DNA of 64,000 bases from a bacterium (lineage in GTDB: Bacteria; UBA8248). The notes beneath the pieces were generated by a model. That model saw only the letters and a program-made list of their open reading frames with translations. It made no database searches and had not been told where the DNA came from. This document shows, piece after piece, positions 1 through 64,000 of the stretch. A program made the translations under genes and the position numbers. The stretch covers positions 707,735-771,734 of the forward strand of contig CBDCRP010000003.1 of assembly GCA_965221165.1 (NCBI GenBank). The letters run 5' to 3'. How positions within the stretch are numbered: position 1 is the first letter of the stretch; each line of letters starts with the position of its first letter.

Positions 1-174
1 CAACAGGAATTGCTGAAAATGACGGGCGGCGCTCCCATCGAAGCCGTCGAGGCGCAACTCGAAACCGAGGCCAGAGAGGCGCTTGGCGCATTCCGCCAGA
101 AATTCCGGGACGAGCGTGAGGCGCTCGAAGCCGAGCGTGACGAGAAAATAGAAGCCATCAAACAAGAAAGTTGA
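1..174 (+). CDS. 3' end of an upstream gene (partial); highly charged helical C-terminus, family not recognised
   Basis: Frame 1 is open from the window edge to TGA at 172..174 (QQELLKMTGGAPIEAVEAQLETEAREALGAFRQKFRDEREALEAERDEKIEAIKQES*). The stop lies 7 nt before the next start. Confidence 0.35.
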   Translation, partial: QQELLKMTGGAPIEAVEAQLETEAREALGAFRQKFRDEREALEAERDEKIEAIKQES

Positions 175-181
175 CCCATCC

Positions 182-1153
182 ATGAGCCGTGTTGCGATTG
201 TCCGTTGTCGAGATTATGAGAGAGAGCGCGTAAGCGACGCCGTCGCCCAAGCCTTCGAAGCCCTGGGTGGCGCAGCGCAATTCACCTCTAAAACCGATGA
301 GATTCTCCTGAAACCCAATATCCTGAAAGGCGCGCCGCCGGAAAGCGCGTTGACCACCCACCCCGAAATACTCCGGGCGGTGGCGGAGCAAATTCAGAAC
401 TCGGCCTCCCCTCCCCGAATACTGTCCATGGGCGACAGCCCCGCCTGGGGAAGCCTCGCCAGTTGCGCCGAGCAAGCCGGTTTATTGGAAATATGCGAGG
501 AACTCGGACTTCCGCTCACCCAATTCCGGCAAGGGGTAAAAATCCCCAATCCGGACGGGGTCGTTTATGCGCACCTCACCATGGCGAAAGAGGCCATGGG
601 CGTAGACGGAATCATCAACCTGCCGAAGCTCAAGACCCATTGCCAGCTTTATATGACGGGCGCGGTCAAGAATCTGTTCGGTTGCGTGGCGGGAAAAAGA
701 AAGGCGTGGTGGCACTTCAAGGCGGGAACTTTCGAGGATTATTTTCCGCTCATGCTCATTGAAACGGCGCGATTGTTGAATACGAGGCTCTCCGTTCTGG
801 ACGCCGTCTACGCGATGGAAGGCCAGGGTCCCGCACAGGGAACCCCCCGCCGGGTGGGCGTCATCATCGCGAGCGCAGACCCGGTGGCGCTCGACCGTGT
901 CGCCTGCGAGGTATCAGGACTCGCGCCCGAAAAACTGAGAACCCTGGAAGCCGCCCGGCTGACGGGCTTCGGTGAGGCGGATTTGGACAAAATCGAAGTG
1001 GTGGGACTGCCCCTTCAGGAGGCGAAACTCTCCAGTCCCCTGGTCGAGCCCAGAATGATACCGATAGGCTTCAGCATCCCGCGCGTCGTCAAGAGCACGC
1101 TGAAACAACAGTGGCTCACGCGCGTGCGGGAACCTCTCCGGAAAATTTCATAG
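182..1153 (+). CDS. DUF362 domain-containing protein
   Basis: 323-aa ORF with ATG at 182. The N-terminus MSRVAIVRCRDYE... and the overall length and layout match DUF362-family proteins as I remember them; not searched. Confidence 0.7.
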   Translation: MSRVAIVRCRDYERERVSDAVAQAFEALGGAAQFTSKTDEILLKPNILKGAPPESALTTHPEILRAVAEQIQNSASPPRILSMGDSPAWGSLASCAEQAGLLEICEELGLPLTQFRQGVKIPNPDGVVYAHLTMAKEAMGVDGIINLPKLKTHCQLYMTGAVKNLFGCVAGKRKAWWHFKAGTFEDYFPLMLIETARLLNTRLSVLDAVYAMEGQGPAQGTPRRVGVIIASADPVALDRVACEVSGLAPEKLRTLEAARLTGFGEADLDKIEVVGLPLQEAKLSSPLVEPRMIPIGFSIPRVVKSTLKQQWLTRVREPLRKIS

Positions 1154-1167
1154 ATTTTCTTGCTAAA

Positions 1168-1941
1168 TTAGATATTCGAGCGGCTTTGCGAGCCGTCCAC
1201 GTTCCAGCAGGCCCCATGCACCAGGCTCGCTCTCGGGCTCACCATGAAGACGGCCACGGCGGAGAGTTCCTCGGGGCGACCGAACCGGCCCAGCGGCATT
1301 TCCGAGTCGATGAAGCCCTTCAATCCATCCACCGCCTCATTTGTCCTCCGCTCCCAGACCCCGCCCGGGAAAATGATGCTGCCGGGGGCGATTGAATTGA
1401 CCCGAATGTTATCCTGCGCCGTCTGCTGTGCGAGGCCCTTGGAGAAGCTGATGAGCGCCGCCTTGGATGCGTTGTACGTCATCGCGCCCTTCGATTCGCG
1501 GCCATAGATAGAGGCGACGTTCAGGATAGAGCCTCCGCCTCTTTTTTTCATCTCCGGTATCACGAGACGCGAGAGCGTCACCGCATGATAGAGGTTGAAA
1601 TCGAACCCTTCGCGCCATTCCGCGTCCGTGATGTCGAGAAACGCCTTGGGGTTGCTGCCGCCTACGTTGTTCACGAGAATATCGACGCCGCCGAACGCAT
1701 CGAGCGCCTTGCGCAAAAAAGCATCGGGCACGCCCTCTTGCGTCACGTCGCCCACCAAACCCGCCGTGCGGCCGCCGCCCAGCGCGTTCAGTTCATCGAC
1801 GGCCTCACGCAGGCGCTCCTCTCCCCGCGCGCTTATCGCCACGTGGCAGCCCTCGCCCACCAGATCCTTTGCGATATGAAAGCCGAGGCCCCGACTGCCG
1901 CCTGAGATCATCGCCACTTTATCGGTGAGCATCAAATCCAT
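1168..1941 (-). CDS. SDR family oxidoreductase (3-oxoacyl-ACP reductase-like)
   Basis: 257 aa with the Rossmann motif ISGGSRGLG, NNVGG, and the catalytic Y-x3-K (YNASK). Confidence 0.9.
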   Translation of the reverse strand: MDLMLTDKVAMISGGSRGLGFHIAKDLVGEGCHVAISARGEERLREAVDELNALGGGRTAGLVGDVTQEGVPDAFLRKALDAFGGVDILVNNVGGSNPKAFLDITDAEWREGFDFNLYHAVTLSRLVIPEMKKRGGGSILNVASIYGRESKGAMTYNASKAALISFSKGLAQQTAQDNIRVNSIAPGSIIFPGGVWERRTNEAVDGLKGFIDSEMPLGRFGRPEELSAVAVFMVSPRASLVHGACWNVDGSQSRSNI

Positions 1942-2012
1942 TGTTTTTCCTCCCGAGCCGGAGAGTGCGGAGGCACGCGGCGAGCGGCCCCGAGAAGCAT
2001 CACATGATGTCC

Positions 2013-3197
2013 CTAAGCGGGCTCGTCCAGCGTCTGCGCGGCGCGCAGCAGCGTCATCGAGTCCGTCCCGTCGCCGTGCAGGAAGGTGAGCAGGTCGCGC
2101 ATCATCTTCTCCGTCGGCGTTTCCTTCATGATGCCGATGCCACCGAGAATATCCGTGGCGAAAGCGATCGTCTTGAGCGCCACCTGATCGCTGAACACCT
2201 TTCCGTAGCGCGTGAAGCGCGTGTTGTAGCTCTCATCGTTCTCCACGCCCCAACTGATGCGCCACATGAACTGCTCGGCCACCTCGATGTTCATGAGCAT
2301 CTCGGCGAGTTGGTGCTGTATCGTCTGATGCTCGATGATGGGCTTGCCGCCCTGTATGCGCTCTTTCGCGTGCTGGAGACAGAAATTGTAAATACCGCGC
2401 GCAATGCCCGTATTACACGCCGGAAGCTCGGCGCTGCCCCGGAACACCGTGCCGAAGGTGTGAAAACCCTTATTCACCCCGCCCAGGATGTCGTCCTTAT
2501 GAACGCGCACGTTGTCGTAGTAGCTCTCGGCATTGGGATACAGCCTGTAGCCGAGCTTGTCGTGCACGTTGCCGTAGGTAACGCCCTCCTGGTCCCCGTG
2601 TACGAGAAAGCAGCTAGTCCCCTGATGAAGCGGAACAGTGGGGTCCGTCCTCGCGAAGACCAGCAGGATTTTCGCCCAACTCGTGAGGGAGGTGAACCGT
2701 TTCGCACCGTTGATGACGTAGTAATCGCCATCCTCGACCGCCGAGGTTTTAAGGCCCAGACTGGGGTCGGACTGGCGGTAGATGTTGTCCGAACCGTAAT
2801 CCGGCTCCGTTATCACGAACGAGCCCACGCAGTCGTGATCCTCGACGAACATCTTGCCCCATTTTTCGATCTGCGCCTCCGTGCCGCATTTGAAGAGCGC
2901 GTTCGATATCTTCCAGCACTGGCTCAGACACTTGATGACGCCGATCTCGATTTGCGCGCCCGTCCAGAGACAGAGAGCCTTCGTCGTCGTATCGGCCCCG
3001 ATGCCTCCATGTTCCTCGGGAACCGCCATGGTGCGCAGGCCGAGCTGCGACGCCTTGTTGAGGAGCTCGCCCGGATAGCAATCCTTCGGGTCGGGCCGCC
3101 TGTCCATTTCCGCGGCGACGGGCGCGACATCGCGCTCCATGAAATCCCGGGTCAGATCCGCCAGCGCCAACTGCTCTTCAGTGAATGGATATTGCAT
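2013..3197 (-). CDS. acyl-CoA dehydrogenase family protein
   Basis: 394 aa with an ACAD-type N-terminus (TEEQLALADLTRDFMERDVAP...ELLNKASQLGL) and the full three-domain length. The long + strand ORF 1941..3284 is its antisense shadow. Confidence 0.85.
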   Translation of the reverse strand: MQYPFTEEQLALADLTRDFMERDVAPVAAEMDRRPDPKDCYPGELLNKASQLGLRTMAVPEEHGGIGADTTTKALCLWTGAQIEIGVIKCLSQCWKISNALFKCGTEAQIEKWGKMFVEDHDCVGSFVITEPDYGSDNIYRQSDPSLGLKTSAVEDGDYYVINGAKRFTSLTSWAKILLVFARTDPTVPLHQGTSCFLVHGDQEGVTYGNVHDKLGYRLYPNAESYYDNVRVHKDDILGGVNKGFHTFGTVFRGSAELPACNTGIARGIYNFCLQHAKERIQGGKPIIEHQTIQHQLAEMLMNIEVAEQFMWRISWGVENDESYNTRFTRYGKVFSDQVALKTIAFATDILGGIGIMKETPTEKMMRDLLTFLHGDGTDSMTLLRAAQTLDEPA

Positions 3198-3306
3198 AAC
3201 TCCTCCAAATCTTTGAGAAGAACTCTCATCAAAAGTAAGTGCGTATTCCTTGGTTATCCTCTCGCGCCCATGGTGTCAACATGAATCCGGCATACCACCC
3301 AGCGCC

Positions 3307-4992
3307 TCAAGCGCCCGCATGGCGCGCCGCCGCCTCACGCAACTCATCCCCTATCGGGACCCTCTGGTGCGCCGGGGCGTCATCAGGCCCCAACGATACA
3401 TGGATGTTGGCCAGCCAGTTCTCATCATCGCGCTCGGGAGAATCAGACCTCGTATGCGCCCCCCGGCTTTCGGCGCGCATGGCCATCGAGCCCAGCATCG
3501 CCTCTGCGGTAAGGCACATGAGCCTCGACTGTGCATGGCGCGAGAGGAGCGAACCGGCGGACGTCATTCCCGCTATTCTCTCTTTGTGAGCGGCTATCTT
3601 CGTGATGCCCTCTTGCAGCGCCGGCGCATCGCGCTCAATGCCGCCGGAGGAAAACATGATTTCGCGTATATTCTCTTCTATTTCATCCAGTTGGTCCTCA
3701 TCCACCACGTCCACGCCCGCTGCGCCCACCTCACCTTTTTCAGGCGGCCCGCCCTCTCCCGCCACGTGGGCGGCGGCCCGGCCCGCCCGGTCACCCATCA
3801 CCGCGCACACGGTGAGGCCCCCGCTCGCCAGGCGATTCGCTCCGTGCAAGCCGCCTCCGTTCTCACCGGCGGCGAAAAGACCGTCCACGTCCGTTCGCCC
3901 GTTCGTGTCGATGAGGACGCCGCCCATGCACGAGTGCGCGGCGGGAGCGATTTCTATCGGCTCTTTCCGCACGTCGAGACCCGCCGCCTCGAAATCATCG
4001 ATGATCTCGCCCATCACGTCTCTCAGCCCCTGGTAGGGCACCTGTGTCAAATCAAGATACACGCCGCCGTTTTCGCCTCCCCGCCCCTCTATGATTTCGC
4101 GGTGCATCGCGCGGGAGAGAACATCGCGCTTGGCGTGTTCCATATCGTCGGGCGCATAGCGGGTCATGAACCGTTCATTCAGATTGTTCCTGATTCTCGC
4201 TTCGGGGAAGGAAAGGGCCATGCCCCCTGAGTTTCTGCCCCTGAGCTGCGGCGGATGGGCCAGCGCCGTGGGGGTGAACTGCACGAATTCCATGTCCCGC
4301 AATCGCGCCCCGGCGTCGAGCGCAGCCCCGTAGCCGACTCCCGCGACGCCCGGCGCATTCGTCGTTACGGGATACATTCCCCCCAAACCGCCCATCGCCA
4401 GAATCGTGGCGCGCGCATACGCCCGAAGCAGATTCCCGTTTTCTTCCACCTGAAAATCGGCTCCCACTACCCTCCCGCCGGCATCGCGCAGCAACCCGAC
4501 GAAGGATAGCCCCTCCAGAACGCGCGCTCCGCTCTGCGCGAGTCTCGCGCCCAGAACCATCATCATCCGGGGGCCGCCGCCTGGCACGCGCGCTCCCCGG
4601 GGGTAGGTATGCCCGGGAAGTTTCGTGGGCGTCATTCGACCGTTTTTCTCCAAAAAAGGAACCACATGAGCGCGCAGACGCTCTATCGCGGCTCCCGATT
4701 CGGATGCGACCGTACGCACCAGGGCAGGGTCTGACATGAACCATCCGCTGCGGAAATTATCCGCCACCATGGTTTCCACGGAATCATCCGGCAGGGAAAA
4801 ACCCTCGAGTATCGTTGCGAAAACACCGCCCGCGCGCGCGGAATTTCCGCTCAAACCGGCCTCGCCCTTCATGGCGATGCAAACGTCCGCCCCTTCTTCG
4901 CGCGCCGCGAGAGCAGCCAGCGTTCCCGCCAGCCCTCCGCCGACGACCAATACATCCGTGCGTATTTCTTCCACGATTTCTCCGAACATCAC
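3307..4992 (-). CDS. FAD-binding oxidoreductase of the SdhA/FrdA/NadB flavoprotein family
   Basis: 561 aa with the dinucleotide fold [16 protein letters not shown] and the [14 protein letters not shown] motif typical of this family. Its start codon overlaps the queC stop (ATGA at 4989..4992). Confidence 0.8.
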
Positions 4993-5678
4993 ATATCGGG
5001 ATAAGGGAGCGGGTCCCGTTCACCGATTTCCTCGAACCCCTTTCGCCTCAGGATGCAAGCGTCGCATGACCCGCAGGGCCGCCCCTCGTCCAGCGGATCG
5101 TAGCAGGTATGGGTGAGAGAAAAATCCACTCCCAACTCCAGACCTTTAAGCACGATGTCGGACTTTCGCATTGTGCTCAAAGGCGTATGGATCACAAGAG
5201 GCGCGCCCCCCACGCCCGATTTCGTGGCCAGGCGCGCCATGCGTTCATAGGCTTCGATGTATTCGGGGCGGCAATCCGGATAGCCGGAATAATCGAGCGC
5301 GTTCACCCCGATAAAAATATCACTCGCGCCCTTCACCTCGGCCAAGGCCAGCGCATAGCTCAGAAAAATGGTGTTTCGCGCGGGCACATAGGTAACGGGT
5401 ATGCCCTCTCCGATGTCGGCGCGCTCCTTGGGCACCTCGATGTCGTCGGTGAGCGCGCTCCCGCCGATGGCGCGCATGTCGATGGACAATACGGCATGGC
5501 CCGATGCGCCGATTTGTTTCGCCACTTTTTTCGCGGCTATAAGTTCACACCGGTGCCTTTGCCCGTAGTCGAAACTGAGCGCCTCGCAGGCGAAGCCTTG
5601 CCCGTTCGCTATCGCCAGAACGACGGCGGAATCCATGCCGCCGCTCAGGAGAACGACCGCCACTCTTTTCCCGTCCAC
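4989..5678 (-). CDS. queC: 7-cyano-7-deazaguanine synthase
   Basis: The sequence has the PP-loop [10 protein letters not shown], then [16 protein letters not shown], and the C-terminal Zn motif C..CGSCDAC. I place the start at GTG 5678 ([14 protein letters not shown]), giving about 229 aa. The track ORF extends to 5897, but that N-terminal extension looks non-coding. Confidence 0.85.
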
Positions 5679-5729
5679 GTACGAACTCCTGCCTCTGCCG
5701 GTTGGATGAGCCTCTCTGCGAAAAAACGC

Positions 5730-5757
5730 ATAATAGGGTATTCTAGCGCTTCGGCAA
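5730..5757 (-). promoter_or_regulatory. possible sigma70-type promoter for queC
   Basis: On the minus strand: TTGCCG (5757..5752), a 16-nt spacer, then TATTAT (5735..5730), about 50 nt upstream of the GTG start. Pattern match only. Confidence 0.3.
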
Positions 5758-5796
5758 AGGTGAATGACGTGTTTCTTCCACCTGGAGGAGAGGACG

Positions 5797-6597
5797 ATGC
5801 CCGTTGCGACGGTGAATGGAGTGAACCTCGCGTACGTCATGAAAGGCAGGGGAGCGCCCCTCGTCGCGATGCACGGATTCGCCAACTCCATATACACCTG
5901 GGAGCCGGTGATGGATGCGTTTTCCCGGCGTTTTCAGGCCTTCGCATACGATCATCGCGGCCACGGGGGGTCGAGCAAAAAACAAAACCCTTATGAGATT
6001 CAAACCCTCACCGATGATCTGCTGGGTCTCCTGAACTTCTGGGGACTCGACAGGGTCCACCTCATGGGACACAGCATGGGCGGGCGCGTCGCCCTGTTGT
6101 TCGCCTTACAACACCCCGAGAGACTCGAGAGCCTGATGCTCATCGGCGCCTCCGCAGCAGCACCCGAAGGAGAAGTGAGACGACGATTCGAACTTCTTCG
6201 AAAAATGGCGCTCGATGAAGGAATGGCGGCGGTTCTCAAGAGCGAGGATATGCGGGCAACCCTCCCCCGGGACTACATCGACGGCCCAAGTGCGGAGAAA
6301 TTCAAAAGGCTATTCCTCAAAAACACACCCACCGACTACGCCGCGGCGGCAGACGCCATCCTCCAAACGCCGGACATGACGGCGCGCCTGGGTGAAATCC
6401 AGGCTCCCGCCTGGGTTTGCACGGGCGAGGGAGACGCCGGGGCGATGGCATATGGGGAGATGTTCGAGGAGCGAATCCCGGGTTGCGTGAGAACGATTAT
6501 CCCCGCCTGCGGGCATTTTCCGATGCAGGATGCGCCCGAGGCTTTTTGCGCCGCGTTCGATGACTTCGTCGAGGCGGCGATTGATTCGGACTCATAA
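5797..6597 (+). CDS. alpha/beta fold hydrolase
   Basis: Nucleophile elbow GHSMGG, with HG near the N-terminus (VAMHGFANS). The ATG at 5797 is preceded by GGAGGAG; the track ORF start at 5764 is less likely. Confidence 0.85.
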
Positions 6598-6608
6598 GGA
6601 GAACCTCC

Positions 6609-7010
6609 ATGACGCATGACGAGGCGGTGGCCTTCCTGAGCGAGCAGCACTACGGCGTCCTGAGCACCCTGCTCGAGGACGGGAGATCGCACCCCACGCC
6701 CATCGTGTTCGACTACAAAGAAGGAGTCGCGGAGATTTCCATGACGTGGGACCGCGTGAAGGCCAAAAACCTGAAGCGCGACCCCAGGGCAACGCTTTGC
6801 GTGATGCCGCAAGACAGCTTCTATCCCTACCTCTGCGCGGAAGGCGAGGCAGAACTCATCGAAGACCCGGACGGCACGAAAAACCTCGACCTCTACAGGC
6901 GCATCACCGGAAAGGACCCCGACGACCTCGATGAATACTTAGGAGCGATGAAAAACGAGAAACGACTCGTGGCCAGACTGAGCGTCAAGAGGATGTATCC
7001 GATTGGGTGA
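6609..7010 (+). CDS. pyridoxamine 5'-phosphate oxidase (PPOX) family protein, possibly F420-dependent class
   Basis: 133 aa. The pattern ...HYGVLSTLLEDGRSHPTPIVF...ISMTWDRVKAKNLKRDPRATLCV... is typical of the split-barrel PPOX family. Confidence 0.7.
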   Translation: MTHDEAVAFLSEQHYGVLSTLLEDGRSHPTPIVFDYKEGVAEISMTWDRVKAKNLKRDPRATLCVMPQDSFYPYLCAEGEAELIEDPDGTKNLDLYRRITGKDPDDLDEYLGAMKNEKRLVARLSVKRMYPIG

Positions 7011-7068
7011 GCCGGCCCTCGTTTGTGTTATGATTCGAAGTGAACCCACCAAATAAGGAGGATGCTTC

Positions 7069-7383
7069 ATGGCCGTCACCGCAATCGTCCGTTTCCCGTT
7101 TCCTGAAGAAAAAAGCGAGGAGGAGCTGGTTGCTGGTTTCGAGAGTTCGTCGGCCCTCTACCGCGATGTACCGGGCCTCTTGCGTAAATACTATCTGTTG
7201 TCCGAGGACCGGCGGACCGGGGGCGGGGTCTATATCTTCGAATCGCGCGCCGACGCCGAGCGCGTCCATGACGACGTATGGCGCGCCAGGCTGCGCGAGC
7301 GCATGGGAGTCGAGCCCGAGGTCCAATACTTCGACTCGCCCGTCATCGTCGACAACGAAGCCAAGGCCGCTTCCACCGCATAA
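7069..7383 (+). CDS. YdhR-like putative monooxygenase (dimeric alpha/beta barrel), copy 1
   Basis: 104 aa with AAGGAGG 7 nt upstream. The GGGVYIFES motif matches GGIYLF in E. coli YdhR as I remember it. Confidence 0.7.
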   Translation: MAVTAIVRFPFPEEKSEEELVAGFESSSALYRDVPGLLRKYYLLSEDRRTGGGVYIFESRADAERVHDDVWRARLRERMGVEPEVQYFDSPVIVDNEAKAASTA

Positions 7384-7395
7384 GGAGGGTGCTCT

Positions 7396-7713
7396 ATGGC
7401 CGTCACCGCAATCGTCCGCTTCACGCTTCCCGAGGGGAAGACCCACGAGGAGATGGCCGCGGCCTTCGAGAGGTCGGCTCCTCTCTACCGCGACGTGCCG
7501 GGGCTGGTGCGCAAATACTACCTGGTGTCGGACGACGTGCGCACCGGCGGCGGGGTCTATCTGTTCGAGTCGCGCGCCGACGCCGAGCGCCTCTACGACG
7601 ACGCCTGGCGCGCCGGGCTGCGCGAGCGCCTCGGAGTCGAGCCTACGATCGAATACTTCGAATCGCCCGTCATCGTCGACAACGAGGTCGGGGCGATCTC
7701 GACCGCGTCCTAG
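7396..7713 (+). CDS. YdhR-like putative monooxygenase, copy 2 (tandem paralog)
   Basis: 105 aa. The same RBS and the first 23 nt of coding sequence are identical to copy 1 (atggccgtcaccgcaatcgtccg). Confidence 0.7.
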   Translation: MAVTAIVRFTLPEGKTHEEMAAAFERSAPLYRDVPGLVRKYYLVSDDVRTGGGVYLFESRADAERLYDDAWRAGLRERLGVEPTIEYFESPVIVDNEVGAISTAS

Positions 7714-7818
7714 TTCGCGCGGAGGTTCTCTCCCTTTCGAGGATGTCTCCCGGGCGACTCGATGTATCCGCTCGTTCGTGTCCAGCAGGACGGAATAGTT
7801 GAAAAGGCGGGGGGCCAT

Positions 7819-8439
7819 ATGTTCCGGGCCAACGCGCTGACGCTCTGCATCGTCTTCCTGGTATTGGGCGTAGGCGGAAGAATCGCGCTTCAGTATGGAC
7901 TCACCGGCGACCACGGCATACGCCCGGTGCGGCGGAGCGCTTCCAAAACAGCCAAGTGCGCATGCGTTCTTCTGATTACATCGTTTATTGGGACGCTCGT
8001 TATTTCTCTGCTCGAAGCTACAGGAACGATTCGGCCGCAAATCCATCTCGGCGCGTCCGGGAACCTCATCGGCGCGGCAGCCTCTCTGGCCGGCATCACC
8101 ACCATGATAATAGCTCAATGGCAAATGGGGACAGCATGGAGATTCGGCGTCGATGAAACCGAGCAAACCGATCTGGTGACGAGGGGCTTGTACTCTCTCG
8201 TCAGAAACCCGATCTACAGCGGCGTGTTCCTGTTCGGCATCAGCTTGCTGGTATTGCTCCCACACGTATATATGCTGTTTTTTCTGATCCTGGCTTATCT
8301 GAGCATCGAGTTGCAGGTCCGCTTCGTGGAAGAGCCGCATCTTCATCGTCTACACGGCGCGGCTTACGAAAAATACGCCAATCAAGCCGGTCGCTATTTT
8401 CCAAGATTTGTTACCGGCTCCGGATTATCGGGGAAATGA
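7819..8439 (+). CDS. isoprenylcysteine carboxyl / phospholipid methyltransferase family membrane protein
   Basis: Multi-span membrane protein with the C-terminal motif LVTRGLYSLVRNPIYSG....EEPHL...G..Y..Y. I place the start at ATG 7819 (MFRANALTL...). Confidence 0.75.
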   Translation: MFRANALTLCIVFLVLGVGGRIALQYGLTGDHGIRPVRRSASKTAKCACVLLITSFIGTLVISLLEATGTIRPQIHLGASGNLIGAAASLAGITTMIIAQWQMGTAWRFGVDETEQTDLVTRGLYSLVRNPIYSGVFLFGISLLVLLPHVYMLFFLILAYLSIELQVRFVEEPHLHRLHGAAYEKYANQAGRYFPRFVTGSGLSGK

Positions 8440-8484
8440 CACACGCTCCCGGTTGAGGCGGGCATACAGGGAACCGCGCTCGGC

Positions 8485-9300
8485 TCAGCCTACGAGCGCC
8501 TCCAGACGCGCGCGGATTTCTTCGGGGAGAGCGTCGCCGCCGGATGCCGCCGCGTTCTCGCTCATGCGGCCCGTCCTGCCGGTGGCGGGAATGATGGAGG
8601 AGACGCTCTCGTCCGCAAGAAGGTATTTCAATAGCGCCTGCCCCGGCGTTCCGTCATGGTGGGCCTTCAACTCCGGCATACGGGCGATGCTGCCTCCCGG
8701 GCCGAGCAGGCCACACTTTAAGTGACTGAAAGGCCGCATGACGATCACGCCCAAGTCCATCTCCCGGGCCAAAGGCAGAACCTCCTCGCGGCACTTCACC
8801 TCGCCCAGATAGTAGGGTATCTGGATAGTGTCGTATGCGCCCGTCTTCATGGCTTCGATGAGTTCGGGGAAATTCTCCGGCCTTCTGTCGGTGATGCCGA
8901 AATGCAGGATTCTCCCCTCTTTTTGAAACGCCTGCATGGCGGGCGTCACCTCGCGCCAGCCCGCCATGTTGTGAATCTGCAACAGATCTATCACGTCCGT
9001 GCGGAGCCGTTTGAAGGAGCGCTCGATGCTCGCGCGGGCCGCAGAAGCGCTCGACTCCCACACCTTGGTCGCCAGAACGATTTTATCCCTGCTCCCGGCC
9101 AGAGCTTCGCCCAGCACCCGCTCCGATTCCCCGTATATGGGCGCGGTGTCGAAAAAATTGATCCCGCACGCCAGGCATTCGCGAACGATCTCGACGCACC
9201 GGGCGGGGTCGCTGCTCGCCATGTGCATGAAATTATGGGAAGTGCCCAGGCCAATCTCGCTCACGTGCAGCCCGGTCCTGCCGATACGGCGATGGTTCAT
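8485..9300 (-). CDS. aldo/keto reductase
   Basis: 271 aa. The N-terminus MNHRRIGRTGLHVSEIGLGT...INFFDTAPIYGESE..LG is a classic AKR N-terminus. Confidence 0.9.
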   Translation of the reverse strand: MNHRRIGRTGLHVSEIGLGTSHNFMHMASSDPARCVEIVRECLACGINFFDTAPIYGESERVLGEALAGSRDKIVLATKVWESSASAARASIERSFKRLRTDVIDLLQIHNMAGWREVTPAMQAFQKEGRILHFGITDRRPENFPELIEAMKTGAYDTIQIPYYLGEVKCREEVLPLAREMDLGVIVMRPFSHLKCGLLGPGGSIARMPELKAHHDGTPGQALLKYLLADESVSSIIPATGRTGRMSENAAASGGDALPEEIRARLEALVG

Positions 9301-9336
9301 GGTCTTATTCCTGGTGATGAGTCAGACGTTCCCCCA

Positions 9337-10020
9337 TCATCCCGTCGCTCTCGTAAGAATCTCGCGGTAACCCTGGTACACCGCCTCCCCGTAGGCGGGC
9401 GGGGCGTGCACTTCGGTGAGCTTTCCGCCTTCTATCGTCTTATCCGACGCGTATGGGTTGAAGACGGCCTCTCCATCCGGGAAGATGAGGGTGGGACTCG
9501 TCATCGGCAGACCCTCCTCGTCCCTTAAGCGCATGGCTTCCCTGTAATCGTCCATTACCCCTTCTTCAAATACGCCCGATTCCAGGTCCGCGCCCACCCT
9601 GGAGCCATCGAGACCCGCCTCTTCTGCGATCTCGCAAAGAACCGAAACCTCATCCACGCGTCTGCCCTCATAAAAAAAACCGCGCCTGAGCTTCAAATCA
9701 TAGACGCGCGCCTTTACCGGGTCTTGCGCGTATGCGCTCGCGTAGGCCTGAAAGGCAAGCATCGTGGTTCTCAGGTATTCTTCGTGCGGCCAGCTTCGAC
9801 ACGGCGAGAGCGGCTCCTGAACCGCCACCAGGGGCCATTCCTGATCCACGATGTAGCGAGGCGCAGGCCGGTCGTTGATGACTTCCAGCGGGAACGCGCG
9901 CCACTTGAGATGCAGTTTGCCCTCGAAATCCGGCATCACCCTGTCCAGCCGCGCCGCGGCCAGGTATGCCCAGGGTCAATGGTATTCATGAAAAATCTCG
10001 ACAACCGCCATGTTCGTCAT
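9337..10020 (-). CDS. DsbA/FrnE-family thiol oxidoreductase with in-frame TGA (9976..9978) at the first active-site position: candidate selenoprotein (U-P-W-A), alternatively a nonsense pseudogene
   Basis: The track ORF 9337..9939 lacks the active-site strand. The same frame upstream reads MTNMAVVEIFHEYH-TGA-PWAYLAAARLDRVMPDFEGKLHLKWRAFPLE. GAGGG lies 6 nt before the ATG at 10020, and a stop at 10030..10032 closes the frame upstream. Confidence 0.6.
9945..9964 (-). promoter_or_regulatory. SECIS-like hairpin downstream of the UGA in the DsbA-family gene
   Basis: On the minus strand: CCUG-GCCGC [GGC] GCGGC-UGG, with 5 GC pairs extendable by G-U, U-G and C-G pairs. It begins 12 nt after the UGA. 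Folded by eye only. Confidence 0.4.
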
Positions 10021-10199
10021 CACATGCCCTCACTGAAAATAAGAATGCCCTATGAGCGAAAACAACGAAGTGAAGCGTCCCCTCTCCCCGATGATGTACA
10101 CCCCGGGTTCATCGAGGGCAAGTTGTTGCTCCACCCCGACCCCTCATACACCGGATACGAGGTATGGTATCATCCGGAAAAATGGAGGAGACCGCTGGA

Positions 10200-10616
10200 A
10201 TGAACCCTGAGAACGAAACGATCGCCTGCATTCTGTCTGCCGCCGAGACCATCGCCGTGGTGGGTCTTTCGGACGATCCCTCGCGCGCGAGCCACCGAAT
10301 CGCCGCCTATCTCAAGGAAGCGGGCTACCGGGTCATTCCGGTAAACCCCAGAATCGAATCCGCCTTGGGAGAAAAAGCCTATCCGCGTCTGGGAGACGTC
10401 CAAGAGCACATAGACATCGTCAACGCCTTCAGGCGCTCCGAGCAAATCCCCTCCCTGGTGGATGAGGCTATCCAAAACCGCCCGCGCGCGTTCTGGATGC
10501 AAAGGGGCATCGCCCATCCCGCCTCCGCGCGCCGCCTGGAGGATGCGGGCATCACGGCGATTCAAGACCTCTGCATCAAGACCGTCCACCGGGAACTCGC
10601 GCAAACCCCTCGATGA
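10200..10616 (+). CDS. CoA-binding domain protein (YccU-like)
   Basis: The sequence IAVVGLSDDPSRASHRIAAYLKEAGYRVIPVNP is the typical CoA-binding fold signature. The ATG at 10200 has GGAGGAG 9 nt upstream. Confidence 0.8.
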   Translation: MNPENETIACILSAAETIAVVGLSDDPSRASHRIAAYLKEAGYRVIPVNPRIESALGEKAYPRLGDVQEHIDIVNAFRRSEQIPSLVDEAIQNRPRAFWMQRGIAHPASARRLEDAGITAIQDLCIKTVHRELAQTPR

Positions 10617-10686
10617 GAACGGGCCGCTGGCATTCTCCCAAAAACTCCATCGCTACCTGCTCCTCGGCGCAGGTGTGCTGATAGTT

Positions 10687-11460
10687 ATGGGGATCTTTGG
10701 CCTTTTGGAGAATTTCCTGCTCTATCATCCCTACCGGGAAATCGAGCAAACGCCCAAAACCTACGGCGTCGCTTACGAGAACGTCTCCTTCAGCGCCGCA
10801 GACGGCGTGCGCCTGCACGGCTGGTACGTCGCGCCGAAGACCCCGGACGGCCCGGTTCTCCTGTGGGCGCACGGCAACGCCGGCAACCTCTCCCACCGCG
10901 CGGAGAACATCGCGCTCATTCAAGTGCAGTTGGGGGCCGGCGTCTTCATCTTCGACTACCGGGGGTACGGGAAAAGCGAGGGCAGGCCGAGCGAGGAGGG
11001 TCTCTACGCAGACGGCAGGGCCGCTTACGCCTGGCTCGTGAAACGCATACCTCACGAGCGCGTTTTTCTGTTCGGGCGCTCCCTGGGCGCGGCCGTGATG
11101 GTCAAGCTCGCCGTGGAGGGAAAAAAAGCGCGCGGCCTCATACTGGAGAGCCCCTTCGAGAGCACCCTCGCCATGGGGAAGAAGATGTTTCCCTTCCTGC
11201 CGGTGGGCTGGTTCATCTCCGCAAAATTCGACAGCGCGGCCATGCTCCCGGAAGTGGAGATGCCCTTGCTCGTTCTGCACGGCGATGTGGACGGCATAGT
11301 GCCCCACGCGCAGGGAAGGCGGCTCTACGAGGCGGCGCGCACGCCTTATAAACGCTTTTTCACCATCAAGGGCGCGGGCCACAACGACACGTATTTCACG
11401 GGGGGCGCCGCCTACTGGGCGGCATGGCGGGATTTTCTGAAAGATCCTGAATCAAGATGA
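10687..11460 (+). CDS. alpha/beta hydrolase (BEM46/S33-like, membrane-anchored)
   Basis: Motifs HGNAGN, the nucleophile elbow GRSLGA, and C-terminal GAGHND. The start is uncertain. The first ATG after the upstream gene is 10687, but the hydrophobic anchor (YLLLGAGVLIVMGIF) begins earlier, so a GTG (10675) or CTG (10627) start is possible. Confidence 0.8.
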   Translation: MGIFGLLENFLLYHPYREIEQTPKTYGVAYENVSFSAADGVRLHGWYVAPKTPDGPVLLWAHGNAGNLSHRAENIALIQVQLGAGVFIFDYRGYGKSEGRPSEEGLYADGRAAYAWLVKRIPHERVFLFGRSLGAAVMVKLAVEGKKARGLILESPFESTLAMGKKMFPFLPVGWFISAKFDSAAMLPEVEMPLLVLHGDVDGIVPHAQGRRLYEAARTPYKRFFTIKGAGHNDTYFTGGAAYWAAWRDFLKDPESR

Positions 11461-12258
11461 ACCGGAAGTCGGCTCCCTTCTCCTGCCCCGGCGTCTCGCG
11501 CGAAACTCCCGCAGCAGCCTCTCATGGTGTACGCTCGTGAAGAAACTCTCGACGAATGCGTTCACCGGGCGGTTGATGAGGTTCTCCGGCGTATCGACCT
11601 GAACAATTACGCCATCGCGCATCACGGCGATCCTGTCTGCGATTTGAAACGCATCCGTCAAATCATGCGTCACCAGCAGGCTGATCGCCCCGATCTCATC
11701 ATGCACCCTTCTCAACTCTTTGCGGACCTCGAGCCTGGCGACCGGATCGATATTCGCCAAAGGCTCATCGAGAAGAAAAACGCGAGGCGGTATCGCGATG
11801 GCGCGGCCAATCGCGACTTTCTGCTGCTGGCCCGCGCTCAGGCTGTCCGGGCGGCGGCGGGACCATTTTTTACTGATCCCCAGACGCCGCATCACATCCT
11901 GCGCTCGCTCGTTCAGGATGCCCGGCAGCCATCGGCGGATTTTGAGCGCGAAACTCAGGTTCGAGTATTTTTTTTCATCGAAAACCTTCATGTGCGGCCA
12001 CAGCGCGTAGCTCTGGAACACGAGTTGCACCCCGCGCCGGCCGGGCGGGATGCCGTTCAGTCGCACGCCGTCCAAGTAGATATGGCCCGCATCCTCATCC
12101 TCCACGCCGGCTATCAAGCGCAACAGGGTCGATTTCCCGCAACCCGTGGGCCCGACGAGCACCATGAATTCCCCCTCTTCGAGCGCAAGGGAAAGATTAT
12201 CGACCGCGCACACGTCGTCAAAATCTTTTTTGAGTCCCGTAATCGTCAGACGGCTCAT
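11452..12258 (-). CDS. ABC transporter ATP-binding protein (MalK/PotA-like), orphan
   Basis: Walker A GPTGCGKS, signature LSAGQQQ, Walker B VFLLDEP, H-loop VTHD. I place the start at ATG 12258 (MSRLTITGL). No permease or binding-protein gene is nearby. Confidence 0.85.
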   Translation of the reverse strand: MSRLTITGLKKDFDDVCAVDNLSLALEEGEFMVLVGPTGCGKSTLLRLIAGVEDEDAGHIYLDGVRLNGIPPGRRGVQLVFQSYALWPHMKVFDEKKYSNLSFALKIRRWLPGILNERAQDVMRRLGISKKWSRRRPDSLSAGQQQKVAIGRAIAIPPRVFLLDEPLANIDPVARLEVRKELRRVHDEIGAISLLVTHDLTDAFQIADRIAVMRDGVIVQVDTPENLINRPVNAFVESFFTSVHHERLLREFRARRRGRRREPTSGSS

Positions 12259-12275
12259 GCTTCTCTCCGGCCCGT

Positions 12276-12632
12276 TCATTCCCCAGGCGCTAGTTCGTTC
12301 AGCGCCTCCATACCCGGCGTGAATATCTCCTCCAGAACGAGCGGCCCATCGCCCGCGTTGCTTGTGGCGTGCTCCTGGTTGGGCGGAAAAACCACGACGC
12401 CGCCCGGCCCGAGCACCACCTCCCGTCCGGCGCACCCGAACCTCGCGCGTCCTTCGAGAACAATCGTCATCTGCTCGTTGGGATGCGAATGGGGGTTGTA
12501 TATGTCCACACCGGCGCGAATCGTCTGGCGAAGCACGGTAAGCTTCTCACCCGCCACCACGCGCTGAATCCTCTCTCCGGTATCGTGCGCTTCCATCTCC
12601 TCGAAATGGTAGTATTTCACTCTCTTCTCCAT
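12276..12632 (-). CDS. cupin domain-containing protein
   Basis: 118 aa with the cupin motifs HSHPNEQMTIVLEG and ...VVVFPPNQEH. Confidence 0.8.
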   Translation of the reverse strand: MEKRVKYYHFEEMEAHDTGERIQRVVAGEKLTVLRQTIRAGVDIYNPHSHPNEQMTIVLEGRARFGCAGREVVLGPGGVVVFPPNQEHATSNAGDGPLVLEEIFTPGMEALNELAPGE

Positions 12633-12754
12633 CTGAATGGATGAAACTTTACAGAAAAATTAAGTTCGGGCCGGAGAACCAACCGATTCATCGTATAGAA
12701 GTATTTGCATCCGCTCAATCGTTCTCCTAAAGTGTTTGCAGGCCGCTTAACCGT

Positions 12755-13288
12755 ATGGAGACCGTCATGAAGCGAACCCCTATTTACATCGCCGCCATCG
12801 TCTTTCTCGCCGTGTTCTGGACGTTTTATCAGGCAGGCGCATCGGGGCTCGGACCCGGCGCGCGCGCGCCCGAGCTCAAAGGCGGGCCCTGGCTGGGCGG
12901 CGAACCACTGAAACTCTCGGAATTACGCGGCAAGGTCGTGTTGCTCGACATGTGGACGTTCGCCTGAATCAATTGCGTGCGGGAGATCCCCACGCTGCGC
13001 TCGTGGCACGAGCGATATGAGGACAAGGGGCTGGTCGTCATCGGAAACCACGCGCCCGAGTTCAACTTTGACAAGAAAAAAGCGAACGTGGAAGAAGCCA
13101 TGGCCAAGCTCGGCATCAAATACCGCGTCGTGATGGATAATGAATTCACCAACTGGGACGCCTTTCAAAATCGCTTCTGGCCGACAAAATACCTGATCGA
13201 CAAAAAAGGCGTCGTGCGCTTCAAGACGATTGGAGAGGGCAACCACGCGCGCACCGAGGCGATGATCATGAAACTGCTCGCCGAATGA
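12755..13288 (+). CDS. membrane-anchored TlpA/DipZ-C-terminal-type redoxin with in-frame TGA (12965..12967) at the first Cys of the CxxC motif: candidate selenoprotein (U-I-N-C)
   Basis: Track ORFs 12755..12967 and 12977..13288 are in the same frame. The read-through product is ...LRGKVVLLDMWTFA-U-INCVREIPTLRSWHERYEDKGLVVIGNHAPEFNFD...WPTKYLIDKKGVVRF..GEG, a complete redoxin domain. The second half has no ATG or RBS of its own. Confidence 0.7.
12975..12995 (+). promoter_or_regulatory. SECIS-like hairpin downstream of the UGA in the redoxin gene
   Basis: GCGUG-C-GGG [AGAU] CCC-CACGC: 8 bp with one bulged C. It starts 8 nt after the UGA, and the apical loop lies about 18-21 nt from it. Folded by eye only. 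Confidence 0.45.
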
Positions 13289-14274
13289 TGGAAACCGAAG
13301 AAACGGCGCAACCGGCGAGCACCCCCGCCTATCCCTACTCGTCTCTCTTAAGGATCACCCACTGGCTGAACGTCCCCCTCCTGCTCCTCATGATGGCGAG
13401 CGGGTTTCAGATATGGTGGGCATACCCCGCGTTCGGGCCGGACAGGCCCAACCCGGAGGCCATCTTCGAATCACTGCGGGGCACGGAGGTACAGGCCGAC
13501 CCGCGCGCCATCAACCTGGGCGCCGACTACAGGGTTTTCGTCCAAGGCCTCACGAAAACCTTCGGCATCGGGGAATGGCTCGCGGGCGCGCTGCGCTGGC
13601 ACTTCGCTCTCATGTGGCCCTACACCATCAACGGGCTGATTTTCCTTCTTCTCCTGCTCTTGACGGAGGAAGGGAGGCACTACCGAATAAGGCAGGGAGA
13701 TTTCTCCGGCGCGAAGGAGATGCTCTTACACCCCATCAAAACCTTTCACCATCCTCCCGGAGAGGGAAAATTCAACCCGATACAAAAACTCGCGTACAAC
13801 ACCGTCATACTGGCCGGGGTGATGTCCGTCCTCACGGGTCTCGCCATCCTCAAACCCGTCCAGTTCAAGTGGCTGACCCGGCTTTTCGGGGGCTATCAGC
13901 CGAGCAGATTCCTGCATTTTCTCGTCATGTTGTTTCTCGTCATTTTCATGATCGGCCATTTTCTCATGGTGATATCCCACGGATGGCGGCGAGGGCTTGC
14001 ACCCATGATCGTCGGAATCAAGGCGGAGCGCGACGCTTTTCAGGCCAGACAAAGGCAATTCGCCAAAAATCTCGGCCGCGTAGCCGCCGAGGGAGCGATT
14101 CTGCTGGTTTCCTTTTGGCTCGGAACCCTCATCGCGGATATGATGAACGCAGCCTTGGGCGGCGAGGCATCGGGCGCGTGGTTCGGCGCGCTCGGCTACC
14201 TCTTCGTGCGGGCGGGCCTCATGCGAGGGGGGCGCATCGAAGGCTTTCGCTGGAAGCGAAGCCTCGGGAGTTGA
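13285..14274 (+). CDS. b-type cytochrome membrane protein (Ni/Fe-hydrogenase / thiosulfate-reductase cytochrome b-like)
   Basis: 329 aa with several TM helices. The N-terminal motif LRITHWLN and His residues in the helices match this family. The ATG overlaps the redoxin stop (ATGA at 13285..13288). Confidence 0.75.
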   Translation: MMETEETAQPASTPAYPYSSLLRITHWLNVPLLLLMMASGFQIWWAYPAFGPDRPNPEAIFESLRGTEVQADPRAINLGADYRVFVQGLTKTFGIGEWLAGALRWHFALMWPYTINGLIFLLLLLLTEEGRHYRIRQGDFSGAKEMLLHPIKTFHHPPGEGKFNPIQKLAYNTVILAGVMSVLTGLAILKPVQFKWLTRLFGGYQPSRFLHFLVMLFLVIFMIGHFLMVISHGWRRGLAPMIVGIKAERDAFQARQRQFAKNLGRVAAEGAILLVSFWLGTLIADMMNAALGGEASGAWFGALGYLFVRAGLMRGGRIEGFRWKRSLGS

Positions 14275-14278
14275 GCGA

Positions 14279-14569
14279 ATGAGCACGGAAGAACAAATGG
14301 AATTCATACTGCCGACCAAACTGGCGAAGCGTAGGCTTTTCGTGGGCAGGCTGGTTTTGAGCGTCGTTTGCATCAACGCGCTTCTCTCTCTCCTCGCCGC
14401 ATATCTGCTGAGCGGGCCGATGACCTGGCTAACGCGGTTTGAGTTCGGGTTCCTGGCCTGGGCCTCCATCTTATTCCCGACTTCTCTCGTTCTGGCGGTC
14501 CCGATAATGGCGCCCATCATCATTAAAATACTGAAATCCCCGCCTGCGTCCTCTGAAGAGAGAAGATGA
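14279..14569 (+). CDS. small hydrophobic membrane protein, unknown function
   Basis: 96 aa with 2-3 predicted TM segments. It is wedged between the cytochrome gene (4-nt gap) and the Mo-enzyme gene (4-nt overlap). Confidence 0.5.
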   Translation: MSTEEQMEFILPTKLAKRRLFVGRLVLSVVCINALLSLLAAYLLSGPMTWLTRFEFGFLAWASILFPTSLVLAVPIMAPIIIKILKSPPASSEERR

Positions 14570-15378
14570 AAAAAGGCGAAAAGCGAAACCCAGGCGTTGG
14601 CGTGGACAAGTCTTCATCGTCCCGGCGCGGATTCATGAAAATGCTCCTTGGCCTCGCCTCCGTATTCATGGCCGGGTGTTCCCGCCTGAACGAAGAGCCC
14701 AAGGTGCAGGCCGTCCTCAGTTGGTTCGATCGCCTGAACCACAAGGTGGGCCTCATGACGGACAGCAACCACCGACTGGCGCGCACCTACCCCAGAAGCG
14801 CCGTTCAGCCCGAACAAATGCGGCCCAACGGCTCGGTGGTCTCGCCGAACTCCCAGCTCATCCAGACGCCCCCCGAGAAGTGGCGCCTCGTCGTGGGGGA
14901 AGCCCATCTGCAAAAGGGCCGGATGATGAAAAGACACTGGGCCAGGGAATACACGCTTGCGCAGCTTCGCGAGATGCCCGTTCTCGAGCAGACGGTGGAG
15001 CACGTTTGCGTCGAGGGCTGGAGCGCCATCTGCCACTGGCAGGGAGTGCACCTCGCGCGCTTCATCGAGATGCACAAGCTCAGGCCCGAGAGCCGCTACG
15101 TGTTCTTCCTGTGCGACGACATGCTCGCCACCGCGAACGGGCACGAGCGCTACAGCGTGACGTTCGACTTAAAGCAGGCGATGCACCCGCAGAACGTGCT
15201 GGCGTATGAATACAACGGCGAGACGCTGCCCGTGAACCACGGCGCTCCCATCCGCCTCGCCTCGCCCGCGAACGTGGGCTGGAAGAGCGCGAAATTCCTG
15301 CGCTACGTCTTTTTCACGAACGAGGACCTGGGCGGATTATGGGAGAAGCAGGGGTATCCGCGCTATTATGGATTCTGA
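14566..15378 (+). CDS. molybdopterin-dependent oxidoreductase of the sulfite-oxidase/YedY(MsrP) fold, with Tat signal and lipobox
   Basis: Twin-arginine motif SSRRGFMKM followed by MAGC. Mo-domain motifs VCVEGWSAICHWQGV and NHGAPIRLASP. Confidence 0.85.
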   Translation: MKKGEKRNPGVGVDKSSSSRRGFMKMLLGLASVFMAGCSRLNEEPKVQAVLSWFDRLNHKVGLMTDSNHRLARTYPRSAVQPEQMRPNGSVVSPNSQLIQTPPEKWRLVVGEAHLQKGRMMKRHWAREYTLAQLREMPVLEQTVEHVCVEGWSAICHWQGVHLARFIEMHKLRPESRYVFFLCDDMLATANGHERYSVTFDLKQAMHPQNVLAYEYNGETLPVNHGAPIRLASPANVGWKSAKFLRYVFFTNEDLGGLWEKQGYPRYYGF

Positions 15379-15487
15379 TGCCCCCGAAAGTCTTGACAAG
15401 CCCCCGCCCGCCTACATATAAACCCCTTACGCTTGGGAGCCGGCGCCGATTCCGGTAGAATGCCGACTCAAGCGGAACGCCTCTCGA

Positions 15488-15562
15488 TCCGGCGTAGCTC
15501 AACGGCAGAGCAATCGGCTGTTAACCGATGGGTTGTAGGTTCGAATCCTACCGCCGGAGCCA
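15488..15562 (+). tRNA. tRNA-Asn (anticodon GTT at 15520..15522), CCA encoded
   Basis: Cloverleaf drawn by hand: acceptor TCCGGCG/CGCCGGA, D arm GCTC..GAGC, anticodon arm ATCGG-CTGTTAA-CCGAT, T arm GTAGG-TTCGAAT-CCTAC, discriminator G, then CCA. Confidence 0.9.
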
Positions 15563-15691
15563 GGAAATACTATAAGTATTTGATTTTATTATCCTTAATA
15601 AATAGAAAGAAATGTCCGACCCACCATTCGGCCCACGAAGAATTACTGAATAATGGGCATCCGGCACCAGTGAAAAGACGGAGAAGTGCAA

Positions 15692-16324
15692 ATGAGTGTG
15701 TTTCAGGCCAATTGTCCGTACTGCGGGACAAAAGCCGTTGCATTTAAGATCGTTACAAGCCGACGAGTGCAATCGAGGACAAATAATCGGTGGGACTCTC
15801 TCGCGACTTGTGGATTCTGCACCCGCGGGATACTCGCGACCTTCGAGACGCTACAAACCAATACCATTCCAGAAAAACTACTGGATTCAAACAGGGATAA
15901 CGAAGTGGAGCTAAAGACGATTTCTCCATCGCCGCCAAGTACGGGAGCCCCAGCAGACACGCCTCCCAGGGCTGCGAACTACTACAGGCAAGGAATGGAA
16001 AACCTACGAAACAACTACGACGCCCCCGGCAGCATGTTTAGGTCAGCACTAGAGGCCGGCCTAAAAGAGAAATTTCCGGACATCGACGGCTCGTTGTACG
16101 AACGGATCGAGAAAGCGGCGAACCAACAAGGTTTGACTCCTGACTTGGCTGATTGGGCACATCGGATTCGGCTCGATGGCAACGACGCGGTACATGGCGA
16201 CGAGGAATTCTTGAAGGAGGATGCGGAGCGTCTTCACGCCTTCACCGAACTGGTCTTTCTATATCTGTTCACCTTGCCCGGGATGTTGGAGAAGGCCCGG
16301 GACGAACAGACGGATGGCGGCTGA
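15692..16324 (+). CDS. Zn-ribbon + DUF4145 domain protein
   Basis: The ATG at 15692 has GGAG 8 nt upstream. The N-terminus has CPYCG...CGFC (a four-Cys ribbon). The C-terminal segment ...FRSALEAGLKEKF...LYERIEKAANQQGLTPDLADWAHRIRLDGNDAVHG is the DUF4145 pattern. GC is low, about 40-50% in sampled lines. Confidence 0.75.
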   Translation: MSVFQANCPYCGTKAVAFKIVTSRRVQSRTNNRWDSLATCGFCTRGILATFETLQTNTIPEKLLDSNRDNEVELKTISPSPPSTGAPADTPPRAANYYRQGMENLRNNYDAPGSMFRSALEAGLKEKFPDIDGSLYERIEKAANQQGLTPDLADWAHRIRLDGNDAVHGDEEFLKEDAERLHAFTELVFLYLFTLPGMLEKARDEQTDGG

Positions 16325-16350
16325 TCTGACGCAGCGCCTTGCGATTCCCC

Positions 16351-17208
16351 TCAAACGCCGTTTTTCGCTTTTTCGAGGGTGGCGACGTTCATCGGGTGCG
16401 CATTGCGGCGGCGTTTGTCGAAGCGGACGCCCAAACGCGCGGCCTCGGCGAGACTCAAGCCCGCTTCTCGCAATTCGTCTCGGCTGAACCCCTTGCCGGG
16501 CCTCCATTCTCCGCGCGCATCTCTCACGAGAGCGGAAAATCCATTTTGCGTGGCAAGCATTTCCGATGGTTCATTCGGCTGCTCCCGAGGCGGGTCGGCG
16601 GCAACCTCGATGAGCGTCGAGAGCCCATCTTCCCCGGACGGTTCGGGCTCATCCGGCAATTCATCCGAGACCGCTGCCGCCAAGGGTTCCTCATGCGCAG
16701 GGGCGAGGTCGCCGGTAATTTCCGGTTCGCTTTCCTGAGGGATATCCGGCCCGGGTGCAGACGCCTTCACAACGCTTTCAGCCACAGCCGGGACGGCATC
16801 CTCATGCTCTTGCGGCGGCTCAGCCTCATCAGGCAAATCACTTGATTCCGGCGCAGACAAAACCTCGAAGTCGGCCCCATATCCTCGAGGTGGCTCGGGA
16901 TCGTGAGAAGGCTCAAGTTCATTCGGCGACTCGTCTGCTCCCGACGCCGCCAGCAATTCAAAATCGGGGCCATAGTCTTTTTCCTGCATATCCATCCCGC
17001 TCCTCGAATCGGAGCGCGTTTGTTCACCGGAAGCCAATAAATCGAAGTCAGCGCCATATCCGCTTTCCTCCGCCCCAAGTGCGGAATCCGGGGATTTTCG
17101 CTTGACGGCAAAAGGCGGCGGGATTTCATACCCCTCTTCCCCCGGCCCGGGGGGTGCGGAGCGCTTGGAGCCGGCGATGCGGTTTAAGAGTTTCTTTCTG
17201 ATTTGCAT
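16351..17208 (-). CDS. acidic repeat protein with C-terminal ribosomal-protein-L13e-like domain
   Basis: The C-terminus GKGFSRDELREAGLSLAEAARLGVRFDKRRRNAHPMNVATL parallels eukaryotic/archaeal L13e (GRGFSLEEL..AG....A..IGI.VD.RRRN....NV..L, from memory). The N-terminal two-thirds is acidic and carries three G/DYG(A/P)DF(D/E)(L/V)L repeats. Confidence 0.6.
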   Translation of the reverse strand: MQIRKKLLNRIAGSKRSAPPGPGEEGYEIPPPFAVKRKSPDSALGAEESGYGADFDLLASGEQTRSDSRSGMDMQEKDYGPDFELLAASGADESPNELEPSHDPEPPRGYGADFEVLSAPESSDLPDEAEPPQEHEDAVPAVAESVVKASAPGPDIPQESEPEITGDLAPAHEEPLAAAVSDELPDEPEPSGEDGLSTLIEVAADPPREQPNEPSEMLATQNGFSALVRDARGEWRPGKGFSRDELREAGLSLAEAARLGVRFDKRRRNAHPMNVATLEKAKNGV

Positions 17209-17461
17209 GCCCCCTCTTTCAACTCAGAAATTCATTGCGTGGATAATCTCTCGTCGAGGTATTACAGGGGGGGCGGTAACAAAACTGGATAGGCTACGGG
17301 TTAAAACTAACGATTCCAGAGGCTCGCTGTCAAGGCGCTCGCTCCCGAGCGCGCGCATGCGCCGGGGATGATCATCGGCGCGGGACGTCCACGAGGACGG
17401 GCGAATGCGCCCTCCTCCGTCAGTCCGCTTTTATCCGCCCCCCCTTGGCGCCGGTTGTATT

Positions 17462-17779
17462 CTATCCATCCCCCTGATGGATGGTTCTCAGGTCTCGCTC
17501 GAGATCTTCAAGGTCGTATTGGGCCGGCGCTTTTCTCGCGCGGGCATAATCCGTCATCTCCCACAAGGACACCCCGGCATCGCGAGCGGCCCGCGCGAGC
17601 GTGAGCTTTCCATCCCCGTACAGCCGGACGTAGTGCTCCAGCTTCCATTGCCGGATCGCGCTCGAGAGCAGCCGGCGCACGGTGGTTGAACGATCGGACT
17701 GCTCCACATCCTCGATGAGTTCCAATTCGCGGACCAACTCCAGGGGGAGTCTGGCGCCCACCATCCGTTCTTTCTTCAT
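17462..17779 (-). CDS. UPF0175-family antitoxin (RHH-like N-terminus)
   Basis: I place the start at MKKERMVGARLPLELVRELE. The C-terminal segment LYGDGKLTLARAARDAGVSLWEMTDYA is the UPF0175 pattern. The ATG overlaps the stop of the PIN gene (17776..17779). Confidence 0.7.
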   Translation of the reverse strand: MKKERMVGARLPLELVRELELIEDVEQSDRSTTVRRLLSSAIRQWKLEHYVRLYGDGKLTLARAARDAGVSLWEMTDYARARKAPAQYDLEDLERDLRTIHQGDG

Positions 17780-18291
17780 CTCTTCGCCTCCCGTGCGAGT
17801 CTCAATACTTCCACCACGACGGCCGGGGAGAGCCATAATATCCGAGTGATATCCCGAATCGTGGCCTCGAATTCTCCCAAGTCAAGGTATCCTCGCAAGT
17901 ACGCTTCCAACAATGCGCCGACGGCGCCCAAGTGTTCTACCCCGACCGCCGCGGCCACGCTTCGGGCTTCCTTGTCATCAGCGATCAGTCGCAGGCCCCG
18001 CAGGTCCGCGAGCGCGATGGACTCGGCCTCCCCCCGGTCCAGCCGGGAGCGCCCCATCAGCCGTTGCATCAGGTCTTGCTCCTCGGCGGTCAAGCGCACC
18101 GTCCGCAGCCAGCCGTCTTCCATAGCGGTCTCAAGTTGTTCCACGCCCAGGGCGCGAACAACCCTGCCGGTATCGATTGTCTCCTCCTTCACGACAGCCC
18201 CTATCAGCACCTCGCCGTAGAGTTCGTTCAAGAGTCCCAGACGCCCGAGCTTGGCGAGGACAATCAACGAAGAGGCGTCGGCTACGATCAT
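17776..18291 (-). CDS. DUF3368-type PIN-domain toxin
   Basis: 171 aa: MIVADASSLIVLAKLGRLGLL...DRGEAESIALA...LIADDKEAR. GAAGGAG lies 6 nt upstream of the ATG. Confidence 0.75.
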   Translation of the reverse strand: MIVADASSLIVLAKLGRLGLLNELYGEVLIGAVVKEETIDTGRVVRALGVEQLETAMEDGWLRTVRLTAEEQDLMQRLMGRSRLDRGEAESIALADLRGLRLIADDKEARSVAAAVGVEHLGAVGALLEAYLRGYLDLGEFEATIRDITRILWLSPAVVVEVLRLAREAKR

Positions 18292-18328
18292 TCAATCTCC
18301 TTCAGAAATCTCACCACTACATTACCTG

Positions 18329-18357
18329 ATGATAACATATTTTACAATTGTTTACAA
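18329..18357 (-). promoter_or_regulatory. sigma70-like promoter of the PIN/UPF0175 operon with embedded direct repeats
   Basis: On the minus strand: TTGTAA (18357..18352), a 17-nt spacer, then TATCAT (18334..18329). The 9-mer TTTACAATT occurs twice at a 10-bp spacing on the + strand (18341..18349 and 18351..18359), a plausible antitoxin operator. Confidence 0.45.
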
Positions 18358-18418
18358 TTCGGGATTGACATGCTCTCCACCGCTGCTTGGCCACACCGGC
18401 TGGTGCACCCCTCCGCCG

Positions 18419-19180
18419 TCAGGCTCCTACCTCTTCCGCCAACTCCTCGGCGGTTTGTGCGATGAGCGCGATGTCCTGGGGTCTCGAGAGCCTGTGATCC
18501 CCATCCTTTACGAGCGTCAGGCGCACGTCGTCGCTTTTGAGGGCGCGCGCCAGGCGTAAACTCGTTTCCCACGGCACGCTCTCATCGCGCATCCCGTGGA
18601 TGAGGCGAACGGGGCAAGCGAGCGGGATATCATCGCGCAGGAGCAGATGGTTCGCTCCCTCCTCGAGCAGTTTCCTGGTGATGGGGTATGGCGCCTCGTA
18701 TTCCGATTCACGCATGAAGTACCCCTGCGCATCGAGTTCCCGCCGCGTGGCTTCGGCGAGCGCGCTGCGTATCAAATCCTCGGTGAAGTCGGGGGCCGCC
18801 GCCACTCCCACGATGCCCTCCACGCGCCCGGGCCGTGCCAGGGCGGCGAGCAGCATAATCCATCCGCCCATGCTCGATCCGACGAGCACCTGGGGACCCC
18901 GGGCGACGCGGTCCAGTATCGCGACGGCATCCTCCGCCCACTCCCCGATGGTTCCCTCCTCGAATTTTCCCGAAGATTCCCCGTGGCCGCCGTAATCGAA
19001 GCGGACGTAGGCGCGCCCCACCTCTCGGCAATGCGCCTCGAGCGCACTCGCCTTCGTCCCGCTCATGTCCGAGTGAAAACCGCCCAGGAACATCAGGCCG
19101 GGAGATTTCCCCTCCAGCCGGAACCAGGCGAGCGAAGTCCCGCCCGGTCGAGAGAGGAAACTCGAAGCGGCGTCAGCCAT
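18419..19180 (-). CDS. alpha/beta hydrolase
   Basis: I place the start at MADAASSFL. The nucleophile elbow is GSSMGG, and GDH lies near the C-terminus. Confidence 0.85.
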   Translation of the reverse strand: MADAASSFLSRPGGTSLAWFRLEGKSPGLMFLGGFHSDMSGTKASALEAHCREVGRAYVRFDYGGHGESSGKFEEGTIGEWAEDAVAILDRVARGPQVLVGSSMGGWIMLLAALARPGRVEGIVGVAAAPDFTEDLIRSALAEATRRELDAQGYFMRESEYEAPYPITRKLLEEGANHLLLRDDIPLACPVRLIHGMRDESVPWETSLRLARALKSDDVRLTLVKDGDHRLSRPQDIALIAQTAEELAEEVGA

Positions 19181-19188
19181 TTTTCGTT

Positions 19189-19722
19189 CTAGGATGATTT
19201 CTTGAGATGTTCGAGCAAACGAGCGGGGACGCCCCGGACCGCAGCTTCCGCCGCTTCGTCCAGGCACCGCCCATCCTCGTCGAATACCTTATGGACGCTC
19301 CCGATGGAGGCCTGGCCGGGCAGAACTTCTCCGCCGATATGGGTGAGAATGTGTCTTAAGTGCGATAGCGCGTTGTCCGCGCTCGGCCCCATCGCCACAC
19401 CCAGGATGGCGATGGTCTTGCCCTCGAACGTCGAGGGGTAGCCCAGGTTGTCTATAGCCAGTTTGAGCGTGCTGCTGATGCTGCCGTGATACTCGGGCGT
19501 CGCGATGAGGATTCCCGCCGCCCCCGTCACCAAACCTTTCAGCATCTCGGGGTCTTTCGATTCGCTCGGCTCTCCGGGCAGGGGCAAATCCAGATCGCCC
19601 AGATGCACGCGGGTGATCTCGAAATCACCCTCCCCCAACTCGTCGAGCGCGAGCGCAAGCGCCTTGTCCGTATTGTTTTGCGGCCTGCGACTACCGCCGA
19701 ACACGAGAATATAGGGGGGCAT
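19189..19722 (-). CDS. NAD(P)H-dependent FMN reductase
   Basis: I place the start at MPPYILVFGGSRRPQNNT. The segment ...ILIATPEYHGSISSTLKLAIDNL is the typical flavin reductase signature. Confidence 0.85.
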   Translation of the reverse strand: MPPYILVFGGSRRPQNNTDKALALALDELGEGDFEITRVHLGDLDLPLPGEPSESKDPEMLKGLVTGAAGILIATPEYHGSISSTLKLAIDNLGYPSTFEGKTIAILGVAMGPSADNALSHLRHILTHIGGEVLPGQASIGSVHKVFDEDGRCLDEAAEAAVRGVPARLLEHLKKSS

Positions 19723-19736
19723 TTCCGTCTTTTCGA

Positions 19737-20843
19737 TTAAGCAGCGACGCCCGCAGGCTCGGGAAGTACGATGGGCTCGGTATCCTTGAGAAGCGGCAGA
19801 ACCTCCCTGCCGAAAATTTCCGCCTCTTCCTTGTGCGGCCATCCGTTCATGATGAAGTGGCGCACGCCCGCGTCGTAATACTCTCTAATGACGCCGGCGA
19901 CCATCTCCGGCGTGCCGACGAACATGGTTCCAGCACCCCCACGCACCTTGTTCACCCCCATCCAAATCGTATCGGTGAGCCAGAGACTCCCCCGGGAGCC
20001 CATCTCGTTGATGCGCATCTGGCCGGTGGATTCGGTGTTGTTCTTCATGTCGGCCCACGTACCCGTGTTCGAGATGTCGCTCCTGTCAATAAGCGCCTCG
20101 GCGGCGCGCACCGCCTCTTCCCTCGTCTCGCGCACGCAGACCAGATGGCGGATGCCGTAACTCAGCGGGCGCTCGCGGCCATATTCCTGCGACTTCTTCA
20201 CGCCCTCCTCGATGTCCTTTCCGACGATTTCGGGTTCTGCGGCGTACATCACGTGCACATCCCCGTGCTCCCAGGCCACCCGCTTTCCCGGGTCCGAGCT
20301 GCCCGCCAGGAAGATCGGGGGGTTGGGCTTCGTCACCCTCTCGGGGAAGATGGCCGCATTTTCGATTTCAAAGAATTTTCCCTTGTAGTCCAGCGGACCG
20401 TCCGAGTCCCACAGCTTGCGCACCACGTCGAGAAACTCCCCCGTGCGCGCATAGCGATCGTCATGCGGCATGAAATCCCCGTATCTTTTCTGATCGACGG
20501 GCGTGCTGCCCGTCACCACGTTCAGCGTACAGCGCCCGCCGGTCAGATAATCAAGGCTGTTCGCCTGCTGCGCCGCATAGACCGGGCCGGTGATTCCGGG
20601 CCTGAAAGCCACCAGAAACTTGATTTTTTTCGTTCGGCTCGATATCGCGCCAGCCGCCGTCCACGCATCGATGCAGTGCGTGCCGCACGGCACCAGGATA
20701 TTGGCGAAACCCGCCTCCTCGGCCGACCTCGTCACCTCGGCAAGATAGTCCAGGGTGGCGGGACGATCAGGCGTCTTCTGGTTCACCTGCGTCCCGTCTC
20801 CCGCCCTGTGGGAGCAAAGCGCCCAGATATATTCGGTAGACAT
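19737..20843 (-). CDS. LLM-class (luciferase-like) flavin-dependent monooxygenase
   Basis: 368 aa: ...AEEAGFANILVPCG....DAW....A..T.KIKFLVAFRPG. It lies adjacent to the FMN reductase, consistent with a two-component system. Confidence 0.9.
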   Translation of the reverse strand: MSTEYIWALCSHRAGDGTQVNQKTPDRPATLDYLAEVTRSAEEAGFANILVPCGTHCIDAWTAAGAISSRTKKIKFLVAFRPGITGPVYAAQQANSLDYLTGGRCTLNVVTGSTPVDQKRYGDFMPHDDRYARTGEFLDVVRKLWDSDGPLDYKGKFFEIENAAIFPERVTKPNPPIFLAGSSDPGKRVAWEHGDVHVMYAAEPEIVGKDIEEGVKKSQEYGRERPLSYGIRHLVCVRETREEAVRAAEALIDRSDISNTGTWADMKNNTESTGQMRINEMGSRGSLWLTDTIWMGVNKVRGGAGTMFVGTPEMVAGVIREYYDAGVRHFIMNGWPHKEEAEIFGREVLPLLKDTEPIVLPEPAGVAA

Positions 20844-21126
20844 ATATGACCTCCTGGATGCGTCCCTGACCGGCGCGACGCACAGGCCGAAAAAGCGTCA
20901 ACATCTCAACCGGGGTACGTCCACCAAGATAAAGCCATCGCCATCATGAATCAAGCCCATGCGTCGAGCAGCCCGAAGATGCGCAGCAGCTTGAGGCATC
21001 GAGAATGAACGTACCGGAATCAGGCGAATATCCCGATGAATGGATCACGCGGGCGCGATAGCCTGCACAAAATCACGGGAACCCCGAAGCGGCCCGGTCG
21101 AGCCGAATACCGATCGAAGCGAACTT

Positions 21127-21714
21127 TTATGGCTTTTTATCCAGGACGACCATGTAGAGACGCTCCCGCTTGCGTTCTACGATGACGTTGCGGCGCTCCA
21201 TCTCGTGCCCCGACAGCCGCAACCACATCGAATACTCGCCAGGGCCAAGACTCTTCACTTCGAGCGCCGGATCGGCTTTGCCGTAATACCGGCTGTCGAT
21301 GAAGACTTCCGCACCCGGCGGGTCCGAGCGGACGACCATGCGCCCGGCTCCGTCTCTCGTGAGCGTCATCTCGATGGGCATCTTCTTCACGCGCAAATCG
21401 ACTTCCAGAACCTGGCCGGCAAAACCCGGAAACTCCGCCCGTATCGAATGACGCCCATAGTCCACGCCCTTCACCTCGACGGGCCTTAGGGAATACGCGG
21501 CCCCGCGCGGATTGCCGTTAAAAATAATGGCGGCGCCCTCAGGCTTGCTCGTCACGATGACGTCGCCCTTGCCCCTCGGGGTTTCGGCGGGTTTCTGCCC
21601 CCGCAAACACCCCGCTCCCGACGCCAGAGCGCAAAGTGCGAACAAAACGAGAATTGAACGGATGGAGCGCTTCAGTGGCCACATTGAAGCCGAGAGTCTT
21701 TTATTCATGCTCAT
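21127..21714 (-). CDS. PEGA-domain lipoprotein
   Basis: Signal peptide with the lipobox LASGAGC and two PEGA-like modules (VTSKPEGAAIIFNG, VRSDPPGAEVFIDS). The start may instead be ATG 21708. Confidence 0.65.
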   Translation of the reverse strand: MSMNKRLSASMWPLKRSIRSILVLFALCALASGAGCLRGQKPAETPRGKGDVIVTSKPEGAAIIFNGNPRGAAYSLRPVEVKGVDYGRHSIRAEFPGFAGQVLEVDLRVKKMPIEMTLTRDGAGRMVVRSDPPGAEVFIDSRYYGKADPALEVKSLGPGEYSMWLRLSGHEMERRNVIVERKRERLYMVVLDKKP

Positions 21715-21855
21715 CCCCCCCTGTCTTGCTGAGTCCTGAGCCTTCCTCAAATGAGCCTTCCTCAAATTTACCCTGTTTGGCGCATGAGTGAAAGTCGCCG
21801 CAACAGAGGAACCCGGAGTACGCTTGCCGATTCACCGCCCATGAGGAATGATGGG

Positions 21856-23592
21856 ATGTATTCCAGAAAACCTACACCTACGGGAGAACATTTCAAGATG
21901 CGAGGCCACCTGAGAGGACTGACGAACTACGGCGATCCGGGCTTCAGCGTTTTCGCAAGAGGCGCTTACGTGCGGGGCTTCGGCCTGACGAAAGAGGATT
22001 TGGAAAAACCCATCGTCGGCATCGCCCAGACCTGGAGCGAACTCAATCCGTGCCATCGCCACTTAAGGGAAATCGCCGAGGCCGTCAAACGCGGCGTCTG
22101 GCAGACGGGAGGACTGCCGCTGGAGTTTCCCACCATCTCTTTGGGGGAAATGTACTTAAACCCCACGGCCATGTTCTTCAGGAATCTCCTCTCGATGGAC
22201 ACCGAGGAGATGATAAAGGGCCAGCCCATGGACGGCGTGGTGCTCCTCGGCGGCTGCGACAAGACCCTGCCTGCGCAGCTCATGGGCGCGGCGAGCGCAG
22301 GCATTCCCGCCATCTGCGTGACGGCGGGGCCGATGATCGGCGGACGCTTCGAGGACAAGGTGCTGGGCGCGTGTTCGGATTGTCGCGGAACGTGGGCCGA
22401 ATACAGGGCGGGCAATTACGATGATGAGCGGCTCGAGGAGGTTCAGGGTTCGCTCTTCCCCTCCACGGGCACCTGCATGGTGATGGGCACGGCCAGCACC
22501 ATGGCGTCTCTCACCGAGGCGATGGGCATGATGCTCCCGGGCCTTGCGGCGGTTCCGGCGGTGAACTCGCAACGCATCCGCCTGGCGGAGCAAAGCGGGC
22601 GGCGCATCACCGACCTGATCGAAAAAAACATAACGCCCGATAAGATCATCACACGAAAAGCATTCGAGAACGCCATTCGCGTGCTCATGGCCGTCGGCGG
22701 CTCGACGAACGCCGTCGTTCACCTGCCGGCCATCGCCGGACGCCTGGGTCTGGACCTCCCGCTCTCCCTATTCGATGAAATTTCCAGAACCACGCCCATG
22801 CTCGGCAACATCCGGCCATCGGGGGATAAATACCTGATGGAGGACCTGGCTGCCGCGGGCGGAATCCCGGTGGTGATGAAAGAACTGGAACCCCTGCTTC
22901 ACGGGGACTGCCTGACGGTGACGGGAGAGACCGTGACGCAAAACCTCAGACAAGTCCAAAGGGCGCAGGATTGGCAGGACGTCATCTACACGCGGGAAAA
23001 CCCAATTTCGGAAGAAGGCGGCCTCGTCATCGTCAAAGGCACGCTTGCGCCCGACGGCGCGGTCATCAAGATTTCGGCGGCCACCTCCGATTTGTTGACG
23101 CACACGGGCCCGGCGGTCGTCTTCTCATCGCAGCAGGACCTGATCGAACGAATCGACGACCCCGACCTCCCCGCGACGGCGGAGAGCGTTTTCGTCCTTC
23201 AGAACACCGGGCCCATCGGCGCGCCCGGCTTCCCGGAGGCCGGCTCCCTGCCCCTCCCCAAGAAGCTGCTCGAAGCGGGCGTGCGCGACGTCGTCCGCGT
23301 CTCGGACGCGCGAATGAGCGGAACGGCGTCCGGAACCATCGTGCTGCACGTGGCGCCGGAAGCGGCCGCGGGAGGCCCCCTCGCCCTGGTTCAAGACGGG
23401 GACATGATCACCCTGGACGTTCCCAACCGAAAGCTCGACCTGAACATGCCGGAGGAAGAACTGGAGCGCCGCCGCGCCGCCTGGGAGCCTGTGCCGCCCC
23501 ATTACGACAGGGGCTACGGCAGGCTGTTCATCGAAAACGTGCTCCAGGCGCCCGATGGCTGTGATTTCGGTTTCCTGCAAAAAGTGGAGTAA
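21856..23592 (+). CDS. IlvD/Edd family dehydratase (sugar-acid / dihydroxy-acid dehydratase-like)
   Basis: Motifs KPIVGIAQTWSELNPCH.HL, LLGGCDKTLP, and a long conserved C-terminus. I chose the start at ATG 21856 (GAGGAA upstream); 21841 and 21898 are alternatives. Confidence 0.85.
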   Translation: MYSRKPTPTGEHFKMRGHLRGLTNYGDPGFSVFARGAYVRGFGLTKEDLEKPIVGIAQTWSELNPCHRHLREIAEAVKRGVWQTGGLPLEFPTISLGEMYLNPTAMFFRNLLSMDTEEMIKGQPMDGVVLLGGCDKTLPAQLMGAASAGIPAICVTAGPMIGGRFEDKVLGACSDCRGTWAEYRAGNYDDERLEEVQGSLFPSTGTCMVMGTASTMASLTEAMGMMLPGLAAVPAVNSQRIRLAEQSGRRITDLIEKNITPDKIITRKAFENAIRVLMAVGGSTNAVVHLPAIAGRLGLDLPLSLFDEISRTTPMLGNIRPSGDKYLMEDLAAAGGIPVVMKELEPLLHGDCLTVTGETVTQNLRQVQRAQDWQDVIYTRENPISEEGGLVIVKGTLAPDGAVIKISAATSDLLTHTGPAVVFSSQQDLIERIDDPDLPATAESVFVLQNTGPIGAPGFPEAGSLPLPKKLLEAGVRDVVRVSDARMSGTASGTIVLHVAPEAAAGGPLALVQDGDMITLDVPNRKLDLNMPEEELERRRAAWEPVPPHYDRGYGRLFIENVLQAPDGCDFGFLQKVE

Positions 23593-23597
23593 AGCCC

Positions 23598-24644
23598 TTG
23601 CGCCGCGTTCGCGTCGTCACACGCTTGCTGCCCTGCATCCGGGCCTTGCGCGGCAGGCCCGTCTCGCCTGCGACCCAAGAACGCCTGGCCCGCGCGGTGG
23701 ATGAGGAGAAAATAGAACTCATCATCGAACCCGAAGCCGAAAAGCGCATGGCGGCGATGGAAGAGGCGGATTTTTTCTTTTGCGAAAACGACCCGCTTCC
23801 CGGTGATTTTTATGCGCGCGCGAAAAAACTGAAACTCATCCAGGCGGGCGGCTATTTCTTTGAAAAACTACAAATCGAGCGCGCCACGGGGGCGGGAGTG
23901 CCCGTGATGACCTTCCCGATGCCGATCACCGATTCGGTGGCGGATCACGTCATCATGCTCCTGCTCGCGCTGGCGAGAAACTTTGAAGTTGGAGTGCGCG
24001 CCGCCCGCGAGGGTTCCGAAAACCCCCCATCTCCCCAAAGGGCCGACGGCAGCGCGTACAACTGGACGCAAACGCAAGGCATCGCTCCCCTTCGCGGGGT
24101 GCGCCTGGGCGTCCTGGGGATGGGCGACATCGGACGCGGCGTGGCGTTGCGCGCCCGCGCGTTCGGGATGGAGATTATCTACTGGAACAGAACGCCGCTG
24201 CCCGAATCCGTGGACGAGGCGCTGGGCGCGCGCCCCGTGGGGCGGGAGGAGTTGTTCCGAAACGCGGACGCGCTGCTGGTCGGCGTGGGCTTGAATGAGG
24301 AGACGCGCGGCATCGTCGGCGAAGAGGAAATCAGGGCGCTCCCCAAAGGGGCATACATCCTCAACATCGGGCGCGGGGCCCTGATCGATCAGGAAGCCAT
24401 GTATCACGCGCTCGCGGACGGCCACCTCGGCGGAGCGGGGCTGGACGTGTTCGATCCCGAACCGTTTCCGGCTGAACACCCCCTGCTGCGCCTGCCCAAC
24501 GTCATCCCCACGCCGCACTGCGCGGGCGGAGACGATGAGAACATCATCACCGAAATCGAGCTTTTCTTCGCGAACGTCCACCGCGCCCTTGCCGGCGAAG
24601 CGCCCTCAGGGGTCGTGAACGGCGTCGCCTGGCGGGGTTTGTAG
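23598..24644 (+). CDS. D-isomer-specific 2-hydroxyacid dehydrogenase family protein
   Basis: NAD-binding motif GVLGMGDIGRGVA, with the catalytic-region residues R...E...H (PTPHCAG). It appears to start at TTG 23598. Confidence 0.8.
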   Translation: MRRVRVVTRLLPCIRALRGRPVSPATQERLARAVDEEKIELIIEPEAEKRMAAMEEADFFFCENDPLPGDFYARAKKLKLIQAGGYFFEKLQIERATGAGVPVMTFPMPITDSVADHVIMLLLALARNFEVGVRAAREGSENPPSPQRADGSAYNWTQTQGIAPLRGVRLGVLGMGDIGRGVALRARAFGMEIIYWNRTPLPESVDEALGARPVGREELFRNADALLVGVGLNEETRGIVGEEEIRALPKGAYILNIGRGALIDQEAMYHALADGHLGGAGLDVFDPEPFPAEHPLLRLPNVIPTPHCAGGDDENIITEIELFFANVHRALAGEAPSGVVNGVAWRGL

Positions 24645-24647
24645 GCG

Positions 24648-25370
24648 ATGTGCGGGCGCTTCACCCTCACCAAACCCATTCCCTGGCTCGCGGAAATTCT
24701 GGGTGTCGGGAACCCCGAAAGCGTGGGCGAGGTTCCGCCGAGATACAACGTCTCACCGGGGACGGACGTCCTCATCGTCCGATCCCGGGAGCGGGAGGCG
24801 CGCGAGTTGGGCATCACCCGCTGGGGCCTGGTGCCCTTCTGGGCGAAGGACCCCGATTTCGGGGCCAGAACGATCAACGCGCGCTCTGAAACAGCCGCCC
24901 AGAAACCCGCCTTCCGCGCCGCCTTTCGCTACAGGCGATGCCTCATCCCCGCGGATGGATTTTACGAATGGGCGGGGAGCGGGAGAAAAAAACAGCCCTG
25001 GTTCATTCACCTTCAAAACAGAAAACCCTTCGCGTTCGCGGGTCTGTGGGAGAGTTGGAGCGGGGCGGACGGGAGCGTTCTCGATACCTGCACGATCCTC
25101 ACGACGGAAGCGAACGAGAAACTTGCCGAACTGCATCACAGAATGCCCGTCATCCTGCCCGAGGATTCCTACGCGGAGTGGCTGGACCCGAGCGAGAACC
25201 GCGCGAAAGCCGTCCAGGAGCATCTACAGCCATATCCCTCAGACGCCTTTTCGTATTACCCCGTGAGCGAGCGTGTCAACAGCCCGAGAAACGATGACGC
25301 CGCCTGCCTAGAAAGACACGTAGAGCAAGAGAAGCCCCCACGGCTTCAGGGGTCGCTGTTCGGGGATTGA
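24648..25370 (+). CDS. SOS response-associated peptidase (SRAP/YedK family)
   Basis: N-terminal MCGRF (catalytic Cys2), then ...YNVSPG...RWGLVPFWAKD....INARSET....FR....RCLIPADGFYEW. Confidence 0.9.
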   Translation: MCGRFTLTKPIPWLAEILGVGNPESVGEVPPRYNVSPGTDVLIVRSREREARELGITRWGLVPFWAKDPDFGARTINARSETAAQKPAFRAAFRYRRCLIPADGFYEWAGSGRKKQPWFIHLQNRKPFAFAGLWESWSGADGSVLDTCTILTTEANEKLAELHHRMPVILPEDSYAEWLDPSENRAKAVQEHLQPYPSDAFSYYPVSERVNSPRNDDAACLERHVEQEKPPRLQGSLFGD

Positions 25371-25489
25371 GGCTCCGGAACCCGTAGTGACACGGTTCCT
25401 CCCTCTTCGGTCGGAATCGACTCATCGGGGCTGTCCCACGGGCCCCTGTGCCCGCCCGCAGAACTGCGGCGCGCGCCGTCAAACCATGC

Positions 25490-25732
25490 GGGACGCATAT
25501 ATGCGTCCCCTACACCCATCTGTTCGGGTCATCACCCCTAGGGGCGGTTTGAAAGGAATATCCCTGGATTCGCAAGGCCATTCGCGTGAACGGCCCTACG
25601 TTCGTGAAGGGTGGGAAAACAAAAGGGCGGACACGCAGGTCCGCCCCTACGTCCAGATGCCGCAACCTCCGTTTCCATCGCGGGGTGCGCGCGGCATGGG
25701 AAATCCGGGCGGACACATAGGTCCGCCCCTAC
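25490..25732. repeat. cluster of GC-rich hairpin repeats (stem-loop + CCCTAC family)
   Basis: Three elements: GGGACGCATATATGCGTCCC+CTAC (25490..25513), GGGCGGACacgcagGTCCGCCCCTAC (25625..25650), and GGGCGGACacatagGTCCGCCCCTAC (25707..25732). They lie between convergent genes. Confidence 0.8.
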
Positions 25733-25788
25733 GGAAGAATATTCATATTACGGGATGCCAGTGTTATCAATCTCTTACAAGCTGAATC

Positions 25789-26982
25789 TCAAGAGATGGA
25801 TGAGCCCTCCGGTTGCTCTTCTATCGGCGCATCCGTGGTGAGGCGCTTTTTCGCGGTGGGCGCGTAGCCGCCGCCCGCCATCGTGGAGGCGATTTCGAGA
25901 ATCTCGCGCATCGCTTCGGGCATCCCCGAGGGATAGGCATCGTCGGGACACTTGCTGTTCGTCATGTAGGCGCACGGCTTGCACTCGATGCAGCGGATGA
26001 CCTCCCCATCCCGCGCGGAGAACGCCTTGTTCGCATAGTCCGGGTCGGTGAGCATCGCGCGCCCCACACCGACGAAATCAGCGCCTGCGTCGAGATAGTC
26101 CTGAATCCGCGCAGGCTCGAAGGCGGCCCCGTTCGCAACGAGAGGAACGTCCACCACCGCACACAGCCGCGCGAACGCGGGGTTGTACAAATCGGGCATG
26201 ACGGGCAGCCCCACGCGCGCGTTTCTCGAACAATGGAGAATGTCGACCCCCGCCTCCACGAGCGCGGGCGCCAGAGCAAGCATATCCTCCACCGTGAATC
26301 CGTTCTCGAAGGGCTCCAGAAGACCCAGGCGATAGCTTATGACCATAGCGTCGCCCCCGCCCTCGCGCACCGCCTGCGCCACCTCGAGCGGAAAGCGCAT
26401 GCGGTTTTCGAGCGAGCCGCCGTAGCCGTCCGTCCGCTGGTTCGAGGCCGGGGAGAAGAACTGCTGGCACAGATACCAGGTGGCCCCGTGAATCTCGAGC
26501 ATCCGGCCCCCCGCCTCGCGCACCCGCCGCGCCGCGTCTCCGTAAGCCTTAACGGCGGTTTTGATATCCGCCTCGCTCATTTCGCGCGGCACCTCGTCCT
26601 CGGTGGGGTGCGGGACGGGAGAAGGCCCCACGGGCTCCATGCCCGTGATGGCGCTGAGCGCCGTTCTGCCCGCGTGATAAATCTGGACCGCGAGCGGAGC
26701 GCCCGCTTCTTCCACCGCCTGAATCAACTCGCGAAGAGCGGGTACGTGCGCATCCTCATGCGTGCCGAGCTGGTTGGGAAACCCCTTCCCCTCCTGGTTG
26801 ACGTAGGTCGCCTCGGTGAAGCACACCGCAGCGCCCCCTCTGGCGCGGGCGGTGTAGTGCGCGTGCGACCAGGCGGAGGGCGCGCCGTCTTCTTCGGCGC
26901 GCGAGGTCGTCATCGCGGACATCAGAATCCGGTGCTTCACCCTCTGGCCGCGCACTTCGATGGGATCCGTAAATTTCGCCAT
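25789..26982 (-). CDS. NADH:flavin oxidoreductase (Old Yellow Enzyme family) with a C-terminal Cys cluster motif
   Basis: I place the start at MAKFTDPIEVRGQRVKHRILMSAM. The sequence includes HAGR and GYGGSLENRMRF. The C-terminal motif C-x2-C-x2-C-x8-C (CIECKPCAYMTNSKC) resembles the Fe-S site of dienoyl-CoA-reductase-type OYEs, but no FAD/NAD(P)H domain follows. Confidence 0.85.
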   Translation of the reverse strand: MAKFTDPIEVRGQRVKHRILMSAMTTSRAEEDGAPSAWSHAHYTARARGGAAVCFTEATYVNQEGKGFPNQLGTHEDAHVPALRELIQAVEEAGAPLAVQIYHAGRTALSAITGMEPVGPSPVPHPTEDEVPREMSEADIKTAVKAYGDAARRVREAGGRMLEIHGATWYLCQQFFSPASNQRTDGYGGSLENRMRFPLEVAQAVREGGGDAMVISYRLGLLEPFENGFTVEDMLALAPALVEAGVDILHCSRNARVGLPVMPDLYNPAFARLCAVVDVPLVANGAAFEPARIQDYLDAGADFVGVGRAMLTDPDYANKAFSARDGEVIRCIECKPCAYMTNSKCPDDAYPSGMPEAMREILEIASTMAGGGYAPTAKKRLTTDAPIEEQPEGSSIS

Positions 26983-27094
26983 GTAGAAAATACTCCCGAA
27001 AATCACCCTTGAGAATACCATCGCGGCGAGCACAGCCGCGCCCGCCGCGATGCGTTCTCCAATCAGGAAGCGGGGGCCACGCCCGCTCCCTCGT

Positions 27095-27889
27095 TTAATT
27101 TCGCGCCAGAAAATCCTCGATGTCCTTCAAGGATTCCTCAAAGCACTGGATGAGGAAGAAGTGGCTCGCCTCCTCGTAAATCTTGATCTCACAACCCGGT
27201 ACGCGGTCGGCTATCTCACGCGAGGCGCTCGCCGCGCACAGCACGTCCTGCCCGCCCGCGAGCACCAGCGTCGGGCACTTGACTTCGTGCAAGCGGTCGA
27301 GCGCATCGTGCGTGAGGCAGGCATGGGTGGAATTGACGTAGCCGGGTATCGGGCGAGCCGGGTCCGCGAGTACCGTCTCGAAGGCGTCGAGTTGCTCCTG
27401 GTTTTCGTTGAAATAACGAGGCGGGAAGAAGAAAAGCGATTGATGCTTGGCCGCCGGGCCATAGCCCTGGGCCTTCACTACCTCGTTGATGTTGTAGAGG
27501 ATTTGATAGCCGTAGCGATCCAGCTTGCCGAAAGAGGCGGTGATGAGCAGGCTCCGCACGCGGTCGGGATAGTCGAGCGCCATCATCTGGGCGATGGCTC
27601 CCCCCATCGAGCGGCCGATGACGTGCGCGGGCTCGGTGATGCCCACCGCATCCATGAGGCCGATGGTATCGGCCGCGAAATGGCTGGACGTGTAGGGATA
27701 ATCGGGCGCGGAACTCCTGCCCGCTCCCCGGTTGTCGAAGGCCAGCACGCGGTAGTTCTTCTCCAGACTCGCGATTTGCGGCTTCCACGCGCTGCAATCG
27801 CCCGCGAGACCATGGATGAGAACGACGGGCACGCCCTCCCCGTAATCCTCGTAATAAAGCTCTACATCACCCACCTGAACCTTCGGCAT
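27095..27889 (-). CDS. alpha/beta hydrolase
   Basis: 264 aa with VVLIHGLAGD and the nucleophile elbow GRSMGG. Confidence 0.9.
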   Translation of the reverse strand: MPKVQVGDVELYYEDYGEGVPVVLIHGLAGDCSAWKPQIASLEKNYRVLAFDNRGAGRSSAPDYPYTSSHFAADTIGLMDAVGITEPAHVIGRSMGGAIAQMMALDYPDRVRSLLITASFGKLDRYGYQILYNINEVVKAQGYGPAAKHQSLFFFPPRYFNENQEQLDAFETVLADPARPIPGYVNSTHACLTHDALDRLHEVKCPTLVLAGGQDVLCAASASREIADRVPGCEIKIYEEASHFFLIQCFEESLKDIEDFLARN

Positions 27890-27994
27890 CTCGAAAACCC
27901 TCTTCTGTTAGAAGTCAAAAACTTACCCTTGGCCGCATTTTGTCGATCGAGCCTTCTTACAAGGCCGGGGAATACTCTTTCTCAACAACCGAAA

Positions 27995-28729
27995 TCAGTT
28001 CTTCTTGCCCTCGGCGCCCTCGGCCACCTTCTCCATGAATTCCTCGTTGTCGAACACCCAGCCGAGGCACCGCATGACGTTCTGCATCCCGAAGACGTGC
28101 AAGTCGGGCCCGTACATGCTCGCCACGCAGTCGGAGAGCATTACCACGCGGTAATCGTAGTTGAAGGCGGTGAAGGCCGTGTTCAGAACGCAGGTGTTCG
28201 TGTTGATGCCCATGAGGCAGATGTTTTTGGTGTTCAAGGAATCGAGGAGCATCTGGAGGTCCGTTCCCATGAAGCAGTCGAGGCGCTTTTTGTTATCGAT
28301 GACGTAATCGCCCTCTTCCACCAGGGAGGGAATCATCTCCGTCGTCACCTCGCCCATGATGTTGTGATCGTTCACCGTGCTCTTACGCCCGAGGGTCAAG
28401 CGGTTCTTCTCGTCCTGAATGTCGTGGAGCGCCTTCCAGAAGTGGACCCTCATGCCCTCGCTTCCGAGGCCGGGAATTTTCCTGAAGATGAGCTTCACGT
28501 GGACGACGGGAATCTGGTGGCTTCTCGCGAAACCGAGGAGTTCCTCCGCGTGGCCGATGACGCTCTCGCAATCCTCGTCACTCGCCGGCATGGTGGCGAC
28601 TTCGGGGTCCAAGTGGCCCCTGTGCATGTCGATGGTGACGATGGTGGTCTCCTTCGGGTCGAGCGACACCATTTCCTTCAACTGATCCGTCATTTCCGAG
28701 CGATCGAGAATCTCTACTTGCGTGGCCAT
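27995..28729 (-). CDS. isochorismatase-family cysteine hydrolase
   Basis: 244 aa with TIVTIDMH...K...; the segment LMGINTNTCVLNTA contains the catalytic Cys context. Confidence 0.85.
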   Translation of the reverse strand: MATQVEILDRSEMTDQLKEMVSLDPKETTIVTIDMHRGHLDPEVATMPASDEDCESVIGHAEELLGFARSHQIPVVHVKLIFRKIPGLGSEGMRVHFWKALHDIQDEKNRLTLGRKSTVNDHNIMGEVTTEMIPSLVEEGDYVIDNKKRLDCFMGTDLQMLLDSLNTKNICLMGINTNTCVLNTAFTAFNYDYRVVMLSDCVASMYGPDLHVFGMQNVMRCLGWVFDNEEFMEKVAEGAEGKKN

Positions 28730-28931
28730 GGCTTCACCCCTCTGCTTGAATGTAGATGTTCAGATTCCCACAGGATTTTTCCAGCATATTACATATCGCC
28801 CGGATTGAAAACAGGGGGTTTGGTCGAAATGGAGGGTGAGGCAGGTTCATATCCCGCCTTGGCGCCGGGAGCTGGGGATGCAGACAGGGCGCTTTACCTC
28901 ATCGGTTACGAGTGAACACCGGCTTCATCCG

Positions 28932-28958
28932 AAAAAAAAGCTCCCCGCTCGGGGGAGC
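28932..28958 (-). terminator. rho-independent terminator after sdhB
   Basis: On the minus strand: GCTCCCC-cgagc-GGGGAGC followed by TTTTTTTT, 29 nt downstream of the sdhB stop. Confidence 0.75.
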
Positions 28959-28986
28959 CTCCTCGCAACTGGCTGAAAGGTAAACC

Positions 28987-29732
28987 TTAATCACCTCGCA
29001 CGGTCGCGCGGATGAACTCGCGGTTCATCTTGGCGATGTGGCTTATGCTGATGTCCTTGGGGCACATGGCCTCGCACTCGGCGTGGTTGGTGCAGTTGCC
29101 AAAGCCCTCTTCATCCATCCGGGCGACCATGCCGAGCACCCTCTGCTCCCGCTCGGGCACCCCTTGCGGCAGATGCGCGAGGTGGGAGACTTTCGCCGCC
29201 ACGAAGAGCATCGCCGAACCATTCGGGCACGACGCCGCGCAGGCGCCGCAGCCGATGCAGGCGGCCGCGTCCATGGCCGCATCCGCGTCGGGCTTGGGGA
29301 TAGGAACCGCGTTCCCGTCCGGAGCGCCTCCCGTATTCGCGGAGATGAACCCGCCCGCCTGGATGATGCGGTCGAACGAGGTGCGGTCGACCACCAGATC
29401 CTTGATGACGGGAAAAGCGCTCGCGCGCCAGGGCTCGATGGTAATCGTGTCGCCGTCCTTGAATTTTCTCATGTGAAGCTGGCAGGTGGTCGTCCCGTCA
29501 AAACCCCCGTGCGCCTTGCCGTTGATGACCAAAGAGCACATGCCGCAGATTCCCTCGCGGCAATCGTGATCGAAGGCGATAGGTTCTTTGCCCTCCATAA
29601 TCAGGCGCTCGTTCGTCACGTCCAGCATTTCCAGAAAAGACATGTCCGGAATGATGTCGCTCACTTCGTAGGTTTCGAGACTTCCCGCCGCCCGCTCGTC
29701 CTTTTGCCGCCAAACCTTGAGGGTGAGGTTCA

Positions 29733-29733
<1 letters not shown>
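28987..29733 (-). CDS. sdhB: succinate dehydrogenase/fumarate reductase iron-sulfur subunit
   Basis: Three cluster motifs: [22 protein letters not shown] and [12 protein letters not shown]. The start overlaps the sdhA stop at 29733. Confidence 0.95.
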
Positions 29734-31658
<1,925 letters not shown>

Positions 31659-31682
31659 ACCCTTCTCCTCACTCAGGGAGAA

Positions 31683-32360
31683 CTATTTCAACACACCCGC
31701 CAGGACGGCCAATGGAATCGACATGAAACCAACCGCGACGAGGACGCCGCTCCAGGGGCCGAGCCGTTTGATGAAAGGGTTGTACGATGGATTGTTTATC
31801 CCCAGAGACTGGAACAGGCTCGTCACGCCGTGACTCAAATGGAGCCCGAGAAGAATCATCGAAACCAGATACGCTCCCGATACCGCGGCGCTCCCGAATC
31901 CCAGAATCACCATCCTGTAGACGTCGTGGCGGCCCTGCGCATCGTGTAACTGGGCGAACTCGGGGTTCGTGGCGAACAGCGTGAAATGAAGCAGATGATA
32001 GGCCGCGAAGGCCAGAACCAAGGCGCCCGTAAACACGATCGAGCGGCCCGCATAGGTGACCACGGTGGAATCGACCACGGCGTACTGGTGTGGCCGGGCC
32101 GCCTGATTCATCCGCCAAAGGCGCATGGCCGAGCCTATGTGGATCAAAAACACGACCAGCAGGCCGACCCGCGCCACCCACAGTAAAGCGCCCAGATCCT
32201 TCAAGCCCTTCGCGTAGGCGTTCGTCGCCTCGGGGCCTGCGAACATCAGCAGATTGCCGAGCAAGTGGGCGATGATGAACAAGACCAGGAGAATCCCTGT
32301 GACGGCCATGGCTATCTTCGCGCCAATCGATGATTGCAAGACGTTCGCAAACCGGCCCAT
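31683..32360 (-). CDS. sdhC: succinate dehydrogenase cytochrome b558 subunit (five-helix type)
   Basis: Located directly upstream of sdhA. Hydrophobic, with His-bearing helices (MAVTGILLVLFIIAHLLGN). I place the start at ATG 32360, with GGGGAG 6 nt upstream. Confidence 0.8.
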   Translation of the reverse strand: MGRFANVLQSSIGAKIAMAVTGILLVLFIIAHLLGNLLMFAGPEATNAYAKGLKDLGALLWVARVGLLVVFLIHIGSAMRLWRMNQAARPHQYAVVDSTVVTYAGRSIVFTGALVLAFAAYHLLHFTLFATNPEFAQLHDAQGRHDVYRMVILGFGSAAVSGAYLVSMILLGLHLSHGVTSLFQSLGINNPSYNPFIKRLGPWSGVLVAVGFMSIPLAVLAGVLK

Positions 32361-32583
32361 TGACTGCTCCCCACGAAACGAAGACTCTTGAAGTTGAGGG
32401 ATCACCCTGCTCAATCGGGTGTGCAATGTATAGTTTCATGCGCACGTGGTCAACCGCATTTTGGAAAATCCTCCTTTTTCACCAGACCCCGTTTCAGCGC
32501 GTGGCCTATTCTCGATATTTGCGATATTTTAGTCTGGATATTGCCGAATTTTTTGACGATCAACCCTGGAGAGGGAGGCTCGC

Positions 32584-33606
32584 ATGCTCAACGGTGACGT
32601 CTTCGTATTCGACAACGTGGTGCACATGTACGACTTATCGGACGAGAATCTCGCGCGGCCGGACAGCGGGCTCGATCGCCTTTGGCACCTGCGAATCGCC
32701 AAAGGGAGACGACCCGAGGGCCAGGAAGACATATACGCGGGCGGAGACCCCATCGGCGGGTTCGCCAAGAAATGGACTTGTGGGGAGTTGGGGAAACTGG
32801 TCTTTGAAGATTCCGAGACCGACATGGCCATGGCGCAGGCCGTCGTGCTCTACGACGTCTACAAGGAGGGCTTCTCCCCCGTTCAGGCGCAATACGAATT
32901 CGCCAGGGCGCACCCGGAGCGCGTTCTTTTCTGCGGCGGGGTGGACCCCAAATATCCGAGCGTACAGGGCGCGCTCGAGGAACTCGAACGCCAGGTCGCA
33001 GAGATGGGCGCGCGCTCGATGAAATTCTACAACGCACACATCGACGGGAATTCCTGGCGATGCGACGACCCCGAACTCGCCTATCCGATATACGAGAAAG
33101 GGCGCGACCTGGGGATCAACGTGTTTCAGTACCACAAGGGCTTTCCCATCACCCGCGCGCGCCTCGAAGACCTCACGCCGCTCGACATCCAGCAGGCGGC
33201 CATGGATTTCCCGGACCTCACCTTTGCGATTCATCACCTCGCGCTCCCCTATTTCGAGGAATGCGTCTACATCGCGGCGCGCTTCGAGAACGTGGCGCTC
33301 GTCCTTTCGGGCACGATGCACCTGCCCCTCGTCGCGCCCTGGCAGTTCAAGGAGTACATGGGCAGGCTCTTGCGCGACGTAGGCTCGGATAGAATCGTCT
33401 GGGGTTCGGAAGCGCCCCTGCTGGGGAATCCGCAACCCATGATCGAATGGTTCTGGGAGATGGAGATCGACGAGGAACTCCAGGATCGATACGGGTATCC
33501 TCCCATCACGGAGGAGGACAAGCGAAAAATTCTGGGCGAGAACCAGGCCAGACTCTTTGGAATCGACTTAGAAGCGAAGAAAAAAGAACTCAGACTTCTC
33601 GCCTGA
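32584..33606 (+). CDS. amidohydrolase family protein (amidohydrolase_2 / ACMSD-like)
   Basis: 340 aa with VWGSEAP and the C-terminus ...ITEEDKRKILGENQARLFGID, typical of the family. It is a paralog of 58890..60059. Confidence 0.8.
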   Translation: MLNGDVFVFDNVVHMYDLSDENLARPDSGLDRLWHLRIAKGRRPEGQEDIYAGGDPIGGFAKKWTCGELGKLVFEDSETDMAMAQAVVLYDVYKEGFSPVQAQYEFARAHPERVLFCGGVDPKYPSVQGALEELERQVAEMGARSMKFYNAHIDGNSWRCDDPELAYPIYEKGRDLGINVFQYHKGFPITRARLEDLTPLDIQQAAMDFPDLTFAIHHLALPYFEECVYIAARFENVALVLSGTMHLPLVAPWQFKEYMGRLLRDVGSDRIVWGSEAPLLGNPQPMIEWFWEMEIDEELQDRYGYPPITEEDKRKILGENQARLFGIDLEAKKKELRLLA

Positions 33607-33783
33607 GGCCGAGGCGCGGCTTCCATGAGGGTGCGGCCCTCGAAGCCTTGCAGGCTCATCGGCCGGCGGTTTCATTTCGCGCGGTTTCGGTTTGACCCCC
33701 GCCGCTTCCTGGGCGAGGATAAATCGAACAACAGACAATCATTTCAGAAATCTCTGGGCGAATAAGATACGGAGGATTTTTCC

Positions 33784-34914
33784 ATGAAACCACCCTATGA
33801 TGGGGAAAAACTAGACCGCCTCATGGAAGAAGCGGGGGTCGACGTCATTCTGGCCAGTACGCGGGAGAACGTCCGGTATCTCTGCGGCGGATACTATTTT
33901 CATTTTCACGAGAGATTCACGGCCATTGGACGCGGCCAGTACATGGCCCTTGCCGGAATCCCGCGCGGTGCCGCCGAAAAATCATTCCTGATCGGCGGGA
34001 GCGGAGAGTTCGGCCAGGCGCAGGACCAGAATCTCTGGATACCCGAACTCATCCCCTCGGGCAGGCATCCGGCCGAAGCCGCCAAAGACGCCGCGTGGGC
34101 CATCTCGCAGCGCGGGCTGGGAGCGGGAACCATCGCCGTAGAGGGCAATTTCCTGCCCGCCGTCGCCAAGGAAACGCTCGCGGGTGAACTCCCGAACGCG
34201 ACGTTCGTGGAGGCGCTGCCGATCCTGGAGGAGCTGCGCGCCATCAAGACGCCCGAGGAGATCGAAATCTACCGCCGCATCTCCCAGGCGGATGCAGAAG
34301 CCATTCGCGACGCGTTCGAGACCGCAAAGCCCGGAGCGACCACCAGAGACGTCGCCCACGCCGTGGAGCGGGGCATGACGGACAGAGGGCTCCACTTCCT
34401 GTGGGTCTTCGCCGCGGCGGGGCCGGGCATGCTGCGCGCTCCGTCCGAGAAGGTGTGGGAAAAAGGAGAAGTGCTCCATCTCGACGCGGGCGGTTCCCAA
34501 TCCGACTACCTGACCGACATCTGCCGCATGGGCGTGCGGGGCGAGCCGTCGCCCCTGGCGGATGAACTCTACAAGGCGTGTCTGGGAACGCAGGATCGCG
34601 TGCGCGCAGAGATTCGCCCGGGCGCCGTCTGCGGCGACATCTACGAGAAGGGCCTGACGTATCTCCAAAACACCGAGCACGGCGAATACGGCAGCTTCAT
34701 CATCCACGGCATCGGCATGGTCTCGCACGAACAGCCATATTTCGGCCCCGGCGTGGAGAGAAAACTCGAAGAGGGCATGGTGGTGTCGATTGAGACCGAC
34801 ATCCGCCACCCCGAGGTGGGCTTCGTGAAGGTGGAAGACGCCGTGGCGGTGACGGCGGACGGCTACGAGCCCCTGGGCGACCTGGGACGCGAGGACTGGG
34901 TGGTGATCGACTGA
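33784..34914 (+). CDS. M24 family (creatinase/Xaa-Pro peptidase-like) protein, copy 1
   Basis: 376 aa. The pita-bread ligand contexts are present: LHLDAGG..D, HGIGM, SIETD, VEDAV. Confidence 0.85.
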   Translation: MKPPYDGEKLDRLMEEAGVDVILASTRENVRYLCGGYYFHFHERFTAIGRGQYMALAGIPRGAAEKSFLIGGSGEFGQAQDQNLWIPELIPSGRHPAEAAKDAAWAISQRGLGAGTIAVEGNFLPAVAKETLAGELPNATFVEALPILEELRAIKTPEEIEIYRRISQADAEAIRDAFETAKPGATTRDVAHAVERGMTDRGLHFLWVFAAAGPGMLRAPSEKVWEKGEVLHLDAGGSQSDYLTDICRMGVRGEPSPLADELYKACLGTQDRVRAEIRPGAVCGDIYEKGLTYLQNTEHGEYGSFIIHGIGMVSHEQPYFGPGVERKLEEGMVVSIETDIRHPEVGFVKVEDAVAVTADGYEPLGDLGREDWVVID

Positions 34915-36050
34915 TGAAGCCGCTTTACGATCAAGAAAAACTCGATCGCCTGATGGAAGAAGCGGGCGTCGGCCTCGTGCTCGCGCACACGCCCCACAAC
35001 CTCCGATACCTGACGGGAGGCTATTACTTTCATTTCCGCGAAAGAGTGACCGCCATCGGGCCCAGCCAGTACCTCCCCTTCGTGGGGATTCCGCGGAAAA
35101 ACCCCGAAAACGCCTTTCAGGTGGCCTGGCGCGTCGAGGCGTCGCCCCGAAACGAGGTGGACACCTGGATACCCGAGGTCATCTACACGAAGGCGCGGGG
35201 AACCGTCGGCGCTGCGGAAACGGCCGCCGAGGCCATCAGGAAGCGCGGTCTCGGTGAGGGAACCATCGCCGTCGAGCGCGGGTTCTTGCCCGTGGATGCG
35301 ATGGAAACCCTCCAGAGCGAGTTGCACGGCGCGCGGTTCGTCGATTCCCTGGGCATTCTGGAAGAGCTTCGGGCCGTGAAGAGAGAGGATGAACTGGAGA
35401 TATTCCGGCGCGCCGCGCTTGCGGATTCAGAAGCCATACAGGCCGGTTTTCAGGAGGGGGCGCGCGACGTTACGACCCGTCGGGTGGAGCAAAGGGTGGA
35501 GGAGGAAATGGTGCGGCGCGGGCTTCATTTCCACTACGCCTTCACCGCGGCGGGACCCGGCATGAGGCGCGAGCCCTCCGGTAAAATCTGGGAGAAAGGA
35601 GAAATCCTACACATCGACGCGGGCGGCTCGGAGGCGGGCTACATGTCCGACATCTGCCGGATGGGGGTGCGGGGCGAACCCTCCGCTTTAGCCGAGGAGC
35701 TCGGAAAAGCGTGTCTCCACTCGGTCGACGCCTGCCGGGACGCCATACGGGCCGGCGCGAGTTGCGCTTCGGTTCAGGCGCAAGGACAGGAGGCGTTTCA
35801 GGATACCGGCTTTTCGGATTTGGGCGTCTTTGAAGTGCACGGAATCGGCATGGTGCAGCAGGAACTGCCGCGTTTCGGCCCCGAGGTGGAGCGAACGCTC
35901 GAGGCGGGAATGGTGGTATCCGTCGAGTGCGACATCCGCCACGCGGAAGTCGGCCACGTGAAGATTGAAGACGCCGTCGCCGTCACCGAAAGCGGCTGCG
36001 AGGGCCTGGGAGATTTGGGCAGGGATTCCTGGGCGTGCGTTGATTCATAA
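34914..36050 (+). CDS. M24 family protein, copy 2 (tandem paralog)
   Basis: 378 aa. The N-terminus MKPLYDQEKLDRLMEEAGV parallels copy 1. Start and stop overlap (TGATG). Confidence 0.85.
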   Translation: MKPLYDQEKLDRLMEEAGVGLVLAHTPHNLRYLTGGYYFHFRERVTAIGPSQYLPFVGIPRKNPENAFQVAWRVEASPRNEVDTWIPEVIYTKARGTVGAAETAAEAIRKRGLGEGTIAVERGFLPVDAMETLQSELHGARFVDSLGILEELRAVKREDELEIFRRAALADSEAIQAGFQEGARDVTTRRVEQRVEEEMVRRGLHFHYAFTAAGPGMRREPSGKIWEKGEILHIDAGGSEAGYMSDICRMGVRGEPSALAEELGKACLHSVDACRDAIRAGASCASVQAQGQEAFQDTGFSDLGVFEVHGIGMVQQELPRFGPEVERTLEAGMVVSVECDIRHAEVGHVKIEDAVAVTESGCEGLGDLGRDSWACVDS

Positions 36051-36068
36051 AAACTGAGGAGATTTTTC

Positions 36069-36653
36069 ATGCAAAGACCACCCGAGGGCTTGATGCGGCT
36101 TCAGCACGCCGCCATAAAAGTGCACGACATCGACGCGGCGAAGGATTTTTACGTGAACACGCTGGGCTTCTCCATATCGGAAATATATGAGCCGGGCACG
36201 GTGGGCGATTTTCCCTTCGGCCTGTGCTTCATGAGATGCACGGAGCTTCACCACGACATGAACCTCATCTTCTGGCCGGAGGGAGAAGGCCCCGCCCCGC
36301 CCGAGGGACGCTCCTTCGACACCTTACAGACGGGCCTTCACCACATCGCGTTCGAGGTGGAAGACCGGACGCAACTCGAAGCCTGGGCTTCTTATCTCGA
36401 AGAGAAGGAGGTCGAGATTTTCTGGGGGCCGTCCATCCACAGCCCCACGCATCCCGAGGGGGACGGCTTCTGGGGGGAGAACCACGCGCTCTATATCTCG
36501 GACCCATCGGGCAACTGCATCGAAATTTTCTGCGATCTGGCCGTCATGGATTCCTACACGAACCGCGTGAACGAAGAGTGGTTCCGGGATCGGCTGTCCC
36601 GGGATGGGCACCCCCGTGACGCCGCCGATCCGCCTAAAGCCTGGCAGCCCTGA
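36069..36653 (+). CDS. VOC family protein (glyoxalase / extradiol dioxygenase-like)
   Basis: Motifs LQHAAIKVHDIDAAKDFY...LGF and GLHHIAFEVED. GAGGAG lies 7 nt before the ATG at 36069. Confidence 0.8.
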   Translation: MQRPPEGLMRLQHAAIKVHDIDAAKDFYVNTLGFSISEIYEPGTVGDFPFGLCFMRCTELHHDMNLIFWPEGEGPAPPEGRSFDTLQTGLHHIAFEVEDRTQLEAWASYLEEKEVEIFWGPSIHSPTHPEGDGFWGENHALYISDPSGNCIEIFCDLAVMDSYTNRVNEEWFRDRLSRDGHPRDAADPPKAWQP

Positions 36654-37156
36654 ACGCCGGGCGAAGAGTTCGATTTCCTCCCCGATGGGATGAGAATGGC
36701 GAGCGTCTTGTCAGTGCGACTGAAAAGGGAATGACACAGAAAATTCACGCATCCGGATTGATGCCGTTTCTTGCTCCCTTCCCATCCTCGAATTAAGAGC
36801 ATACCCCGGAGAAACGCTTCTCGTTTCATCCCTTACTTGACAATTCCATCTCCATATCCCACCTTGGTTCTCGGCATACAATCCATGCGCGGTTGATCCA
36901 CGGACTACCCGCCGAATACGAGACGACCCTTCCCAGGGGTTGAAAGGGGCGGGAATCCGCTTTTCTTCCAAATCGTGGCTTGTGTGTCGAACGGCCCCGG
37001 ACTGCGTCCGAGGGCTTCGAGGGCACTGTTTCGTGCGGTGATTCGGGAGGATCGCGCCTTCATCATCACTTTCATCATATAACGTCAAATTCCCTCCCCG
37101 ACTCTCGATCGAAATAGGCTGAAAATTCAAGGCGGCATTCATATAAGGAGGTACGT

Positions 37157-39898
37157 GTGCCCATGTTTGTTTGCGCTCCAGAAATGTGGCGTCATTTCAT
37201 CTCCGGTCTCCTCGGTCCAACCAAGAGGCAAGGCATGAGCGCGCGGGCGCCGATGGGCGCACTCGCCCTGGCGCTGGCCGCCGCGCTCGTTCTCGGCGCG
37301 GGTGAAGCGCAGGCCCAGACACCCGTGTGCAGCAATGCTCCCGAACCCGGGGAGCGGATAGAATGTACGGAGCCCGCCACTTCTATCGATGTTCCTATCA
37401 ACATCAACGTTCAAGACCTCACCATCGAGACGATGGACGCTGGCGCACACGGCATTCATGGCAAACATGAGGGCGAAGGCGCCATCTACATCGATGTCAC
37501 AGGAGGCGAGATCACGACGGAGAATTTGAATGCGCACGCCATCTATGGCTCGCATAGAGGCGCCGGCAACGTCGACATCTACGTGCAGGGCGCCGCCATC
37601 GAGACGATGGGCAGAACTGCCTACGGCATCCATGCCTATCATGCTGTCTCGCCAATCGTTGGCAACGTCGACATCTACGTGGAGAACACCACCATCGAGA
37701 CGATGGGCGCTAGCGCCTTTGGCGTCATCGGCTGGCACCAAGGCGACGGCAGAACCAACATCGACGTGAGGGACGCCACCATCACCACGGCGGGACGGAA
37801 TGCCTTCGGCGTCTATGGCCTTCACCAAGGCGACGTCACAACCAACATCGACGTGAGGGACACCACCATCACCGCGACGGGCGGGACAGCCCACGCGATC
37901 TTTGGCAGATCCCTAGGTACCGGCGACATCCACATCACAGCGAATGAGGTCGACATCACGACCGCTTCGAGCGGCGTCGTGGGCTTTGTTAATGACGACG
38001 GCGATATCACTATCGACGTTCTGGGCGGCTCCATCAAGACGACGGGTCGGCTTGGTTATGGCGTCTATGGCATCCATGCCACCGCGGGGATCACCGTAAG
38101 GATCGGCGACATCGACATCGACGTACTACGGGGCGCCACCATTGCCACGATGGGCGATAATGCCTACGGCATCTATGCCCATCATTATTTATTGCCAAGC
38201 GTTGGCGACATCGACATCAACGCTCGGGAGGGTAGCGCCATCACCACGACGGGCGCCGGCGCCCACGGCATCTATGCAGAGCATGATTCCGGCACGGGAG
38301 AGATCAGGATCGCCGTTCTCAATGGGGGCTCGGTCCACGCCGACGGGGCGGGCGCGAGCGGCGTCCGGGTGGGCAGCCTCAGCGCCCAGGGCGCCGTAGA
38401 GCGCGCCGCCGGGATGGACGAGGAGGGCTATCGCAGGCAGACGGTCACGGTGAACGGCCGGGTATGGGGAGGCACGGGCGAGGCGGCGGGCGTTTATCTC
38501 GCAGGCGGCGGGCGGGTCGTCATCGGCCCCCAAGGAAGCGTCGGCGCGGAATCCGGCATCGCGATTCTCGCTACGGGAGATACGCCGGGCGCCACCGAGC
38601 AGGATCCGCCCATCAAACCCAAGCTGTATCTCGCCCTGAATCCCGGCGGCCGCCGGTTGGCGGAAGTCATCGGCGACGACTATATCCTGAACGACGGGGG
38701 CGAAACCACCATCGTTCTCAACAACGTGAAGCTGCACGACGGCGCAACGGGCGCCACCGGTCTCACGGCCCCGAACGGGGCGTGGGACGTCACCATGCGG
38801 GCGGAGGGGAGCACGGTGGATCGCACGACGAACCCGGGGACGTTGACGCCGACCGAGCCGACCGCGGGGGTCATCGCCGATCGGGATTTCTCGGCAGGGG
38901 ACCTCGACGAGAAATACACACCACGGCCCATCCCCGCTTCGTCCGCGCCACAACCAGAACCGGAACCCGAGCCGCCGGTGGAACAGCTCACTTTCACCGA
39001 GGTCTACGCACCCCGCGCGGCTCTTTACGAGGCGCTTCCGGGGCTGCTGCTGCGGCTGAACGGAAGGGAACCGTTGGGGGGGAAACGTCTGGGGTTGCCC
39101 GGCCCGCCCGTTTGGGCGCGTCTCTCGGGAAGCAGGGGATCGTATGCGTCCGAGCGTTCGACTGTTGGTGCGGCGTATGACTTCAAACGCCTCATAGCGG
39201 AAGCGGGGCTGAACGTGTCGCTGGGCGAGAACCTCACCGGCTCGCTCTCGGCGCGCAGCGTTCAGAGTTCTGCGGACGTGGACTCACCAGTCGGCGGGGG
39301 GGAGATCGAGGCGAAGGGAATCGGTCTGGGGTTGGGGGTCTCCTGGCGCAGGGCGAGCGGTTATTACGTCGATGGTCGCTTCTCGCTGACGGACTACGAC
39401 GCGGAGGTTTCCTCCGACACGCGGGGGACTCTCGCGAGGGACGCCGACGCGCTCGCCCATTCGCTGGACGTCGAGGTGGGCAGGCGTTTCCAGATCAACG
39501 AGAAGATAAGTCTGACTCCCCGGGCGTGGCTGACGCGCTCGGCGATGGACGTCGATGCGTTCACCGACGCGGTGGACGCAAGGGTCTCGCTCGCAAAGGC
39601 TGTGAGGTTCACCGGCGGCCTGGGGGTGGTCACGGAGACCTTGCGCGTCTGGGAGGGCGGGGCGCTCTCCCTGCGCGGTTCCCTGGACATCGAGCAGACG
39701 CTGGACGACGCGGAGACGCTCGCCGACGTGTCGGGAACGAAGCTCGAATCGAAAGCCGCAAAGACCAAGCTCCTGCTCGGGCTGGGAGGCGTCTATCGCC
39801 GGGGCCGCTTCTCGATAAGCGGCGAGGTCTCGATGGGCGGCCTGGGTTCGGATGAGGCGCAATACGCGGGGCAGGTGACCATCGGGATGAGGTTCTAG
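37157..39898 (+). CDS. autotransporter (type Va) outer-membrane protein with a repetitive beta-helix passenger
   Basis: AAGGAGG lies 5 nt before GTG 37157; an alternative start is ATG 37235, just before the signal peptide ALALALAAALVLGAGEAQA. The passenger has about a dozen 29-32-aa rungs (..G..A.GI.G.H.G.G...IDV....I.T.G..). A PEPEPEP linker follows, and the C-terminal beta-barrel ends in GMRF. Confidence 0.9.
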   Translation: MPMFVCAPEMWRHFISGLLGPTKRQGMSARAPMGALALALAAALVLGAGEAQAQTPVCSNAPEPGERIECTEPATSIDVPININVQDLTIETMDAGAHGIHGKHEGEGAIYIDVTGGEITTENLNAHAIYGSHRGAGNVDIYVQGAAIETMGRTAYGIHAYHAVSPIVGNVDIYVENTTIETMGASAFGVIGWHQGDGRTNIDVRDATITTAGRNAFGVYGLHQGDVTTNIDVRDTTITATGGTAHAIFGRSLGTGDIHITANEVDITTASSGVVGFVNDDGDITIDVLGGSIKTTGRLGYGVYGIHATAGITVRIGDIDIDVLRGATIATMGDNAYGIYAHHYLLPSVGDIDINAREGSAITTTGAGAHGIYAEHDSGTGEIRIAVLNGGSVHADGAGASGVRVGSLSAQGAVERAAGMDEEGYRRQTVTVNGRVWGGTGEAAGVYLAGGGRVVIGPQGSVGAESGIAILATGDTPGATEQDPPIKPKLYLALNPGGRRLAEVIGDDYILNDGGETTIVLNNVKLHDGATGATGLTAPNGAWDVTMRAEGSTVDRTTNPGTLTPTEPTAGVIADRDFSAGDLDEKYTPRPIPASSAPQPEPEPEPPVEQLTFTEVYAPRAALYEALPGLLLRLNGREPLGGKRLGLPGPPVWARLSGSRGSYASERSTVGAAYDFKRLIAEAGLNVSLGENLTGSLSARSVQSSADVDSPVGGGEIEAKGIGLGLGVSWRRASGYYVDGRFSLTDYDAEVSSDTRGTLARDADALAHSLDVEVGRRFQINEKISLTPRAWLTRSAMDVDAFTDAVDARVSLAKAVRFTGGLGVVTETLRVWEGGALSLRGSLDIEQTLDDAETLADVSGTKLESKAAKTKLLLGLGGVYRRGRFSISGEVSMGGLGSDEAQYAGQVTIGMRF

Positions 39899-39929
39899 GG
39901 CGAACGGTTTGGCGGGGACAGGCCCTTCC

Positions 39930-40179
39930 CGGGGCCGTCCCACAGGTCGCGACATATCCCTGCCGCCGCTCCTATCGGGAGTCCGCGCATCACCAGGGAG
40001 AACACACGGGTTCTCTCCTACGAAACCATCGCAAACCCTCCCGCATTGGTCGCAATCCCTCCTCCCGTAGGGGACGGAACCCCTCCTCGGGGCCGTCCCA
40101 CGCATACATGCGACCTGTGTTCTCCAGCGAAAGGCCGGGCCGCATATATGGGTGGCGGACATATATGTCCGACCTACAG
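39930..40179. repeat. cluster of GC-rich hairpin repeats shared with 57.1-57.4 kb
   Basis: The segment 39930..39954 (CGGGGCCGTCCCACAGGTCGCGAC) recurs at 57121..57145 with 24/25 matches. The segment 40137..40179 recurs at 57376..57417 with 2 mismatches and contains the perfect palindrome GGACATATATGTCC. Confidence 0.85.
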
Positions 40180-40441
40180 TTAGAATCCCTCCCCCCTCGG
40201 TCGCGCACAATTCCTCCCTTCCCGGTCGGGTGAATCCCTCCCGCTTTGGTCGGAATTGATCCGCATTTGCGCGTATCGCGCACGGGTCGAGATTCTCTAT
40301 ACTTGCGCGCAAGGCGCGCCGCCGTGGCCGATCCTGCGCCTTGCGGGCGGGGGCGCTTTCAAGAGAGCATGAGAGTAGACGTGAGCGGGCGTCGCGAGGG
40401 GAATTGCGGGCGAATTCCGCGCGCTAAAAGGCTCTCGATAA

Positions 40442-40540
40442 TATGTGAAAAATGGTGAAAAAAGGTGAAAATATCTGAAAATTTATCTTATTGATATATA
40501 TGGGGTTATGCGGAATTTTCCCCTTTATGGGTGTGAGGGG
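40442..40540 (+). repeat. phased A-tract element, left copy (inverted partner at 54478..54603)
   Basis: (G/C)TGAAAA occurs at 40445, 40455, 40465 and 40475, exactly 10-bp phased. This is followed by TTTATCTTATTGATATATA, TTATGCGGAATTTTCCCCTTTATGGG, and a G-run. Confidence 0.8.
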
Positions 40541-40545
40541 GGGGT

Positions 40546-41421
40546 CTACGCGTTGATGGAGCAAAGCAGCGCGTGGACCGCGGCGTTCAGAGGTGTGGGG
40601 ATTCGGTGCCTGGCGCCCAGCCGAACGACCGCTCCCGTCATGACGTCCGCCTCGATGCGGCGCCCGGCTCTTCTGTCCACCAGCATGGAGGTGGTCGCTT
40701 CAGGGTCCGCATCCTGTAAGCGCTCGATTGTTCGCTCGGCGACGTCAACCGCCAGTTCCGCGCCCTCCGCCCTGCCTACAGAGGCGCATTCGCGCACGAG
40801 TCCCCGGCAAAGTTCGGCAACGTCCGGATCGAGCAACACGCCTCTGCCCTTATCGGTCAGCGCGGTGGCTGGCCCGGCGCCGATATTGTTGCACAATTTC
40901 GCCCAGGAGACGGTCGTAAAATCGGAAGTCGGCTTTACGGGCACGTCCGTGCCCTCGTAAAGGGAGGCGAGAAGCCGTCCACCCCGGCCCTCTTCGGGAA
41001 CAAGCCCGGCGCCTCCTTGCTGCGCCACACGGCCGGGAGCCAGCCTGTCCGCCGGGCAGTTCACCACGACAGGAACGACCTCAGCCCCTCTGGAGTATGG
41101 CTCCACCCGTTCTTTGTGCTCCACGCCATTTTGCAAAACGGCGATGATGGTGTCGTCTCCCACGAGAGCTTCCAGCCAATGTGCAACACCTTGCACCTGG
41201 TGCCCTTTCACCGCCAAGATGACGCAGTCGACGGGACCTGCTTCGGAGGGATCGGTGACGCACTCCACTTGTGATTCGATAACGGAATCCTGCATTTCCA
41301 CAACGAGCTTGTCGATAGGCTTTCGTACACAGAGCGTAACGTCGTGCTTATTCGATTGACACAACCGAACCCCGAACACCCCACCAATGGCGCCAACCCC
41401 CAACACGGCTACCCTACTCAT
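40546..41421 (-). CDS. 2-dehydropantoate 2-reductase (PanE/ApbA family)
   Basis: 291 aa with the N-terminal Rossmann VAVLGVGAIGGVFG. The segment ...WAKL..N...N...AL.. and the C-terminal P.N....L pattern match the ketopantoate reductase family. Confidence 0.8.
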   Translation of the reverse strand: MSRVAVLGVGAIGGVFGVRLCQSNKHDVTLCVRKPIDKLVVEMQDSVIESQVECVTDPSEAGPVDCVILAVKGHQVQGVAHWLEALVGDDTIIAVLQNGVEHKERVEPYSRGAEVVPVVVNCPADRLAPGRVAQQGGAGLVPEEGRGGRLLASLYEGTDVPVKPTSDFTTVSWAKLCNNIGAGPATALTDKGRGVLLDPDVAELCRGLVRECASVGRAEGAELAVDVAERTIERLQDADPEATTSMLVDRRAGRRIEADVMTGAVVRLGARHRIPTPLNAAVHALLCSINA

Positions 41422-41441
41422 CCATCACGCTCCAGGAAATT

Positions 41442-42386
41442 TCATACCAAAACACGATGGCCCTTCCATGAGGCCACAGATACGAAAACACACACGATGC
41501 CGGCCAGAGAATCCCAACCCGAGGTATGTCCTATTTTATCCAGCGCACGCAAAGCGGAATCCAAACGTGCTTCATCCGCCATACCCATCGCCGAAATCAT
41601 TTCATGCAAAGCCTGCGCACCCTGTCCCCTGGCCGCACACTCCAAATGCGCACAACTAATTTTATTCGTTCGCTCTGCGGCCTGATTCAATATGACGCTG
41701 GATACCTTCCTTAAAACATCGAAATATCCCAGTGCATACAACGCTATCATCACACCACACCAAAAATCATCTCCGGATGGCGTGAGTCCCGGGCCGAGGC
41801 CAACGAGCTTGTGATTGATGGAAGAAAATTCCAGGCTCTTCTCCCCATTGAGAGTACCTGAGAGCCAATTTCTAAAATCGGCAATCTCCTTCCAGGAAGT
41901 TTCTTGAAAAAAATCCTCACCTGAGACTTCCTCGCCGCTCACAATGTACGGGATAAGCGGGGCCAGACCCTCTCGAGGCCCTCTTTTTACTATCCTCTCA
42001 ACGGGAACTGAGAGGCTACGCCGAACATACCCAAAATCCCAGGCAACGGGCAGTGGCTCCGGTTTCCATTCTTCCCGCTGGGAAGTATCGATTCCCATGC
42101 TCGGACCGAACTGGATAAAACCATTTTGGATTGTGGCTCTACCTTTGGCGGCTATTTTCTTTCTTAAATCCATACCATCCGGGAATTCACAAAGCGCATT
42201 CAACGGTCCGGGCCCAATGCTCCATGCCCCGATGCACGCGAACTGCCCCGATGTATTTTCAACATACAAACTTCTGCGAAACACGCTGATTATTTTCGCT
42301 TCGCCCTGTAAGGCAAGAAATTCTTGAACAAATGCACCCACAAGAACCACTCGGAATGCATTCGGCATTATATGGGCTGGCATCAT
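41442..42386 (-). CDS. DUF2877 (AllH/YlbE-like) domain protein
   Basis: The motifs LVGLGPGLTPSGDDFWCG and GHTSGWDSLAG are the characteristic DUF2877 motifs as I remember them. Confidence 0.65.
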   Translation of the reverse strand: MMPAHIMPNAFRVVLVGAFVQEFLALQGEAKIISVFRRSLYVENTSGQFACIGAWSIGPGPLNALCEFPDGMDLRKKIAAKGRATIQNGFIQFGPSMGIDTSQREEWKPEPLPVAWDFGYVRRSLSVPVERIVKRGPREGLAPLIPYIVSGEEVSGEDFFQETSWKEIADFRNWLSGTLNGEKSLEFSSINHKLVGLGPGLTPSGDDFWCGVMIALYALGYFDVLRKVSSVILNQAAERTNKISCAHLECAARGQGAQALHEMISAMGMADEARLDSALRALDKIGHTSGWDSLAGIVCVFVSVASWKGHRVLV

Positions 42387-42410
42387 AAAATGATCATTTC
42401 ATCTCGCAAA

Positions 42411-42450
42411 GAAAATCCCCTCACCCTTTCGTGAGTGAGGGGATTTTTTC
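42411..42450. terminator. bidirectional intrinsic terminator closing the AAA_5 module
   Basis: AATCCCCTCAC (42414..42424) pairs with GTGAGGGGATT (42435..42445). T-runs follow on both strands (+ TTTTTC; minus TTTTCTTT). Confidence 0.7.
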
Positions 42451-42461
42451 ATTCACGATAC

Positions 42462-42797
42462 TTATGCACATCCAGGTCCTCTAACCTCACTCGCAGCAGC
42501 ACCAGATGGTACAAGCGTCTCGGCAAAGTTTGGATCGGCTTGTTGTTTCTCGACCAGTTGGCCTATTTGCGAGAGTAACATCTCACGTTTCATCAATCCC
42601 AAACGATAGATGCCCATCGGATTTACAAGTTTCATATAGTAATGGTTTCCAGGGTCATACTCCGCAGAGCAAGCAGAGGGTTTTTGGGCGATAGAGAGGG
42701 CATAGCTAAAAACATCCGCAAATTGAGCCAGCACTTCCTCATCATGTAAGTCTTCGGGTATTTCGGGAAATCTGGCCAAGAGTTCCTGGACGTTCAT
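42462..42797 (-). CDS. hypothetical protein (111 aa), no family recognised
   Basis: AAGGAG lies 8 nt upstream of the ATG. The composition looks coding. It is the last gene before the terminator. Confidence 0.55.
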   Translation of the reverse strand: MNVQELLARFPEIPEDLHDEEVLAQFADVFSYALSIAQKPSACSAEYDPGNHYYMKLVNPMGIYRLGLMKREMLLSQIGQLVEKQQADPNFAETLVPSGAAASEVRGPGCA

Positions 42798-42932
42798 CGT
42801 TAAAACTCCTTAAAGGGATGACTTATCTCAAGCGGAACGATTCATTAAGCTTATCATATATTGAACTGACTAGCTCTTTACCTCCCTGCTTTTCCAAGGT
42901 CGAAAAGGATGAACCCAATAAAAGTGTGAGGA

Positions 42933-44906
42933 TTACATTTCTCTGATGAACCTCGCAGCATAGCTTCTAATATTTTTTCCGTTGAGAACATGAAAACGAC
43001 GAACGCGGGCGATGGTTTCTCCAGAAAATCGACCAATGGGGATGTGAATTAAATGCTTTTTATATAAACGTGCGAACTGGCGCCAGCGTGTCTTGGGTGG
43101 GTGCGGGCTCACCAGAGCGATGAACCGTTCTTTCGAATGAAAACATGCTCCTGCAATCAATCGTTCGTCCAATGTCTGTGTGTAGTGAAATCGTGAATCC
43201 CGCCAGACATCCTCGATATATCGGGGAGGAAAAACAAAAAACGCCCCGCCATATTGTGATTCCGCGATCCCCGGACCCACCAAATTATCCTCAAACGGGG
43301 TAGCATACATACAGAGCGTTGATTCTTCACTATGTTCCGCATACCACATCGTACGCCAAGAATACTTCTCGGCATCCGCGGGCGTATCGAACAAAAAAAC
43401 GACAACCTCCAAATTCCCTCGTGCCGGGGGAATTTCTTTTACGTACAGGTCGCCCGTATGCCAGTTGCGGAGCGTTTTCCGCATATCAAGACCATCTTTT
43501 ATCGATGTCGTGAATTTTTCAGTACGGGCCAAATCCTCTCCCAATAGTGCCTTGGCCTGCTCGCGCACATGGGTATGAAAACTCTCTATCGCCTCATCTT
43601 CTGGCGGCCAGGAACACATACCGAAAGGATTCCACCTCTGGGCCCATTCCTGTCTTTCAAACGGAGTGGGTCTAGGTTTGAGGGAAATACGCCTCCAAAT
43701 AGCGGCAGAGCCACCCAACCGACTCTTGATCGTTCCGACGCCTATATCAGGGAATACCGCACGGATCATACCTACATGGACTAAATCACTTTCACTGGCT
43801 GAAGAGGTTTCACGCTGATACGGATATTTCCGCGCGGTCTCTAATAGTGCCAGAGCAAAAGCATCGCCTGCGGTCTGCTTAGCGGCAAGAGTGAGGGTAA
43901 ACAAATCCGGCGTCAATCTTCTCGCTTGAAGCGTCAAATTCCGGACGTATTGCAAGAAAACCTGAAGCCTTTGAGGCGTCACCCAGTTTTGCACGGGTCG
44001 ATGTTCTCTTAACCATGCCGTTCTCGCCTCCAATAGGAGTTCCTTGACACCGTCGATAGATAAATTGAAGTCACCAATGAATTCTTCGCGTTTTTTTTCG
44101 TATAAATAAGTCAGATAGGGAAACTCCCCCAAGAAAAAGGCCAAAGTACCTTCCGATACTCTATACCTTTGGGGCCGGTTGAGGGATATGTCTAAACGGG
44201 GCCCAAACAATTTTTTGTCACCAGACGGACCTTCTCGACAGGCTGAGTGAATCCAGGGCCAATCCATCGCAGAACACACGAAAACGATGCGCTTGTATCT
44301 CGCCTCGAGTTCGAGCAAGGCATCGGCCATCCAGCGGATTCTCGCAGCACGCTGTGATGAAGGAGGAGGCTTGGGTGCTACCGTCAAAAGAGACGCAGCA
44401 AAGGCTTCCATCGGTACTTTTTTGAGTACATAAGGATCTGGCAACACATGAACATCCTCATGAAATCGTTCCACTTCTAAATCTACAAAAAATCTGGGGA
44501 TACGTTCTCCCATTGCTACCCTGAGAGCTGAGATCACCGGCTGACAAGGATCAATCGGCACATAGTTATGGGAAGGCAAAACTGATTTATCCGCCATAAA
44601 CTCTTCTTGAGCGTTCAAATCATCCTCTGACTGTGGGTATTCATCCCATGACTCATCAAATTCCGCTTCACCTCCTTCAAAATATGATTGGGCATCCTCA
44701 TTCATCGACACCATGGAGACATATGGAAGGTTCTCAACACCTGCTTCTACCTCATCTTGAAAAGATGGCGGCAGAGGAACCGCAACGCAGTCAGGTTCAA
44801 ATTTCAAAATCCTATCCCGCACTTCGACGGCAAAGTCTCCCGACCCATGGATGACGGGAAGTACACTGATCCGATTGGTGATGCCCAGAAAATCTTGCGC
44901 GGCCAT
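42933..44906 (-). CDS. uncharacterised 657-aa protein with a TraB/ChaN-like N-terminal region (possibly DUF5682-like)
   Basis: The N-terminal region contains VLPVIHGSGDFAVEVRDRILKFEPDCVAVPLP and RAARIRWMADALLELEARYKRIVFVCS, split by an acidic insert (EDAQSYFEGGEAEFDESWDEYPQSEDD). The start lies 2 nt after the ATPase stop. Confidence 0.7.
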   Translation of the reverse strand: MAAQDFLGITNRISVLPVIHGSGDFAVEVRDRILKFEPDCVAVPLPPSFQDEVEAGVENLPYVSMVSMNEDAQSYFEGGEAEFDESWDEYPQSEDDLNAQEEFMADKSVLPSHNYVPIDPCQPVISALRVAMGERIPRFFVDLEVERFHEDVHVLPDPYVLKKVPMEAFAASLLTVAPKPPPSSQRAARIRWMADALLELEARYKRIVFVCSAMDWPWIHSACREGPSGDKKLFGPRLDISLNRPQRYRVSEGTLAFFLGEFPYLTYLYEKKREEFIGDFNLSIDGVKELLLEARTAWLREHRPVQNWVTPQRLQVFLQYVRNLTLQARRLTPDLFTLTLAAKQTAGDAFALALLETARKYPYQRETSSASESDLVHVGMIRAVFPDIGVGTIKSRLGGSAAIWRRISLKPRPTPFERQEWAQRWNPFGMCSWPPEDEAIESFHTHVREQAKALLGEDLARTEKFTTSIKDGLDMRKTLRNWHTGDLYVKEIPPARGNLEVVVFLFDTPADAEKYSWRTMWYAEHSEESTLCMYATPFEDNLVGPGIAESQYGGAFFVFPPRYIEDVWRDSRFHYTQTLDERLIAGACFHSKERFIALVSPHPPKTRWRQFARLYKKHLIHIPIGRFSGETIARVRRFHVLNGKNIRSYAARFIREM

Positions 44907-44908
44907 AA

Positions 44909-45883
44909 CTAATCGTCTTGTTGGGGGTGCAATGGGCTATCGTCACCAAAGAAAAGATCGCCGAAATCAAGTGGTGGTGGCTCATCGCCGAGGGCTTGTT
45001 GTCTTCTACGCGCCAGATCTTTCAAGTCCAACGCATCATCTCCTAAAACCTTGGTGAGCGACTCTCTCCACGCTTCGTCTTGAGCAAGTGGATGATCTGA
45101 GTCCTGCGCGAGACGTTTAAGCGCGAATTGAAGGATATGGATTCCATCCCGAGGGGAATATTCAAGGTCCAGTTCATGGGCTTCCTGTAAAAACTCCACT
45201 GTCAGGGCCAACATCTCATTGGGAGCAAACGGCAAGTGATACTTGAGGATAGCCAGTTCATCATTTTTGTTTGGAAATTCAAGCCCTAAAGTGGGTTGCA
45301 GTCTCGAGAGAATATAATCGGGCACCTCGTACGTTGAAGCATCTTCGTTCATGGTCACGCAACAGCGAAAATCTGGGTGTGCCTTCACCGTTGCACCCGC
45401 TACGATGGACTCCACATAACGGCGATGATCGAGCAATGGTGCCAGTGAGGCCCAACTTTTTTCGCTCATCCGATTTCCTTCATCCAGCACACAGACCCCT
45501 CCCCTTATCATCGCTGTAACAAGAGGCGATGCGTGATAGATAATTTTTCCTGATTCCGCCAACACGGGTGTGATCAAGAGATCCTCAGGACGCGTATCAG
45601 AAGTGCACTGAAAAATATAAAGCTCTTGGTTTCTCTCCCGCGCCGCCGCCATCGCCAGTGTTGTTTTCCCGATTCCCGGAGGACCAATAATTCGCGGAGA
45701 GAGAGAAAAATCCTCTTCCGCGACAACCAGCCAGCAGGCGTGAAGCTGGCGCAGAACCTCTATCTGGCCGATCCATTCCTGATCAGCATCGATGTGTCTG
45801 CTCAGGTGTAGGAATACCCCTTCAATTTCCACCAACCCCACCCCTAATTTTTCATTGACTGATGTCTTCTCATGCACAATCAA
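44909..45883 (-). CDS. AAA+ ATPase, AAA_5 (MoxR/CbbQ/NorQ-like) type
   Basis: Walker A GPPGIGKT and Walker [10 protein letters not shown], followed by TMNED. It appears to start at TTG 45883 or, with the better RBS (AGGAG 6 nt upstream), at GTG 45877. Confidence 0.85.
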
Positions 45884-45951
45884 CTCCTACGTCCAAAATC
45901 CCACCGTAAAAGATAATGACATCTCGCTCTTATCATTCGGGAATATCTTCT

Positions 45952-46698
45952 TTAATCGGTAAAATACCCTCCGTTTACATCCAGTGCTTCACCAGTGATA
46001 TGCGCAGCGTCCTCACTAGCGAGAAATAGAGTGGCTGGAACCAATTCCGAGGCCATAGCAAACCTTCCCATTGGATGTTTCGCCAGTGCTTTGTTGTATA
46101 AATCCGGGCCGAATTCCCGCATTAAAGGCCCATCAATCGGCCCGGGAACTAAGCAGTTCACGGTCACTTTCGTTTTCGCTAATTCGCGAGCGAGGTTGAA
46201 CGTCATGGCTAAAATACCACCTTTTGAAGCCGCATATGTGAGATTATAGCCCAGCCCCCCTGATTTCCCAGCCCCAGAACCATATAGAATAATTCGCCCC
46301 GCCGGAGAATTCATGAGTGCGGGCATCGCCCCTTGAATGCAAAAATAAGGCGCTAAGAGATTCACGCGAAGCGCGCGCTTCCAATCAGACGCATCAAGCG
46401 AGAGCGGGGCTTTCACCAACATGTTCGCCGCTGTGTGAATGAAGACATCACATCCACCAAGCCATGCGATTGCTTCTTTGGTCATGGTCTTCACCTCATC
46501 AAAATTTTCCAAATCACAGGGTATCTTTTTCATCATCTCACGGGATCCTGAGATGAGGTGCAACTTTTCTGAATTTCGACCCGTGGCGACGAGTTTCGCC
46601 CCCGTATTCAGAAATCCCTCAACAAGCGCTTTGCCTACATCTCCCGTGGCCCCGGTCAGAATTACCCTTTTGCCCTGAAAATCAAAACGAAGCGCCAT
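45952..46698 (-). CDS. SDR family oxidoreductase
   Basis: I place the start at MALRFDFQGKRVILTGATGDVGKAL. Catalytic Y-x3-K is present (YAASK). Confidence 0.85.
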   Translation of the reverse strand: MALRFDFQGKRVILTGATGDVGKALVEGFLNTGAKLVATGRNSEKLHLISGSREMMKKIPCDLENFDEVKTMTKEAIAWLGGCDVFIHTAANMLVKAPLSLDASDWKRALRVNLLAPYFCIQGAMPALMNSPAGRIILYGSGAGKSGGLGYNLTYAASKGGILAMTFNLARELAKTKVTVNCLVPGPIDGPLMREFGPDLYNKALAKHPMGRFAMASELVPATLFLASEDAAHITGEALDVNGGYFTD

Positions 46699-46853
46699 CC
46701 CGCTTCCCTCGAAAACCGGTGACCCAACTTTCAGCAAGCCCCCTGCCCTGATATATATCGAATAAGATACAATATCGACTGAAGAATAACATTCTTATAG
46801 GGAATCACCTTGTAGCCGCTTCATATGCAACAGGAACACTGTGGAGAGTACTC

Positions 46854-48119
46854 ATGAATTTGTTTGATGAACTTAAAATCCGCGGCTTAGTCCGTGATCA
46901 CACGGATCAAGCGGAAATGCTTAGTGCTTTTGAAAAAGGCGGTATGAGCCTCTATAGCGGCTTTGACCCTACGTCCGACAGTTTGCACGTCGGGAATTTG
47001 GTTCCCATTACAGGACTCATGCGTTTTCAACGCGCGGGCCACCGGCCGATTGCGCTCATCGGCGGTGGAACCGGGATGATAGGAGACCCATCGGGAAAAT
47101 CAGAAGAACGAAACCTTCTAAAGGCAGAAGTTTTAGAACACAACCTCAGAGGAATCAGGGCCCAGTTCGAGAGGTTCCTGGATTTTGATGCAAGTCCCAA
47201 TGCCGCTCGGATGGTGAACAACGCAGAATGGCTGAACGAGATTCACCTCATCGATTTTTTGCGCGATGTAGGCAAACATTTTTCTATCGGCTACATGATG
47301 GCGAAAGAATCCATTAAGTCACGCATCGCCAACGCGGGAATATCATACACCGAGTTCAGTTATATGGCGCTTCAGGCGTATGATTTTTTGCACCTGTTCG
47401 AAAAAGAAAATTGCACCTTACAAATCGGCGGCTCTGATCAATGGGGTAACATCACAGCAGGCATCGAGTTGATTCGGCGGGTTCATGGAAAACCCGCATA
47501 CGGAATGACTTTCCCGCTCATCACGACTTCCGATGGCAGGAAATTCGGTAAAACAGAAAAAGGCAATATCTGGTTGGACCCAAAGCGAACCAGTCCATAC
47601 CGATTCTCGCAATACTGGATTCAGACAGACGACAGGGATGTCGGCAGGTTTTTAAGATATTTCACTTTTTTATCGATTGACGAGATCGATGAAATTGAAA
47701 AAGAACACCTCAAGTCTCCGGAGAAACGAGAAGGACAACGTCGCCTCGCAAAGGAGCTGACGACGCTCGTACATGGCAAAGCCGCAGCGCGGAGCGCGGA
47801 GCGCGCCGCCAAAATTCTTTTTGGAGTTCAACTCGATGGCATTGAGGAAAACGATTTACTCTCGGCGGCAGAGGAAATGCCAAGAACCCTGCGATCAGGA
47901 GCACCACCATATCCGCTAATAGATACCCTGGTGGAAACCGGACTTTGCAAGTCGAAATCCTTGGCGCGAAAAGACTTAAAAGGCGGTGGCATCTATGTGA
48001 ACAATCGCCGTATTACGGGAGAGGGCAGTATGTTATCTGTCGATGATATATTGTTTGGTCGGTACATTCTCCTTCGGAAGGGAAAAAAGAACTACCATCT
48101 GATAGAATGTCATCCATAA
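46854..48119 (+). CDS. tyrS: tyrosine--tRNA ligase
   Basis: 421 aa with a HIGH-type motif (DSLHVGNL), a KMSKS-type motif (KFGKT), GGSDQWGNI, and a C-terminal S4-like domain. Confidence 0.95.
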   Translation: MNLFDELKIRGLVRDHTDQAEMLSAFEKGGMSLYSGFDPTSDSLHVGNLVPITGLMRFQRAGHRPIALIGGGTGMIGDPSGKSEERNLLKAEVLEHNLRGIRAQFERFLDFDASPNAARMVNNAEWLNEIHLIDFLRDVGKHFSIGYMMAKESIKSRIANAGISYTEFSYMALQAYDFLHLFEKENCTLQIGGSDQWGNITAGIELIRRVHGKPAYGMTFPLITTSDGRKFGKTEKGNIWLDPKRTSPYRFSQYWIQTDDRDVGRFLRYFTFLSIDEIDEIEKEHLKSPEKREGQRRLAKELTTLVHGKAAARSAERAAKILFGVQLDGIEENDLLSAAEEMPRTLRSGAPPYPLIDTLVETGLCKSKSLARKDLKGGGIYVNNRRITGEGSMLSVDDILFGRYILLRKGKKNYHLIECHP

Positions 48120-48260
48120 GCAGATACAAGAATCGTCATTCGCCGCATTTTGCAGGAGAGATGAGTGAATCTTCTTGAAAATCCCAAATCACCAGAAGAT
48201 GGTGAAGATGAATTTGCTTCTCGGCCTGCGTTTAGGATTTCCTGAAACAACCCTTCAAGT

Positions 48261-49538
48261 ATGAACGAGCGAAGAAGTCCTATCCAGGTCGAATATCATG
48301 ACCTGCCGCCTGAGTTCCACCAGTGGAAATGGCGTGTTCTCATCGCCTTTTGCGGCTTCTATGCTTTCAACTATCTGGGCAGATTCAACTTCAGTCTGGT
48401 GCAATACGCCGTCATCCAAGATATGGGCATCACGCGAGTCGATACCGGATGGATCAACTCATGGATGTTTTGGGGCTTTGCGTTCGGCGATTTGATTTTT
48501 GGACGAATCGCGGAAAGAATAGGCTATCGAAACACCATTCTTTTCGCCGCAATCGCCACGTCTGTATTCAACTTCATCGCGAGTTTTGGAAACTCCATCA
48601 CCACGCTCGCCATACCCTGGGCGGTAGTCGGTTTTGTGAATGCGGCGACATGGGGGCCGGGGCTTGGCCTGGTGGCGCAATGGTGGCCCAGACGCGAGCG
48701 GGGGCAAGCGATTGGCCTCGTGGGAACAGCCGCCGGAATCGCGCTCCTCATCGTTTGGGCGATCGTTCCCTGGGTGGCGGCGCAATATGGCTGGCGAGCC
48801 GCGATTCGCTACCCCCCCATGATTATTGCCGTCATGGGAATCATTTTTTATTTTATCGCCAAAGACAAGCCTTCAGAACTGAATCTCCCTGAATATAAGG
48901 AGTCGGATGACGTATCCCGCGAAGCAGAAGCAGCAGGAAGCGATAGTGAACATGGCCTAAAGGCGTATCTTCACCTGATGACAAATCTGCGCTTTTTCTT
49001 GGCGTGCCATGTCAAAGGACTGGACAATGTGGTTCGCTACGGCGTCGTCTCATGGGCGCCTTTGTATTACGCCCAGGTGGGTGGGTTCAACCTCAAACAG
49101 ATGGGTTTGCTCACCTTCGCCTATCCTTTGGGATATTTGTTCGGGCCCATATTCGGCGGAATCATTTCTGATCGATTCTTCAAGAGCAACCGCTCCATCG
49201 TCATCATGCTTGCCGCCTTTCTGAGCGCTGCTGCGATGATGGGAATCGCCTATGCGCCGGCCGATAACATTCCGCTCGCCGTCGTTTTGCTCATCGTCGG
49301 TGGATTTTGCGTCAACATGTCTACCGTACAGGCGCTGGGGGTAGATCTGGCCGGGAGACGGCTGGCCGGAACAGCGGCAGGTGTATTGGATGCCCATGGG
49401 TATATTTACGGCGCGCTTCAAGCCATATTCTTTGGGTGGCTATCTCTCGCCATTGCAAATGGATGGTTTTGGGTGTTCACAGCCATGGCGGCCAGCCGAC
49501 TCATTGCCGTAGCCCTCGTCTGGAGGGTGCGAGCGTAA
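48261..49538 (+). CDS. MFS transporter (organophosphate:Pi antiporter / GlpT-UhpC-like)
   Basis: 425 aa with about 12 TM segments. Contains the motif G.I.ER.GYR and the WWPRRERG loop. Confidence 0.85.
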   Translation: MNERRSPIQVEYHDLPPEFHQWKWRVLIAFCGFYAFNYLGRFNFSLVQYAVIQDMGITRVDTGWINSWMFWGFAFGDLIFGRIAERIGYRNTILFAAIATSVFNFIASFGNSITTLAIPWAVVGFVNAATWGPGLGLVAQWWPRRERGQAIGLVGTAAGIALLIVWAIVPWVAAQYGWRAAIRYPPMIIAVMGIIFYFIAKDKPSELNLPEYKESDDVSREAEAAGSDSEHGLKAYLHLMTNLRFFLACHVKGLDNVVRYGVVSWAPLYYAQVGGFNLKQMGLLTFAYPLGYLFGPIFGGIISDRFFKSNRSIVIMLAAFLSAAAMMGIAYAPADNIPLAVVLLIVGGFCVNMSTVQALGVDLAGRRLAGTAAGVLDAHGYIYGALQAIFFGWLSLAIANGWFWVFTAMAASRLIAVALVWRVRA

Positions 49539-49588
49539 ACGGACGATTTTCCTCAGGAAAGCCAAGTAGCCCACGCCATCAGACGAAG

Positions 49589-50989
49589 TCAACATTTTTC
49601 ATTTTCCCGTTTCATCCCTTTCAATATCTCTAACCGAATCCTGTCTTCATCACCTTCAAGTTTTTCCGCTAGGAAAGAAAGCAGGCGTTGAACCCAAATC
49701 GCTCGCTGTTCGTGTGGCATCACTAAATAAAAAGAGGTACCGAAACGCCAAATATTATCCATCCCTCGAATGATGATGTCGAATCGAACATCATCCTGAG
49801 CCGTCAAATATAGCGCTGCCAAAAGGTCTTTCCCATTATTCAGATGGAATGGAAATGATTTTTCCGTTCCATCTCCAAAGCGAACACTCAGTCCAAGGGT
49901 ATTCAAATCCGTCCGCTCCGGTAAACCCAAAACAACCGAAACCAATTCAGGCGAAGCCGACTCATCAATACCAGCAACGATATAAGTTTCTCCGCCAACG
50001 ATGAATCGTCCTGATGAGAGAACTCTATCCTCTTCATTTGTTTCTCTCAAAAAATCCTTCAACCAATCGGGCAACCTCTCCCGCCCAGGACATGCTGTAG
50101 GCGTTTCGCCTTCATTCAACAATTGGAGTTTGTTTGCCCATGTAAGCAAAGAAATTAACAATGGTGGCGCGGGATGCAAAATTTCCGACTCCCAGGGCGT
50201 AATGCCGTCTATGGCGCCTTCAAGGCTTTTCATCAATCCAGCCCGCATATTCTCCCACGACTTTGTTCGGTCAATATCTTCTGTAGCTTCAATCGAAATC
50301 CCCAAGCCCTCTATCACCGCCAATCGATGAACCATTTCAAATAGATGATGATTTTCCTCTACGTTCCTATACATTTCCCGAGCTTCGCCGACATAGTCGG
50401 TTAAACCGTTGCTCTCAAGCCATGAATCCAAATCCATCGGCAGAGGCGTCAACCCGAGATATGAATCGCCATAGCGTCGCCAAAGGCCACGAGCGCCTTC
50501 TAATGTGGCGCTTGTGGCCGGTTCTGAATGAATCTCCCAAACATCGGAAAGTTCTTTTCGTATGGCGTCTTCACCCATGCCATCGTCGAGCATATTCGCC
50601 AAACGACGGAGCAGTAAGCTGAAAAACGCTGATTGCGCCTTCACCATAGACGACAATTTTCCGGGTCTCGACGTCAGAGCCGTCAGCATCAGATACAAAG
50701 CACCGATTGACGGCTTTGCTCCCTGAACACCAAAAAGCGTTGTCATCTTCTCCAGGTACTGAAGCACAAAACTCAACTCCTCACCGGCCAACAACTTCAA
50801 GTGTATAAAAGAAATCGGAAGGGCTTGCTCAGGCAAGGTAGGTTCCGCCTGGGGAGGAAAAAGCATTTGGGTGAAATTTTGTCTAATTTGTTCGCCTACG
50901 TCACCAAAACTCTCACGGAAGTAGTGGTTACAAGACGACTCCCACCAGTCGTAAAGCAAACTTTGCCGTCCAGTTGGAGACACCCTCAT
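49589..50989 (-). CDS. hypothetical protein (466 aa), no family recognised
   Basis: Long low-GC ORF with no TM segments or recognisable motifs. Its ATG overlaps the stop of the 71-aa gene (ATGA at 50986..50989). Confidence 0.6.
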   Translation of the reverse strand: MRVSPTGRQSLLYDWWESSCNHYFRESFGDVGEQIRQNFTQMLFPPQAEPTLPEQALPISFIHLKLLAGEELSFVLQYLEKMTTLFGVQGAKPSIGALYLMLTALTSRPGKLSSMVKAQSAFFSLLLRRLANMLDDGMGEDAIRKELSDVWEIHSEPATSATLEGARGLWRRYGDSYLGLTPLPMDLDSWLESNGLTDYVGEAREMYRNVEENHHLFEMVHRLAVIEGLGISIEATEDIDRTKSWENMRAGLMKSLEGAIDGITPWESEILHPAPPLLISLLTWANKLQLLNEGETPTACPGRERLPDWLKDFLRETNEEDRVLSSGRFIVGGETYIVAGIDESASPELVSVVLGLPERTDLNTLGLSVRFGDGTEKSFPFHLNNGKDLLAALYLTAQDDVRFDIIIRGMDNIWRFGTSFYLVMPHEQRAIWVQRLLSFLAEKLEGDEDRIRLEILKGMKRENEKC

Positions 50990-51201
50990 TCGCTCTCGGA
51001 TACAGATGAGCGATCGCGCTCAGCGATTGATGGAACATGCGCTTTTTTTTGAATCAACCGCCCAAGAGAAAATAGAATGACTGCAGAACCTAAAATGACG
51101 AGTTGGAGCGCATAGGCCGAAGGGTTCAAAATTCCGATGAGCAGCGCAATGCCGCAATCCACCATGGCAAGAATTTGAAGGGCTCGTCCCAAGCCATACA
51201 T
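50986..51201 (-). CDS. small two-span membrane protein (71 aa)
   Basis: Two hydrophobic helices (ILAMVDCGIALLIGIL and LVILGSAVILFSL). Its start shares one base with the aminotransferase stop (TAATG at 51199..51203). Confidence 0.5.
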   Translation of the reverse strand: MYGLGRALQILAMVDCGIALLIGILNPSAYALQLVILGSAVILFSLGRLIQKKAHVPSIAERDRSSVSESE

Positions 51202-52397
51202 TAACCAAGTTGTCCCAAAGCCGCTCTGATTCGCTCAATCCCTTCTTTTACGTTTTCCAGGGTAGTCGCGTAGGAGAAACGCACGTAATCGTCGGCGCCG
51301 AATCCTGCTCCGGGCACGCCGGCGCATTGGGCGTGTTCGAGGAGATACAGCCCCACATCCATTGAATTTTTTAATACTCCATTCGGCCCTTGACGCCCGA
51401 ATACACCGCTCACCCGCGGAAAAGCGTAAAAGGCGCCCTTGGGGTTCACAACGCTTAAACCTTCTATTCCGTTGAATCCCTCGACAATCGCCTTTCTTCT
51501 CGCGTCGTACTGCGCCAGCCATTCGTTAAGGAACTCATGCGATCCCCTGAGGGCTGCAATCCCCCCATATTGAGCGAAGGAAGTGGCGTTGCTCGTGCTC
51601 TGGCCCTGCAGCGTGTCCATGGCAGAGATGATTTCAGGTCTTGCGAGCGTATACCCCATCCGCCAACCCGTCATCGCATACGTTTTCGAAAAACCGTCCA
51701 AAACAAGCGTGCGCGCCTTCATCTCGGAAGAGAAGCAGGCGATCGACACATGCTCCTCACCGTCATAGGTGATTTTCCCGTAAATCTCATCGGACATGAC
51801 CATCGCGTCGGTGGATAAAACGACTTCGGCAATCGCTTCTAATTCCTCGCGGCTATACACGCAGCCAGAAGGGTTGCACGGGCTGTTGAGCACCACGACT
51901 TTCGTGCGCGCAGACACGACTTCGCGCAATTCCTCGGCCGTCATTTTATGGCCGTTTTCCTCACTCGTCTTAACCAGAACCGGTTTCGCCCCGGTCAGGG
52001 TGGCGACGGGCTCGTACGCCACCCAGATGGGCGCGGGGATAACGACCTCATCGCCACCTTCGACGAGGACGTGCAGGGCGTTGAAGACCGATTGCTTTCC
52101 GCCCACGGTGACGATCACTTCCGTTATCGGGTCATATCGAAGGCCCTTGTGTTCTTCGGCCCAATCGCTAATCGCCTCTCTCAAGGAGGGCACGCCCCGA
52201 ACCGCCGTGTATTTCGTAGCGCCGTCACGGAGACCCTGGATGGCTCCTTCCTTGATGTGCTCGGGGGTATCGAAATCGGGCTCTCCTGCAGCGAACGAGA
52301 TGACGTCGAAGCCTTGCGCCTTCATTTCCGCCGCTTTGGTATTCATCGCCAGGGTCGGAATGGGAGGCAGCTTGCTCATTCGGGATGCAAAACGCAT
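51201..52397 (-). CDS. pyridoxal-phosphate-dependent aminotransferase, class I (aspartate aminotransferase-like)
   Basis: Motifs AAGEPDFDTP, SPCNPSG and GFSKTYAMTGWRMGY (PLP lysine context). I place the start at ATG 52397 (MRFASRMSKL). Confidence 0.9.
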   Translation of the reverse strand: MRFASRMSKLPPIPTLAMNTKAAEMKAQGFDVISFAAGEPDFDTPEHIKEGAIQGLRDGATKYTAVRGVPSLREAISDWAEEHKGLRYDPITEVIVTVGGKQSVFNALHVLVEGGDEVVIPAPIWVAYEPVATLTGAKPVLVKTSEENGHKMTAEELREVVSARTKVVVLNSPCNPSGCVYSREELEAIAEVVLSTDAMVMSDEIYGKITYDGEEHVSIACFSSEMKARTLVLDGFSKTYAMTGWRMGYTLARPEIISAMDTLQGQSTSNATSFAQYGGIAALRGSHEFLNEWLAQYDARRKAIVEGFNGIEGLSVVNPKGAFYAFPRVSGVFGRQGPNGVLKNSMDVGLYLLEHAQCAGVPGAGFGADDYVRFSYATTLENVKEGIERIRAALGQLG

Positions 52398-52425
52398 GAA
52401 GAACTCCAGGGTTAGAAAATAAATG

Positions 52426-52911
52426 TTATTTGCGGAATCGTTCGCCAAGCGCCTCACGCACGGATAAAGACACGTGTTCGCTCACGTCTCCGCCGAGTGA
52501 AGCGACTTCCTTTACAAGACTGGAGCTGAGGAAGCTATATTGTTCACTAGGCATGAGAAAAATCGTTTCGATCTCCTCGTTCAACCTTCTGTTCATGAGC
52601 GTCATCTGCATTTCATAATCAAAATCGCTCACGGCGCGAAGACCGCGAATGATGGCTTGGGCATTTACATTGAGGGCGAAATCCACGAGCAACTCACGCT
52701 CGAAGCTCGTGACTTCGAGTTGCTCCGAGCCCTCGAATTCTTCGAGGAAAAAATTTCTCCTCTCCTCGAAACTGAACAAAGGCTCTTTCGAGGGGTGAGC
52801 GGAAATAGCTACGGTGACCTTCGAGAAAAGTTTCTGGCTCCTGCGGACGACATCGAAATGCCCTTTTGTCGGCGGATCGAAGGTTCCCGGGTATACCGCG
52901 TGACTTTCCAT
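52426..52911 (-). CDS. coaD: pantetheine-phosphate adenylyltransferase
   Basis: MESHAVYPGTFDPPTKGH is the canonical CoaD N-terminus. Length is about 161 aa. Confidence 0.9.
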   Translation of the reverse strand: MESHAVYPGTFDPPTKGHFDVVRRSQKLFSKVTVAISAHPSKEPLFSFEERRNFFLEEFEGSEQLEVTSFERELLVDFALNVNAQAIIRGLRAVSDFDYEMQMTLMNRRLNEEIETIFLMPSEQYSFLSSSLVKEVASLGGDVSEHVSLSVREALGERFRK

Positions 52912-53165
52912 GAAAATAAACCTCATCAGGAGCGAAAGGTCTTCCCCTTTCAAGGGAAAGGGGCTTATCCCCTGTGCGAAATCCGCGTTAAACCTAGTCT
53001 TTTTGGATATCTCGTGTCAACTTGACGGATGAAAACGCCGCGAGGAGAACCAAGCGGGGTTTGTCCCCCATTTCGCCCGCATTTATGGCAGGATCCCGAG
53101 CTCTATTCGGCATTTTCCCGTGTCGCCGGGAGCCGATTGGCACCCTGAATCGATGACGGAATACC

Positions 53166-53726
53166 CTATGGTTTCAAGACCTCTCGCACCATGTGGCTGA
53201 TTTCGGGAAGAATGATTTTTTCCATTCCCGTGCGGCAGGCGTTCCCCGAGCCGGGAAGCGTCATGATGATGGTGTCCCGGCAAGTCCCCGCCGTTGCCCG
53301 GGTCAACATGGCGGCCGTGCCGACATCCTCGAAACTCACGTGACGAAACAGCTCGCCGAAGCCGGGCATCTCCTTCTCCAGGATGGAAACGACGACATCG
53401 TATGTCGTATCCCGTTTGGTGATGCCCGTGCCCCCGTTCGATATCACCACCTGGATATCGGGATTTGCGCACGCCTCGAACAGGGACTCGCGAATTTGGA
53501 CCGGTTCATCCTTCACGATGCGGTAAAAGGGCACTTTATGGCCCCTGTCGCTCAGCATGTTCATGATCAATTTGCCGCTCGTGTCTGTTTCTTCCGTGCG
53601 CGTATCGCTTACGGTGAGCACGCCGCACGTTACGGCGTCCGGCCCCTCGGCGCGGTGCACTTCAAAAGTTTTCAGATCGGCCGCCTGCTCGACTTCCCAG
53701 CGGGATGGACCCTCACTCTGGCTCAT
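53166..53726 (-). CDS. molybdenum cofactor biosynthesis protein B / MogA-like (MoCF_biosynth domain)
   Basis: Motifs GVLTVSDTR and ISNGGTGITKRD. I place the start at ATG 53726, with AGGAG 6 nt upstream; the track ORF start is 53753. Confidence 0.85.
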   Translation of the reverse strand: MSQSEGPSRWEVEQAADLKTFEVHRAEGPDAVTCGVLTVSDTRTEETDTSGKLIMNMLSDRGHKVPFYRIVKDEPVQIRESLFEACANPDIQVVISNGGTGITKRDTTYDVVVSILEKEMPGFGELFRHVSFEDVGTAAMLTRATAGTCRDTIIMTLPGSGNACRTGMEKIILPEISHMVREVLKP

Positions 53727-53780
53727 TCTTATCTCCTGCTCTTCGGTTTTCATCGATATCCGTTTTTATGCACTCGCGCC

Positions 53781-53814
53781 GGAGAATAAAAGAACCGGAG
53801 AATGAATTCTCCGG
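53781..53814 (-). terminator. intrinsic terminator after the lipoprotein gene (hairpin usable on both strands)
   Basis: CCGGAGAAT-ga-ATTCTCCGG (53795..53814), followed on the minus strand by TTCTTTTATTC. Confidence 0.55.
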
Positions 53815-53906
53815 CTCTTTTGTTGGCTTACTCGGCAATTACGGAGAACGCCGACCGGGAGTCTGCGCCATCCCTCCGGCTGGGTCATCGCTCACAATTT
53901 CAAAGT

Positions 53907-54185
53907 TTATTTCTTTTTGAAGCCCTTGGCCATCATGCAAGAATCGAACTTGCTCTGCGCATACGTGGTTTCGGAACTGATCGCGGTAGGGCCGCCTTTG
54001 GCTTTCGAATCGAATATGAACTCCTCGCGATCCGAACAACCCTTCAGGTCTTTCACCGCCTGGTCCATTTTCACGCCTACGCCGCGCTTCACCCAAACCT
54101 GATGTTTGGGCGGCGTACATCCCGCAACCACAAAAACCATTGCACCCGCTAGAACAATACCGGCCATTTTTCGCATGAGTCGCAT
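53907..54185 (-). CDS. small lipoprotein, unknown function
   Basis: 92 aa with a signal peptide and the lipobox VVAGC. Confidence 0.65.
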   Translation of the reverse strand: MRLMRKMAGIVLAGAMVFVVAGCTPPKHQVWVKRGVGVKMDQAVKDLKGCSDREEFIFDSKAKGGPTAISSETTYAQSKFDSCMMAKGFKKK

Positions 54186-54477
54186 TCTCCCATAAAATCA
54201 ACGCCTCGCTTATTTTCTGAAAACCACGAGGTCAAAACGCTCTCCAATCAAGGCGCTTCATAGCAATCAAAATTTACCATTCTATTTCCCCATCGTCCAA
54301 CACAAGATACACTAGCATCCCGTCCGGTCAAAATCGAGTCCTTCCGGCAGCAATTCGGATGCGCGGGATACGGCTGACTGCATTCAAAAATTCAATATAT
54401 CTATTTTCCGTTTTACCCGTTGATTCATCCAGTTTTTCGCGTTTTTAAGAGCACGGGCCTGCGCGGCGAACGGCGCA

Positions 54478-54603
54478 CCCCCCTACCCCTCCCATAGGGG
54501 GAAAAATACGTATAACTCTTTATATATCAACAAGATAAATTTTCACTTATTTTCAGATATTTTCCCCTATTTTTCCCTTTTTTCCCCTGTTTTCACAAAT
54601 TCC
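54478..54603 (-). repeat. phased A-tract element, right copy (inverted partner of 40442..40540)
   Basis: The reverse complement reads TGTGAAAAcaGGGGAAAAaaGGGAAAAataGGGGAAAAtatctGAAAAtaaGTGAAAAtTTATCTTGTTGATATATA...TTATACGTATTTTTCCCCCTATGGGAGGGGTAGGGGGGG. It shares an exact 16-mer (GAAAATATCTGAAAAT) and a 20/21 block with the left copy. Confidence 0.8.
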
Positions 54604-54937
54604 GCGCGCTCTCGACGCACCGGCTCGCCGCTAAAGCCTAACACGCCCGCACGCCCGCCCCATGACGGCAAGTGCGGGCGCATGCGCGTCGGCACCTTGC
54701 CGGTCGTTTCCGGCCGAAGGGGGAGGGTGCGGTTTCGCAGGGGTCGTTCGTGAACGACCCGGCATTCGGTTCGTCGTTACGGGCCGTCCGCGAACCGCCC
54801 CTGCGGGTGGATGAGCGGCCGCCGCCGCGAATCCACAAAAGCGCGCCTCGCGCAAGGCGGACCCCAATCCCGCCCGGATATGCTATAAACAAGAAAAAAT
54901 GCGACGCTCCGCACAGCCTGAAAAGGAGAAGAACAAG

Positions 54938-55744
54938 GTGAGGAAACCGGACTTGGCAGGGAGCTGGGCGCTCATCCTGGGAGCCAGCAGCGGCTTTGGA
55001 GAAGCGAATGCGCTCAAGCTCTCGAGCCTGGGGGTGAACATTTTCGGCGTTCACCTCGACAGAAAAGCCACGCTGCCGAACGTGGAGCGCATCCGTGAGG
55101 AAATTAAAAAAAACGGCGCCGAATCCCTCTATTTCAACGTGAACGCGGCGGGCCATGAAGAGCGCGCGAGCGTTCTGGATCAAATAGAGGAACACCTGGG
55201 CGGGAACGCGAAGGGCGCCGTGCGCATCCTGCTCCACAGTCTGGCTTTCGGCACGCTCAAGCCCTACATCGCCGATGAGGAGAAAGACTCCATCTCCCCC
55301 AGGCAGCTCGAAATGACGCTGGACGTCATGGCGAACAGCCTGGTGTACTGGACCCAGGCGCTCGTGCGGAGCGGCCTCATGGGCTTCGGGGGCCGCATCT
55401 ACGCCATGACGAGCGCGGGCGGCCACCGCATATGGAAAACATACGGCGCCGTATCGGCGGCCAAGGCCGCGCTCGAAAGCCACATCCGCCAACTCGCCGT
55501 CGAACTCGCGCCAAAGGGCATTACGGCGAACAGCATCCAGGCGGGCGTAACGGACACGCCGGCACTCCGCAAAATCCCCGGAAACGCCGAGATGATCCAC
55601 AACACGAAAAAAATCAACCCGCACGGGGAACTGACGACGACGCAGAAAGTAGCCGACGCCATCGCGACGCTGGCCGCCTCCGGCACACAGTGGATGACGG
55701 GCGATTTGATTCGGGTCGACGGAGGCGAGGACATCGCGGGTTGA
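54938..55744 (+). CDS. SDR-superfamily oxidoreductase, enoyl-ACP-reductase-like (Y-x6-K)
   Basis: The GTG at 54938 is preceded by AAGGAG. Contains ILGASSGFG and YGAVSAAK (Y-x6-K spacing, as in FabI/FabL-type enzymes). Confidence 0.8.
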   Translation: MRKPDLAGSWALILGASSGFGEANALKLSSLGVNIFGVHLDRKATLPNVERIREEIKKNGAESLYFNVNAAGHEERASVLDQIEEHLGGNAKGAVRILLHSLAFGTLKPYIADEEKDSISPRQLEMTLDVMANSLVYWTQALVRSGLMGFGGRIYAMTSAGGHRIWKTYGAVSAAKAALESHIRQLAVELAPKGITANSIQAGVTDTPALRKIPGNAEMIHNTKKINPHGELTTTQKVADAIATLAASGTQWMTGDLIRVDGGEDIAG

Positions 55745-55934
55745 AGCGCGTTTCCAAGGACCACGGATCCATTCCCCGGGAGGAAACCCGCCCGGGCGCG
55801 AGATAGCCGGGAAACGCCTGGGCCGCGCGCTTCGGGAGAGGTTTTATATCCTCTCCCATATTCTCATGCGCCCGGACGCCCATGCTTCCCACCGCGCTTC
55901 GAGATGAACGCCCCTCCTTTCCCTTAGGTATCAC

Positions 55935-56687
55935 ATGAGCGAGCCGGAAGTCGTTTTCGTCGTCTGCGTTCTCTTCTTGGGAGGATTCGCCAAGGGGTCG
56001 ATCGGTTTCGGCACTCCGCTGGTGGCCGCGCCGCTTCTCGCGCTCTTTCTCGTCCCCCAAAACGTCGCCACCCTGCTTGCGTTCTCTCTCCTCGTCTCGA
56101 ACGTCGTCGACGCCTACCGCCTCCGTTCGGAGTGGCGCGCCATCAGGGAAATTTCGCTCTATCTCCCGTTCGCCCTGGCATTCGTACCGGTCGGGGTGTG
56201 GTTTCTCAGATTCGGAGACCCCGATTCGATCCGCCTCATCATGGGCCTCATGGCGTATACATACCTGCTCGTGGAGCGCCGCCTCGGCTCCTTCAAGGAA
56301 CTCGGCGCGGGGCTGCAAAAAATCGTGGCCGCCGTCATGGGCGCGACCCTCGGTTTCGTATACGGGACGACGACCATCAGCGGCGTCATCAGCACGATTT
56401 ACTTCAGCATGCTGAGACTGCCGAAAAACCCCTTCATCTTCTTGATGAACATCTTCAACGCGGCGGGCATGGCCGTCATGATCTTGAGCCTTTCACACCA
56501 GGGCATTTATACGAAGCCCCGCTTTATCGAAGGGCTGCTGGCGACCATCCCCGTGTGTATCGGATATCTGGTGGGCATCCGGGTTCGCGAGCGCATCGAC
56601 CAGGCGCTTTTCTTCAGGATCATCCGGATCGCCTTGTTCTTTATCGCCACGAGCCTGGTGGTCAAGTTCATCTTGGCGAAGATGTGA
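55935..56687 (+). CDS. TauE/SafE family sulfite-exporter-like membrane protein
   Basis: 250 aa with about 7-8 TM segments. The N-terminus LGGFAKGSIGFGTPLVAAPLL is typical of the family. Confidence 0.8.
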   Translation: MSEPEVVFVVCVLFLGGFAKGSIGFGTPLVAAPLLALFLVPQNVATLLAFSLLVSNVVDAYRLRSEWRAIREISLYLPFALAFVPVGVWFLRFGDPDSIRLIMGLMAYTYLLVERRLGSFKELGAGLQKIVAAVMGATLGFVYGTTTISGVISTIYFSMLRLPKNPFIFLMNIFNAAGMAVMILSLSHQGIYTKPRFIEGLLATIPVCIGYLVGIRVRERIDQALFFRIIRIALFFIATSLVVKFILAKM

Positions 56688-56765
56688 GGGTTCAGGGGCT
56701 TTTGTGAGGAAGGGGAAGGTCGTCGGGAAGATAAGCAAAGGCGAGGCTCACTCTCCCCTTGAGGG

Positions 56766-57568
56766 TCAGCCTCGACTGAGGAAGGAGAGGCTGCGCTTCC
56801 CGAGGGGGAAGCCCGACGCAGAAGCCGAGCGTTTTGAGCGAAGGCTGATGCGGTGGGGGGTCAAACCCGACCGATGAGGGGTTGTTGAAAAACCCCTTCT
56901 CGGTCGGAATTGACCGCCGTCATTCCGGTGTCAGTCCCGACTGAGGAAGGAGGGGCTGCGGAATCCATTGCCGAGCGGAATGACAATACTCCGGCTTTTC
57001 ATCTCCCCCTCATTGGCGGGAATCAATCAGAAAATAAAAAACAAAGGCAAAACACATGGATTCCGGCATGCGCCGGAATGACGAACAAAACCGCACCGCC
57101 TCGTAGGGACAGTCCCTCCTCGGGGCTGTCCCACAGGTCGCGACCTCGGACAGGCAAAGGGGCCTGTCCGCTACGGACCCCCCTCCCCGGTTGGTTCCAT
57201 ACGCCAAATCACTAAATCAGGACTTTTTCAACAACCCCGATGAGGCAGAGTTTGCAACCTGGGAGGCGATGTCGTTATCGTAGGGGCGGACCTGTGTGTC
57301 CGCCCCTACCAGCAACTCTCGTTTGTAGACAGGTTTTCGTTCGTCATTTCATGCCCATGCCTTCCCCGTCTGTGCGGGCCGCATATATGCGTGACGGACA
57401 TATATGTCCGACCTACAAAACCACCGCCGCCCAGGGTTTCGTCGTAGGTGGCTCTCCCTTCTTGGGAGCGCCACATACATGCGACCCGCCGTTTTTACGG
57501 GCGAGCACAGGGGCCAAGTCCCTACGGGGCTCCGTCAATTACCCCTCCCCACTCGGGTTTGACCCCCC
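56766..57568. repeat. gene-free mosaic of direct and nested inverted repeats
   Basis: A direct repeat of about 31 bp occurs at 56766 and 56931. Inverted repeats: GGGGGGTCAAACCCGA (56855..56870) with 57553..57568, and GGGGTTGTTGAAAAA (56878..56892) with 57224..57238. A 12-bp-stem palindrome lies at 57280..57309. Confidence 0.8.
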
Positions 57569-57627
57569 GCTGGCGCCCGGCTTTGCTCTCGCGATAGAAT
57601 CGGCCCGAAGCCGCCGGGAGGGAGATC

Positions 57628-58791
57628 ATGAGAACTTTATGGAAGAATGCAATACCGGGACCACGATTCAGGAACTATACGGCGGCCCTGCCCTGGCTCC
57701 TCGTTTTCTTGCTCCTGGCGTTCTGCGCCGCGCCGGGATGGGCGGCGCAGCGGCGGACGGCGACAGGCCCGGTTTCGGTCGAGGCGGTGGCATCGGGCCT
57801 CGATACGCCCTGGGGGCTGGCGTTCCTTCCGGGCGGAGCGTTTCTGGTCACCGAGCGCGACGGCGCGCTGTTCCACTTCGATTTCGCGGGCCGGAAGACC
57901 AAAGTCTCGGGCGTCCCGGAAGTCTATGCGTGGGGGCAGGGCGGGCTGATGGACGTCGTCGCCGCGCGGGATTTTCCATTAACCCGCGAGATTTTCCTCA
58001 CCTACTCGAAACGATACCGGCGCGGGGGAGGCACTGCGCTCGCCGTCGCCGCCCTTTCATCCGACAACCTGAAGTTAGAGAACCTGCGCGTCATTTTCGA
58101 AATGGCGTCTCCCTCCAGAGGGGGCCGGCATTTCGGCTCGCGGGTCGTGGAGGCGCCGGACGGAACCCTGTTCCTGACGCTCGGCGAGAGGGGAGACCGT
58201 GATGCGGCGCAGGACCTTTCTCTCCACCACGGCAAGATCGTTCGCATCCGGCGCGACGGGAGCACCCCCCCGGACAACCCGCTCGTCGGGCGGGCGGGGG
58301 CGCGGCCTGAAATCTGGTCCCGGGGTCACAGGAACCCCCAGGGCGCTGCGCTCGACGCGAGCGGCGCGCTCTGGGTCGTCGAGCACGGCGCGCGGGGCGG
58401 AGACGAGATCAACCGGGTCAGGAAGGGCCGGAACTACGGATGGCCGGTCATCTCCTACGGCCGCCACTATTCGGGCGCAAAAATCGGCGTAGGCGTCGCA
58501 AAAGAGGGCATGGAACAGCCGGATTTCTACTGGGACCCCTCGGTTGCGCCCTCGGGAATGGCCATCTATTCGGGGCGGCTTTGGCCGGAGTGGCGCGGGC
58601 AGTTTTTTGTCGGTTCCCTGAAATTCGACCATATCTCCCGGCTCGACCCCGCCGGCGGTTTTAGGGAAGTGGAGCGCCTGGCCTTCCCCGAGACCGGCCG
58701 CGTCCGCGACGTTCGCGAAGCGCCCGACGGCGCGCTCTGGTTCCTGTCCGAGGAGAGAGGAGCGGTTTACAGGATCAGGCCTTCTCAATAG
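57628..58791 (+). CDS. PQQ-dependent sugar dehydrogenase (soluble aldose dehydrogenase / YliI-like)
   Basis: Signal peptide, then GLDTPWGLAFLPGG, GGLMDV, GHRNPQG, and NYGWP. Confidence 0.9.
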   Translation: MRTLWKNAIPGPRFRNYTAALPWLLVFLLLAFCAAPGWAAQRRTATGPVSVEAVASGLDTPWGLAFLPGGAFLVTERDGALFHFDFAGRKTKVSGVPEVYAWGQGGLMDVVAARDFPLTREIFLTYSKRYRRGGGTALAVAALSSDNLKLENLRVIFEMASPSRGGRHFGSRVVEAPDGTLFLTLGERGDRDAAQDLSLHHGKIVRIRRDGSTPPDNPLVGRAGARPEIWSRGHRNPQGAALDASGALWVVEHGARGGDEINRVRKGRNYGWPVISYGRHYSGAKIGVGVAKEGMEQPDFYWDPSVAPSGMAIYSGRLWPEWRGQFFVGSLKFDHISRLDPAGGFREVERLAFPETGRVRDVREAPDGALWFLSEERGAVYRIRPSQ

Positions 58792-58825
58792 CGGTCGCCC
58801 TCGCCCCGAGGTACGCACAAGAAAG

Positions 58826-58857
58826 AAACCCCGCCCGGGCGAACCCGGACGGGGTTT
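58826..58857. terminator. bidirectional terminator hairpin between convergent genes
   Basis: AAACCCCGCCCGGG-cgaa-CCCGGACGGGGTTT, flanked by A/T-rich runs on both sides. Confidence 0.6.
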
Positions 58858-58889
58858 GATGCTTTCAGGCGGGGTGCCGGGCTGTAAGG

Positions 58890-60059
58890 CTAGCTGCCCT
58901 GCTTCGCCATGATCGCGCGGGTAATGTCGCCCTCCGGCGTCGACCCCTCCGGCGAGCCGTTCATGCCGGGGAACTTGAGGTGGTTCTTCACCGGGTCGAT
59001 GCCCGCCAGTCTCGCGAGCGTGCCGCCCAGGAAATCCGCCTTGTCTTGTTTTGTGATGGAGGGATATCCCCACTTCTCCTGTAATTCCTCGTCGATGTGG
59101 AGCTTCAGGATCGCCTCGACCGACTGATAGGGGTCCGAAGCCGGCCAGTCGCTGCCCCAGACGAAACGGCCGGGGCCTGCGATCTGCAGCGTCGTGCCGA
59201 CCATGTGCGCGAACCGGTGCGGCGCGCGCATGAGCCAGGGCAGAAGAATCGAATAGCTCACGTAAATGTTCGGGTGTTTCCAGAGCAGCATGACCAAGTC
59301 TTCCCAGTAGGGATAGCCACCGTGGTAGGCCACGATCTTGAGGTCGGGGAAGTCCGACGCCACCTCGTCCAGCAGAACCGGCAGGGTGTAGCGCGTGGGA
59401 CCCAGCCGGATGGTGATGCCGGTGTGGAAGAAAGCGACGATGCCCTTGTCCTGGCACATCTCATAGGCGGGCCAGAGCCTGCGGTCGTTGATGGGGCAAT
59501 CCTCCGGCTGATAGAACTTCGTGAACTTGAAGTTGTAGTTGTCGTGGAGGTATTCCATCTCCCAGAGGAAATCCTTGGTCTTGCGCTTGGAGAACGGCCC
59601 CACGTTCGAGACGCCGATGACGCGGTCGGGGTATTTCTCGATCGCGTCGATGACGTGCTGGTTCGTGGAGAACGGCGCGCTGTCTCCCGCCGTGTCGATG
59701 AAGGACTCACGCATGAGGGCTATCTGATCCACGCCCGAGCGATCCATGTCGCCGATGATCTTGTCGATGTTCCAGTCCATACCCGGGTGGATGGCCGACT
59801 GCCTGTTGTTCCTGTGGTCGATCCACTGCCACTGGTTGCACATCTTGTGCGCGTACTCGAAGGTTTTGGTGCCCTCGAAATACTTGATGAAACGCCGGTA
59901 ATCCTCAGGCATCACGTGCACTTCGCAATCGATGGTGTAATAGTCGTTCGCGTCCTCGCCCGTCTCGGGATTCGACGGCAAGGGCATCTTGGTGTCCCAG
60001 GTGGGGGGGACGAATTCGGCCTGTGCCGTTCCGTCCTGCGCTGTTGCGTCTGTAGTCAT
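58890..60059 (-). CDS. amidohydrolase family protein (amidohydrolase_2)
   Basis: 389 aa with VWGSDWP and the C-terminus ITKQDKADFLGGTLARLAGID, which parallels 32584..33606. Confidence 0.85.
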   Translation of the reverse strand: MTTDATAQDGTAQAEFVPPTWDTKMPLPSNPETGEDANDYYTIDCEVHVMPEDYRRFIKYFEGTKTFEYAHKMCNQWQWIDHRNNRQSAIHPGMDWNIDKIIGDMDRSGVDQIALMRESFIDTAGDSAPFSTNQHVIDAIEKYPDRVIGVSNVGPFSKRKTKDFLWEMEYLHDNYNFKFTKFYQPEDCPINDRRLWPAYEMCQDKGIVAFFHTGITIRLGPTRYTLPVLLDEVASDFPDLKIVAYHGGYPYWEDLVMLLWKHPNIYVSYSILLPWLMRAPHRFAHMVGTTLQIAGPGRFVWGSDWPASDPYQSVEAILKLHIDEELQEKWGYPSITKQDKADFLGGTLARLAGIDPVKNHLKFPGMNGSPEGSTPEGDITRAIMAKQGS

Positions 60060-60222
60060 TTTCTATTACCTCCAGAAGGGTCAAATGTAGGTGAAGGCGA
60101 TATCACGCGTTCCGCTCTATGATGACGAACACCATTTGCTCAGAAACAGAAGAAGCCCTATGTTAGAATGCTGAATAAATCGTGTAAAGCGGTGTCTCCA
60201 CCGAAAACGACGAGAGAATGCG

Positions 60223-62505
60223 ATGTCCGAAGCGCATAAGAAAACCTATACGCTCTGCTCCCCCCACTGCGGGAACAACCCATGCAGTTTCGAGGTCGAA
60301 ACGAGCGGAGGAGACATCACCTCGTTCCGGGCGAATCCCAGAATGCGCATCAAGCCCTGCATCAAGGGGTTCCAGTTGCCGGACAGGTATCATCACCCCG
60401 ACAGGCTCCTCTACCCGATGAAGCGCGTGGGCGAGAAGGGCTCGGGCCCAGGCGGCGCGAACCGCTTCGAGCGCGTGAGCTGGGACGAGGCGCTGGAACT
60501 GGTCGCCGGAGGGCTCGAGGCCGCCAAGGCGAAGGGCGGCAACGAATCGGTGATGATGTATCACTACTCCGCCCAGCACACCCTGCCCGGCGGACGCGAC
60601 GCGGAACCCGCCACCATCATGCGGCTTTTGAACATGTGGGGCGGCGCGGTGCAGCCCTACATGCGCGGCAGCCTCTGCTGGAAGGCCTTTCTCGGCGCGA
60701 GCGACGACGTATTCGGCCACTGGCAGGTGAGCAACAAGCCGAGCGATGATTGCGAGTGGATCGTCCTCTGGGGCAACAACCCGGTGGAGACGGGATACCG
60801 CGGCCTGCTCCAGTCCTTACAGAGAGCCAGGAAAAAAGGAACCCGCTTCATCGTGGTGGACCCGGTTCGCACGCGGACGGTGGAGCGTTTTGGTGAGATG
60901 CACGTGCCGATTCGCCCCTCGACGGACACCGCGCTGGCGCTGGCCGTGCTTCGCCTCATGCTCGCAGAAGGCGCGCCCGATGAGGCCTTCCTCGGGGAGA
61001 AGACCAACGCCGCGTTTCTCGTGGATACGGACACCGGCCGCTTCGTGCGGGATTCGGACGGCGCGCCGCTCGTCTGGGATGAAGCCTCCGCTTCGGCCAA
61101 GCCGTTCAACGCCTGCGAAAAGCCGGCCTTAAGCGGGACATTTCAGGTGAACGGAACCGGATGCAGGCCCGCGCTCGATTATCTGAGGGACGCCGCCGAA
61201 CCCTGGACGCCCGAGCGCGCGGCGCGCGAATGCGGCGTTTCAACCGAGCACGTACACGCCATCGCCCGGGCGATGCGGCGAGGCAAAGTCATCGTCTACT
61301 ACGGGTCTTACCAGCGCACCGTGCACGGGGAGCAGGCCGTTCGGGCGTTGCACATACTGAACCTGATGGCGGGCGCCTCGGGCGGCGTGTTGCGCCACGG
61401 GGCGCGGGAGGCGGGCTTTCCCTCGGACAGGGCGCATGGAACCGGCTTGGAGGAAGTGATGGCCGATCGCTGGGCCGTCCCCAATCCGGTCACGCGCACC
61501 ATCCCGACCGGACAGATCGGAGAAGCCATCCTGAACCCCGATTCCCACGGCGGCCCGGTGAACGCGGCGCTCGTGATGTGGGGCAACCCGGTCGGCCAGG
61601 CCGGAAACGCGCACAAGACCGAGCGCGCCCTGCGCTCTCTGGATTTCTGCGCGGTGGCGGACGTCTTCATGACGCCCACGGCGAAATGCGCGGACGTGGT
61701 GTTGCCCGCGTCGACCTGGCTCGAGCGCTGCGCGATCACCGAGGGAATGGAGACGGGCAGCACCTTTTATCACCTCGCTCACGAGTTGACGCCCAAGCAC
61801 ATCCTCCTCTATACGCCGGGCGTCATGCCGCCGCGCGGGGAGTCGCTCGATGACTTCGAGATCGTCTGCCGCCTGGCCGAAAAAATGGGCTACGGCGCGC
61901 ATTTCCCGTGGAAATCATCCAAAGAATGGGTGGAAGAGCTCCTGGCGGCGGCGCGGGCGGACGCGTGCTTTCCCTGGCTCAAGGATGTCACGATCGAAAG
62001 GCTCGAAGCCGAGGGGCAAATCACCGTGGACGTTCCCGACGCCGCCCCGGGCTGGGACCTCACCACCCCGCACGGACGCGCGCAGGTTTATTTCGAAGAG
62101 ATCCCGCAGCAAGTGCCCACGCATTTTCCGCCCGAAGAAGACTTGGGCCGCGAGGGGGCGGACTATCCGCTTCAACTCCTTACGCCGAAAACCTATTTCC
62201 GGGCGAGTTCGACCTTCAACAACGCGGCGAAGCTCCTGCGCCACGGCTGGAACGTCGCCACGCTCCATCCGGCGGACGCCGCCGCACGAGGGATTGCGAA
62301 CGGAGACGGCGTGCGTCTTAAAAACGGTTTTGGAGAATCGGTGTTCGAGGCCAAGGTGAGCGAGGGCATCAGGCCCGGGGTCGTGCACATACCTGCGGGC
62401 GGTTTGCCCGAGGACGGCGCGGCCAATCAACTCACCGGCGACGCCTTGTCCGAATACGAAAACGCCACGTTCAACAGCTACCACGTGGAGGTGGAGAAGC
62501 GCTGA
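60223..62505 (+). CDS. molybdopterin oxidoreductase (MopB/DMSO-reductase superfamily), cytoplasmic-looking, no partner subunits nearby
   Basis: 760 aa with the N-terminal Cys pattern C12-x3-C16-x4-C21-x24-C46. Typical internal blocks are present (VDPVRT, GNNPVET-like), as is the C-terminal molybdopterin dinucleotide-binding barrel (..GDGVRLKN..G). No Tat signal and no in-frame TGA. Confidence 0.85.
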   Translation: MSEAHKKTYTLCSPHCGNNPCSFEVETSGGDITSFRANPRMRIKPCIKGFQLPDRYHHPDRLLYPMKRVGEKGSGPGGANRFERVSWDEALELVAGGLEAAKAKGGNESVMMYHYSAQHTLPGGRDAEPATIMRLLNMWGGAVQPYMRGSLCWKAFLGASDDVFGHWQVSNKPSDDCEWIVLWGNNPVETGYRGLLQSLQRARKKGTRFIVVDPVRTRTVERFGEMHVPIRPSTDTALALAVLRLMLAEGAPDEAFLGEKTNAAFLVDTDTGRFVRDSDGAPLVWDEASASAKPFNACEKPALSGTFQVNGTGCRPALDYLRDAAEPWTPERAARECGVSTEHVHAIARAMRRGKVIVYYGSYQRTVHGEQAVRALHILNLMAGASGGVLRHGAREAGFPSDRAHGTGLEEVMADRWAVPNPVTRTIPTGQIGEAILNPDSHGGPVNAALVMWGNPVGQAGNAHKTERALRSLDFCAVADVFMTPTAKCADVVLPASTWLERCAITEGMETGSTFYHLAHELTPKHILLYTPGVMPPRGESLDDFEIVCRLAEKMGYGAHFPWKSSKEWVEELLAAARADACFPWLKDVTIERLEAEGQITVDVPDAAPGWDLTTPHGRAQVYFEEIPQQVPTHFPPEEDLGREGADYPLQLLTPKTYFRASSTFNNAAKLLRHGWNVATLHPADAAARGIANGDGVRLKNGFGESVFEAKVSEGIRPGVVHIPAGGLPEDGAANQLTGDALSEYENATFNSYHVEVEKR

Positions 62506-62545
62506 TTATCAGGGAGCGCATCCACCTCGCCCGACGATTTCATCC

Positions 62546-63370
62546 CTACTTCCACTCCCAGGCCTTGTGCTTGATGAGCACCACCTCTGTGGGGGGCGGC
62601 AGCGTCCTGCGGCTGAAGACGTAGGTGTCGCCCTCGATTCTCCTGACGCGCCTGAAAGCGCCGAGAAAGACGTTCAACTCCTCGAGGGATCGGACGTCCA
62701 TCGGAACCGCGACGTTGGGCCTGAGTCTTTGGACGAAATCCGCCATCACTCTGGGGTTCATGGCTCCCGGGTCCGAGATGATGGCCAGGGCCACGTGAAT
62801 CTTCCCCAGCCTTCGTAGCTGCTCGGGGTTCATCGGCGCGCCCAGATCTCCCAGATGGGCGATGCAAAGCCCGCCCGTCTCGAACAGAAAAGAAGAGGCC
62901 TTGGACTCGCCGGCGTCAAAATCCTCCCCGCCCCCGCCCTGCACGATGGGCACGTTGCGGATGCGCACGTCGCCTGTCCGGTAATCCACCTCGTTCCATT
63001 TTTCTCCATCGCCGAGCACGCCCCGCAAGACGACGGGGTTTCCGCCCAGAATCTCGACGGAGCTGTGGTTCATCGCCTCCTCGCTCGTGGTGGCCACGTG
63101 GGGTTTGGTCTTCGGGACGGGATAGCCCCGATGCGGGGAGAAGGGATCGGTCACGACCCGGATTCCCCCCGGTGAGACGATGCGGAAAAAAGCATGGCCG
63201 AACCACTGGATGCTGATCCGGCGCGGGGCTTTCACCATCCGGGCGTAGGATACGGGCACGGCCTTCCTGAAGGGCATGTAGCGAACCAGGCCGGGTGAGC
63301 ATTTGGCCGAAACGACGCCCGGCGCGGCCAGAAAACAGACGAGCACAGCGAAACAAAGCGCCTTTTTCAT
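62546..63370 (-). CDS. secreted MBL-fold (Lactamase_B_3-like) hydrolase, tentative
   Basis: Signal peptide (AAPGVVSA), then IQWFGHAFFRIVSPGGIRVVTDPF, resembling the UPF0173/metal-dependent hydrolase N-terminus. The assignment is weak. Confidence 0.55.
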   Translation of the reverse strand: MKKALCFAVLVCFLAAPGVVSAKCSPGLVRYMPFRKAVPVSYARMVKAPRRISIQWFGHAFFRIVSPGGIRVVTDPFSPHRGYPVPKTKPHVATTSEEAMNHSSVEILGGNPVVLRGVLGDGEKWNEVDYRTGDVRIRNVPIVQGGGGEDFDAGESKASSFLFETGGLCIAHLGDLGAPMNPEQLRRLGKIHVALAIISDPGAMNPRVMADFVQRLRPNVAVPMDVRSLEELNVFLGAFRRVRRIEGDTYVFSRRTLPPPTEVVLIKHKAWEWK

Positions 63371-63615
63371 CCAATACCCCCTATGGGTTGAGTGCGCCGA
63401 TGCTGGATCCCCGAGAAAATTCTATCCCCAAAAGGGGGACGGGGGAAGCGACGCGTTCTGGTCAGAGACAGGCGTTTCGGCAGGGAGAGCGGATGAGCCG
63501 GGGCAGGAATCCCCCCGTCAAAGTTTTTCAAAAGGCCCTCTTTATGACAGGATGAACCCGATTTTCCCGATAAACACAGGATGACACGTCGCTCATATCA
63601 TACGAAGGAGTCCCG

Positions 63616-64000
63616 ATGCCCATCATCGATTTGAGTCTCGCCCACTATGACGAAATGGACCCCGTTGCCGCCGCCGTAGGCAAGATGATGAATGCCGAAA
63701 CATCCGTGCGGCGTAAATTCTTCCCGCCCCAAAAAGAACCGGACGTCGTGTTCGTCGATAGCTGGCTTTCCATATTCGCGCACGCGGGCACGCATCTCGA
63801 TTGCCCGCGCCACATCTACCGCTGGGGAAAGACGACGGACGAGGTGGAACTCGACCGCTTCATGGGGCCCGCCTGTCTGCTCGATTTCTCATCCAAGGGG
63901 GCGGACGAACCCATCTCCGCCGAGGATTTAGAAGCGCATGCGGGACTCGTCCGGGAAAACGACATCGTTCTCTTGCGCACCGATTTTACGGACAAATTCT
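63616..64000 (+). CDS. cyclase family protein (kynurenine-formamidase-like), 5' part; runs off the window
   Basis: GAAGGAG lies 5 nt before the ATG at 63616. The frame is open to the window end. The HAGTHLDCPRH motif is the family metal-binding signature. This ORF is not in the track because it lacks a stop within the window. Confidence 0.8.
   Translation, partial: MPIIDLSLAHYDEMDPVAAAVGKMMNAETSVRRKFFPPQKEPDVVFVDSWLSIFAHAGTHLDCPRHIYRWGKTTDEVELDRFMGPACLLDFSSKGADEPISAEDLEAHAGLVRENDIVLLRTDFTDKF

Follow-up and report, generated by a model that had tools for sequence, protein, structure and literature searches.

The minus strand of the window, the 64-kb stretch of DNA analyzed here, carries a DsbA-like gene whose reading frame is interrupted by an internal TGA, followed by an aldo/keto reductase gene; a redoxin-like gene with a second in-frame TGA lies nearby on the plus strand (Table 1). 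As the sequence-only reading of this DNA had reported, the mechanical ORF list gives the DsbA-like gene as 9337..9939, with a GTG start and 200 aa. That reading proposed to extend the frame to an ATG at 10020 through the TGA at 9978..9976. Translation from this ATG indeed gives MTNMAVVEIFHEYH, the internal stop, and then PWAYLAAARLDRVMPDFEGKLHLKWRAFPLE..., closing at TGA 9339..9337, and the ORF reaches 227 codons, including a predicted selenocysteine at position 15 (Sec15), once the TGA is bridged. The GAGGG 6 nt before the ATG and the in-frame stop that closes the frame upstream are also where they had been described. With this extension the protein regains strand beta-1 and the active site of a DsbA/FrnE fold, and comparative evidence bears out the proposal that the ORF caller had cut the gene short. 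Very probably, the 227 codons make up a genuine gene for a cytoplasmic redox enzyme of the DsbA/FrnE type in which selenocysteine replaces the catalytic cysteine.

Table 1. Features of the DsbA-like locus and neighboring genes (positions in the window).
Feature	Position	Strand	Basis
Full CDS, putative DsbA/FrnE-like selenoprotein	9337..10020	-	Translation; Pfam DSBA PF01323, residues 6-166; tblastn residues 1-227 across the TGA, 19 genomes
Shine-Dalgarno-like GAGGG	10027..10031	-	6 nt 5' of ATG; overlaps upstream in-frame stop TGA 10032..10030
Start codon ATG	10018..10020	-	Same column in 23/25 distinct orthologues; the other two start elsewhere
In-frame UGA, codon 15, predicted to be read as selenocysteine; nucleophilic position of U-P-W-A, helix 1 N-terminus	9976..9978	-	TGA in 26/26 related genes; aligned to Cys of FrnE and homologues
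SECIS-like hairpin	9945..9963	-	5' arm 9963..9956, GGC loop 9955..9953, 3' arm 9952..9945
Cys74 codon TGT, EPLSPCRSW motif, candidate resolving residue	9799..9801	-	Cys in 86/88 clade sequences
Pro176, T-S-P-T loop, presumed cis-proline loop of thioredoxin fold	9493..9495	-	Invariant alignment column
Terminal stop TGA	9339..9337	-	Translation
Aldo/keto reductase gene	8485..9300	-	Pfam PF00248, E 7.7e-37; starts 36 nt past the DsbA-like stop
Membrane-anchored TlpA/redoxin-like protein, second selenoprotein candidate	12755..13288	+	Pfam AhpC-TSA and Redoxin hits extend across the TGA

The bridged translation matches Pfam DSBA (PF01323) with an E-value of 2.6e-12 and a score of 47.4 bits, above the curated cut-off of 25.6, and the match begins at residue 6, which corresponds to profile position 1 and lies upstream of the TGA. 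No NCBIfam model matches the protein. The closest solved structure is FrnE of Deinococcus radiodurans, in which VDIWSDIACPWCYIGKRRF aligns with VEIFHEYH-U-PWAYLAAARL, placing the TGA on Cys22, the first Cys of the CPWC site. An AF2 model covering the post-UGA part (pLDDT 85.5) has FrnE, DsbM, HCCA isomerase, and kappa-GST as its best Foldseek folds, and the protein is predicted from this model to have the DsbA-type fold, a thioredoxin fold with an inserted helical domain. In sequence alignments, Pro176 of T-S-P-T occupies an invariant column and aligns with G-T-P-T and G-S-P-H of homologues.

The aldo/keto reductase gene is probably co-transcribed with the DsbA-like gene; no terminator-like site lies between them, and a promoter/terminator scan around the DsbA-like gene found nothing. 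In two distant relatives (L026, L027) the DsbA-like gene is followed by a TPR gene and then an AKR gene. The second UGA case that had been noted within 3 kb is real. In the redoxin, the UGA (12965..12967) falls in WTFA-U-INC, a U-x-x-C site, and is followed by a hairpin at 12975..12995 (-12.1 kcal/mol, z -3.2, loop AGAU); 16 syntenic relatives also carry the in-frame stop. A scan of the window for further in-frame TGA codons found a redox motif together with domain continuity in these two genes only.

The UGA column among orthologues and homologues

The orthologue set comprises 19 species-level genomes and six further contigs, giving 25 distinct sequences with 52-94% amino-acid and 58-95% nucleotide identity. 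All 25 keep the 14 upstream codons and the TGA. All 26 related genes have TGA as the internal stop, whereas their terminal stops differ (22 TGA, two TAA, and two TAG), and, with a Pfam match that begins upstream of the TGA, this argues that the internal TGA is not there by chance. Changes upstream of the TGA are mostly synonymous. At each of codons 5-14, 23-25 of the 25 sequences share the amino acid, and every column uses two or three synonymous codons, which indicates selection at the protein level upstream of the 'stop'. Conserved residues downstream vary synonymously as well, so that selection is seen on both sides of the UGA. A GAGGG (or GAGGA) is kept at the same spot in the aligned genome loci with three exceptions, one of which has GGGGG (L015) and two of which have other purine-rich spacers (L016, L017).

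In homologues, the column aligned to the TGA is Cys, both in 30 of 30 full-length cluster representatives and in 72 of 72 metagenome homologues; the scan pattern for the latter contained a Cys codon, so it returned only Cys homologues, and these were used as a control. Alignment to Cys homologues, a check put forward with the sequence-only reading, thus places the TGA on the catalytic Cys column and supports the claim that it stands for the first active-site Cys. The interchange of Cys and Sec that was also to be looked for is seen as a Sec/Cys pair: the homologues carry Cys at this column, and TGC or TGT never occurs in the 26 related genes. Sister clades with Sec forms read U-PWC (L024 and L104) and U-PWS (L103).

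The site is U-P-W-A rather than a CxxC dithiol; all 25 clade members have Ala where a resolving Cys would stand. Such an Ala had been called unusual, a description that does not apply to this subfamily, since 27 of the 30 nearest Cys representatives have A, S, or G there, with CPWA as the commonest motif (14/30). Judging from its motif, the protein would work like a single-nucleophile relative, as would most of its nearest Cys homologues. U-P-W-A is unusual solely against the UxxC listed for DsbA-like selenoproteins. Cys74, nearly invariant in the clade, is missing from P0065 and from other Sec clades (P0064, P0076, P0166).

A hairpin specific to the UGA forms

A GC hairpin had been proposed about 12 nt after the UGA, at 9964..9945, and folding bears this out: the segment folds as.((((((((...)))))))) at -11.3 kcal/mol, and pairing begins at the 13th nt past the UGA. 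The conserved core is 6 bp long (9961..9956 paired with 9952..9947), the stem comprises 6-8 bp, and the apical loop lies 20 nt from the UGA. The local MFE, -12.5 kcal/mol in the window, ranges from -7.0 to -12.5 across the 25 sequences and is at or below -7.5 in 24 of them, the exception being L008 at -7.0. Published limits for the bSECIS are a loop of 3-9 nt, a stem of 4-16 bp, a spacing of 16-37 nt, and an MFE of -7.5 or lower, and the model also requires a G in the first two loop positions (PMC13188914). SECIS modelling, another suggested check, shows that the hairpin fits these constraints; the hairpin is also specific to TGA-bearing genes.

Synonymous entropy is lower at codons 21-26, which form the hairpin, than in any other 6-codon window of the gene (0.12 vs a mean of 0.80 bits), and three Ala codons are invariant. 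The stem changes that do occur are a compensatory G-C to U-A (L020), a G-C to G-U (L008), and a G-U to A-U (L025), none of which breaks the core. Covariation is thin, with one compensatory pair and 34 of 500 shuffles reaching the observed score. The six core pairs can be formed at the same register in none of 54 distinct Cys homologues, which have mixed codons there, and the mean local MFE is -4.6 kcal/mol in the Cys homologues vs -10.1 in the UGA forms. Over the 48-51 nt after the UGA, folding energy is no better than that of shuffles (z -0.9, with a range of -0.9 to +0.5), and we rejected it as SECIS evidence; with z-scores of the wider region this unexceptional, the case for the hairpin is one of conservation and not of energy. 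No Rfam SECIS family matched, and a permissive threshold around the site yielded chance snoRNA-like matches only. In two distant Sec forms, L024 and L104, the hairpin is weak.

Like E. coli fdhF-type and consensus bSECIS elements, the window hairpin is a stem-loop within the CDS right after the UGA and has a small apical loop that begins with G; its spacing, stem length, and stability lie within the consensus model. It has no sequence similarity to them, and its loop is only 3 nt long (GGC).

Readings of the in-frame UGA

Were the UGA a true stop, the product would start downstream, at codon 20 or at GTG 9939, without beta-1 and the active site, and the 14 upstream codons would be a leader or a tiny uORF. 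Every one of the clade's 65 database proteins is annotated in this short form (query coverage <=92%), labelled 'DsbA family protein' or 'hypothetical' and lacking the active site, and codon 20 is ATG in 18 of the 25 sequences. In the window and six relatives, however, codon 20 is CTG or CTA, and the window sequence has no Shine-Dalgarno-like purine run 5' of it, whereas a conserved ATG and Shine-Dalgarno stand before the upstream codons. Those codons vary synonymously only and preserve their amino acids, the Pfam domain starts among them, and the short product would be without the redox centre present in each of the 102 Cys homologues; we give termination at this codon a very slim chance. The chance is negligible that the gene is a pseudogene or that faulty assembly or sequencing turned a TGC or TGT into the TGA. 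A single base separates these codons from TGA and the data are mostly MAGs, but 26 independent assemblies, made in different projects and with different sequencing technologies, all have the same TGA, which effectively refutes this reading; in addition, the gene is otherwise intact and evolves under purifying selection, and the neighboring redoxin behaves alike.

Translation might instead pass the UGA by inserting another residue, through suppression by a near-cognate tRNA (Trp or Cys) in a leaky UGA-C context or through lineage-wide reassignment of UGA. A UGA-C context terminates weakly, and a C does follow the UGA in every copy, although it is forced there by the Pro codon. Sec machinery was also not found in the window. 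Reassignment is countered by stop usage in the window, where TGA ends 24 of 50 predicted genes, more than any other ordinary stop, and also ends the DsbA-like gene itself, from which we conclude that recoding is local and not a change of the genetic code. The recoded column is that of the catalytic Cys, and a Trp or Gly there would abolish activity, and were Cys the inserted residue, TGC and TGT are one mutation away and yet never occur in the 26 genes. A hairpin of SECIS geometry, synonymously frozen in the UGA forms only, likewise argues against this reading, to which we assign a slim chance.

Searches for the Sec pathway covered the window and the flanks of related loci, where tblastn with E. 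coli SelA, SelB, and SelD queries found no selA, selB, or selD, and neither ARAGORN nor Rfam detected a tRNA-Sec; among about 50 window ORFs annotated with Pfam, no Sec-pathway gene appeared. Relatives of the DsbA-like gene occur in MAGs labelled 'Nitrospinota'. BSepDB lists 48-54 selenoprotein genes for genomes labelled 'Nitrospinota/Nitrospinae' in the GTDB phylum UBA8248, among them bin107, a symbiont of the sponge Aplysina aerophoba. Bin107 has 59.5% GC, like the window, and is tabulated with two SelA and one SelB; the same table lists neither SelA nor SelB for cultured Nitrospina gracilis. The lineage context fits Sec decoding and, coming from a probably related lineage, supports the decoding machinery indirectly, provided that the window belongs to the sponge/UBA8248-type group.

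A candidate selenoenzyme and its known relatives

From its sequence features, we consider it highly likely that the gene encodes a 227-residue cytoplasmic DsbA/FrnE-type oxidoreductase with a catalytic Sec15, its UGA being recoded by the bacterial Sec pathway via the hairpin. We infer the actual insertion of Sec, as well as the substrate and the resolving partner. Translation would begin at ATG 10020, the UGA at 9978..9976 would be recoded by SelB with Sec-tRNA(Sec), recruited by the in-CDS hairpin 9963..9945, and the ordinary UGA at 9339..9337 would terminate translation. The selenolate at the N-terminus of helix 1 would then attack an electrophile such as a disulfide or a mixed disulfide. 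With Ala at the resolving position of the CxxC, the selenenylsulfide intermediate would have to be resolved from outside the motif, either by the clade-specific Cys74 or by a low-molecular-weight thiol such as the glutathione used by the relatives DsbM, kappa-GST, and HCCA isomerase. A bolder proposal, which we hold to be possible but unlikely, is that the U-P-W-A clade represents a distinct, uncatalogued type of DsbA-like selenoenzyme. Its lone selenolate and the Cys74 of the helical domain would form an inter-domain selenenylsulfide that replaces the CxxC disulfide, a redox centre unlike that of every characterised DsbA, FrnE, and DsbM, and the enzyme might serve the pathway of the co-transcribed aldo/keto reductase.

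FrnE of D. radiodurans (PDB 5cnw, 5co3, 5xwh), a cytoplasmic disulfide oxidoreductase, ranks first among the matches in sequence (E 4e-8) and, for the post-UGA model, in fold (Foldseek E 2e-5, TM 0.62). Its N-terminal strand and C-P-W align with the window protein residue for residue, but identity is about 20%, and FrnE has a CPWC site and a C-terminal Cys tail and no Sec, whereas the window protein ends at residue 227 without such a tail. DsbM, kappa-class GST, and HCCA isomerase, all glutathione-using, share the fold of the post-UGA model; kappa GST has Ser at the nucleophile position. Closer in its single-nucleophile site is the set of uncharacterised monothiol DsbA-like Cys homologues with CPWA, CPWS, or CPWG (such as P0065 and P0070), of which P0070 shares H-C-P-W-A-Y with the window protein, with Cys for Sec. 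These relatives, at 30-39% identity, differ in carrying Cys and in being without Cys74.

A family of DsbA-like selenoproteins with a UxxC site is already known: 'form 1' (PF01323/COG2761) was found in the Sargasso Sea selenoproteome in 2005 (PMC1088965) and is listed in a 2026 review of prokaryotic selenoproteomes (PMC13188914). Form 1 and the window protein have in common the Pfam domain, a Sec at the first CxxC-equivalent position at the start of helix 1, a SECIS hairpin directly 3' of the UGA in the CDS, and widespread Cys homologues. The window protein has U-P-W-A in place of UxxC, and 'UxxA' is absent from the text of the review (PMC13188914). The window clade also differs in carrying an extra, nearly invariant Cys74. 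Published examples of form 1 are NIP15863.1 and AACY01178397. Since its sister Sec clades have U-P-W-C (L024, L104) and U-P-W-S (L103), we regard the window clade as a motif variant of the catalogued form 1.

What is new is a Sec-containing DsbA-like clade that combines UxxA with a clade-specific Cys74 and is truncated in all 65 of its database entries. If the assignment is correct, it would be a naturally occurring Sec counterpart of the monothiol DsbA-like enzymes with CPWA, themselves uncharacterised, and this Sec form offers a handle on the role of cytoplasmic single-nucleophile DsbA relatives. Knowledge of recoding is unchanged, since the mechanism is the Sec pathway usual in bacteria. 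Truncated 'DsbA-like' proteins in at least three sister clades also proved to be Sec forms; together with the truncated clade entries and the lack of an NCBIfam model, they indicate that standard pipelines under-count the selenoproteomes of these selenium-rich lineages.

Gene structure and conservation across the UGA

The mechanical ORF list gives only a 200-aa frame (9337..9939, from a GTG) for the DsbA-like gene. Read on the minus strand, the frame reaches an ATG at 10020, so that the gene was indeed shortened by the ORF caller, as the sequence-only reading had claimed, and all of the coordinates proposed there for the gene hold. Its central proposal, that the internal UGA (9978..9976) specifies Sec, is supported by comparative evidence from orthologues, Cys homologues and a downstream hairpin, from which we regard Sec recoding as very probable.

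A whole-database protein search returned 65 relatives, with query coverage of at most 92% in every one; the close relatives (51–87% identity) are all called at about 208 aa or less, with first residues MAAARLD... or later, directly after the TGA. At the DNA level, 19 species-representative genomes match residues 1–227 through the stop. These MAGs carry the labels 'Nitrospinota', 'Nitrospinaceae' or no more than 'bacterium', several of them being complete 3–4.5 Mb chromosomes, and with six further contigs they yield 25 distinct sequences (52–94% protein identity). All 25 read ...A-V-V-E-I-F-H-E-Y-H-TGA-P-W-A-Y-(M/L)-A-A-A-R-L. Across codons 5–14, upstream of the TGA, the amino acid is kept in 23–25 of the 25 sequences with two or three synonymous codons per column, a combination that marks a translated stretch under selection. 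All 26 of 26 related genes have TGA as their internal stop; the terminal stops of the same genes are TGA (22), TAA (2) and TAG (2). An altered genetic code is argued against by the window itself, where TGA is the most frequent ordinary stop (24 of 50 predicted genes), so the recoding is local and the code unchanged.

Coordinates of features in the window and, for the last three rows, of related loci
Feature	Position	Strand	Remarks
GAGGG	10031..10027	-	6-nt spacing to ATG; sequence reading
Upstream in-frame TGA	10032..10030	-	closes DsbA-like frame; sequence reading
Start codon ATG	10020..10018	-	sequence reading
In-frame TGA, codon 15	9978..9976	-	preceded by fourteen sense codons MTNMAVVEIFHEYH
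Hairpin GGCCGC-GGC-GCGGCU	9963..9945	-	6-bp core, 8 bp in window
Cys74 codon, EPLSPCRSW	9801..9799	-	kept in 86/88 U-P-W-A clade sequences
Terminal TGA	9339..9337	-	frame PWAYLAAARLDRVMPDFEGK... open from internal TGA to here
Aldo/keto reductase (AKR) gene	8485..9300	-	36 nt after DsbA-like gene
Membrane-anchored AhpC-TSA/Redoxin-type protein (TlpA/redoxin-like, N-terminal anchor)	12755..13288	+	Pfam match spans TGA
Redoxin in-frame TGA	12965..12967	+	WTFA-U-INC
Redoxin hairpin	12975..12995	+	-12.1 kcal/mol, z -3.2, loop AGAU, 16 nt from UGA
Cytochrome b561-type protein	13285..14274	+	redoxin cluster
Molybdopterin 'Oxidored_molyb' protein	14566..15378	+	redoxin cluster
L024, DsbA-like Sec gene	1635..2216		in-frame TGA at Cys column
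L103, DsbA-like Sec gene	73..723		in-frame TGA at Cys column
L104, DsbA-like Sec gene	1001..1576		in-frame TGA at Cys column

The active-site column and its Cys counterparts

Searched as 227 residues with Cys substituted for the internal stop, the protein matches Pfam DSBA (PF01323) at 47.4 bits (cut-off 25.6), with profile position 1 at residue 6, upstream of the TGA; an NCBIfam search matched no model. Among solved structures, the closest in sequence is that of Deinococcus radiodurans FrnE (5cnw, E 4e-8), whose VDIWSDIACPWCYIGKRRF pairs with VEIFHEYH-[TGA]-PWAYLAAARL. The TGA thus occupies the place of the nucleophilic first Cys of CPWC, where it had been put from the sequence alone. When the part after the UGA alone was modelled with AlphaFold (pLDDT 85.5, pTM 0.84), the best fold matches were FrnE, the cytosolic disulfide reductase DsbM, HCCA isomerase, kappa-class GST, YjbH and Rv2466c. 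No signal peptide precedes strand beta-1, which begins at residue 5, and the modelled fold places the protein in the cytoplasmic branch of the DsbA superfamily.

Alignment to Cys homologues, which the sequence-only reading had suggested as a check, gave a uniform result. All 72 Cys-containing homologues from a metagenome scan (29–53% identity over the best matched segment) carry Cys at the TGA column, within CPWC (63), CPWA (6) or CPWS (3), a motif mix biased by the scan pattern. When 1.84 billion cluster representatives were searched exhaustively with HMMER, no more than 167 relatives emerged, and the best 30 full-length ones also have Cys at this column (30/30); at the fourth position 20 carry A, 5 S, 3 C and 2 G, with CPWA the most frequent motif (14/30). 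U-P-W-A thus corresponds, in Sec form, to the CPWA site normal for the subfamily. The resolving Ala, initially described as unusual, is so relative to classical DsbA/FrnE and the catalogued UxxC selenoprotein form, but not within the subfamily.

DNA reading identifies other 'truncated' representatives as Sec forms: the related loci L024 and L104 are U-PWC and L103 is U-PWS, which indicates that Sec arose or was kept in several branches of the family. The database proteins of L024, L103 and L104 (P0064, P0076 and P0166, respectively) all begin just past the active site. About 12 further HMMER representatives start at the same post-active-site point and may be undetected Sec forms.

DsbA-like (COG2761) UxxC selenoproteins have been known since a 2005 description from the Sargasso Sea (PMC1088965), and a 2026 review lists 'DsbA-like form 1' beside a form 2 with DxxUP (PMC13188914); its text contains no UxxA entry. 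Since form 1 is UxxC and the window gene U-P-W-A, the locus represents a new clade with Sec within a selenoprotein family already known, its motif variant mirroring the Cys relatives, and the recoding mechanism is standard. As annotated, every one of the 65 public entries found for the clade is cut short and has lost the active site.

A SECIS-like hairpin and the probable decoding of Sec

The sequence-only reading had noted a GC hairpin after the UGA and suggested SECIS modelling. The hairpin is common to all members of the window clade, starting 14–15 nt past the UGA, with 20 nt from the UGA to its apical loop, GGC. Local MFE in the 25 clade sequences is -7.0 to -12.5 kcal/mol, and 24 of them satisfy the consensus bSECIS constraints (loop 3–9 nt, stem 4–16 bp, G in the first two loop positions, spacing 16–37 nt, MFE <= -7.5; PMC13188914), L008 at -7.0 lying just outside the energy limit. 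In such GC-rich sequence, with wider-region folding z-scores of about -0.9 to +0.5, energy alone is no evidence for the hairpin; the evidence is evolutionary. Codons 21–26 (A-A-A-R-L-D), which form it, are synonymously frozen: no other 6-codon window of the gene has so low a synonymous-codon entropy (0.12 vs a mean of 0.80 bits), and their three fourfold-degenerate Ala codons are invariant, against 0.9–1.4 bits at other conserved Ala columns. All three core substitutions preserve pairing: in L020 a G-C pair has become U-A, through an Ala-to-Ser change matched by a synonymous CGG-to-AGG; L008 has G-U where others have G-C, and L025 has A-U in place of G-U. Formal covariation is weak (one compensatory pair; observed score reached by 34/500 shuffles).

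The control set of 54 distinct Cys homologues retains the residues A-x-x-R-L but encodes them with mixed codons (Arg: CGC 29, CGT 8, CGA 7, CGG 6, AGA 3, AGG 1). None of the 54 can form the six core pairs at this register, and local MFE averages -4.6 kcal/mol among them vs -10.1 in the UGA clade. Among other Sec forms, L103 keeps the outer GGCCG/CGGCU stem with loop UGUAU instead, and the distant L024 and L104 have weak hairpins. No Rfam family matches the hairpin, which is unsurprising because bacterial SECIS elements are diverse and often mutually dissimilar (PMC13188914).

The decoding machinery is the weak side of the case: within the 64-kb window we found no tRNA-Sec (ARAGORN, Rfam), no SelA, SelB or SelD (tblastn with E. 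coli proteins) and no Sec-pathway genes in the Pfam annotation of about 50 ORFs. Support for it is indirect. In BSepDB, 'Nitrospinota/Nitrospinaceae/Nitrospinae'-labelled genomes of GTDB phylum UBA8248 are among the ten most selenoprotein-rich bacteria (48–54 genes; PMC13326102), one being bin107, which lives in symbiosis with the sponge Aplysina aerophoba. Bin107 encodes two SelA and one SelB, and Nitrospina gracilis none (Table S4, Slaby et al. 2017, PMC5649159). From its relatives' labels and a GC content like that of bin107 (59.5%), the window plausibly belongs to the same selenoprotein-rich lineage, probably one already known as selenium-rich.

The other UGA case within 3 kb noted from the sequence alone, a redoxin gene, also stands, with its domain extending across the TGA and 16 syntenic relatives retaining the in-frame stop. 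That two independent UGAs of the Sec/Cys type, both conserved, lie so close together supports an organism that decodes Sec. The redoxin gene is first in a cluster (12755..15378, +) with a cytochrome b561-type and an 'Oxidored_molyb' protein, which resembles an MsrP/YedY-type periplasmic repair module, here with a selenoprotein partner.

Proposed mechanism and genomic surroundings

Translation would begin at the ATG at 10020, the hairpin would recruit SelB carrying Sec-tRNA(Sec) to place Sec at codon 15, and the ribosome would go on to the ordinary UGA at 9339. The selenolate would sit at the N-terminus of helix 1, facing the conserved T-S-P(176)-T loop. Since the resolving position is Ala, a selenenylsulfide with substrate would need resolution from outside the motif, perhaps by an external low-molecular-weight thiol, by analogy with glutathione-using structural relatives, or by Cys74. 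Absent from the Cys homologues (CPWA/CPWC) and other Sec clades, Cys74 may be a resolving partner of Sec15.

No terminator was found between the DsbA-like and AKR genes, and an AKR gene also lies 3' of the DsbA-like gene in distant relatives; this adjacency is a hint that the two share a function in detoxification or redox chemistry. In relatives, a TPR protein sits between the two. Directly downstream of the AKR gene, a 453-aa ORF (6985..8346, -) matches nothing in Pfam, and its coding statistics are modest.

ARAGORN also calls a tRNA-Pro(GGG) at 14748..14824 (-), inside the Oxidored_molyb ORF; the Rfam tRNA model recovers only tRNA-Asn (15488..15559), and the former call is probably spurious. 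Across some 10 kb (~41500..52000), G+C drops from about 60% to 48–51%; this stretch contains tyrS (46854..48119), genes for an MFS transporter and an AAA_5 ATPase, and two large ORFs (42933..44906 and 49589..50989) that match nothing in Pfam. The window's most GC-rich stretch (~67%) encodes a protein of 913 aa (37157..39898, +) that carries an autotransporter beta-domain at its C-terminus.

Follow-up and report, generated by a model that had tools for sequence, protein, structure and literature searches.

The window analysed here is a stretch of DNA of 64,000 nucleotides. On its forward strand it contains two consecutive open reading frames, 12755..12967 (70 aa) and 12977..13288 (103 aa, GTG start), that share one frame. 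Between them lie just the TGA at 12965..12967 and the three codons ATC AAT TGC. When the TGA is read through, the two halves join into a single gene that would encode a redoxin with a selenocysteine (Sec) in its active site. A redoxin ORF split by a UGA had already been proposed in a first-pass annotation of this DNA; its frame, its spacer codons and the read-through translation quoted there all agree with the sequence. The features of the locus, the genes downstream and a further UGA-containing gene on the opposite strand are collected in Table 1.

Table 1. Features of the redoxin locus, its neighbours and the DsbA-like gene, in coordinates of the window.
Feature	Position	Strand	Description
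Redoxin gene, predicted to encode Sec	12767..13288	+	exported DipZ-C/TlpA type (predicted); 173 codons, Sec = codon 67
Candidate Sec-type signal peptide or anchor, MKRTPIYIAAIVFLAVFWTFYQAGA	12767..12841	+	read by eye; cleavage possibly after AGA
UGA, predicted Sec codon	12965..12967	+	first (nucleophilic) Cys position of CxxC
Second (resolving) Cys, TGC	12974..12976	+	C74 = invariant alignment column
Hairpin 1 (SECIS candidate)	12975..12995	+	8 bp, bulged C, loop AGAU; 16 nt from UGA to loop
Hairpin 2 (SECIS candidate)	12997..13015	+	7-8 bp, GGC triloop closed by U-A; 36-37 nt from UGA to loop; candidate SelB-binding apex
Cytochrome b561-type membrane protein	13285..14274	+	PF01292, E = 8.6e-17; ATG overlaps redoxin stop (ATGA)
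Small membrane protein	14279..14569	+	two hydrophobic stretches, read as two TM helices; motif LPT[RKT]xA[RKQ]RRL...LSG
Sulfite-oxidase-family molybdoenzyme, YedY/MsrP-like	14566..15378	+	PF00174, E = 2e-27
DsbA/FrnE-like gene, predicted selenoprotein, motif U-P-W-A	9337..10020	-	PF01323; TGA 9976..9978
Hairpin of the DsbA-like gene	9945..9963	-	single strong stem, GGC loop closed by C-G, 20 nt from UGA

Two in-frame ATG codons could open the read-through gene. With the upstream one (ATG 12755) it would comprise 177 codons, with Sec as codon 71. The start is likely ATG 12767 instead, since a GGAG (12757..12760) lies ahead of it and its Met is present in every full-length relative; the Met at 12755 occurs in just three. 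The gene is closed by a terminator of its own, the TGA at 13286..13288, and no homology is found past that stop. In the public records examined, the redoxin appears as a fragment of 98-104 aa, named 'redoxin domain-containing protein', accompanied by an orphan ORF of 66-70 aa. This split arises because the UGA is taken as a stop by the gene callers.

The read-through protein can be assigned to a family across its full length. The Pfam match to AhpC-TSA/Redoxin covers residues 35-164 and is continuous across the TGA (PF00578, E = 2.4e-13; PF08534, E = 9.6e-11). Among solved structures, the best match is to the C-terminal redoxin domain of DipZ from M. tuberculosis (PDB 2HYX and 5CYY, E = 1.3e-41), with an alignment that spans read-through residues 28-175, and the lower-ranked PDB matches are ResA, YkuV, TlpA and DsbE. 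The scores against the NCBIfam models for ResA and TlpA are far under the equivalog cutoffs. The protein is thus neither ResA nor TlpA proper, but belongs to the broad TlpA-like superfamily, where it is of the DipZ-C type. The TlpA/DipZ-C-type identity that had been suggested at first sight is borne out by the domain that spans the TGA and by DipZ (2HYX) as the best structure match.

The TGA was expected to sit at the first catalytic Cys, and this is where it was found. In 13 of 13 aligned Cys homologues, which share the motif FWT[FY]xC[IYHS]NC, the column of the TGA is occupied by Cys, and in DipZ it lies opposite SCINC. The active-site motif given in the first-pass annotation, FW(A/T)YSCINC, has its counterpart in the FWAYSCINC of DipZ, which aligns with MWTFA-U-INC of the window redoxin. 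The second Cys, said to be retained after the UGA, is indeed encoded there by TGC in a column that is invariant among the homologues. Read by eye, the N-terminus shows a charged n-region and a hydrophobic core, together with an AxA-like site. The residues that follow MKRTPIYIAAIVFLAVFWTFYQAGA are SG. This pattern is kept in the relatives, where the sequence itself has diverged, and export of the redoxin by an N-terminal signal peptide or anchor is predicted.

Relatives of the redoxin were recovered in two ways. A protein search returned full-length Cys homologues at 42-59% identity as well as about ten clusters of C-terminal fragments (97-104 aa) at 67-97% identity. The DNA around seven of these C-terminal fragments was fetched, which yielded 11 related loci. 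In all 11, an upstream ORF of 66-99 aa is terminated by TGA and is in frame with the C-terminal fragment; the junction reads MWTF[AGS]-TGA-INC[VI]RE, with the TGA at the same codon throughout. In addition, a DNA pattern specific to the junction was scanned against 185,579 species-representative genomes. This gave 30 stretches, 29 of which are intact read-through genes, each from a different species genome. The carriers among these pattern matches are genomes named Nitrospinota, Nitrospinaceae or just 'bacterium' MAGs. Orthologues lie on the chromosomes OZ244799.1, OY843592.1 and OZ253442.1, of roughly 3-4.5 Mb. The one other match (L032, a Treponema MAG) was rejected as a chance occurrence; there is no ORF at that place.

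Taken over the Sec-form relatives, the consensus of the active site is MWTF[AGST]-U-INC[VI]R. The 40 loci (11 from protein similarity and 29 from the pattern) hold 33 distinct gene sequences, in which the TGA is invariant and extra stops or frameshifts are lacking altogether. Selection on the two halves was estimated by the method of Nei and Gojobori (NG86), comparing the window redoxin to ten relatives; the upstream half of the L007 pair, which had been compared one codon out of register, was left out. The resulting omega values are 0.07-0.34 upstream of the TGA and 0.06-0.31 downstream of it. The synonymous divergence between the window redoxin and its relatives saturates, with dS reaching values above 2. 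Judged by these substitution patterns, both halves evolve under purifying selection.

A nonsense pseudogene, in which TGC or TGT has mutated to TGA and the redoxin is now decaying, would also present itself as two fragments. The public annotation does consist of fragments, and the window proteins that were scanned include no Sec machinery. However, the stop is located exactly at the catalytic Cys, and the identical TGA recurs in 33 sequences that represent at least 29 species and contain neither further stops nor frameshifts, with omega at 0.06-0.34. These relatives are not assembly duplicates either: they range from 67% to 97% identity and have differing flanks. Further decay in close relatives had been named beforehand as the mark of a pseudogene. 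What was observed is that all 40 gene-bearing loci keep the read-through frame and the TGA, with low omega on both sides. Together, the conserved TGA, the intact frames, the low omega and the saturated dS are incompatible with a pseudogene, to which a negligible probability is assigned, and equally with two unrelated ORFs.

The latter arrangement would comprise a small secreted or membrane peptide and a separate thioredoxin-fold protein that is translated from GTG 12977. This GTG is the start chosen by the gene callers. It is replaced by GTC or ATC in several relatives (L010, L011, L012, L019, L024, L025, L027 and L028), however, and is therefore not a conserved start. The first-pass annotation had described the C-terminal half as having neither an ATG nor a ribosome-binding site. 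This description needs to be amended in one respect: there is no Shine-Dalgarno sequence ahead of the C-terminal half, but the GTG at 12977 is present and is used by gene callers. A protein that starts there would also be devoid of the first active-site residue, of the preceding beta-strand and of the export signal, and the frame relation of the two halves is constant in every locus. Two separate genes are thus considered very improbable, and the single read-through redoxin is the reading followed below.

Two consecutive hairpins follow the UGA. The proximal one, hairpin 1 (GCGUG-C-GGG[AGAU]CCC-CACGC), is the one that had been pointed out in the first-pass annotation. It was recovered at 12975..12995 as the first element of the minimum free energy (MFE) fold, reaches -12.1 kcal/mol by itself and displays compensatory changes. 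The distal one, hairpin 2, is absent from that annotation; it reaches -10.3 kcal/mol by itself and is more strongly conserved than hairpin 1.

The conservation of this structure was analyzed in an ungapped alignment of 26 distinct segments of 72 nt around the UGA. In the two-hairpin structure 95.7% of the cells are paired; shifting the 3' partners by 1-3 columns lowers this to 60% or less. Changes on both sides of a pair occur in 13 cells, and none of 500 shuffles matched this count or the covariation score. Both hairpins were also obtained independently with RNAalifold. In hairpin 1, one G-C pair has become C-G in 7 sequences, by means of synonymous changes in a Val and a Pro codon, and another G-C pair has become A-U in 3 sequences. 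In hairpin 2, the pair 42-54 runs through the series C-G, U-G and U-A, while the remainder is invariant. The Ser codon inside hairpin 2 is TCG in 33 of 33 Sec forms. In the two Cys-form homologues that have the same LRSWHE peptide, this Ser is encoded by AGC and hairpin 2 cannot form (n = 2).

Compared to these patterns, the folding energy of the region is less telling. It is mildly unusual, with z = -1.7, and lies in the top 3% of 4403 coding positions of the window. The TGA is conserved, and the hairpins covary, far beyond what chance would give. The diversity at synonymous sites drops modestly after the UGA (0.49 versus 0.64 bits), and part of this drop is inflated by the pattern with which the sequences were collected. 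It was given little weight because of its modest size and this bias.

The two hairpins were also compared by hand to the published model of the bacterial SECIS element (bSECIS). [quoted passage not shown] Both hairpins fall within these limits. The apex of hairpin 2 (U-GGC-A) has the common form N1-G-[G|U]-N-N2, and its spacing is at the far limit of the model. Hairpin 1 has an E. coli-like position, and its AGAU loop contains a G followed by A, rather than by G or U. No relevant Rfam family was found, either at gathering thresholds over the whole window or in E-value mode over 12900..13100.

In the fdhF-type SECIS of E. coli, a stem-loop is likewise found in the coding sequence directly after the UGA. 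The window redoxin differs from this type, and from the consensus bSECIS, in that it has two adjacent hairpins, of which the distal one carries the canonical apex and the proximal one the AGAU loop.

A comparable hairpin is present in the second UGA-containing gene of the window. The presence of such a case 3 kb upstream had been noticed in the first-pass annotation, and the gene turned out to be DsbA-like, with its TGA, frame and hairpin retained in 16 loci at 63-95% identity. When aligned with FrnE and SCO1869, its predicted Sec (U) takes the place of the first Cys in their CPWC motif, while Ala stands in for the second Cys. The GGC apex is common to the hairpin of this gene and to hairpin 2 of the redoxin, which would favour a GGC-type recognition by SelB in this lineage. 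DsbA-like selenoproteins are also listed in the GOS survey, where the DsbA 1 (UxxC) and DsbA 3 (UxxV) forms (PMC2398784) resemble the window gene in having a PF01323 domain and Sec at the first Cys of CPWC. The U-P-W-A motif of the window gene, in contrast, is absent from the survey tables that were consulted (PMC2398784). A search of the window for additional TGA-split genes, covering neighbouring ORFs of 45 codons or more and TGA extensions at gene ends, gave no convincing case.

The machinery for Sec insertion was sought in the window and in the lineage. No tRNA-Sec was detected by ARAGORN in the 64-kb window or in the 40 related loci. Pfam detected no SelA, SelB or SelD in the subset of ten window proteins that was scanned, nine ORFs plus the read-through DsbA-like protein; the window has roughly 35 more ORFs. 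The lineage can be approached through locus L024, a redoxin orthologue with the TGA, which comes from the MAG FO_M_Nitrospinota_01. This MAG, placed in GTDB UBA8248, is credited in BSepDB with a Sec pathway and 54 selenoprotein genes (PMC13326102); the listing there is restricted to species with at least two Sec-pathway genes. For the sponge symbiont 'Nitrospinae' bin107, also under UBA8248, 48 selenoprotein genes are given (PMC13326102), and two UBA8248 genomes, FO_M_Nitrospinota_01 among them, are reported to rank with the most selenoprotein-rich bacteria (PMC13326102). The genome of bin107 contains two SelA and one SelB, and that of Nitrospina gracilis 3/211 no SelA (PMC5649159, Table S4). 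The G+C content of the window is 58.8%, near the 59.5% of bin107.

Recoding of the UGA to a residue other than Sec was weighed as well. A tRNA(Sec)-like tRNA(Cys) could insert Cys at the UGA, or a variant genetic code could assign this codon to Trp or Gly. Cysteine tRNAs that resemble tRNA(Sec) occur in some bacteria, which counts in favour of the former option. However, a conserved SECIS-like structure follows the UGA, and the column of the UGA is occupied by Cys, not by Trp or Gly. SelA, SelB and dozens of selenoproteins have moreover been reported for the lineage (PMC13326102; PMC5649159), which also speaks against a non-Sec residue. A reassigned code can be excluded, as TGA serves as an ordinary stop in the window: it is the commonest one and ends about half of the genes, the redoxin included. 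Overall, recoding to another residue is regarded as highly unlikely.

The UGA of the window redoxin would then be decoded as Sec. By all features of bacterial selenoproteins that can be tested computationally, the redoxin appears to be one. We therefore hold with high confidence that 12767..13288 is one exported redoxin of the DipZ-C/TlpA/ResA type, in which the attacking Cys is replaced by Sec (U-I-N-C).

The catalogue of thioredoxin-fold selenoproteins with a UxxC motif goes back to the Sargasso Sea and GOS surveys. Among the families that have received names are the Prx-like thiol:disulfide oxidoreductase, Prx-like 1 and 3 and the Redoxin family protein, and further the thiol-disulfide isomerase-like protein and DsbA-like forms. 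The UxxC Prx-like and redoxin selenoproteins share with the window gene the AhpC-TSA/Redoxin thioredoxin fold and the replacement of the first Cys by Sec. They also have a hairpin just past the UGA, marine or symbiont hosts and many Cys homologues in common with it. In contrast to this class, the window redoxin is of the DipZ-C type (MWTF-x-U-I-N-C), has a predicted signal peptide and a linked small membrane protein, and displays two consecutive hairpins after the UGA instead of one. Judged by its domain and motif, it seems to fit the UxxC redoxin families. It would thus be a genuine selenoprotein of a long-known class, an ordinary member rather than a new kind of system.

The nearest Cys-containing counterpart of known structure, DipZ of M. 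tuberculosis (Rv2874), has the VIG-H-PEF and YWP-YLID blocks in common with the window redoxin. In DipZ the redoxin contains Cys and forms a single polypeptide with a CcdA-like membrane domain, whereas the window redoxin would contain Sec and stands alone.

A mechanism can be proposed for the synthesis and action of the redoxin. At the UGA at 12965, SelB and Sec-tRNA(Sec) would bring about the insertion of Sec. SelB would be recruited by a SECIS in the coding sequence, for which hairpin 1, hairpin 2 or both may serve. The N-terminal signal peptide would then export the redoxin. From what is known of the family, the selenol would reduce disulfides or sulfenates in the periplasm: the selenolate would perform the attack, and the Cys at 12974..12976 would resolve the resulting bond. 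Recharging would, again by analogy to the family, be accomplished by a membrane electron transporter of the CcdA/DsbD type, as in DipZ.

Some indications of a physiological role may be obtained from the neighbouring genes. The redoxin is followed by the cytochrome b561-type protein, the small membrane protein and the YedY/MsrP-like molybdoenzyme. The small membrane protein has no match in Pfam or NCBIfam. For the molybdoenzyme, the top NCBIfam match is MsrP (E = 1e-19), with 70.9 bits against a cutoff of 207. In the known MsrPQ system, MsrP is paired with the haem b protein MsrQ (PF01794), whereas its partner in the window is a cytochrome b561 (PF01292). On these domain assignments, the window arrangement is similar to MsrPQ but is not a member of it.

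The linkage of these genes varies among the relatives. Every Sec-form locus of sufficient length has the small membrane protein after the redoxin, even where the cytochrome b and molybdoenzyme genes are not present. The latter two are found downstream in most Sec-form loci; they are missing there in L011, L012, L024, L025, L027 and L028, and are decayed in L007, L008 and L026. If the cytochrome b561, the small membrane protein and the YedY/MsrP-like enzyme are co-transcribed with the redoxin, they could conceivably take part with it in the repair of oxidative damage in the envelope. A role of the redoxin in such repair is plausible from its neighbours, and weakly supported.

It can further be asked whether the Sec-redoxin is the dedicated reductant of an undescribed envelope module and at the same time possesses an atypical two-hairpin SECIS. 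This combined reading is considered unlikely. As to its first part, the module may consist of the invariably linked small membrane protein, joined in most lineages by the cytochrome b561 and the molybdoenzyme. As to the second, the GGC apex may bind SelB from a distance of 36-37 nt, and the proximal hairpin may act as a spacer or positioning element. The preferred interpretation remains that of an exported UxxC-class redoxin with Sec at the attacking position.

In the annotation of these genomes, the redoxin fragments should be joined into one gene model that is labelled as a selenoprotein, as should those of the DsbA-like gene 3 kb upstream. An exported redoxin of the DipZ type would hereby be added to the selenoproteome of 'Nitrospinota' genomes that are known from MAGs alone. 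The redoxin and the DsbA-like gene would furthermore provide two natural SECIS variants with a common GGC apex, which could be used to refine bacterial SECIS models.

The DsbA/FrnE-like gene encodes a candidate selenoprotein. Its motif reads FHEYH-U-PWAY, where U is selenocysteine, so that the active site becomes U-P-W-A, with Ala in place of the second Cys. Both the TGA and the hairpin, which has a GGC loop, are kept in 16 related loci (63-95% identity).

Features in the neighborhood of the redoxin gene (window coordinates)
Feature	Position	Strand	Details
DsbA/FrnE-like protein, second selenoprotein candidate of the window	9337..10020	-	TGA 9976..9978; hairpin 9945..9963
Cytochrome b561 + YedY/MsrP-like Mo-enzyme pair	13285..15378	+	between redoxin and tRNA-Asn
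Membrane protein, 96 aa, two hydrophobic stretches	14279..14569	+	motif LPT[RKT]xA[RKQ]RRL...LSG...LF

The pair of cytochrome b561 and Mo enzyme that follows the Sec-redoxin (the exported redoxin with the U-I-N-C motif) is present in most relatives and is missing from six. Three related loci (L007, L008 and L026) retain no more of the Mo enzyme than a fragment of about 35-40 aa, so this cassette is being gained or lost. Within the Mo-enzyme coding sequence, ARAGORN calls a tRNA-Pro (GGG) on the opposite strand (14748..14824, -). This call is probably a false positive, since it is not supported by the Rfam tRNA model.

The small membrane protein has no match in Pfam or NCBIfam and is without conserved Cys. 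It is found downstream of the Sec-redoxin in all loci of sufficient length whose redoxin carries the in-frame TGA, and it still follows the redoxin in those of them that are without the cytochrome b and Mo-enzyme genes. In one related locus (L005), the membrane protein and the Mo enzyme are called as one fused gene.

Elsewhere in the window, a pair of paralogous ORFs, each about 104 aa long, lies in tandem (7069..7383 and 7396..7713, +); both start with MAVTAIVRF...LYRDVPGL at the N-terminus. Two adjacent, slightly overlapping minus-strand ORFs (17776..18291, 171 aa; 17462..17836, 124 aa) look like a VapC/PIN toxin and its antitoxin, judging by their sequences. Between 41421 and 51201 there are no high-GC3 ORFs. 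The stretch from about 42000 to 52000 is low in G+C (0.48-0.51 versus about 0.60 elsewhere) and may be a horizontally acquired island.

Follow-up and report, generated by a model that had tools for sequence, protein, structure and literature searches.

The window analysed here is a 64,000-nucleotide stretch of a Tectimicrobiota genome, and it contains four tightly packed + strand genes for a redoxin, a b-type cytochrome, a 96-residue membrane protein and a molybdenum (Mo) enzyme (Table 1). The redoxin is split between two open reading frames (12755-12967 and 12977-13288) which form a single frame, interrupted solely by a TGA codon. Its stop codon overlaps the cytochrome start (ATGA, 13285-13288), the small protein and the Mo enzyme overlap in the same way (ATGA, 14566-14569), and a 4-nt gap precedes position 14279. 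The open reading frame coordinates therefore bear out the compact layout described in an earlier note, which had been made from this DNA alone. The note had also proposed conservation in relatives as a check: all four genes recur in every examined locus, from 6 genera of one family (Mo-enzyme identity 58-93%), and the in-frame TGA is likewise present wherever the sequence covers the redoxin. Given this recurrence, the four-gene arrangement is not due to chance.

Table 1. Features of the operon (positions counted in the window).
Feature	Position	Strand	Basis or remark
Upstream intergenic region with probable ribosome-binding site	12633..12766	+	GGAG at 12757-12760
Exported DipZ-type (TlpA-like) redoxin, active site U-I-N-C (probable start)	12767..13288	+	AhpC-TSA/Redoxin, DipZ-C profile match
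In-frame TGA, very probably selenocysteine	12965..12967	+	residue 71 counted from 12755
SECIS-like hairpin	12975..12995	+	RNA folding: 8 bp, one bulged C, loop AGAU
Di-haem b-type cytochrome, PF01292 (Ni_hydr_CYTB) type, 329 aa	13285..14274	+	Pfam 8.6e-17
Cytochrome C-terminal extension, ~80 aa, one or two extra hydrophobic helices	14017..14271	+	clade-only
Lineage-restricted 96-aa membrane protein, two predicted helices	14279..14569	+	TM 25-43, 64-82
Tat-exported, lipid-anchored YedY/MsrP-like molybdopterin enzyme, 270 aa	14566..15378	+	PF00174 2e-27
Twin-arginine S-R-R-G-F-M-K (14620-14640) and lipobox M-A-G-C (14668-14679)	14620..14679	+	alignment A1
C-V-E-G-W-S motif with presumed Mo-ligand Cys148	15007..15024	+	A1; YedY alignment

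Conservation of the upstream block TCATCGTATAGAAGTATTTGCATCCGCTCAA is limited to same-genus orthologs. A sigma-70 consensus scan of the upstream region (12633..12766) detected no promoter, and scanning for promoter and terminator consensus sequences yielded nothing informative. An Rfam search of the window matched a tRNA-Asn alone. A tRNA-Pro placed by ARAGORN on the - strand within the Mo gene (14748-14824) had no Rfam support and was taken to be a false positive.

The redoxin belongs to the AhpC-TSA/Redoxin group of Pfam (2.4e-13), with an additional weak GSHPx-like signal (22.8 bits), and its family profile detects the C-terminal domain of Mycobacterium tuberculosis DipZ (2HYX) at 3.7e-59. 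The protein probably starts at 12767 (173 aa) rather than at 12755 (177 aa), since its orthologs start at the second ATG (MKRT...), downstream of the GGAG. The predicted N-terminus consists of Lys/Arg residues, a hydrophobic helix and AGA-SG, forming a signal or anchor, and homologs either bear lipoboxes or are fused to CcdA. This agrees with the earlier reading of the redoxin as periplasm-facing. The lack of a CcdA/DsbD-type electron supplier in the vicinity, pointed out in the same place, also holds: no such gene is found near the operon or fused to the redoxin. The single CcdA homolog in the genome is encoded on contig C1 (29082-29981; PF02683, 5.4e-12) and has both Cys motifs.

The suspected selenocysteine (Sec) active site drew agreement from alignment, ortholog conservation, RNA structure and the genome's Sec machinery. 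In U71-I-N-C74 the TGA aligns with the invariant first Cys of the C-x-N-C motif in 12 Cys homologs. It is kept in all redoxin orthologs, with sequence conservation on both sides of the codon, and TGA-containing forms with the codon at the same position are also found at 8 loci of other lineages. The SECIS-like hairpin begins 8 nt 3' of the UGA and shows compensatory changes in two pairs among the 6 orthologs compared; its folding z-score of -1.7 is weak taken alone. No SECIS family of Rfam matched near the TGA, and no Rfam model exists. The genome encodes SelB (383.8 bits), SelA (564.2 bits) and SelD (329.8 bits), all above cut-offs, together with a tRNA-Sec (contig C2, 1080614-1080710). The TGA is therefore very probably translated as selenocysteine, as far as sequence comparison can tell.

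The cytochrome had been thought to be of the PF01292 type rather than YedZ-like, and profile searches agree: PF01292 is matched, PF01794 is not, and a search of the whole genome found PF01794 to be absent. Residues H26, H106, H211, H225, R23 and R208 are invariant in 86-87 of 87 homologs, and the four histidines are the haem ligands. The tail after H225 measures 105-108 aa in the clade of this operon and 19-30 aa in all other subfamilies; the extension contains an additional predicted transmembrane segment (residues 266-284). Both this extension and the small membrane protein are restricted to the same Tectimicrobiota family. The small protein is unmatched in Pfam and NCBIfam, and it forms just 4 clusters among 1.84 billion representatives. 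Its conserved motifs are LPTxLA[KR]RRL, LSGP and RFxxGF. A role as a thiol relay was rejected because its sole Cys is not conserved.

In the Mo enzyme both the twin-arginine motif and the lipobox-like MAGC reported earlier were found, and the residues R20, R21, G37 and C38 are invariant in alignment A1 (17 Mo-enzyme sequences from several subfamilies, 32-81% identity). The CVEGWS motif is also invariant there and aligns with RCVEAWS of YedY (1XDQ), whose Cys we take to be the Mo ligand, a role that would presumably fall to Cys148. The best NCBIfam model is MsrP (NF003767; 70.9 bits, under the 207-bit cut-off), and the best PDB match by both sequence and fold is Escherichia coli YedY (1XDQ/1XDY). 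In the Mo-enzyme tree the clade of this operon is monophyletic (100/100), sits on a long stem and is grouped with other cytochrome b-linked enzymes. The deep forks have less than 95% support, and the long canonical MsrP branch is nested among the cytochrome b-linked enzymes. The clade carries its own insertion, located close to the Mo domain on its N-terminal side, and identity to the subfamilies associated with MXKDX peptides is merely 25-37%.

The pairing of such a cytochrome with a Mo lipoprotein extends well beyond this operon. In all 80 loci fetched by the Mo-enzyme profile search, which come from many phyla, the PF01292 cytochrome adjoins the Mo lipoprotein directly upstream; in the window one small gene lies between them. 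A gene for a secreted, Met-rich MXKDX-repeat peptide is found beside the pair in ~24 of these loci, in two different subfamilies, and such neighbours indicate methionine-sulfoxide reduction. As only ~30% of the loci carry one, the peptide does not strictly define the family. No Met-rich peptide gene or stress regulator adjoins the operon in the window or in the orthologous loci, and a genome-wide scan for MXKDX-like peptides found none. The lone candidate from that scan was a Met/Lys-rich lipoprotein (contig C3, 1302153-1302716). The earlier note knew of no described system of this composition. For the four-gene set, the coupling of the Sec redoxin and the small membrane protein this stands, as no description of them was found in the literature searched; a PF01292 cytochrome b paired with a Tat-lipoprotein Mo enzyme, in contrast, is already known and widespread.

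A canonical MsrP is also encoded in this genome, so the Mo enzyme of the operon may have a different substrate. Canonical MsrP is present in 47 of the 51 genomes of the phylum, including genera which do not possess the operon. It is therefore unlikely that the orphan MsrP requires the operon's cytochrome.

Redoxins of the DipZ family adjoin MsrP-like enzymes in four configurations, including the arrangement in the window. The others are Mo enzyme-cytochrome b-redoxin (locus L181), cytochrome b-Mo enzyme-MXKDX peptide-CcdA::redoxin fusion (L083 and L019), and a redoxin directly upstream of canonical MsrP (L100 and 9 of 80 metagenome loci). In the last group MsrQ follows MsrP in 7 of the 10 loci and two others end inside MsrP; an in-frame TGA was detected in the redoxin of 3 of the 9 metagenome loci. 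Because the same family occurs 5' of canonical MsrP in unrelated lineages, the link is recurrent. It is not obligatory, since the redoxin family is found mostly in other contexts, either fused as in DipZ or as separate genes. No description of the adjacency of this redoxin to canonical MsrP was found in the literature searched, and what is new at the window is a redoxin in Sec form whose translation is coupled to that of the cytochrome b/Mo pair.

At each testable point these results support the core of the earlier reading, namely an MsrPQ-like system with a PF01292 cytochrome, a lipid-anchored Tat-exported Mo subunit and a periplasm-facing Sec redoxin. The operon is somewhat likely to encode a module for repair and antioxidant defence outside the cytoplasm, built of two reductive arms. 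In the first arm, the four-helix di-haem cytochrome b would draw electrons from the quinol pool and move them across the membrane to the Mo-molybdopterin enzyme, which would fold in the cytoplasm before Tat exports it and a lipid anchor holds it next to the cytochrome. The enzyme would deoxygenate sulfoxides, most probably methionine sulfoxide of envelope proteins or peptides, in the manner of MsrP with MsrQ. Methionine sulfoxide is suggested as the substrate by the MXKDX neighbours, by the membership of the E. coli CFT073 enzyme in the family together with its peroxide-sensitive mutants, and by the role of YedY1 towards MrpX. In the second arm, the Sec/Cys (U-x-x-C) redoxin, exported to the same compartment by the Sec pathway, may reduce oxidised cysteines (sulfenates, disulfides) or peroxides, and the only CcdA of the genome, whose gene lies elsewhere, would recharge it. 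The clade-specific helices at the C-terminus of the cytochrome, like the 96-aa two-helix protein, may serve as structural accessories of the membrane complex, and tight translational coupling would keep the parts of the module in step. The direction of electron flow, the substrate, the redoxin partner and the role of the small protein are all what we infer.

Other assignments of the Mo enzyme were weighed. It could be an oxidising enzyme, a sulfite or related dehydrogenase passing electrons via cytochrome b to quinone, given its sulfite oxidase family fold and its weak NCBIfam matches to SorA, SoxC and SorT. These matches score 31-41 bits where the cut-offs lie at 420-600, the CVEGWS motif is YedY-like (the aligned residues of plant sulfite oxidase are CAGN), and the protein stops with the Mo domain (270 aa, compared with 370-470 aa in sulfite oxidases), having neither a dimerisation domain nor a cytochrome c partner. 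With YedY/MsrP as both the closest structure and the closest NCBIfam model, and with no dimerisation domain, a reductase is indicated, and the dehydrogenase is highly improbable. An enzyme that acts as a terminal or detoxifying reductase of small S-, N- or Se-oxides (DMSO, TMAO, selenite-type) instead of repairing proteins, with the redoxin merely co-expressed, is unlikely but gains from several observations. DMSO and TMAO are in vitro substrates of E. coli YedY, the clade has no Met-rich peptide partners, canonical MsrP coexists with it, and the clade-specific insertion lies near the N-terminal side of the Mo domain. Its catalytic-core invariants are nevertheless common to the flanking subfamilies, which are tied to Met-rich peptides and oxidative-stress phenotypes (PMC8550376), and association with a redoxin suits protein repair better than respiration.

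The place of the redoxin can also be read differently. It may be functionally unrelated to the Mo system (for example, acting in cytochrome c or copper-centre maturation) and its position a historical accident, in line with the many family members found as DipZ fusions or stand-alone genes elsewhere. This is very unlikely in view of the four independent adjacency configurations, of chance adjacency being in the order of 1 in 1000 per locus (a rough estimate with no computed control), and of the translational coupling and retention of the gene in every operon-bearing genus. At the other extreme, the redoxin and the Mo enzyme could be coupled directly: the redoxin, as a dithiol or selenol-thiol, would give two electrons to Mo(VI), or would itself, in oxidised form (selenenic or sulfenic acid), be deoxygenated by the Mo enzyme. 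In the latter case a peroxidase-like selenoprotein of the periplasm would be recycled with electrons from quinol and would need no CcdA. The ATGA overlap between redoxin and cytochrome, the occurrence of one redoxin family immediately 5' of two MsrP types in unrelated lineages, the lack of a nearby CcdA, the weak GSHPx-like signal and the co-occurrence of the clade-specific membrane parts with the redoxin all point this way. However, the genome does have a CcdA, the homologous redoxin at L083 and L019 is fused to its own CcdA domain, as expected of the usual thiol relay, the small protein has no conserved Cys, and the literature searched contained no earlier example of this chemistry among enzymes of the sulfite-oxidase family. 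Direct coupling is thus improbable. A stronger version is a single complex of Sec redoxin, extended cytochrome b, small protein and Mo lipoprotein, in which quinol electrons directly recycle the selenoprotein, either by Mo-catalysed deoxygenation of a selenenic or sulfenic intermediate or along some other path that bypasses CcdA. We hold this reading very improbable; if true, it would describe a quinol-driven periplasmic seleno-peroxidase and repair machine.

The two-armed repair and antioxidant module remains the preferred reading, and the locus has wider implications. In a large, cross-phylum MsrP-like family, a hydrogenase/formate-dehydrogenase-type cytochrome b and a lipid anchor replace MsrQ. 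DipZ-type redoxins, Sec forms included, are linked time and again to both types of Mo-dependent sulfoxide reductase, which suggests a general partnership of thiol/selenol-based and Mo-based envelope repair. A membrane-associated selenoprotein is also added for Tectimicrobiota, a poorly known phylum.

Among known systems, the C-terminal domain of M. tuberculosis DipZ (Rv2874) shares the Trx fold and the extracytoplasmic reducing type (W-T-x-x-C-x-N-C) with the redoxin. The redoxin in the window differs in that its domain stands alone, with neither the CcdA membrane part nor the carbohydrate-binding module, and in having Sec in place of the first Cys. In the PilB-type and CcdA-Etrx-MsrAB envelope Msr systems a TlpA-like redoxin (PilB, Etrx) is, as here, genetically tied to methionine-sulfoxide repair. 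Their linked reductases are the thiol-dependent MsrA/B, whereas the one in the window is Mo-dependent; the redoxin therefore need not be the electron donor to the Mo enzyme.

E. coli MsrPQ (YedYZ) resembles the operon in combining a periplasmic, Tat-exported YedY-type Mo-molybdopterin enzyme with a membrane haem-b protein, and the presumed logic (quinol to sulfoxide) is common to both. However, MsrQ is a PF01794 protein while the cytochrome of the operon is a four-helix PF01292 protein, and the gene order is reversed, with the cytochrome first in the window. The Mo subunit differs from MsrP in being a lipoprotein, ~60 aa shorter and under the MsrP equivalog cut-off.

In Azospira suillum (YedY1/YedZ1-MrpX) and in Brucella (BcrXQP), operons induced by stress combine a membrane cytochrome with a periplasmic Mo enzyme and a Met-rich peptide; the papers group them with the operon of uropathogenic E. 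coli (UPEC) (PMC4436054, PMC8315932). MrpX-type peptides are sacrificial Met sinks that YedY1 regenerates (PMC4436054). Judging from the papers' statements, both operons probably belong to the same pair family (PMC4436054, PMC8315932), and their gene orders match beta- and alphaproteobacterial loci among the 80. Compared with them, the operon in the window has neither the peptide nor an ECF sigma factor.

A studied counterpart is found in UPEC strain CFT073, where the A1 profile detects c3567 at 4.8e-56 and the strain's canonical MsrP at 8.6e-25. A distant blastn search of E. coli genomes with an Enterobacterales cytochrome b-Mo locus gave no match, and the UPEC member came from the CFT073 profile search. 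The genes c3566/c3567, with c3568 for a Met-rich peptide, form a genetically studied, OrhK/OrhR-regulated putative Msr system whose mutants are sensitive to peroxide (PMC8550376). The UPEC and Brucella papers call the membrane subunit an MsrQ homolog (PMC8550376, PMC8315932), and assumptions derived from MsrQ (FMN site, Fre dependence) may therefore not apply to it. As in the window, a PF01292-type "cytochrome b/b6 domain" protein (C3566) is followed by a Tat-lipoprotein PF00174 enzyme of ~250 aa (C3567), with the RR, lipobox (LTGC in c3567) and CVEGWS motifs in common. The two enzymes share just 25% identity and fall into separate subfamilies of the tree. A Met-rich peptide is missing from the operon in the window, as is a two-component regulator beside it. 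Its additions relative to the UPEC arrangement are the Sec redoxin, the small membrane protein and the longer C-terminus of the cytochrome.

The four plus-strand genes, with their two ATGA overlaps and 4-nt gap, are laid out exactly as an earlier note on the sequence had described them. The same order with a TGA-split redoxin was present at every locus examined; these loci come from the window's genus and five others of its family (Mo-enzyme identity across the six genera: 58-93%). In database records, relatives are placed in Candidatus Tectomicrobia/Tectimicrobiota. In the loci from the phylum search, the redoxin gene is covered in its 3' part only. The Mo enzyme was detected in 22 of the 23 genomes of the window's genus. 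Redoxin orthologs start at the second ATG (12767, MKRT...) with GGAG ahead, and this is the likelier start than 12755. The gene overlaps suggest that the four genes are co-transcribed. In one genome of the same genus (G033 C1, around 254559-255326; locus L204) the small-protein frame continues into the Mo-enzyme frame with no stop, perhaps because of a gene fusion or an error in sequencing.

Positions of the operon genes, their neighbours and the canonical MsrP in the window's genome (G000; window positions unless a contig is named)
Feature	Position	Strand	Remark
Redoxin frame	12755-13288	+	Broken only by TGA 12965-12967
Cytochrome gene, 329 aa	13285-14274	+	ATG overlaps redoxin stop (ATGA)
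Small-protein gene, 96 aa	14279-14569	+	4 nt after cytochrome stop
Mo-enzyme gene, 270 aa	14566-15378	+	ATGA overlap with small-protein stop
tRNA-Asn	15488-15562		3' boundary of operon
Divergent cupin and ABC-ATPase genes	12276-12632 and 11452-12435	-	Upstream of operon
Canonical MsrP, 352 aa	G000 C3:392725-393780 (L184 3223-4281)	-	Tat signal, RCVEAWA motif

Loci L005 and L006, from two genera, have the cupin and ABC-ATPase genes in synteny with the operon. A third genus (L008) has a sigma-54 response regulator instead of them, so they were rejected as operon parts and are mere neighbours. A tRNA-Pro (GGG) predicted by ARAGORN on the minus strand inside the Mo-enzyme gene (14748-14824) was missed by the Rfam tRNA model and is probably a false positive.

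The Mo enzyme belongs to PF00174 (2e-27), and its top NCBIfam match, MsrP, scores 70.9 bits where the cut-off is 207. Among solved structures, E. coli YedY comes closest in the profile search (3.1e-24, CVEGWS aligned with RCVEAWS) as well as in a fold search with the AlphaFold model (mean pLDDT 76.9). Down to 32% identity the alignment shows no change in the Tat RR, the lipobox Gly-Cys or the CVEGWS block, which bears out the proposed Tat-lipoprotein. The cytochrome was likewise correctly set apart from YedZ: it matches PF01292 (8.6e-17) and not PF01794, the MsrQ family. Similarity to the b subunits of hydrogenase, thiosulfate reductase and formate dehydrogenase is sub-threshold. H26, H106, H211, H225, R23 and R208 are each conserved in 86-87 of 87 homologs, a pattern to be expected in a di-haem four-helix cytochrome b such as formate dehydrogenase FdnI. 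Only in the window clade does the cytochrome continue at its C-terminus for about 80 aa, with additional hydrophobic helices. The small protein has two predicted helices, several conserved motifs and no conserved Cys, and matched no Pfam or NCBIfam family. It is confined to the window lineage, since only four clusters were found among 1.84 billion representative proteins.

The cytochrome b-Mo pair is widespread. A search of species-representative genomes with the Mo-enzyme profile gave 596 related stretches. In all of the best 80, which were examined for neighbours, a homolog of the window's cytochrome adjoins the Mo gene, and in 79 of them it directly precedes that gene. These loci span Alpha-, Beta- and Gammaproteobacteria, Gemmatimonadota, Acidobacteriota, Nitrospirota and Methylomirabilota. 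In about 24 of them a signal-peptide protein of Met-rich MXKDX repeats is encoded immediately next to the pair, on its upstream side in loci of the alpha-type subfamily and on its downstream side in those of the beta/gamma-type. The 'sacrificial methionine' proteins MrpX of Azospira, BcrX of Brucella and C3568 of uropathogenic E. coli are peptides of this kind (PMC4436054, PMC8315932, PMC8550376). Uropathogenic CFT073 c3567 belongs to the family (profile 4.8e-56, versus 8.6e-25 for the canonical MsrP of CFT073). Its RefSeq neighbours are a cytochrome b/b6 domain protein, an 80-aa hypothetical protein and the OrhK/OrhR two-component system. Mutants of c3566 and c3567 show peroxide sensitivity and reduced macrophage survival (PMC8550376), so the pair of cytochrome b and Mo lipoprotein is of a known, genetically characterised kind. 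C3566 was labelled an MsrQ homolog at 23% identity (PMC8550376); the distinct PF01292 nature of this membrane partner has so far gone unremarked. RefSeq lists c3566 as a frameshifted pseudogene (L215 3052-3650; NC_004431.1 3415551-3416149), yet deletion phenotypes were published.

The maximum-likelihood tree recovers the window clade as monophyletic (100/100); the clade has a long stem and lies among the cytochrome b-linked subfamilies, with deep forks that lack resolution. Its sister is a Tat-lipoprotein Mo enzyme from the same class (G005, L208 3285-3992), without an adjacent cytochrome b and flanked by nrdR and a YihY-like membrane protein gene. Bordetella genomosp. 2 carries two copies of the cytochrome b-Mo pair on a single contig, separated by about 4.8 kb (L074 490-1966 and 5327-6803), with identical Mo-domain protein sequences.

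The redoxin is of the AhpC-TSA/Redoxin type (Pfam), with a ResA/TlpA-like top NCBIfam match. A profile of the window protein and 12 Cys-containing homologs matched the C-terminal thioredoxin-like domain of M. tuberculosis DipZ (2HYX) at 3.7e-59, followed by B. subtilis YkuV and the Trx domains of SOQ1 and NHLRC2. Its N-terminus (K/R, a hydrophobic helix, AGA|SG) indicates an exported or signal-anchored protein. Its homologs either bear a lipobox or follow a CcdA membrane domain in a fusion; together with this signal, that places the domain outside the cytoplasm, as had been supposed. The TGA occupies the position of the invariant first Cys of W-T-x-x-C-x-N-C and is retained in every ortholog examined, with strong conservation on both sides. 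An 8-bp hairpin begins 8 nt past it, and comparison of six orthologs shows compensatory changes at two of its pairs. The genome encodes SelA (564 bits), SelB (384 bits), SelD (330 bits, its gene with a TGA of its own) and tRNA-Sec. Selenocysteine, already suspected in the earlier note, is thus very probable at this codon, judging from the sequences. Redoxins of eight metagenome loci from other lineages (L109, L121, L126, L129, L142, L160, L168, L177) have the same-codon TGA in a WTFG(TGA)INC active site. Their conserved covarying hairpin, of the AUUCCCUC-GUU-GAGGGAAU type about 21-40 nt downstream, is unlike that of the window clade. In three of the eight a canonical MsrP gene follows.

Members of the redoxin family are common, both in DipZ-type fusions and as stand-alone genes. 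In L100 and 9 of the best 80 metagenome loci (three of these nine being TGA forms) a member lies directly 5' of canonical MsrP. MsrQ comes next in seven of the ten; of the three remaining contigs, two stop inside MsrP. In L181 the redoxin follows the Mo-cytochrome b genes, and in Rubrivivax and another betaproteobacterium a CcdA-fused redoxin closes the cytochrome b-Mo-MXKDX cluster. By a rough estimate, the family adjoins MsrP-like enzymes far above chance. A literature search found no description of this link, and the recurrent association is the most useful lead.

The only CcdA homolog of the genome is on another contig than the operon, so no CcdA/DsbD-type supplier is nearby, as claimed. 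A search of the genome found no MsrQ, and its canonical MsrP stands alone, apparently monocistronic. Across the phylum, MsrP occurs in 47 of 51 genomes and PF01794 in only 3; canonical MsrP must therefore use another donor here, and the operon is not simply an MsrPQ replacement. A lipoprotein with a Met/Lys-rich stretch (9 Met in 40 aa) directly after the lipobox (G000 C3:1302153-1302716, plus strand) is a possible sacrificial-methionine protein.

With confidence slightly above even, we infer, at every functional step, a two-armed envelope repair module. In one arm, electrons would pass from quinol through the di-haem cytochrome b to the lipid-anchored Mo enzyme, which would reduce (protein) methionine sulfoxide; the Mo enzyme could instead be a small-molecule oxide reductase or a sulfite dehydrogenase. 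In the other, the Sec redoxin would reduce oxidised thiols or peroxides and be recharged through CcdA. Alternatively, redoxin and Mo enzyme may be directly coupled, or the redoxin may have no relation to the Mo system. In the two-armed module, the small protein and the cytochrome tail would be structural accessories.

The earlier view of an MsrPQ-like module of undescribed composition holds in part: the cytochrome b-Mo pair is known, and the coupled selenoredoxin and lineage-specific membrane parts are new. The operon is a C3566/C3567-type MsrP-like pair joined to a translationally coupled selenoredoxin and to membrane parts specific to its lineage.
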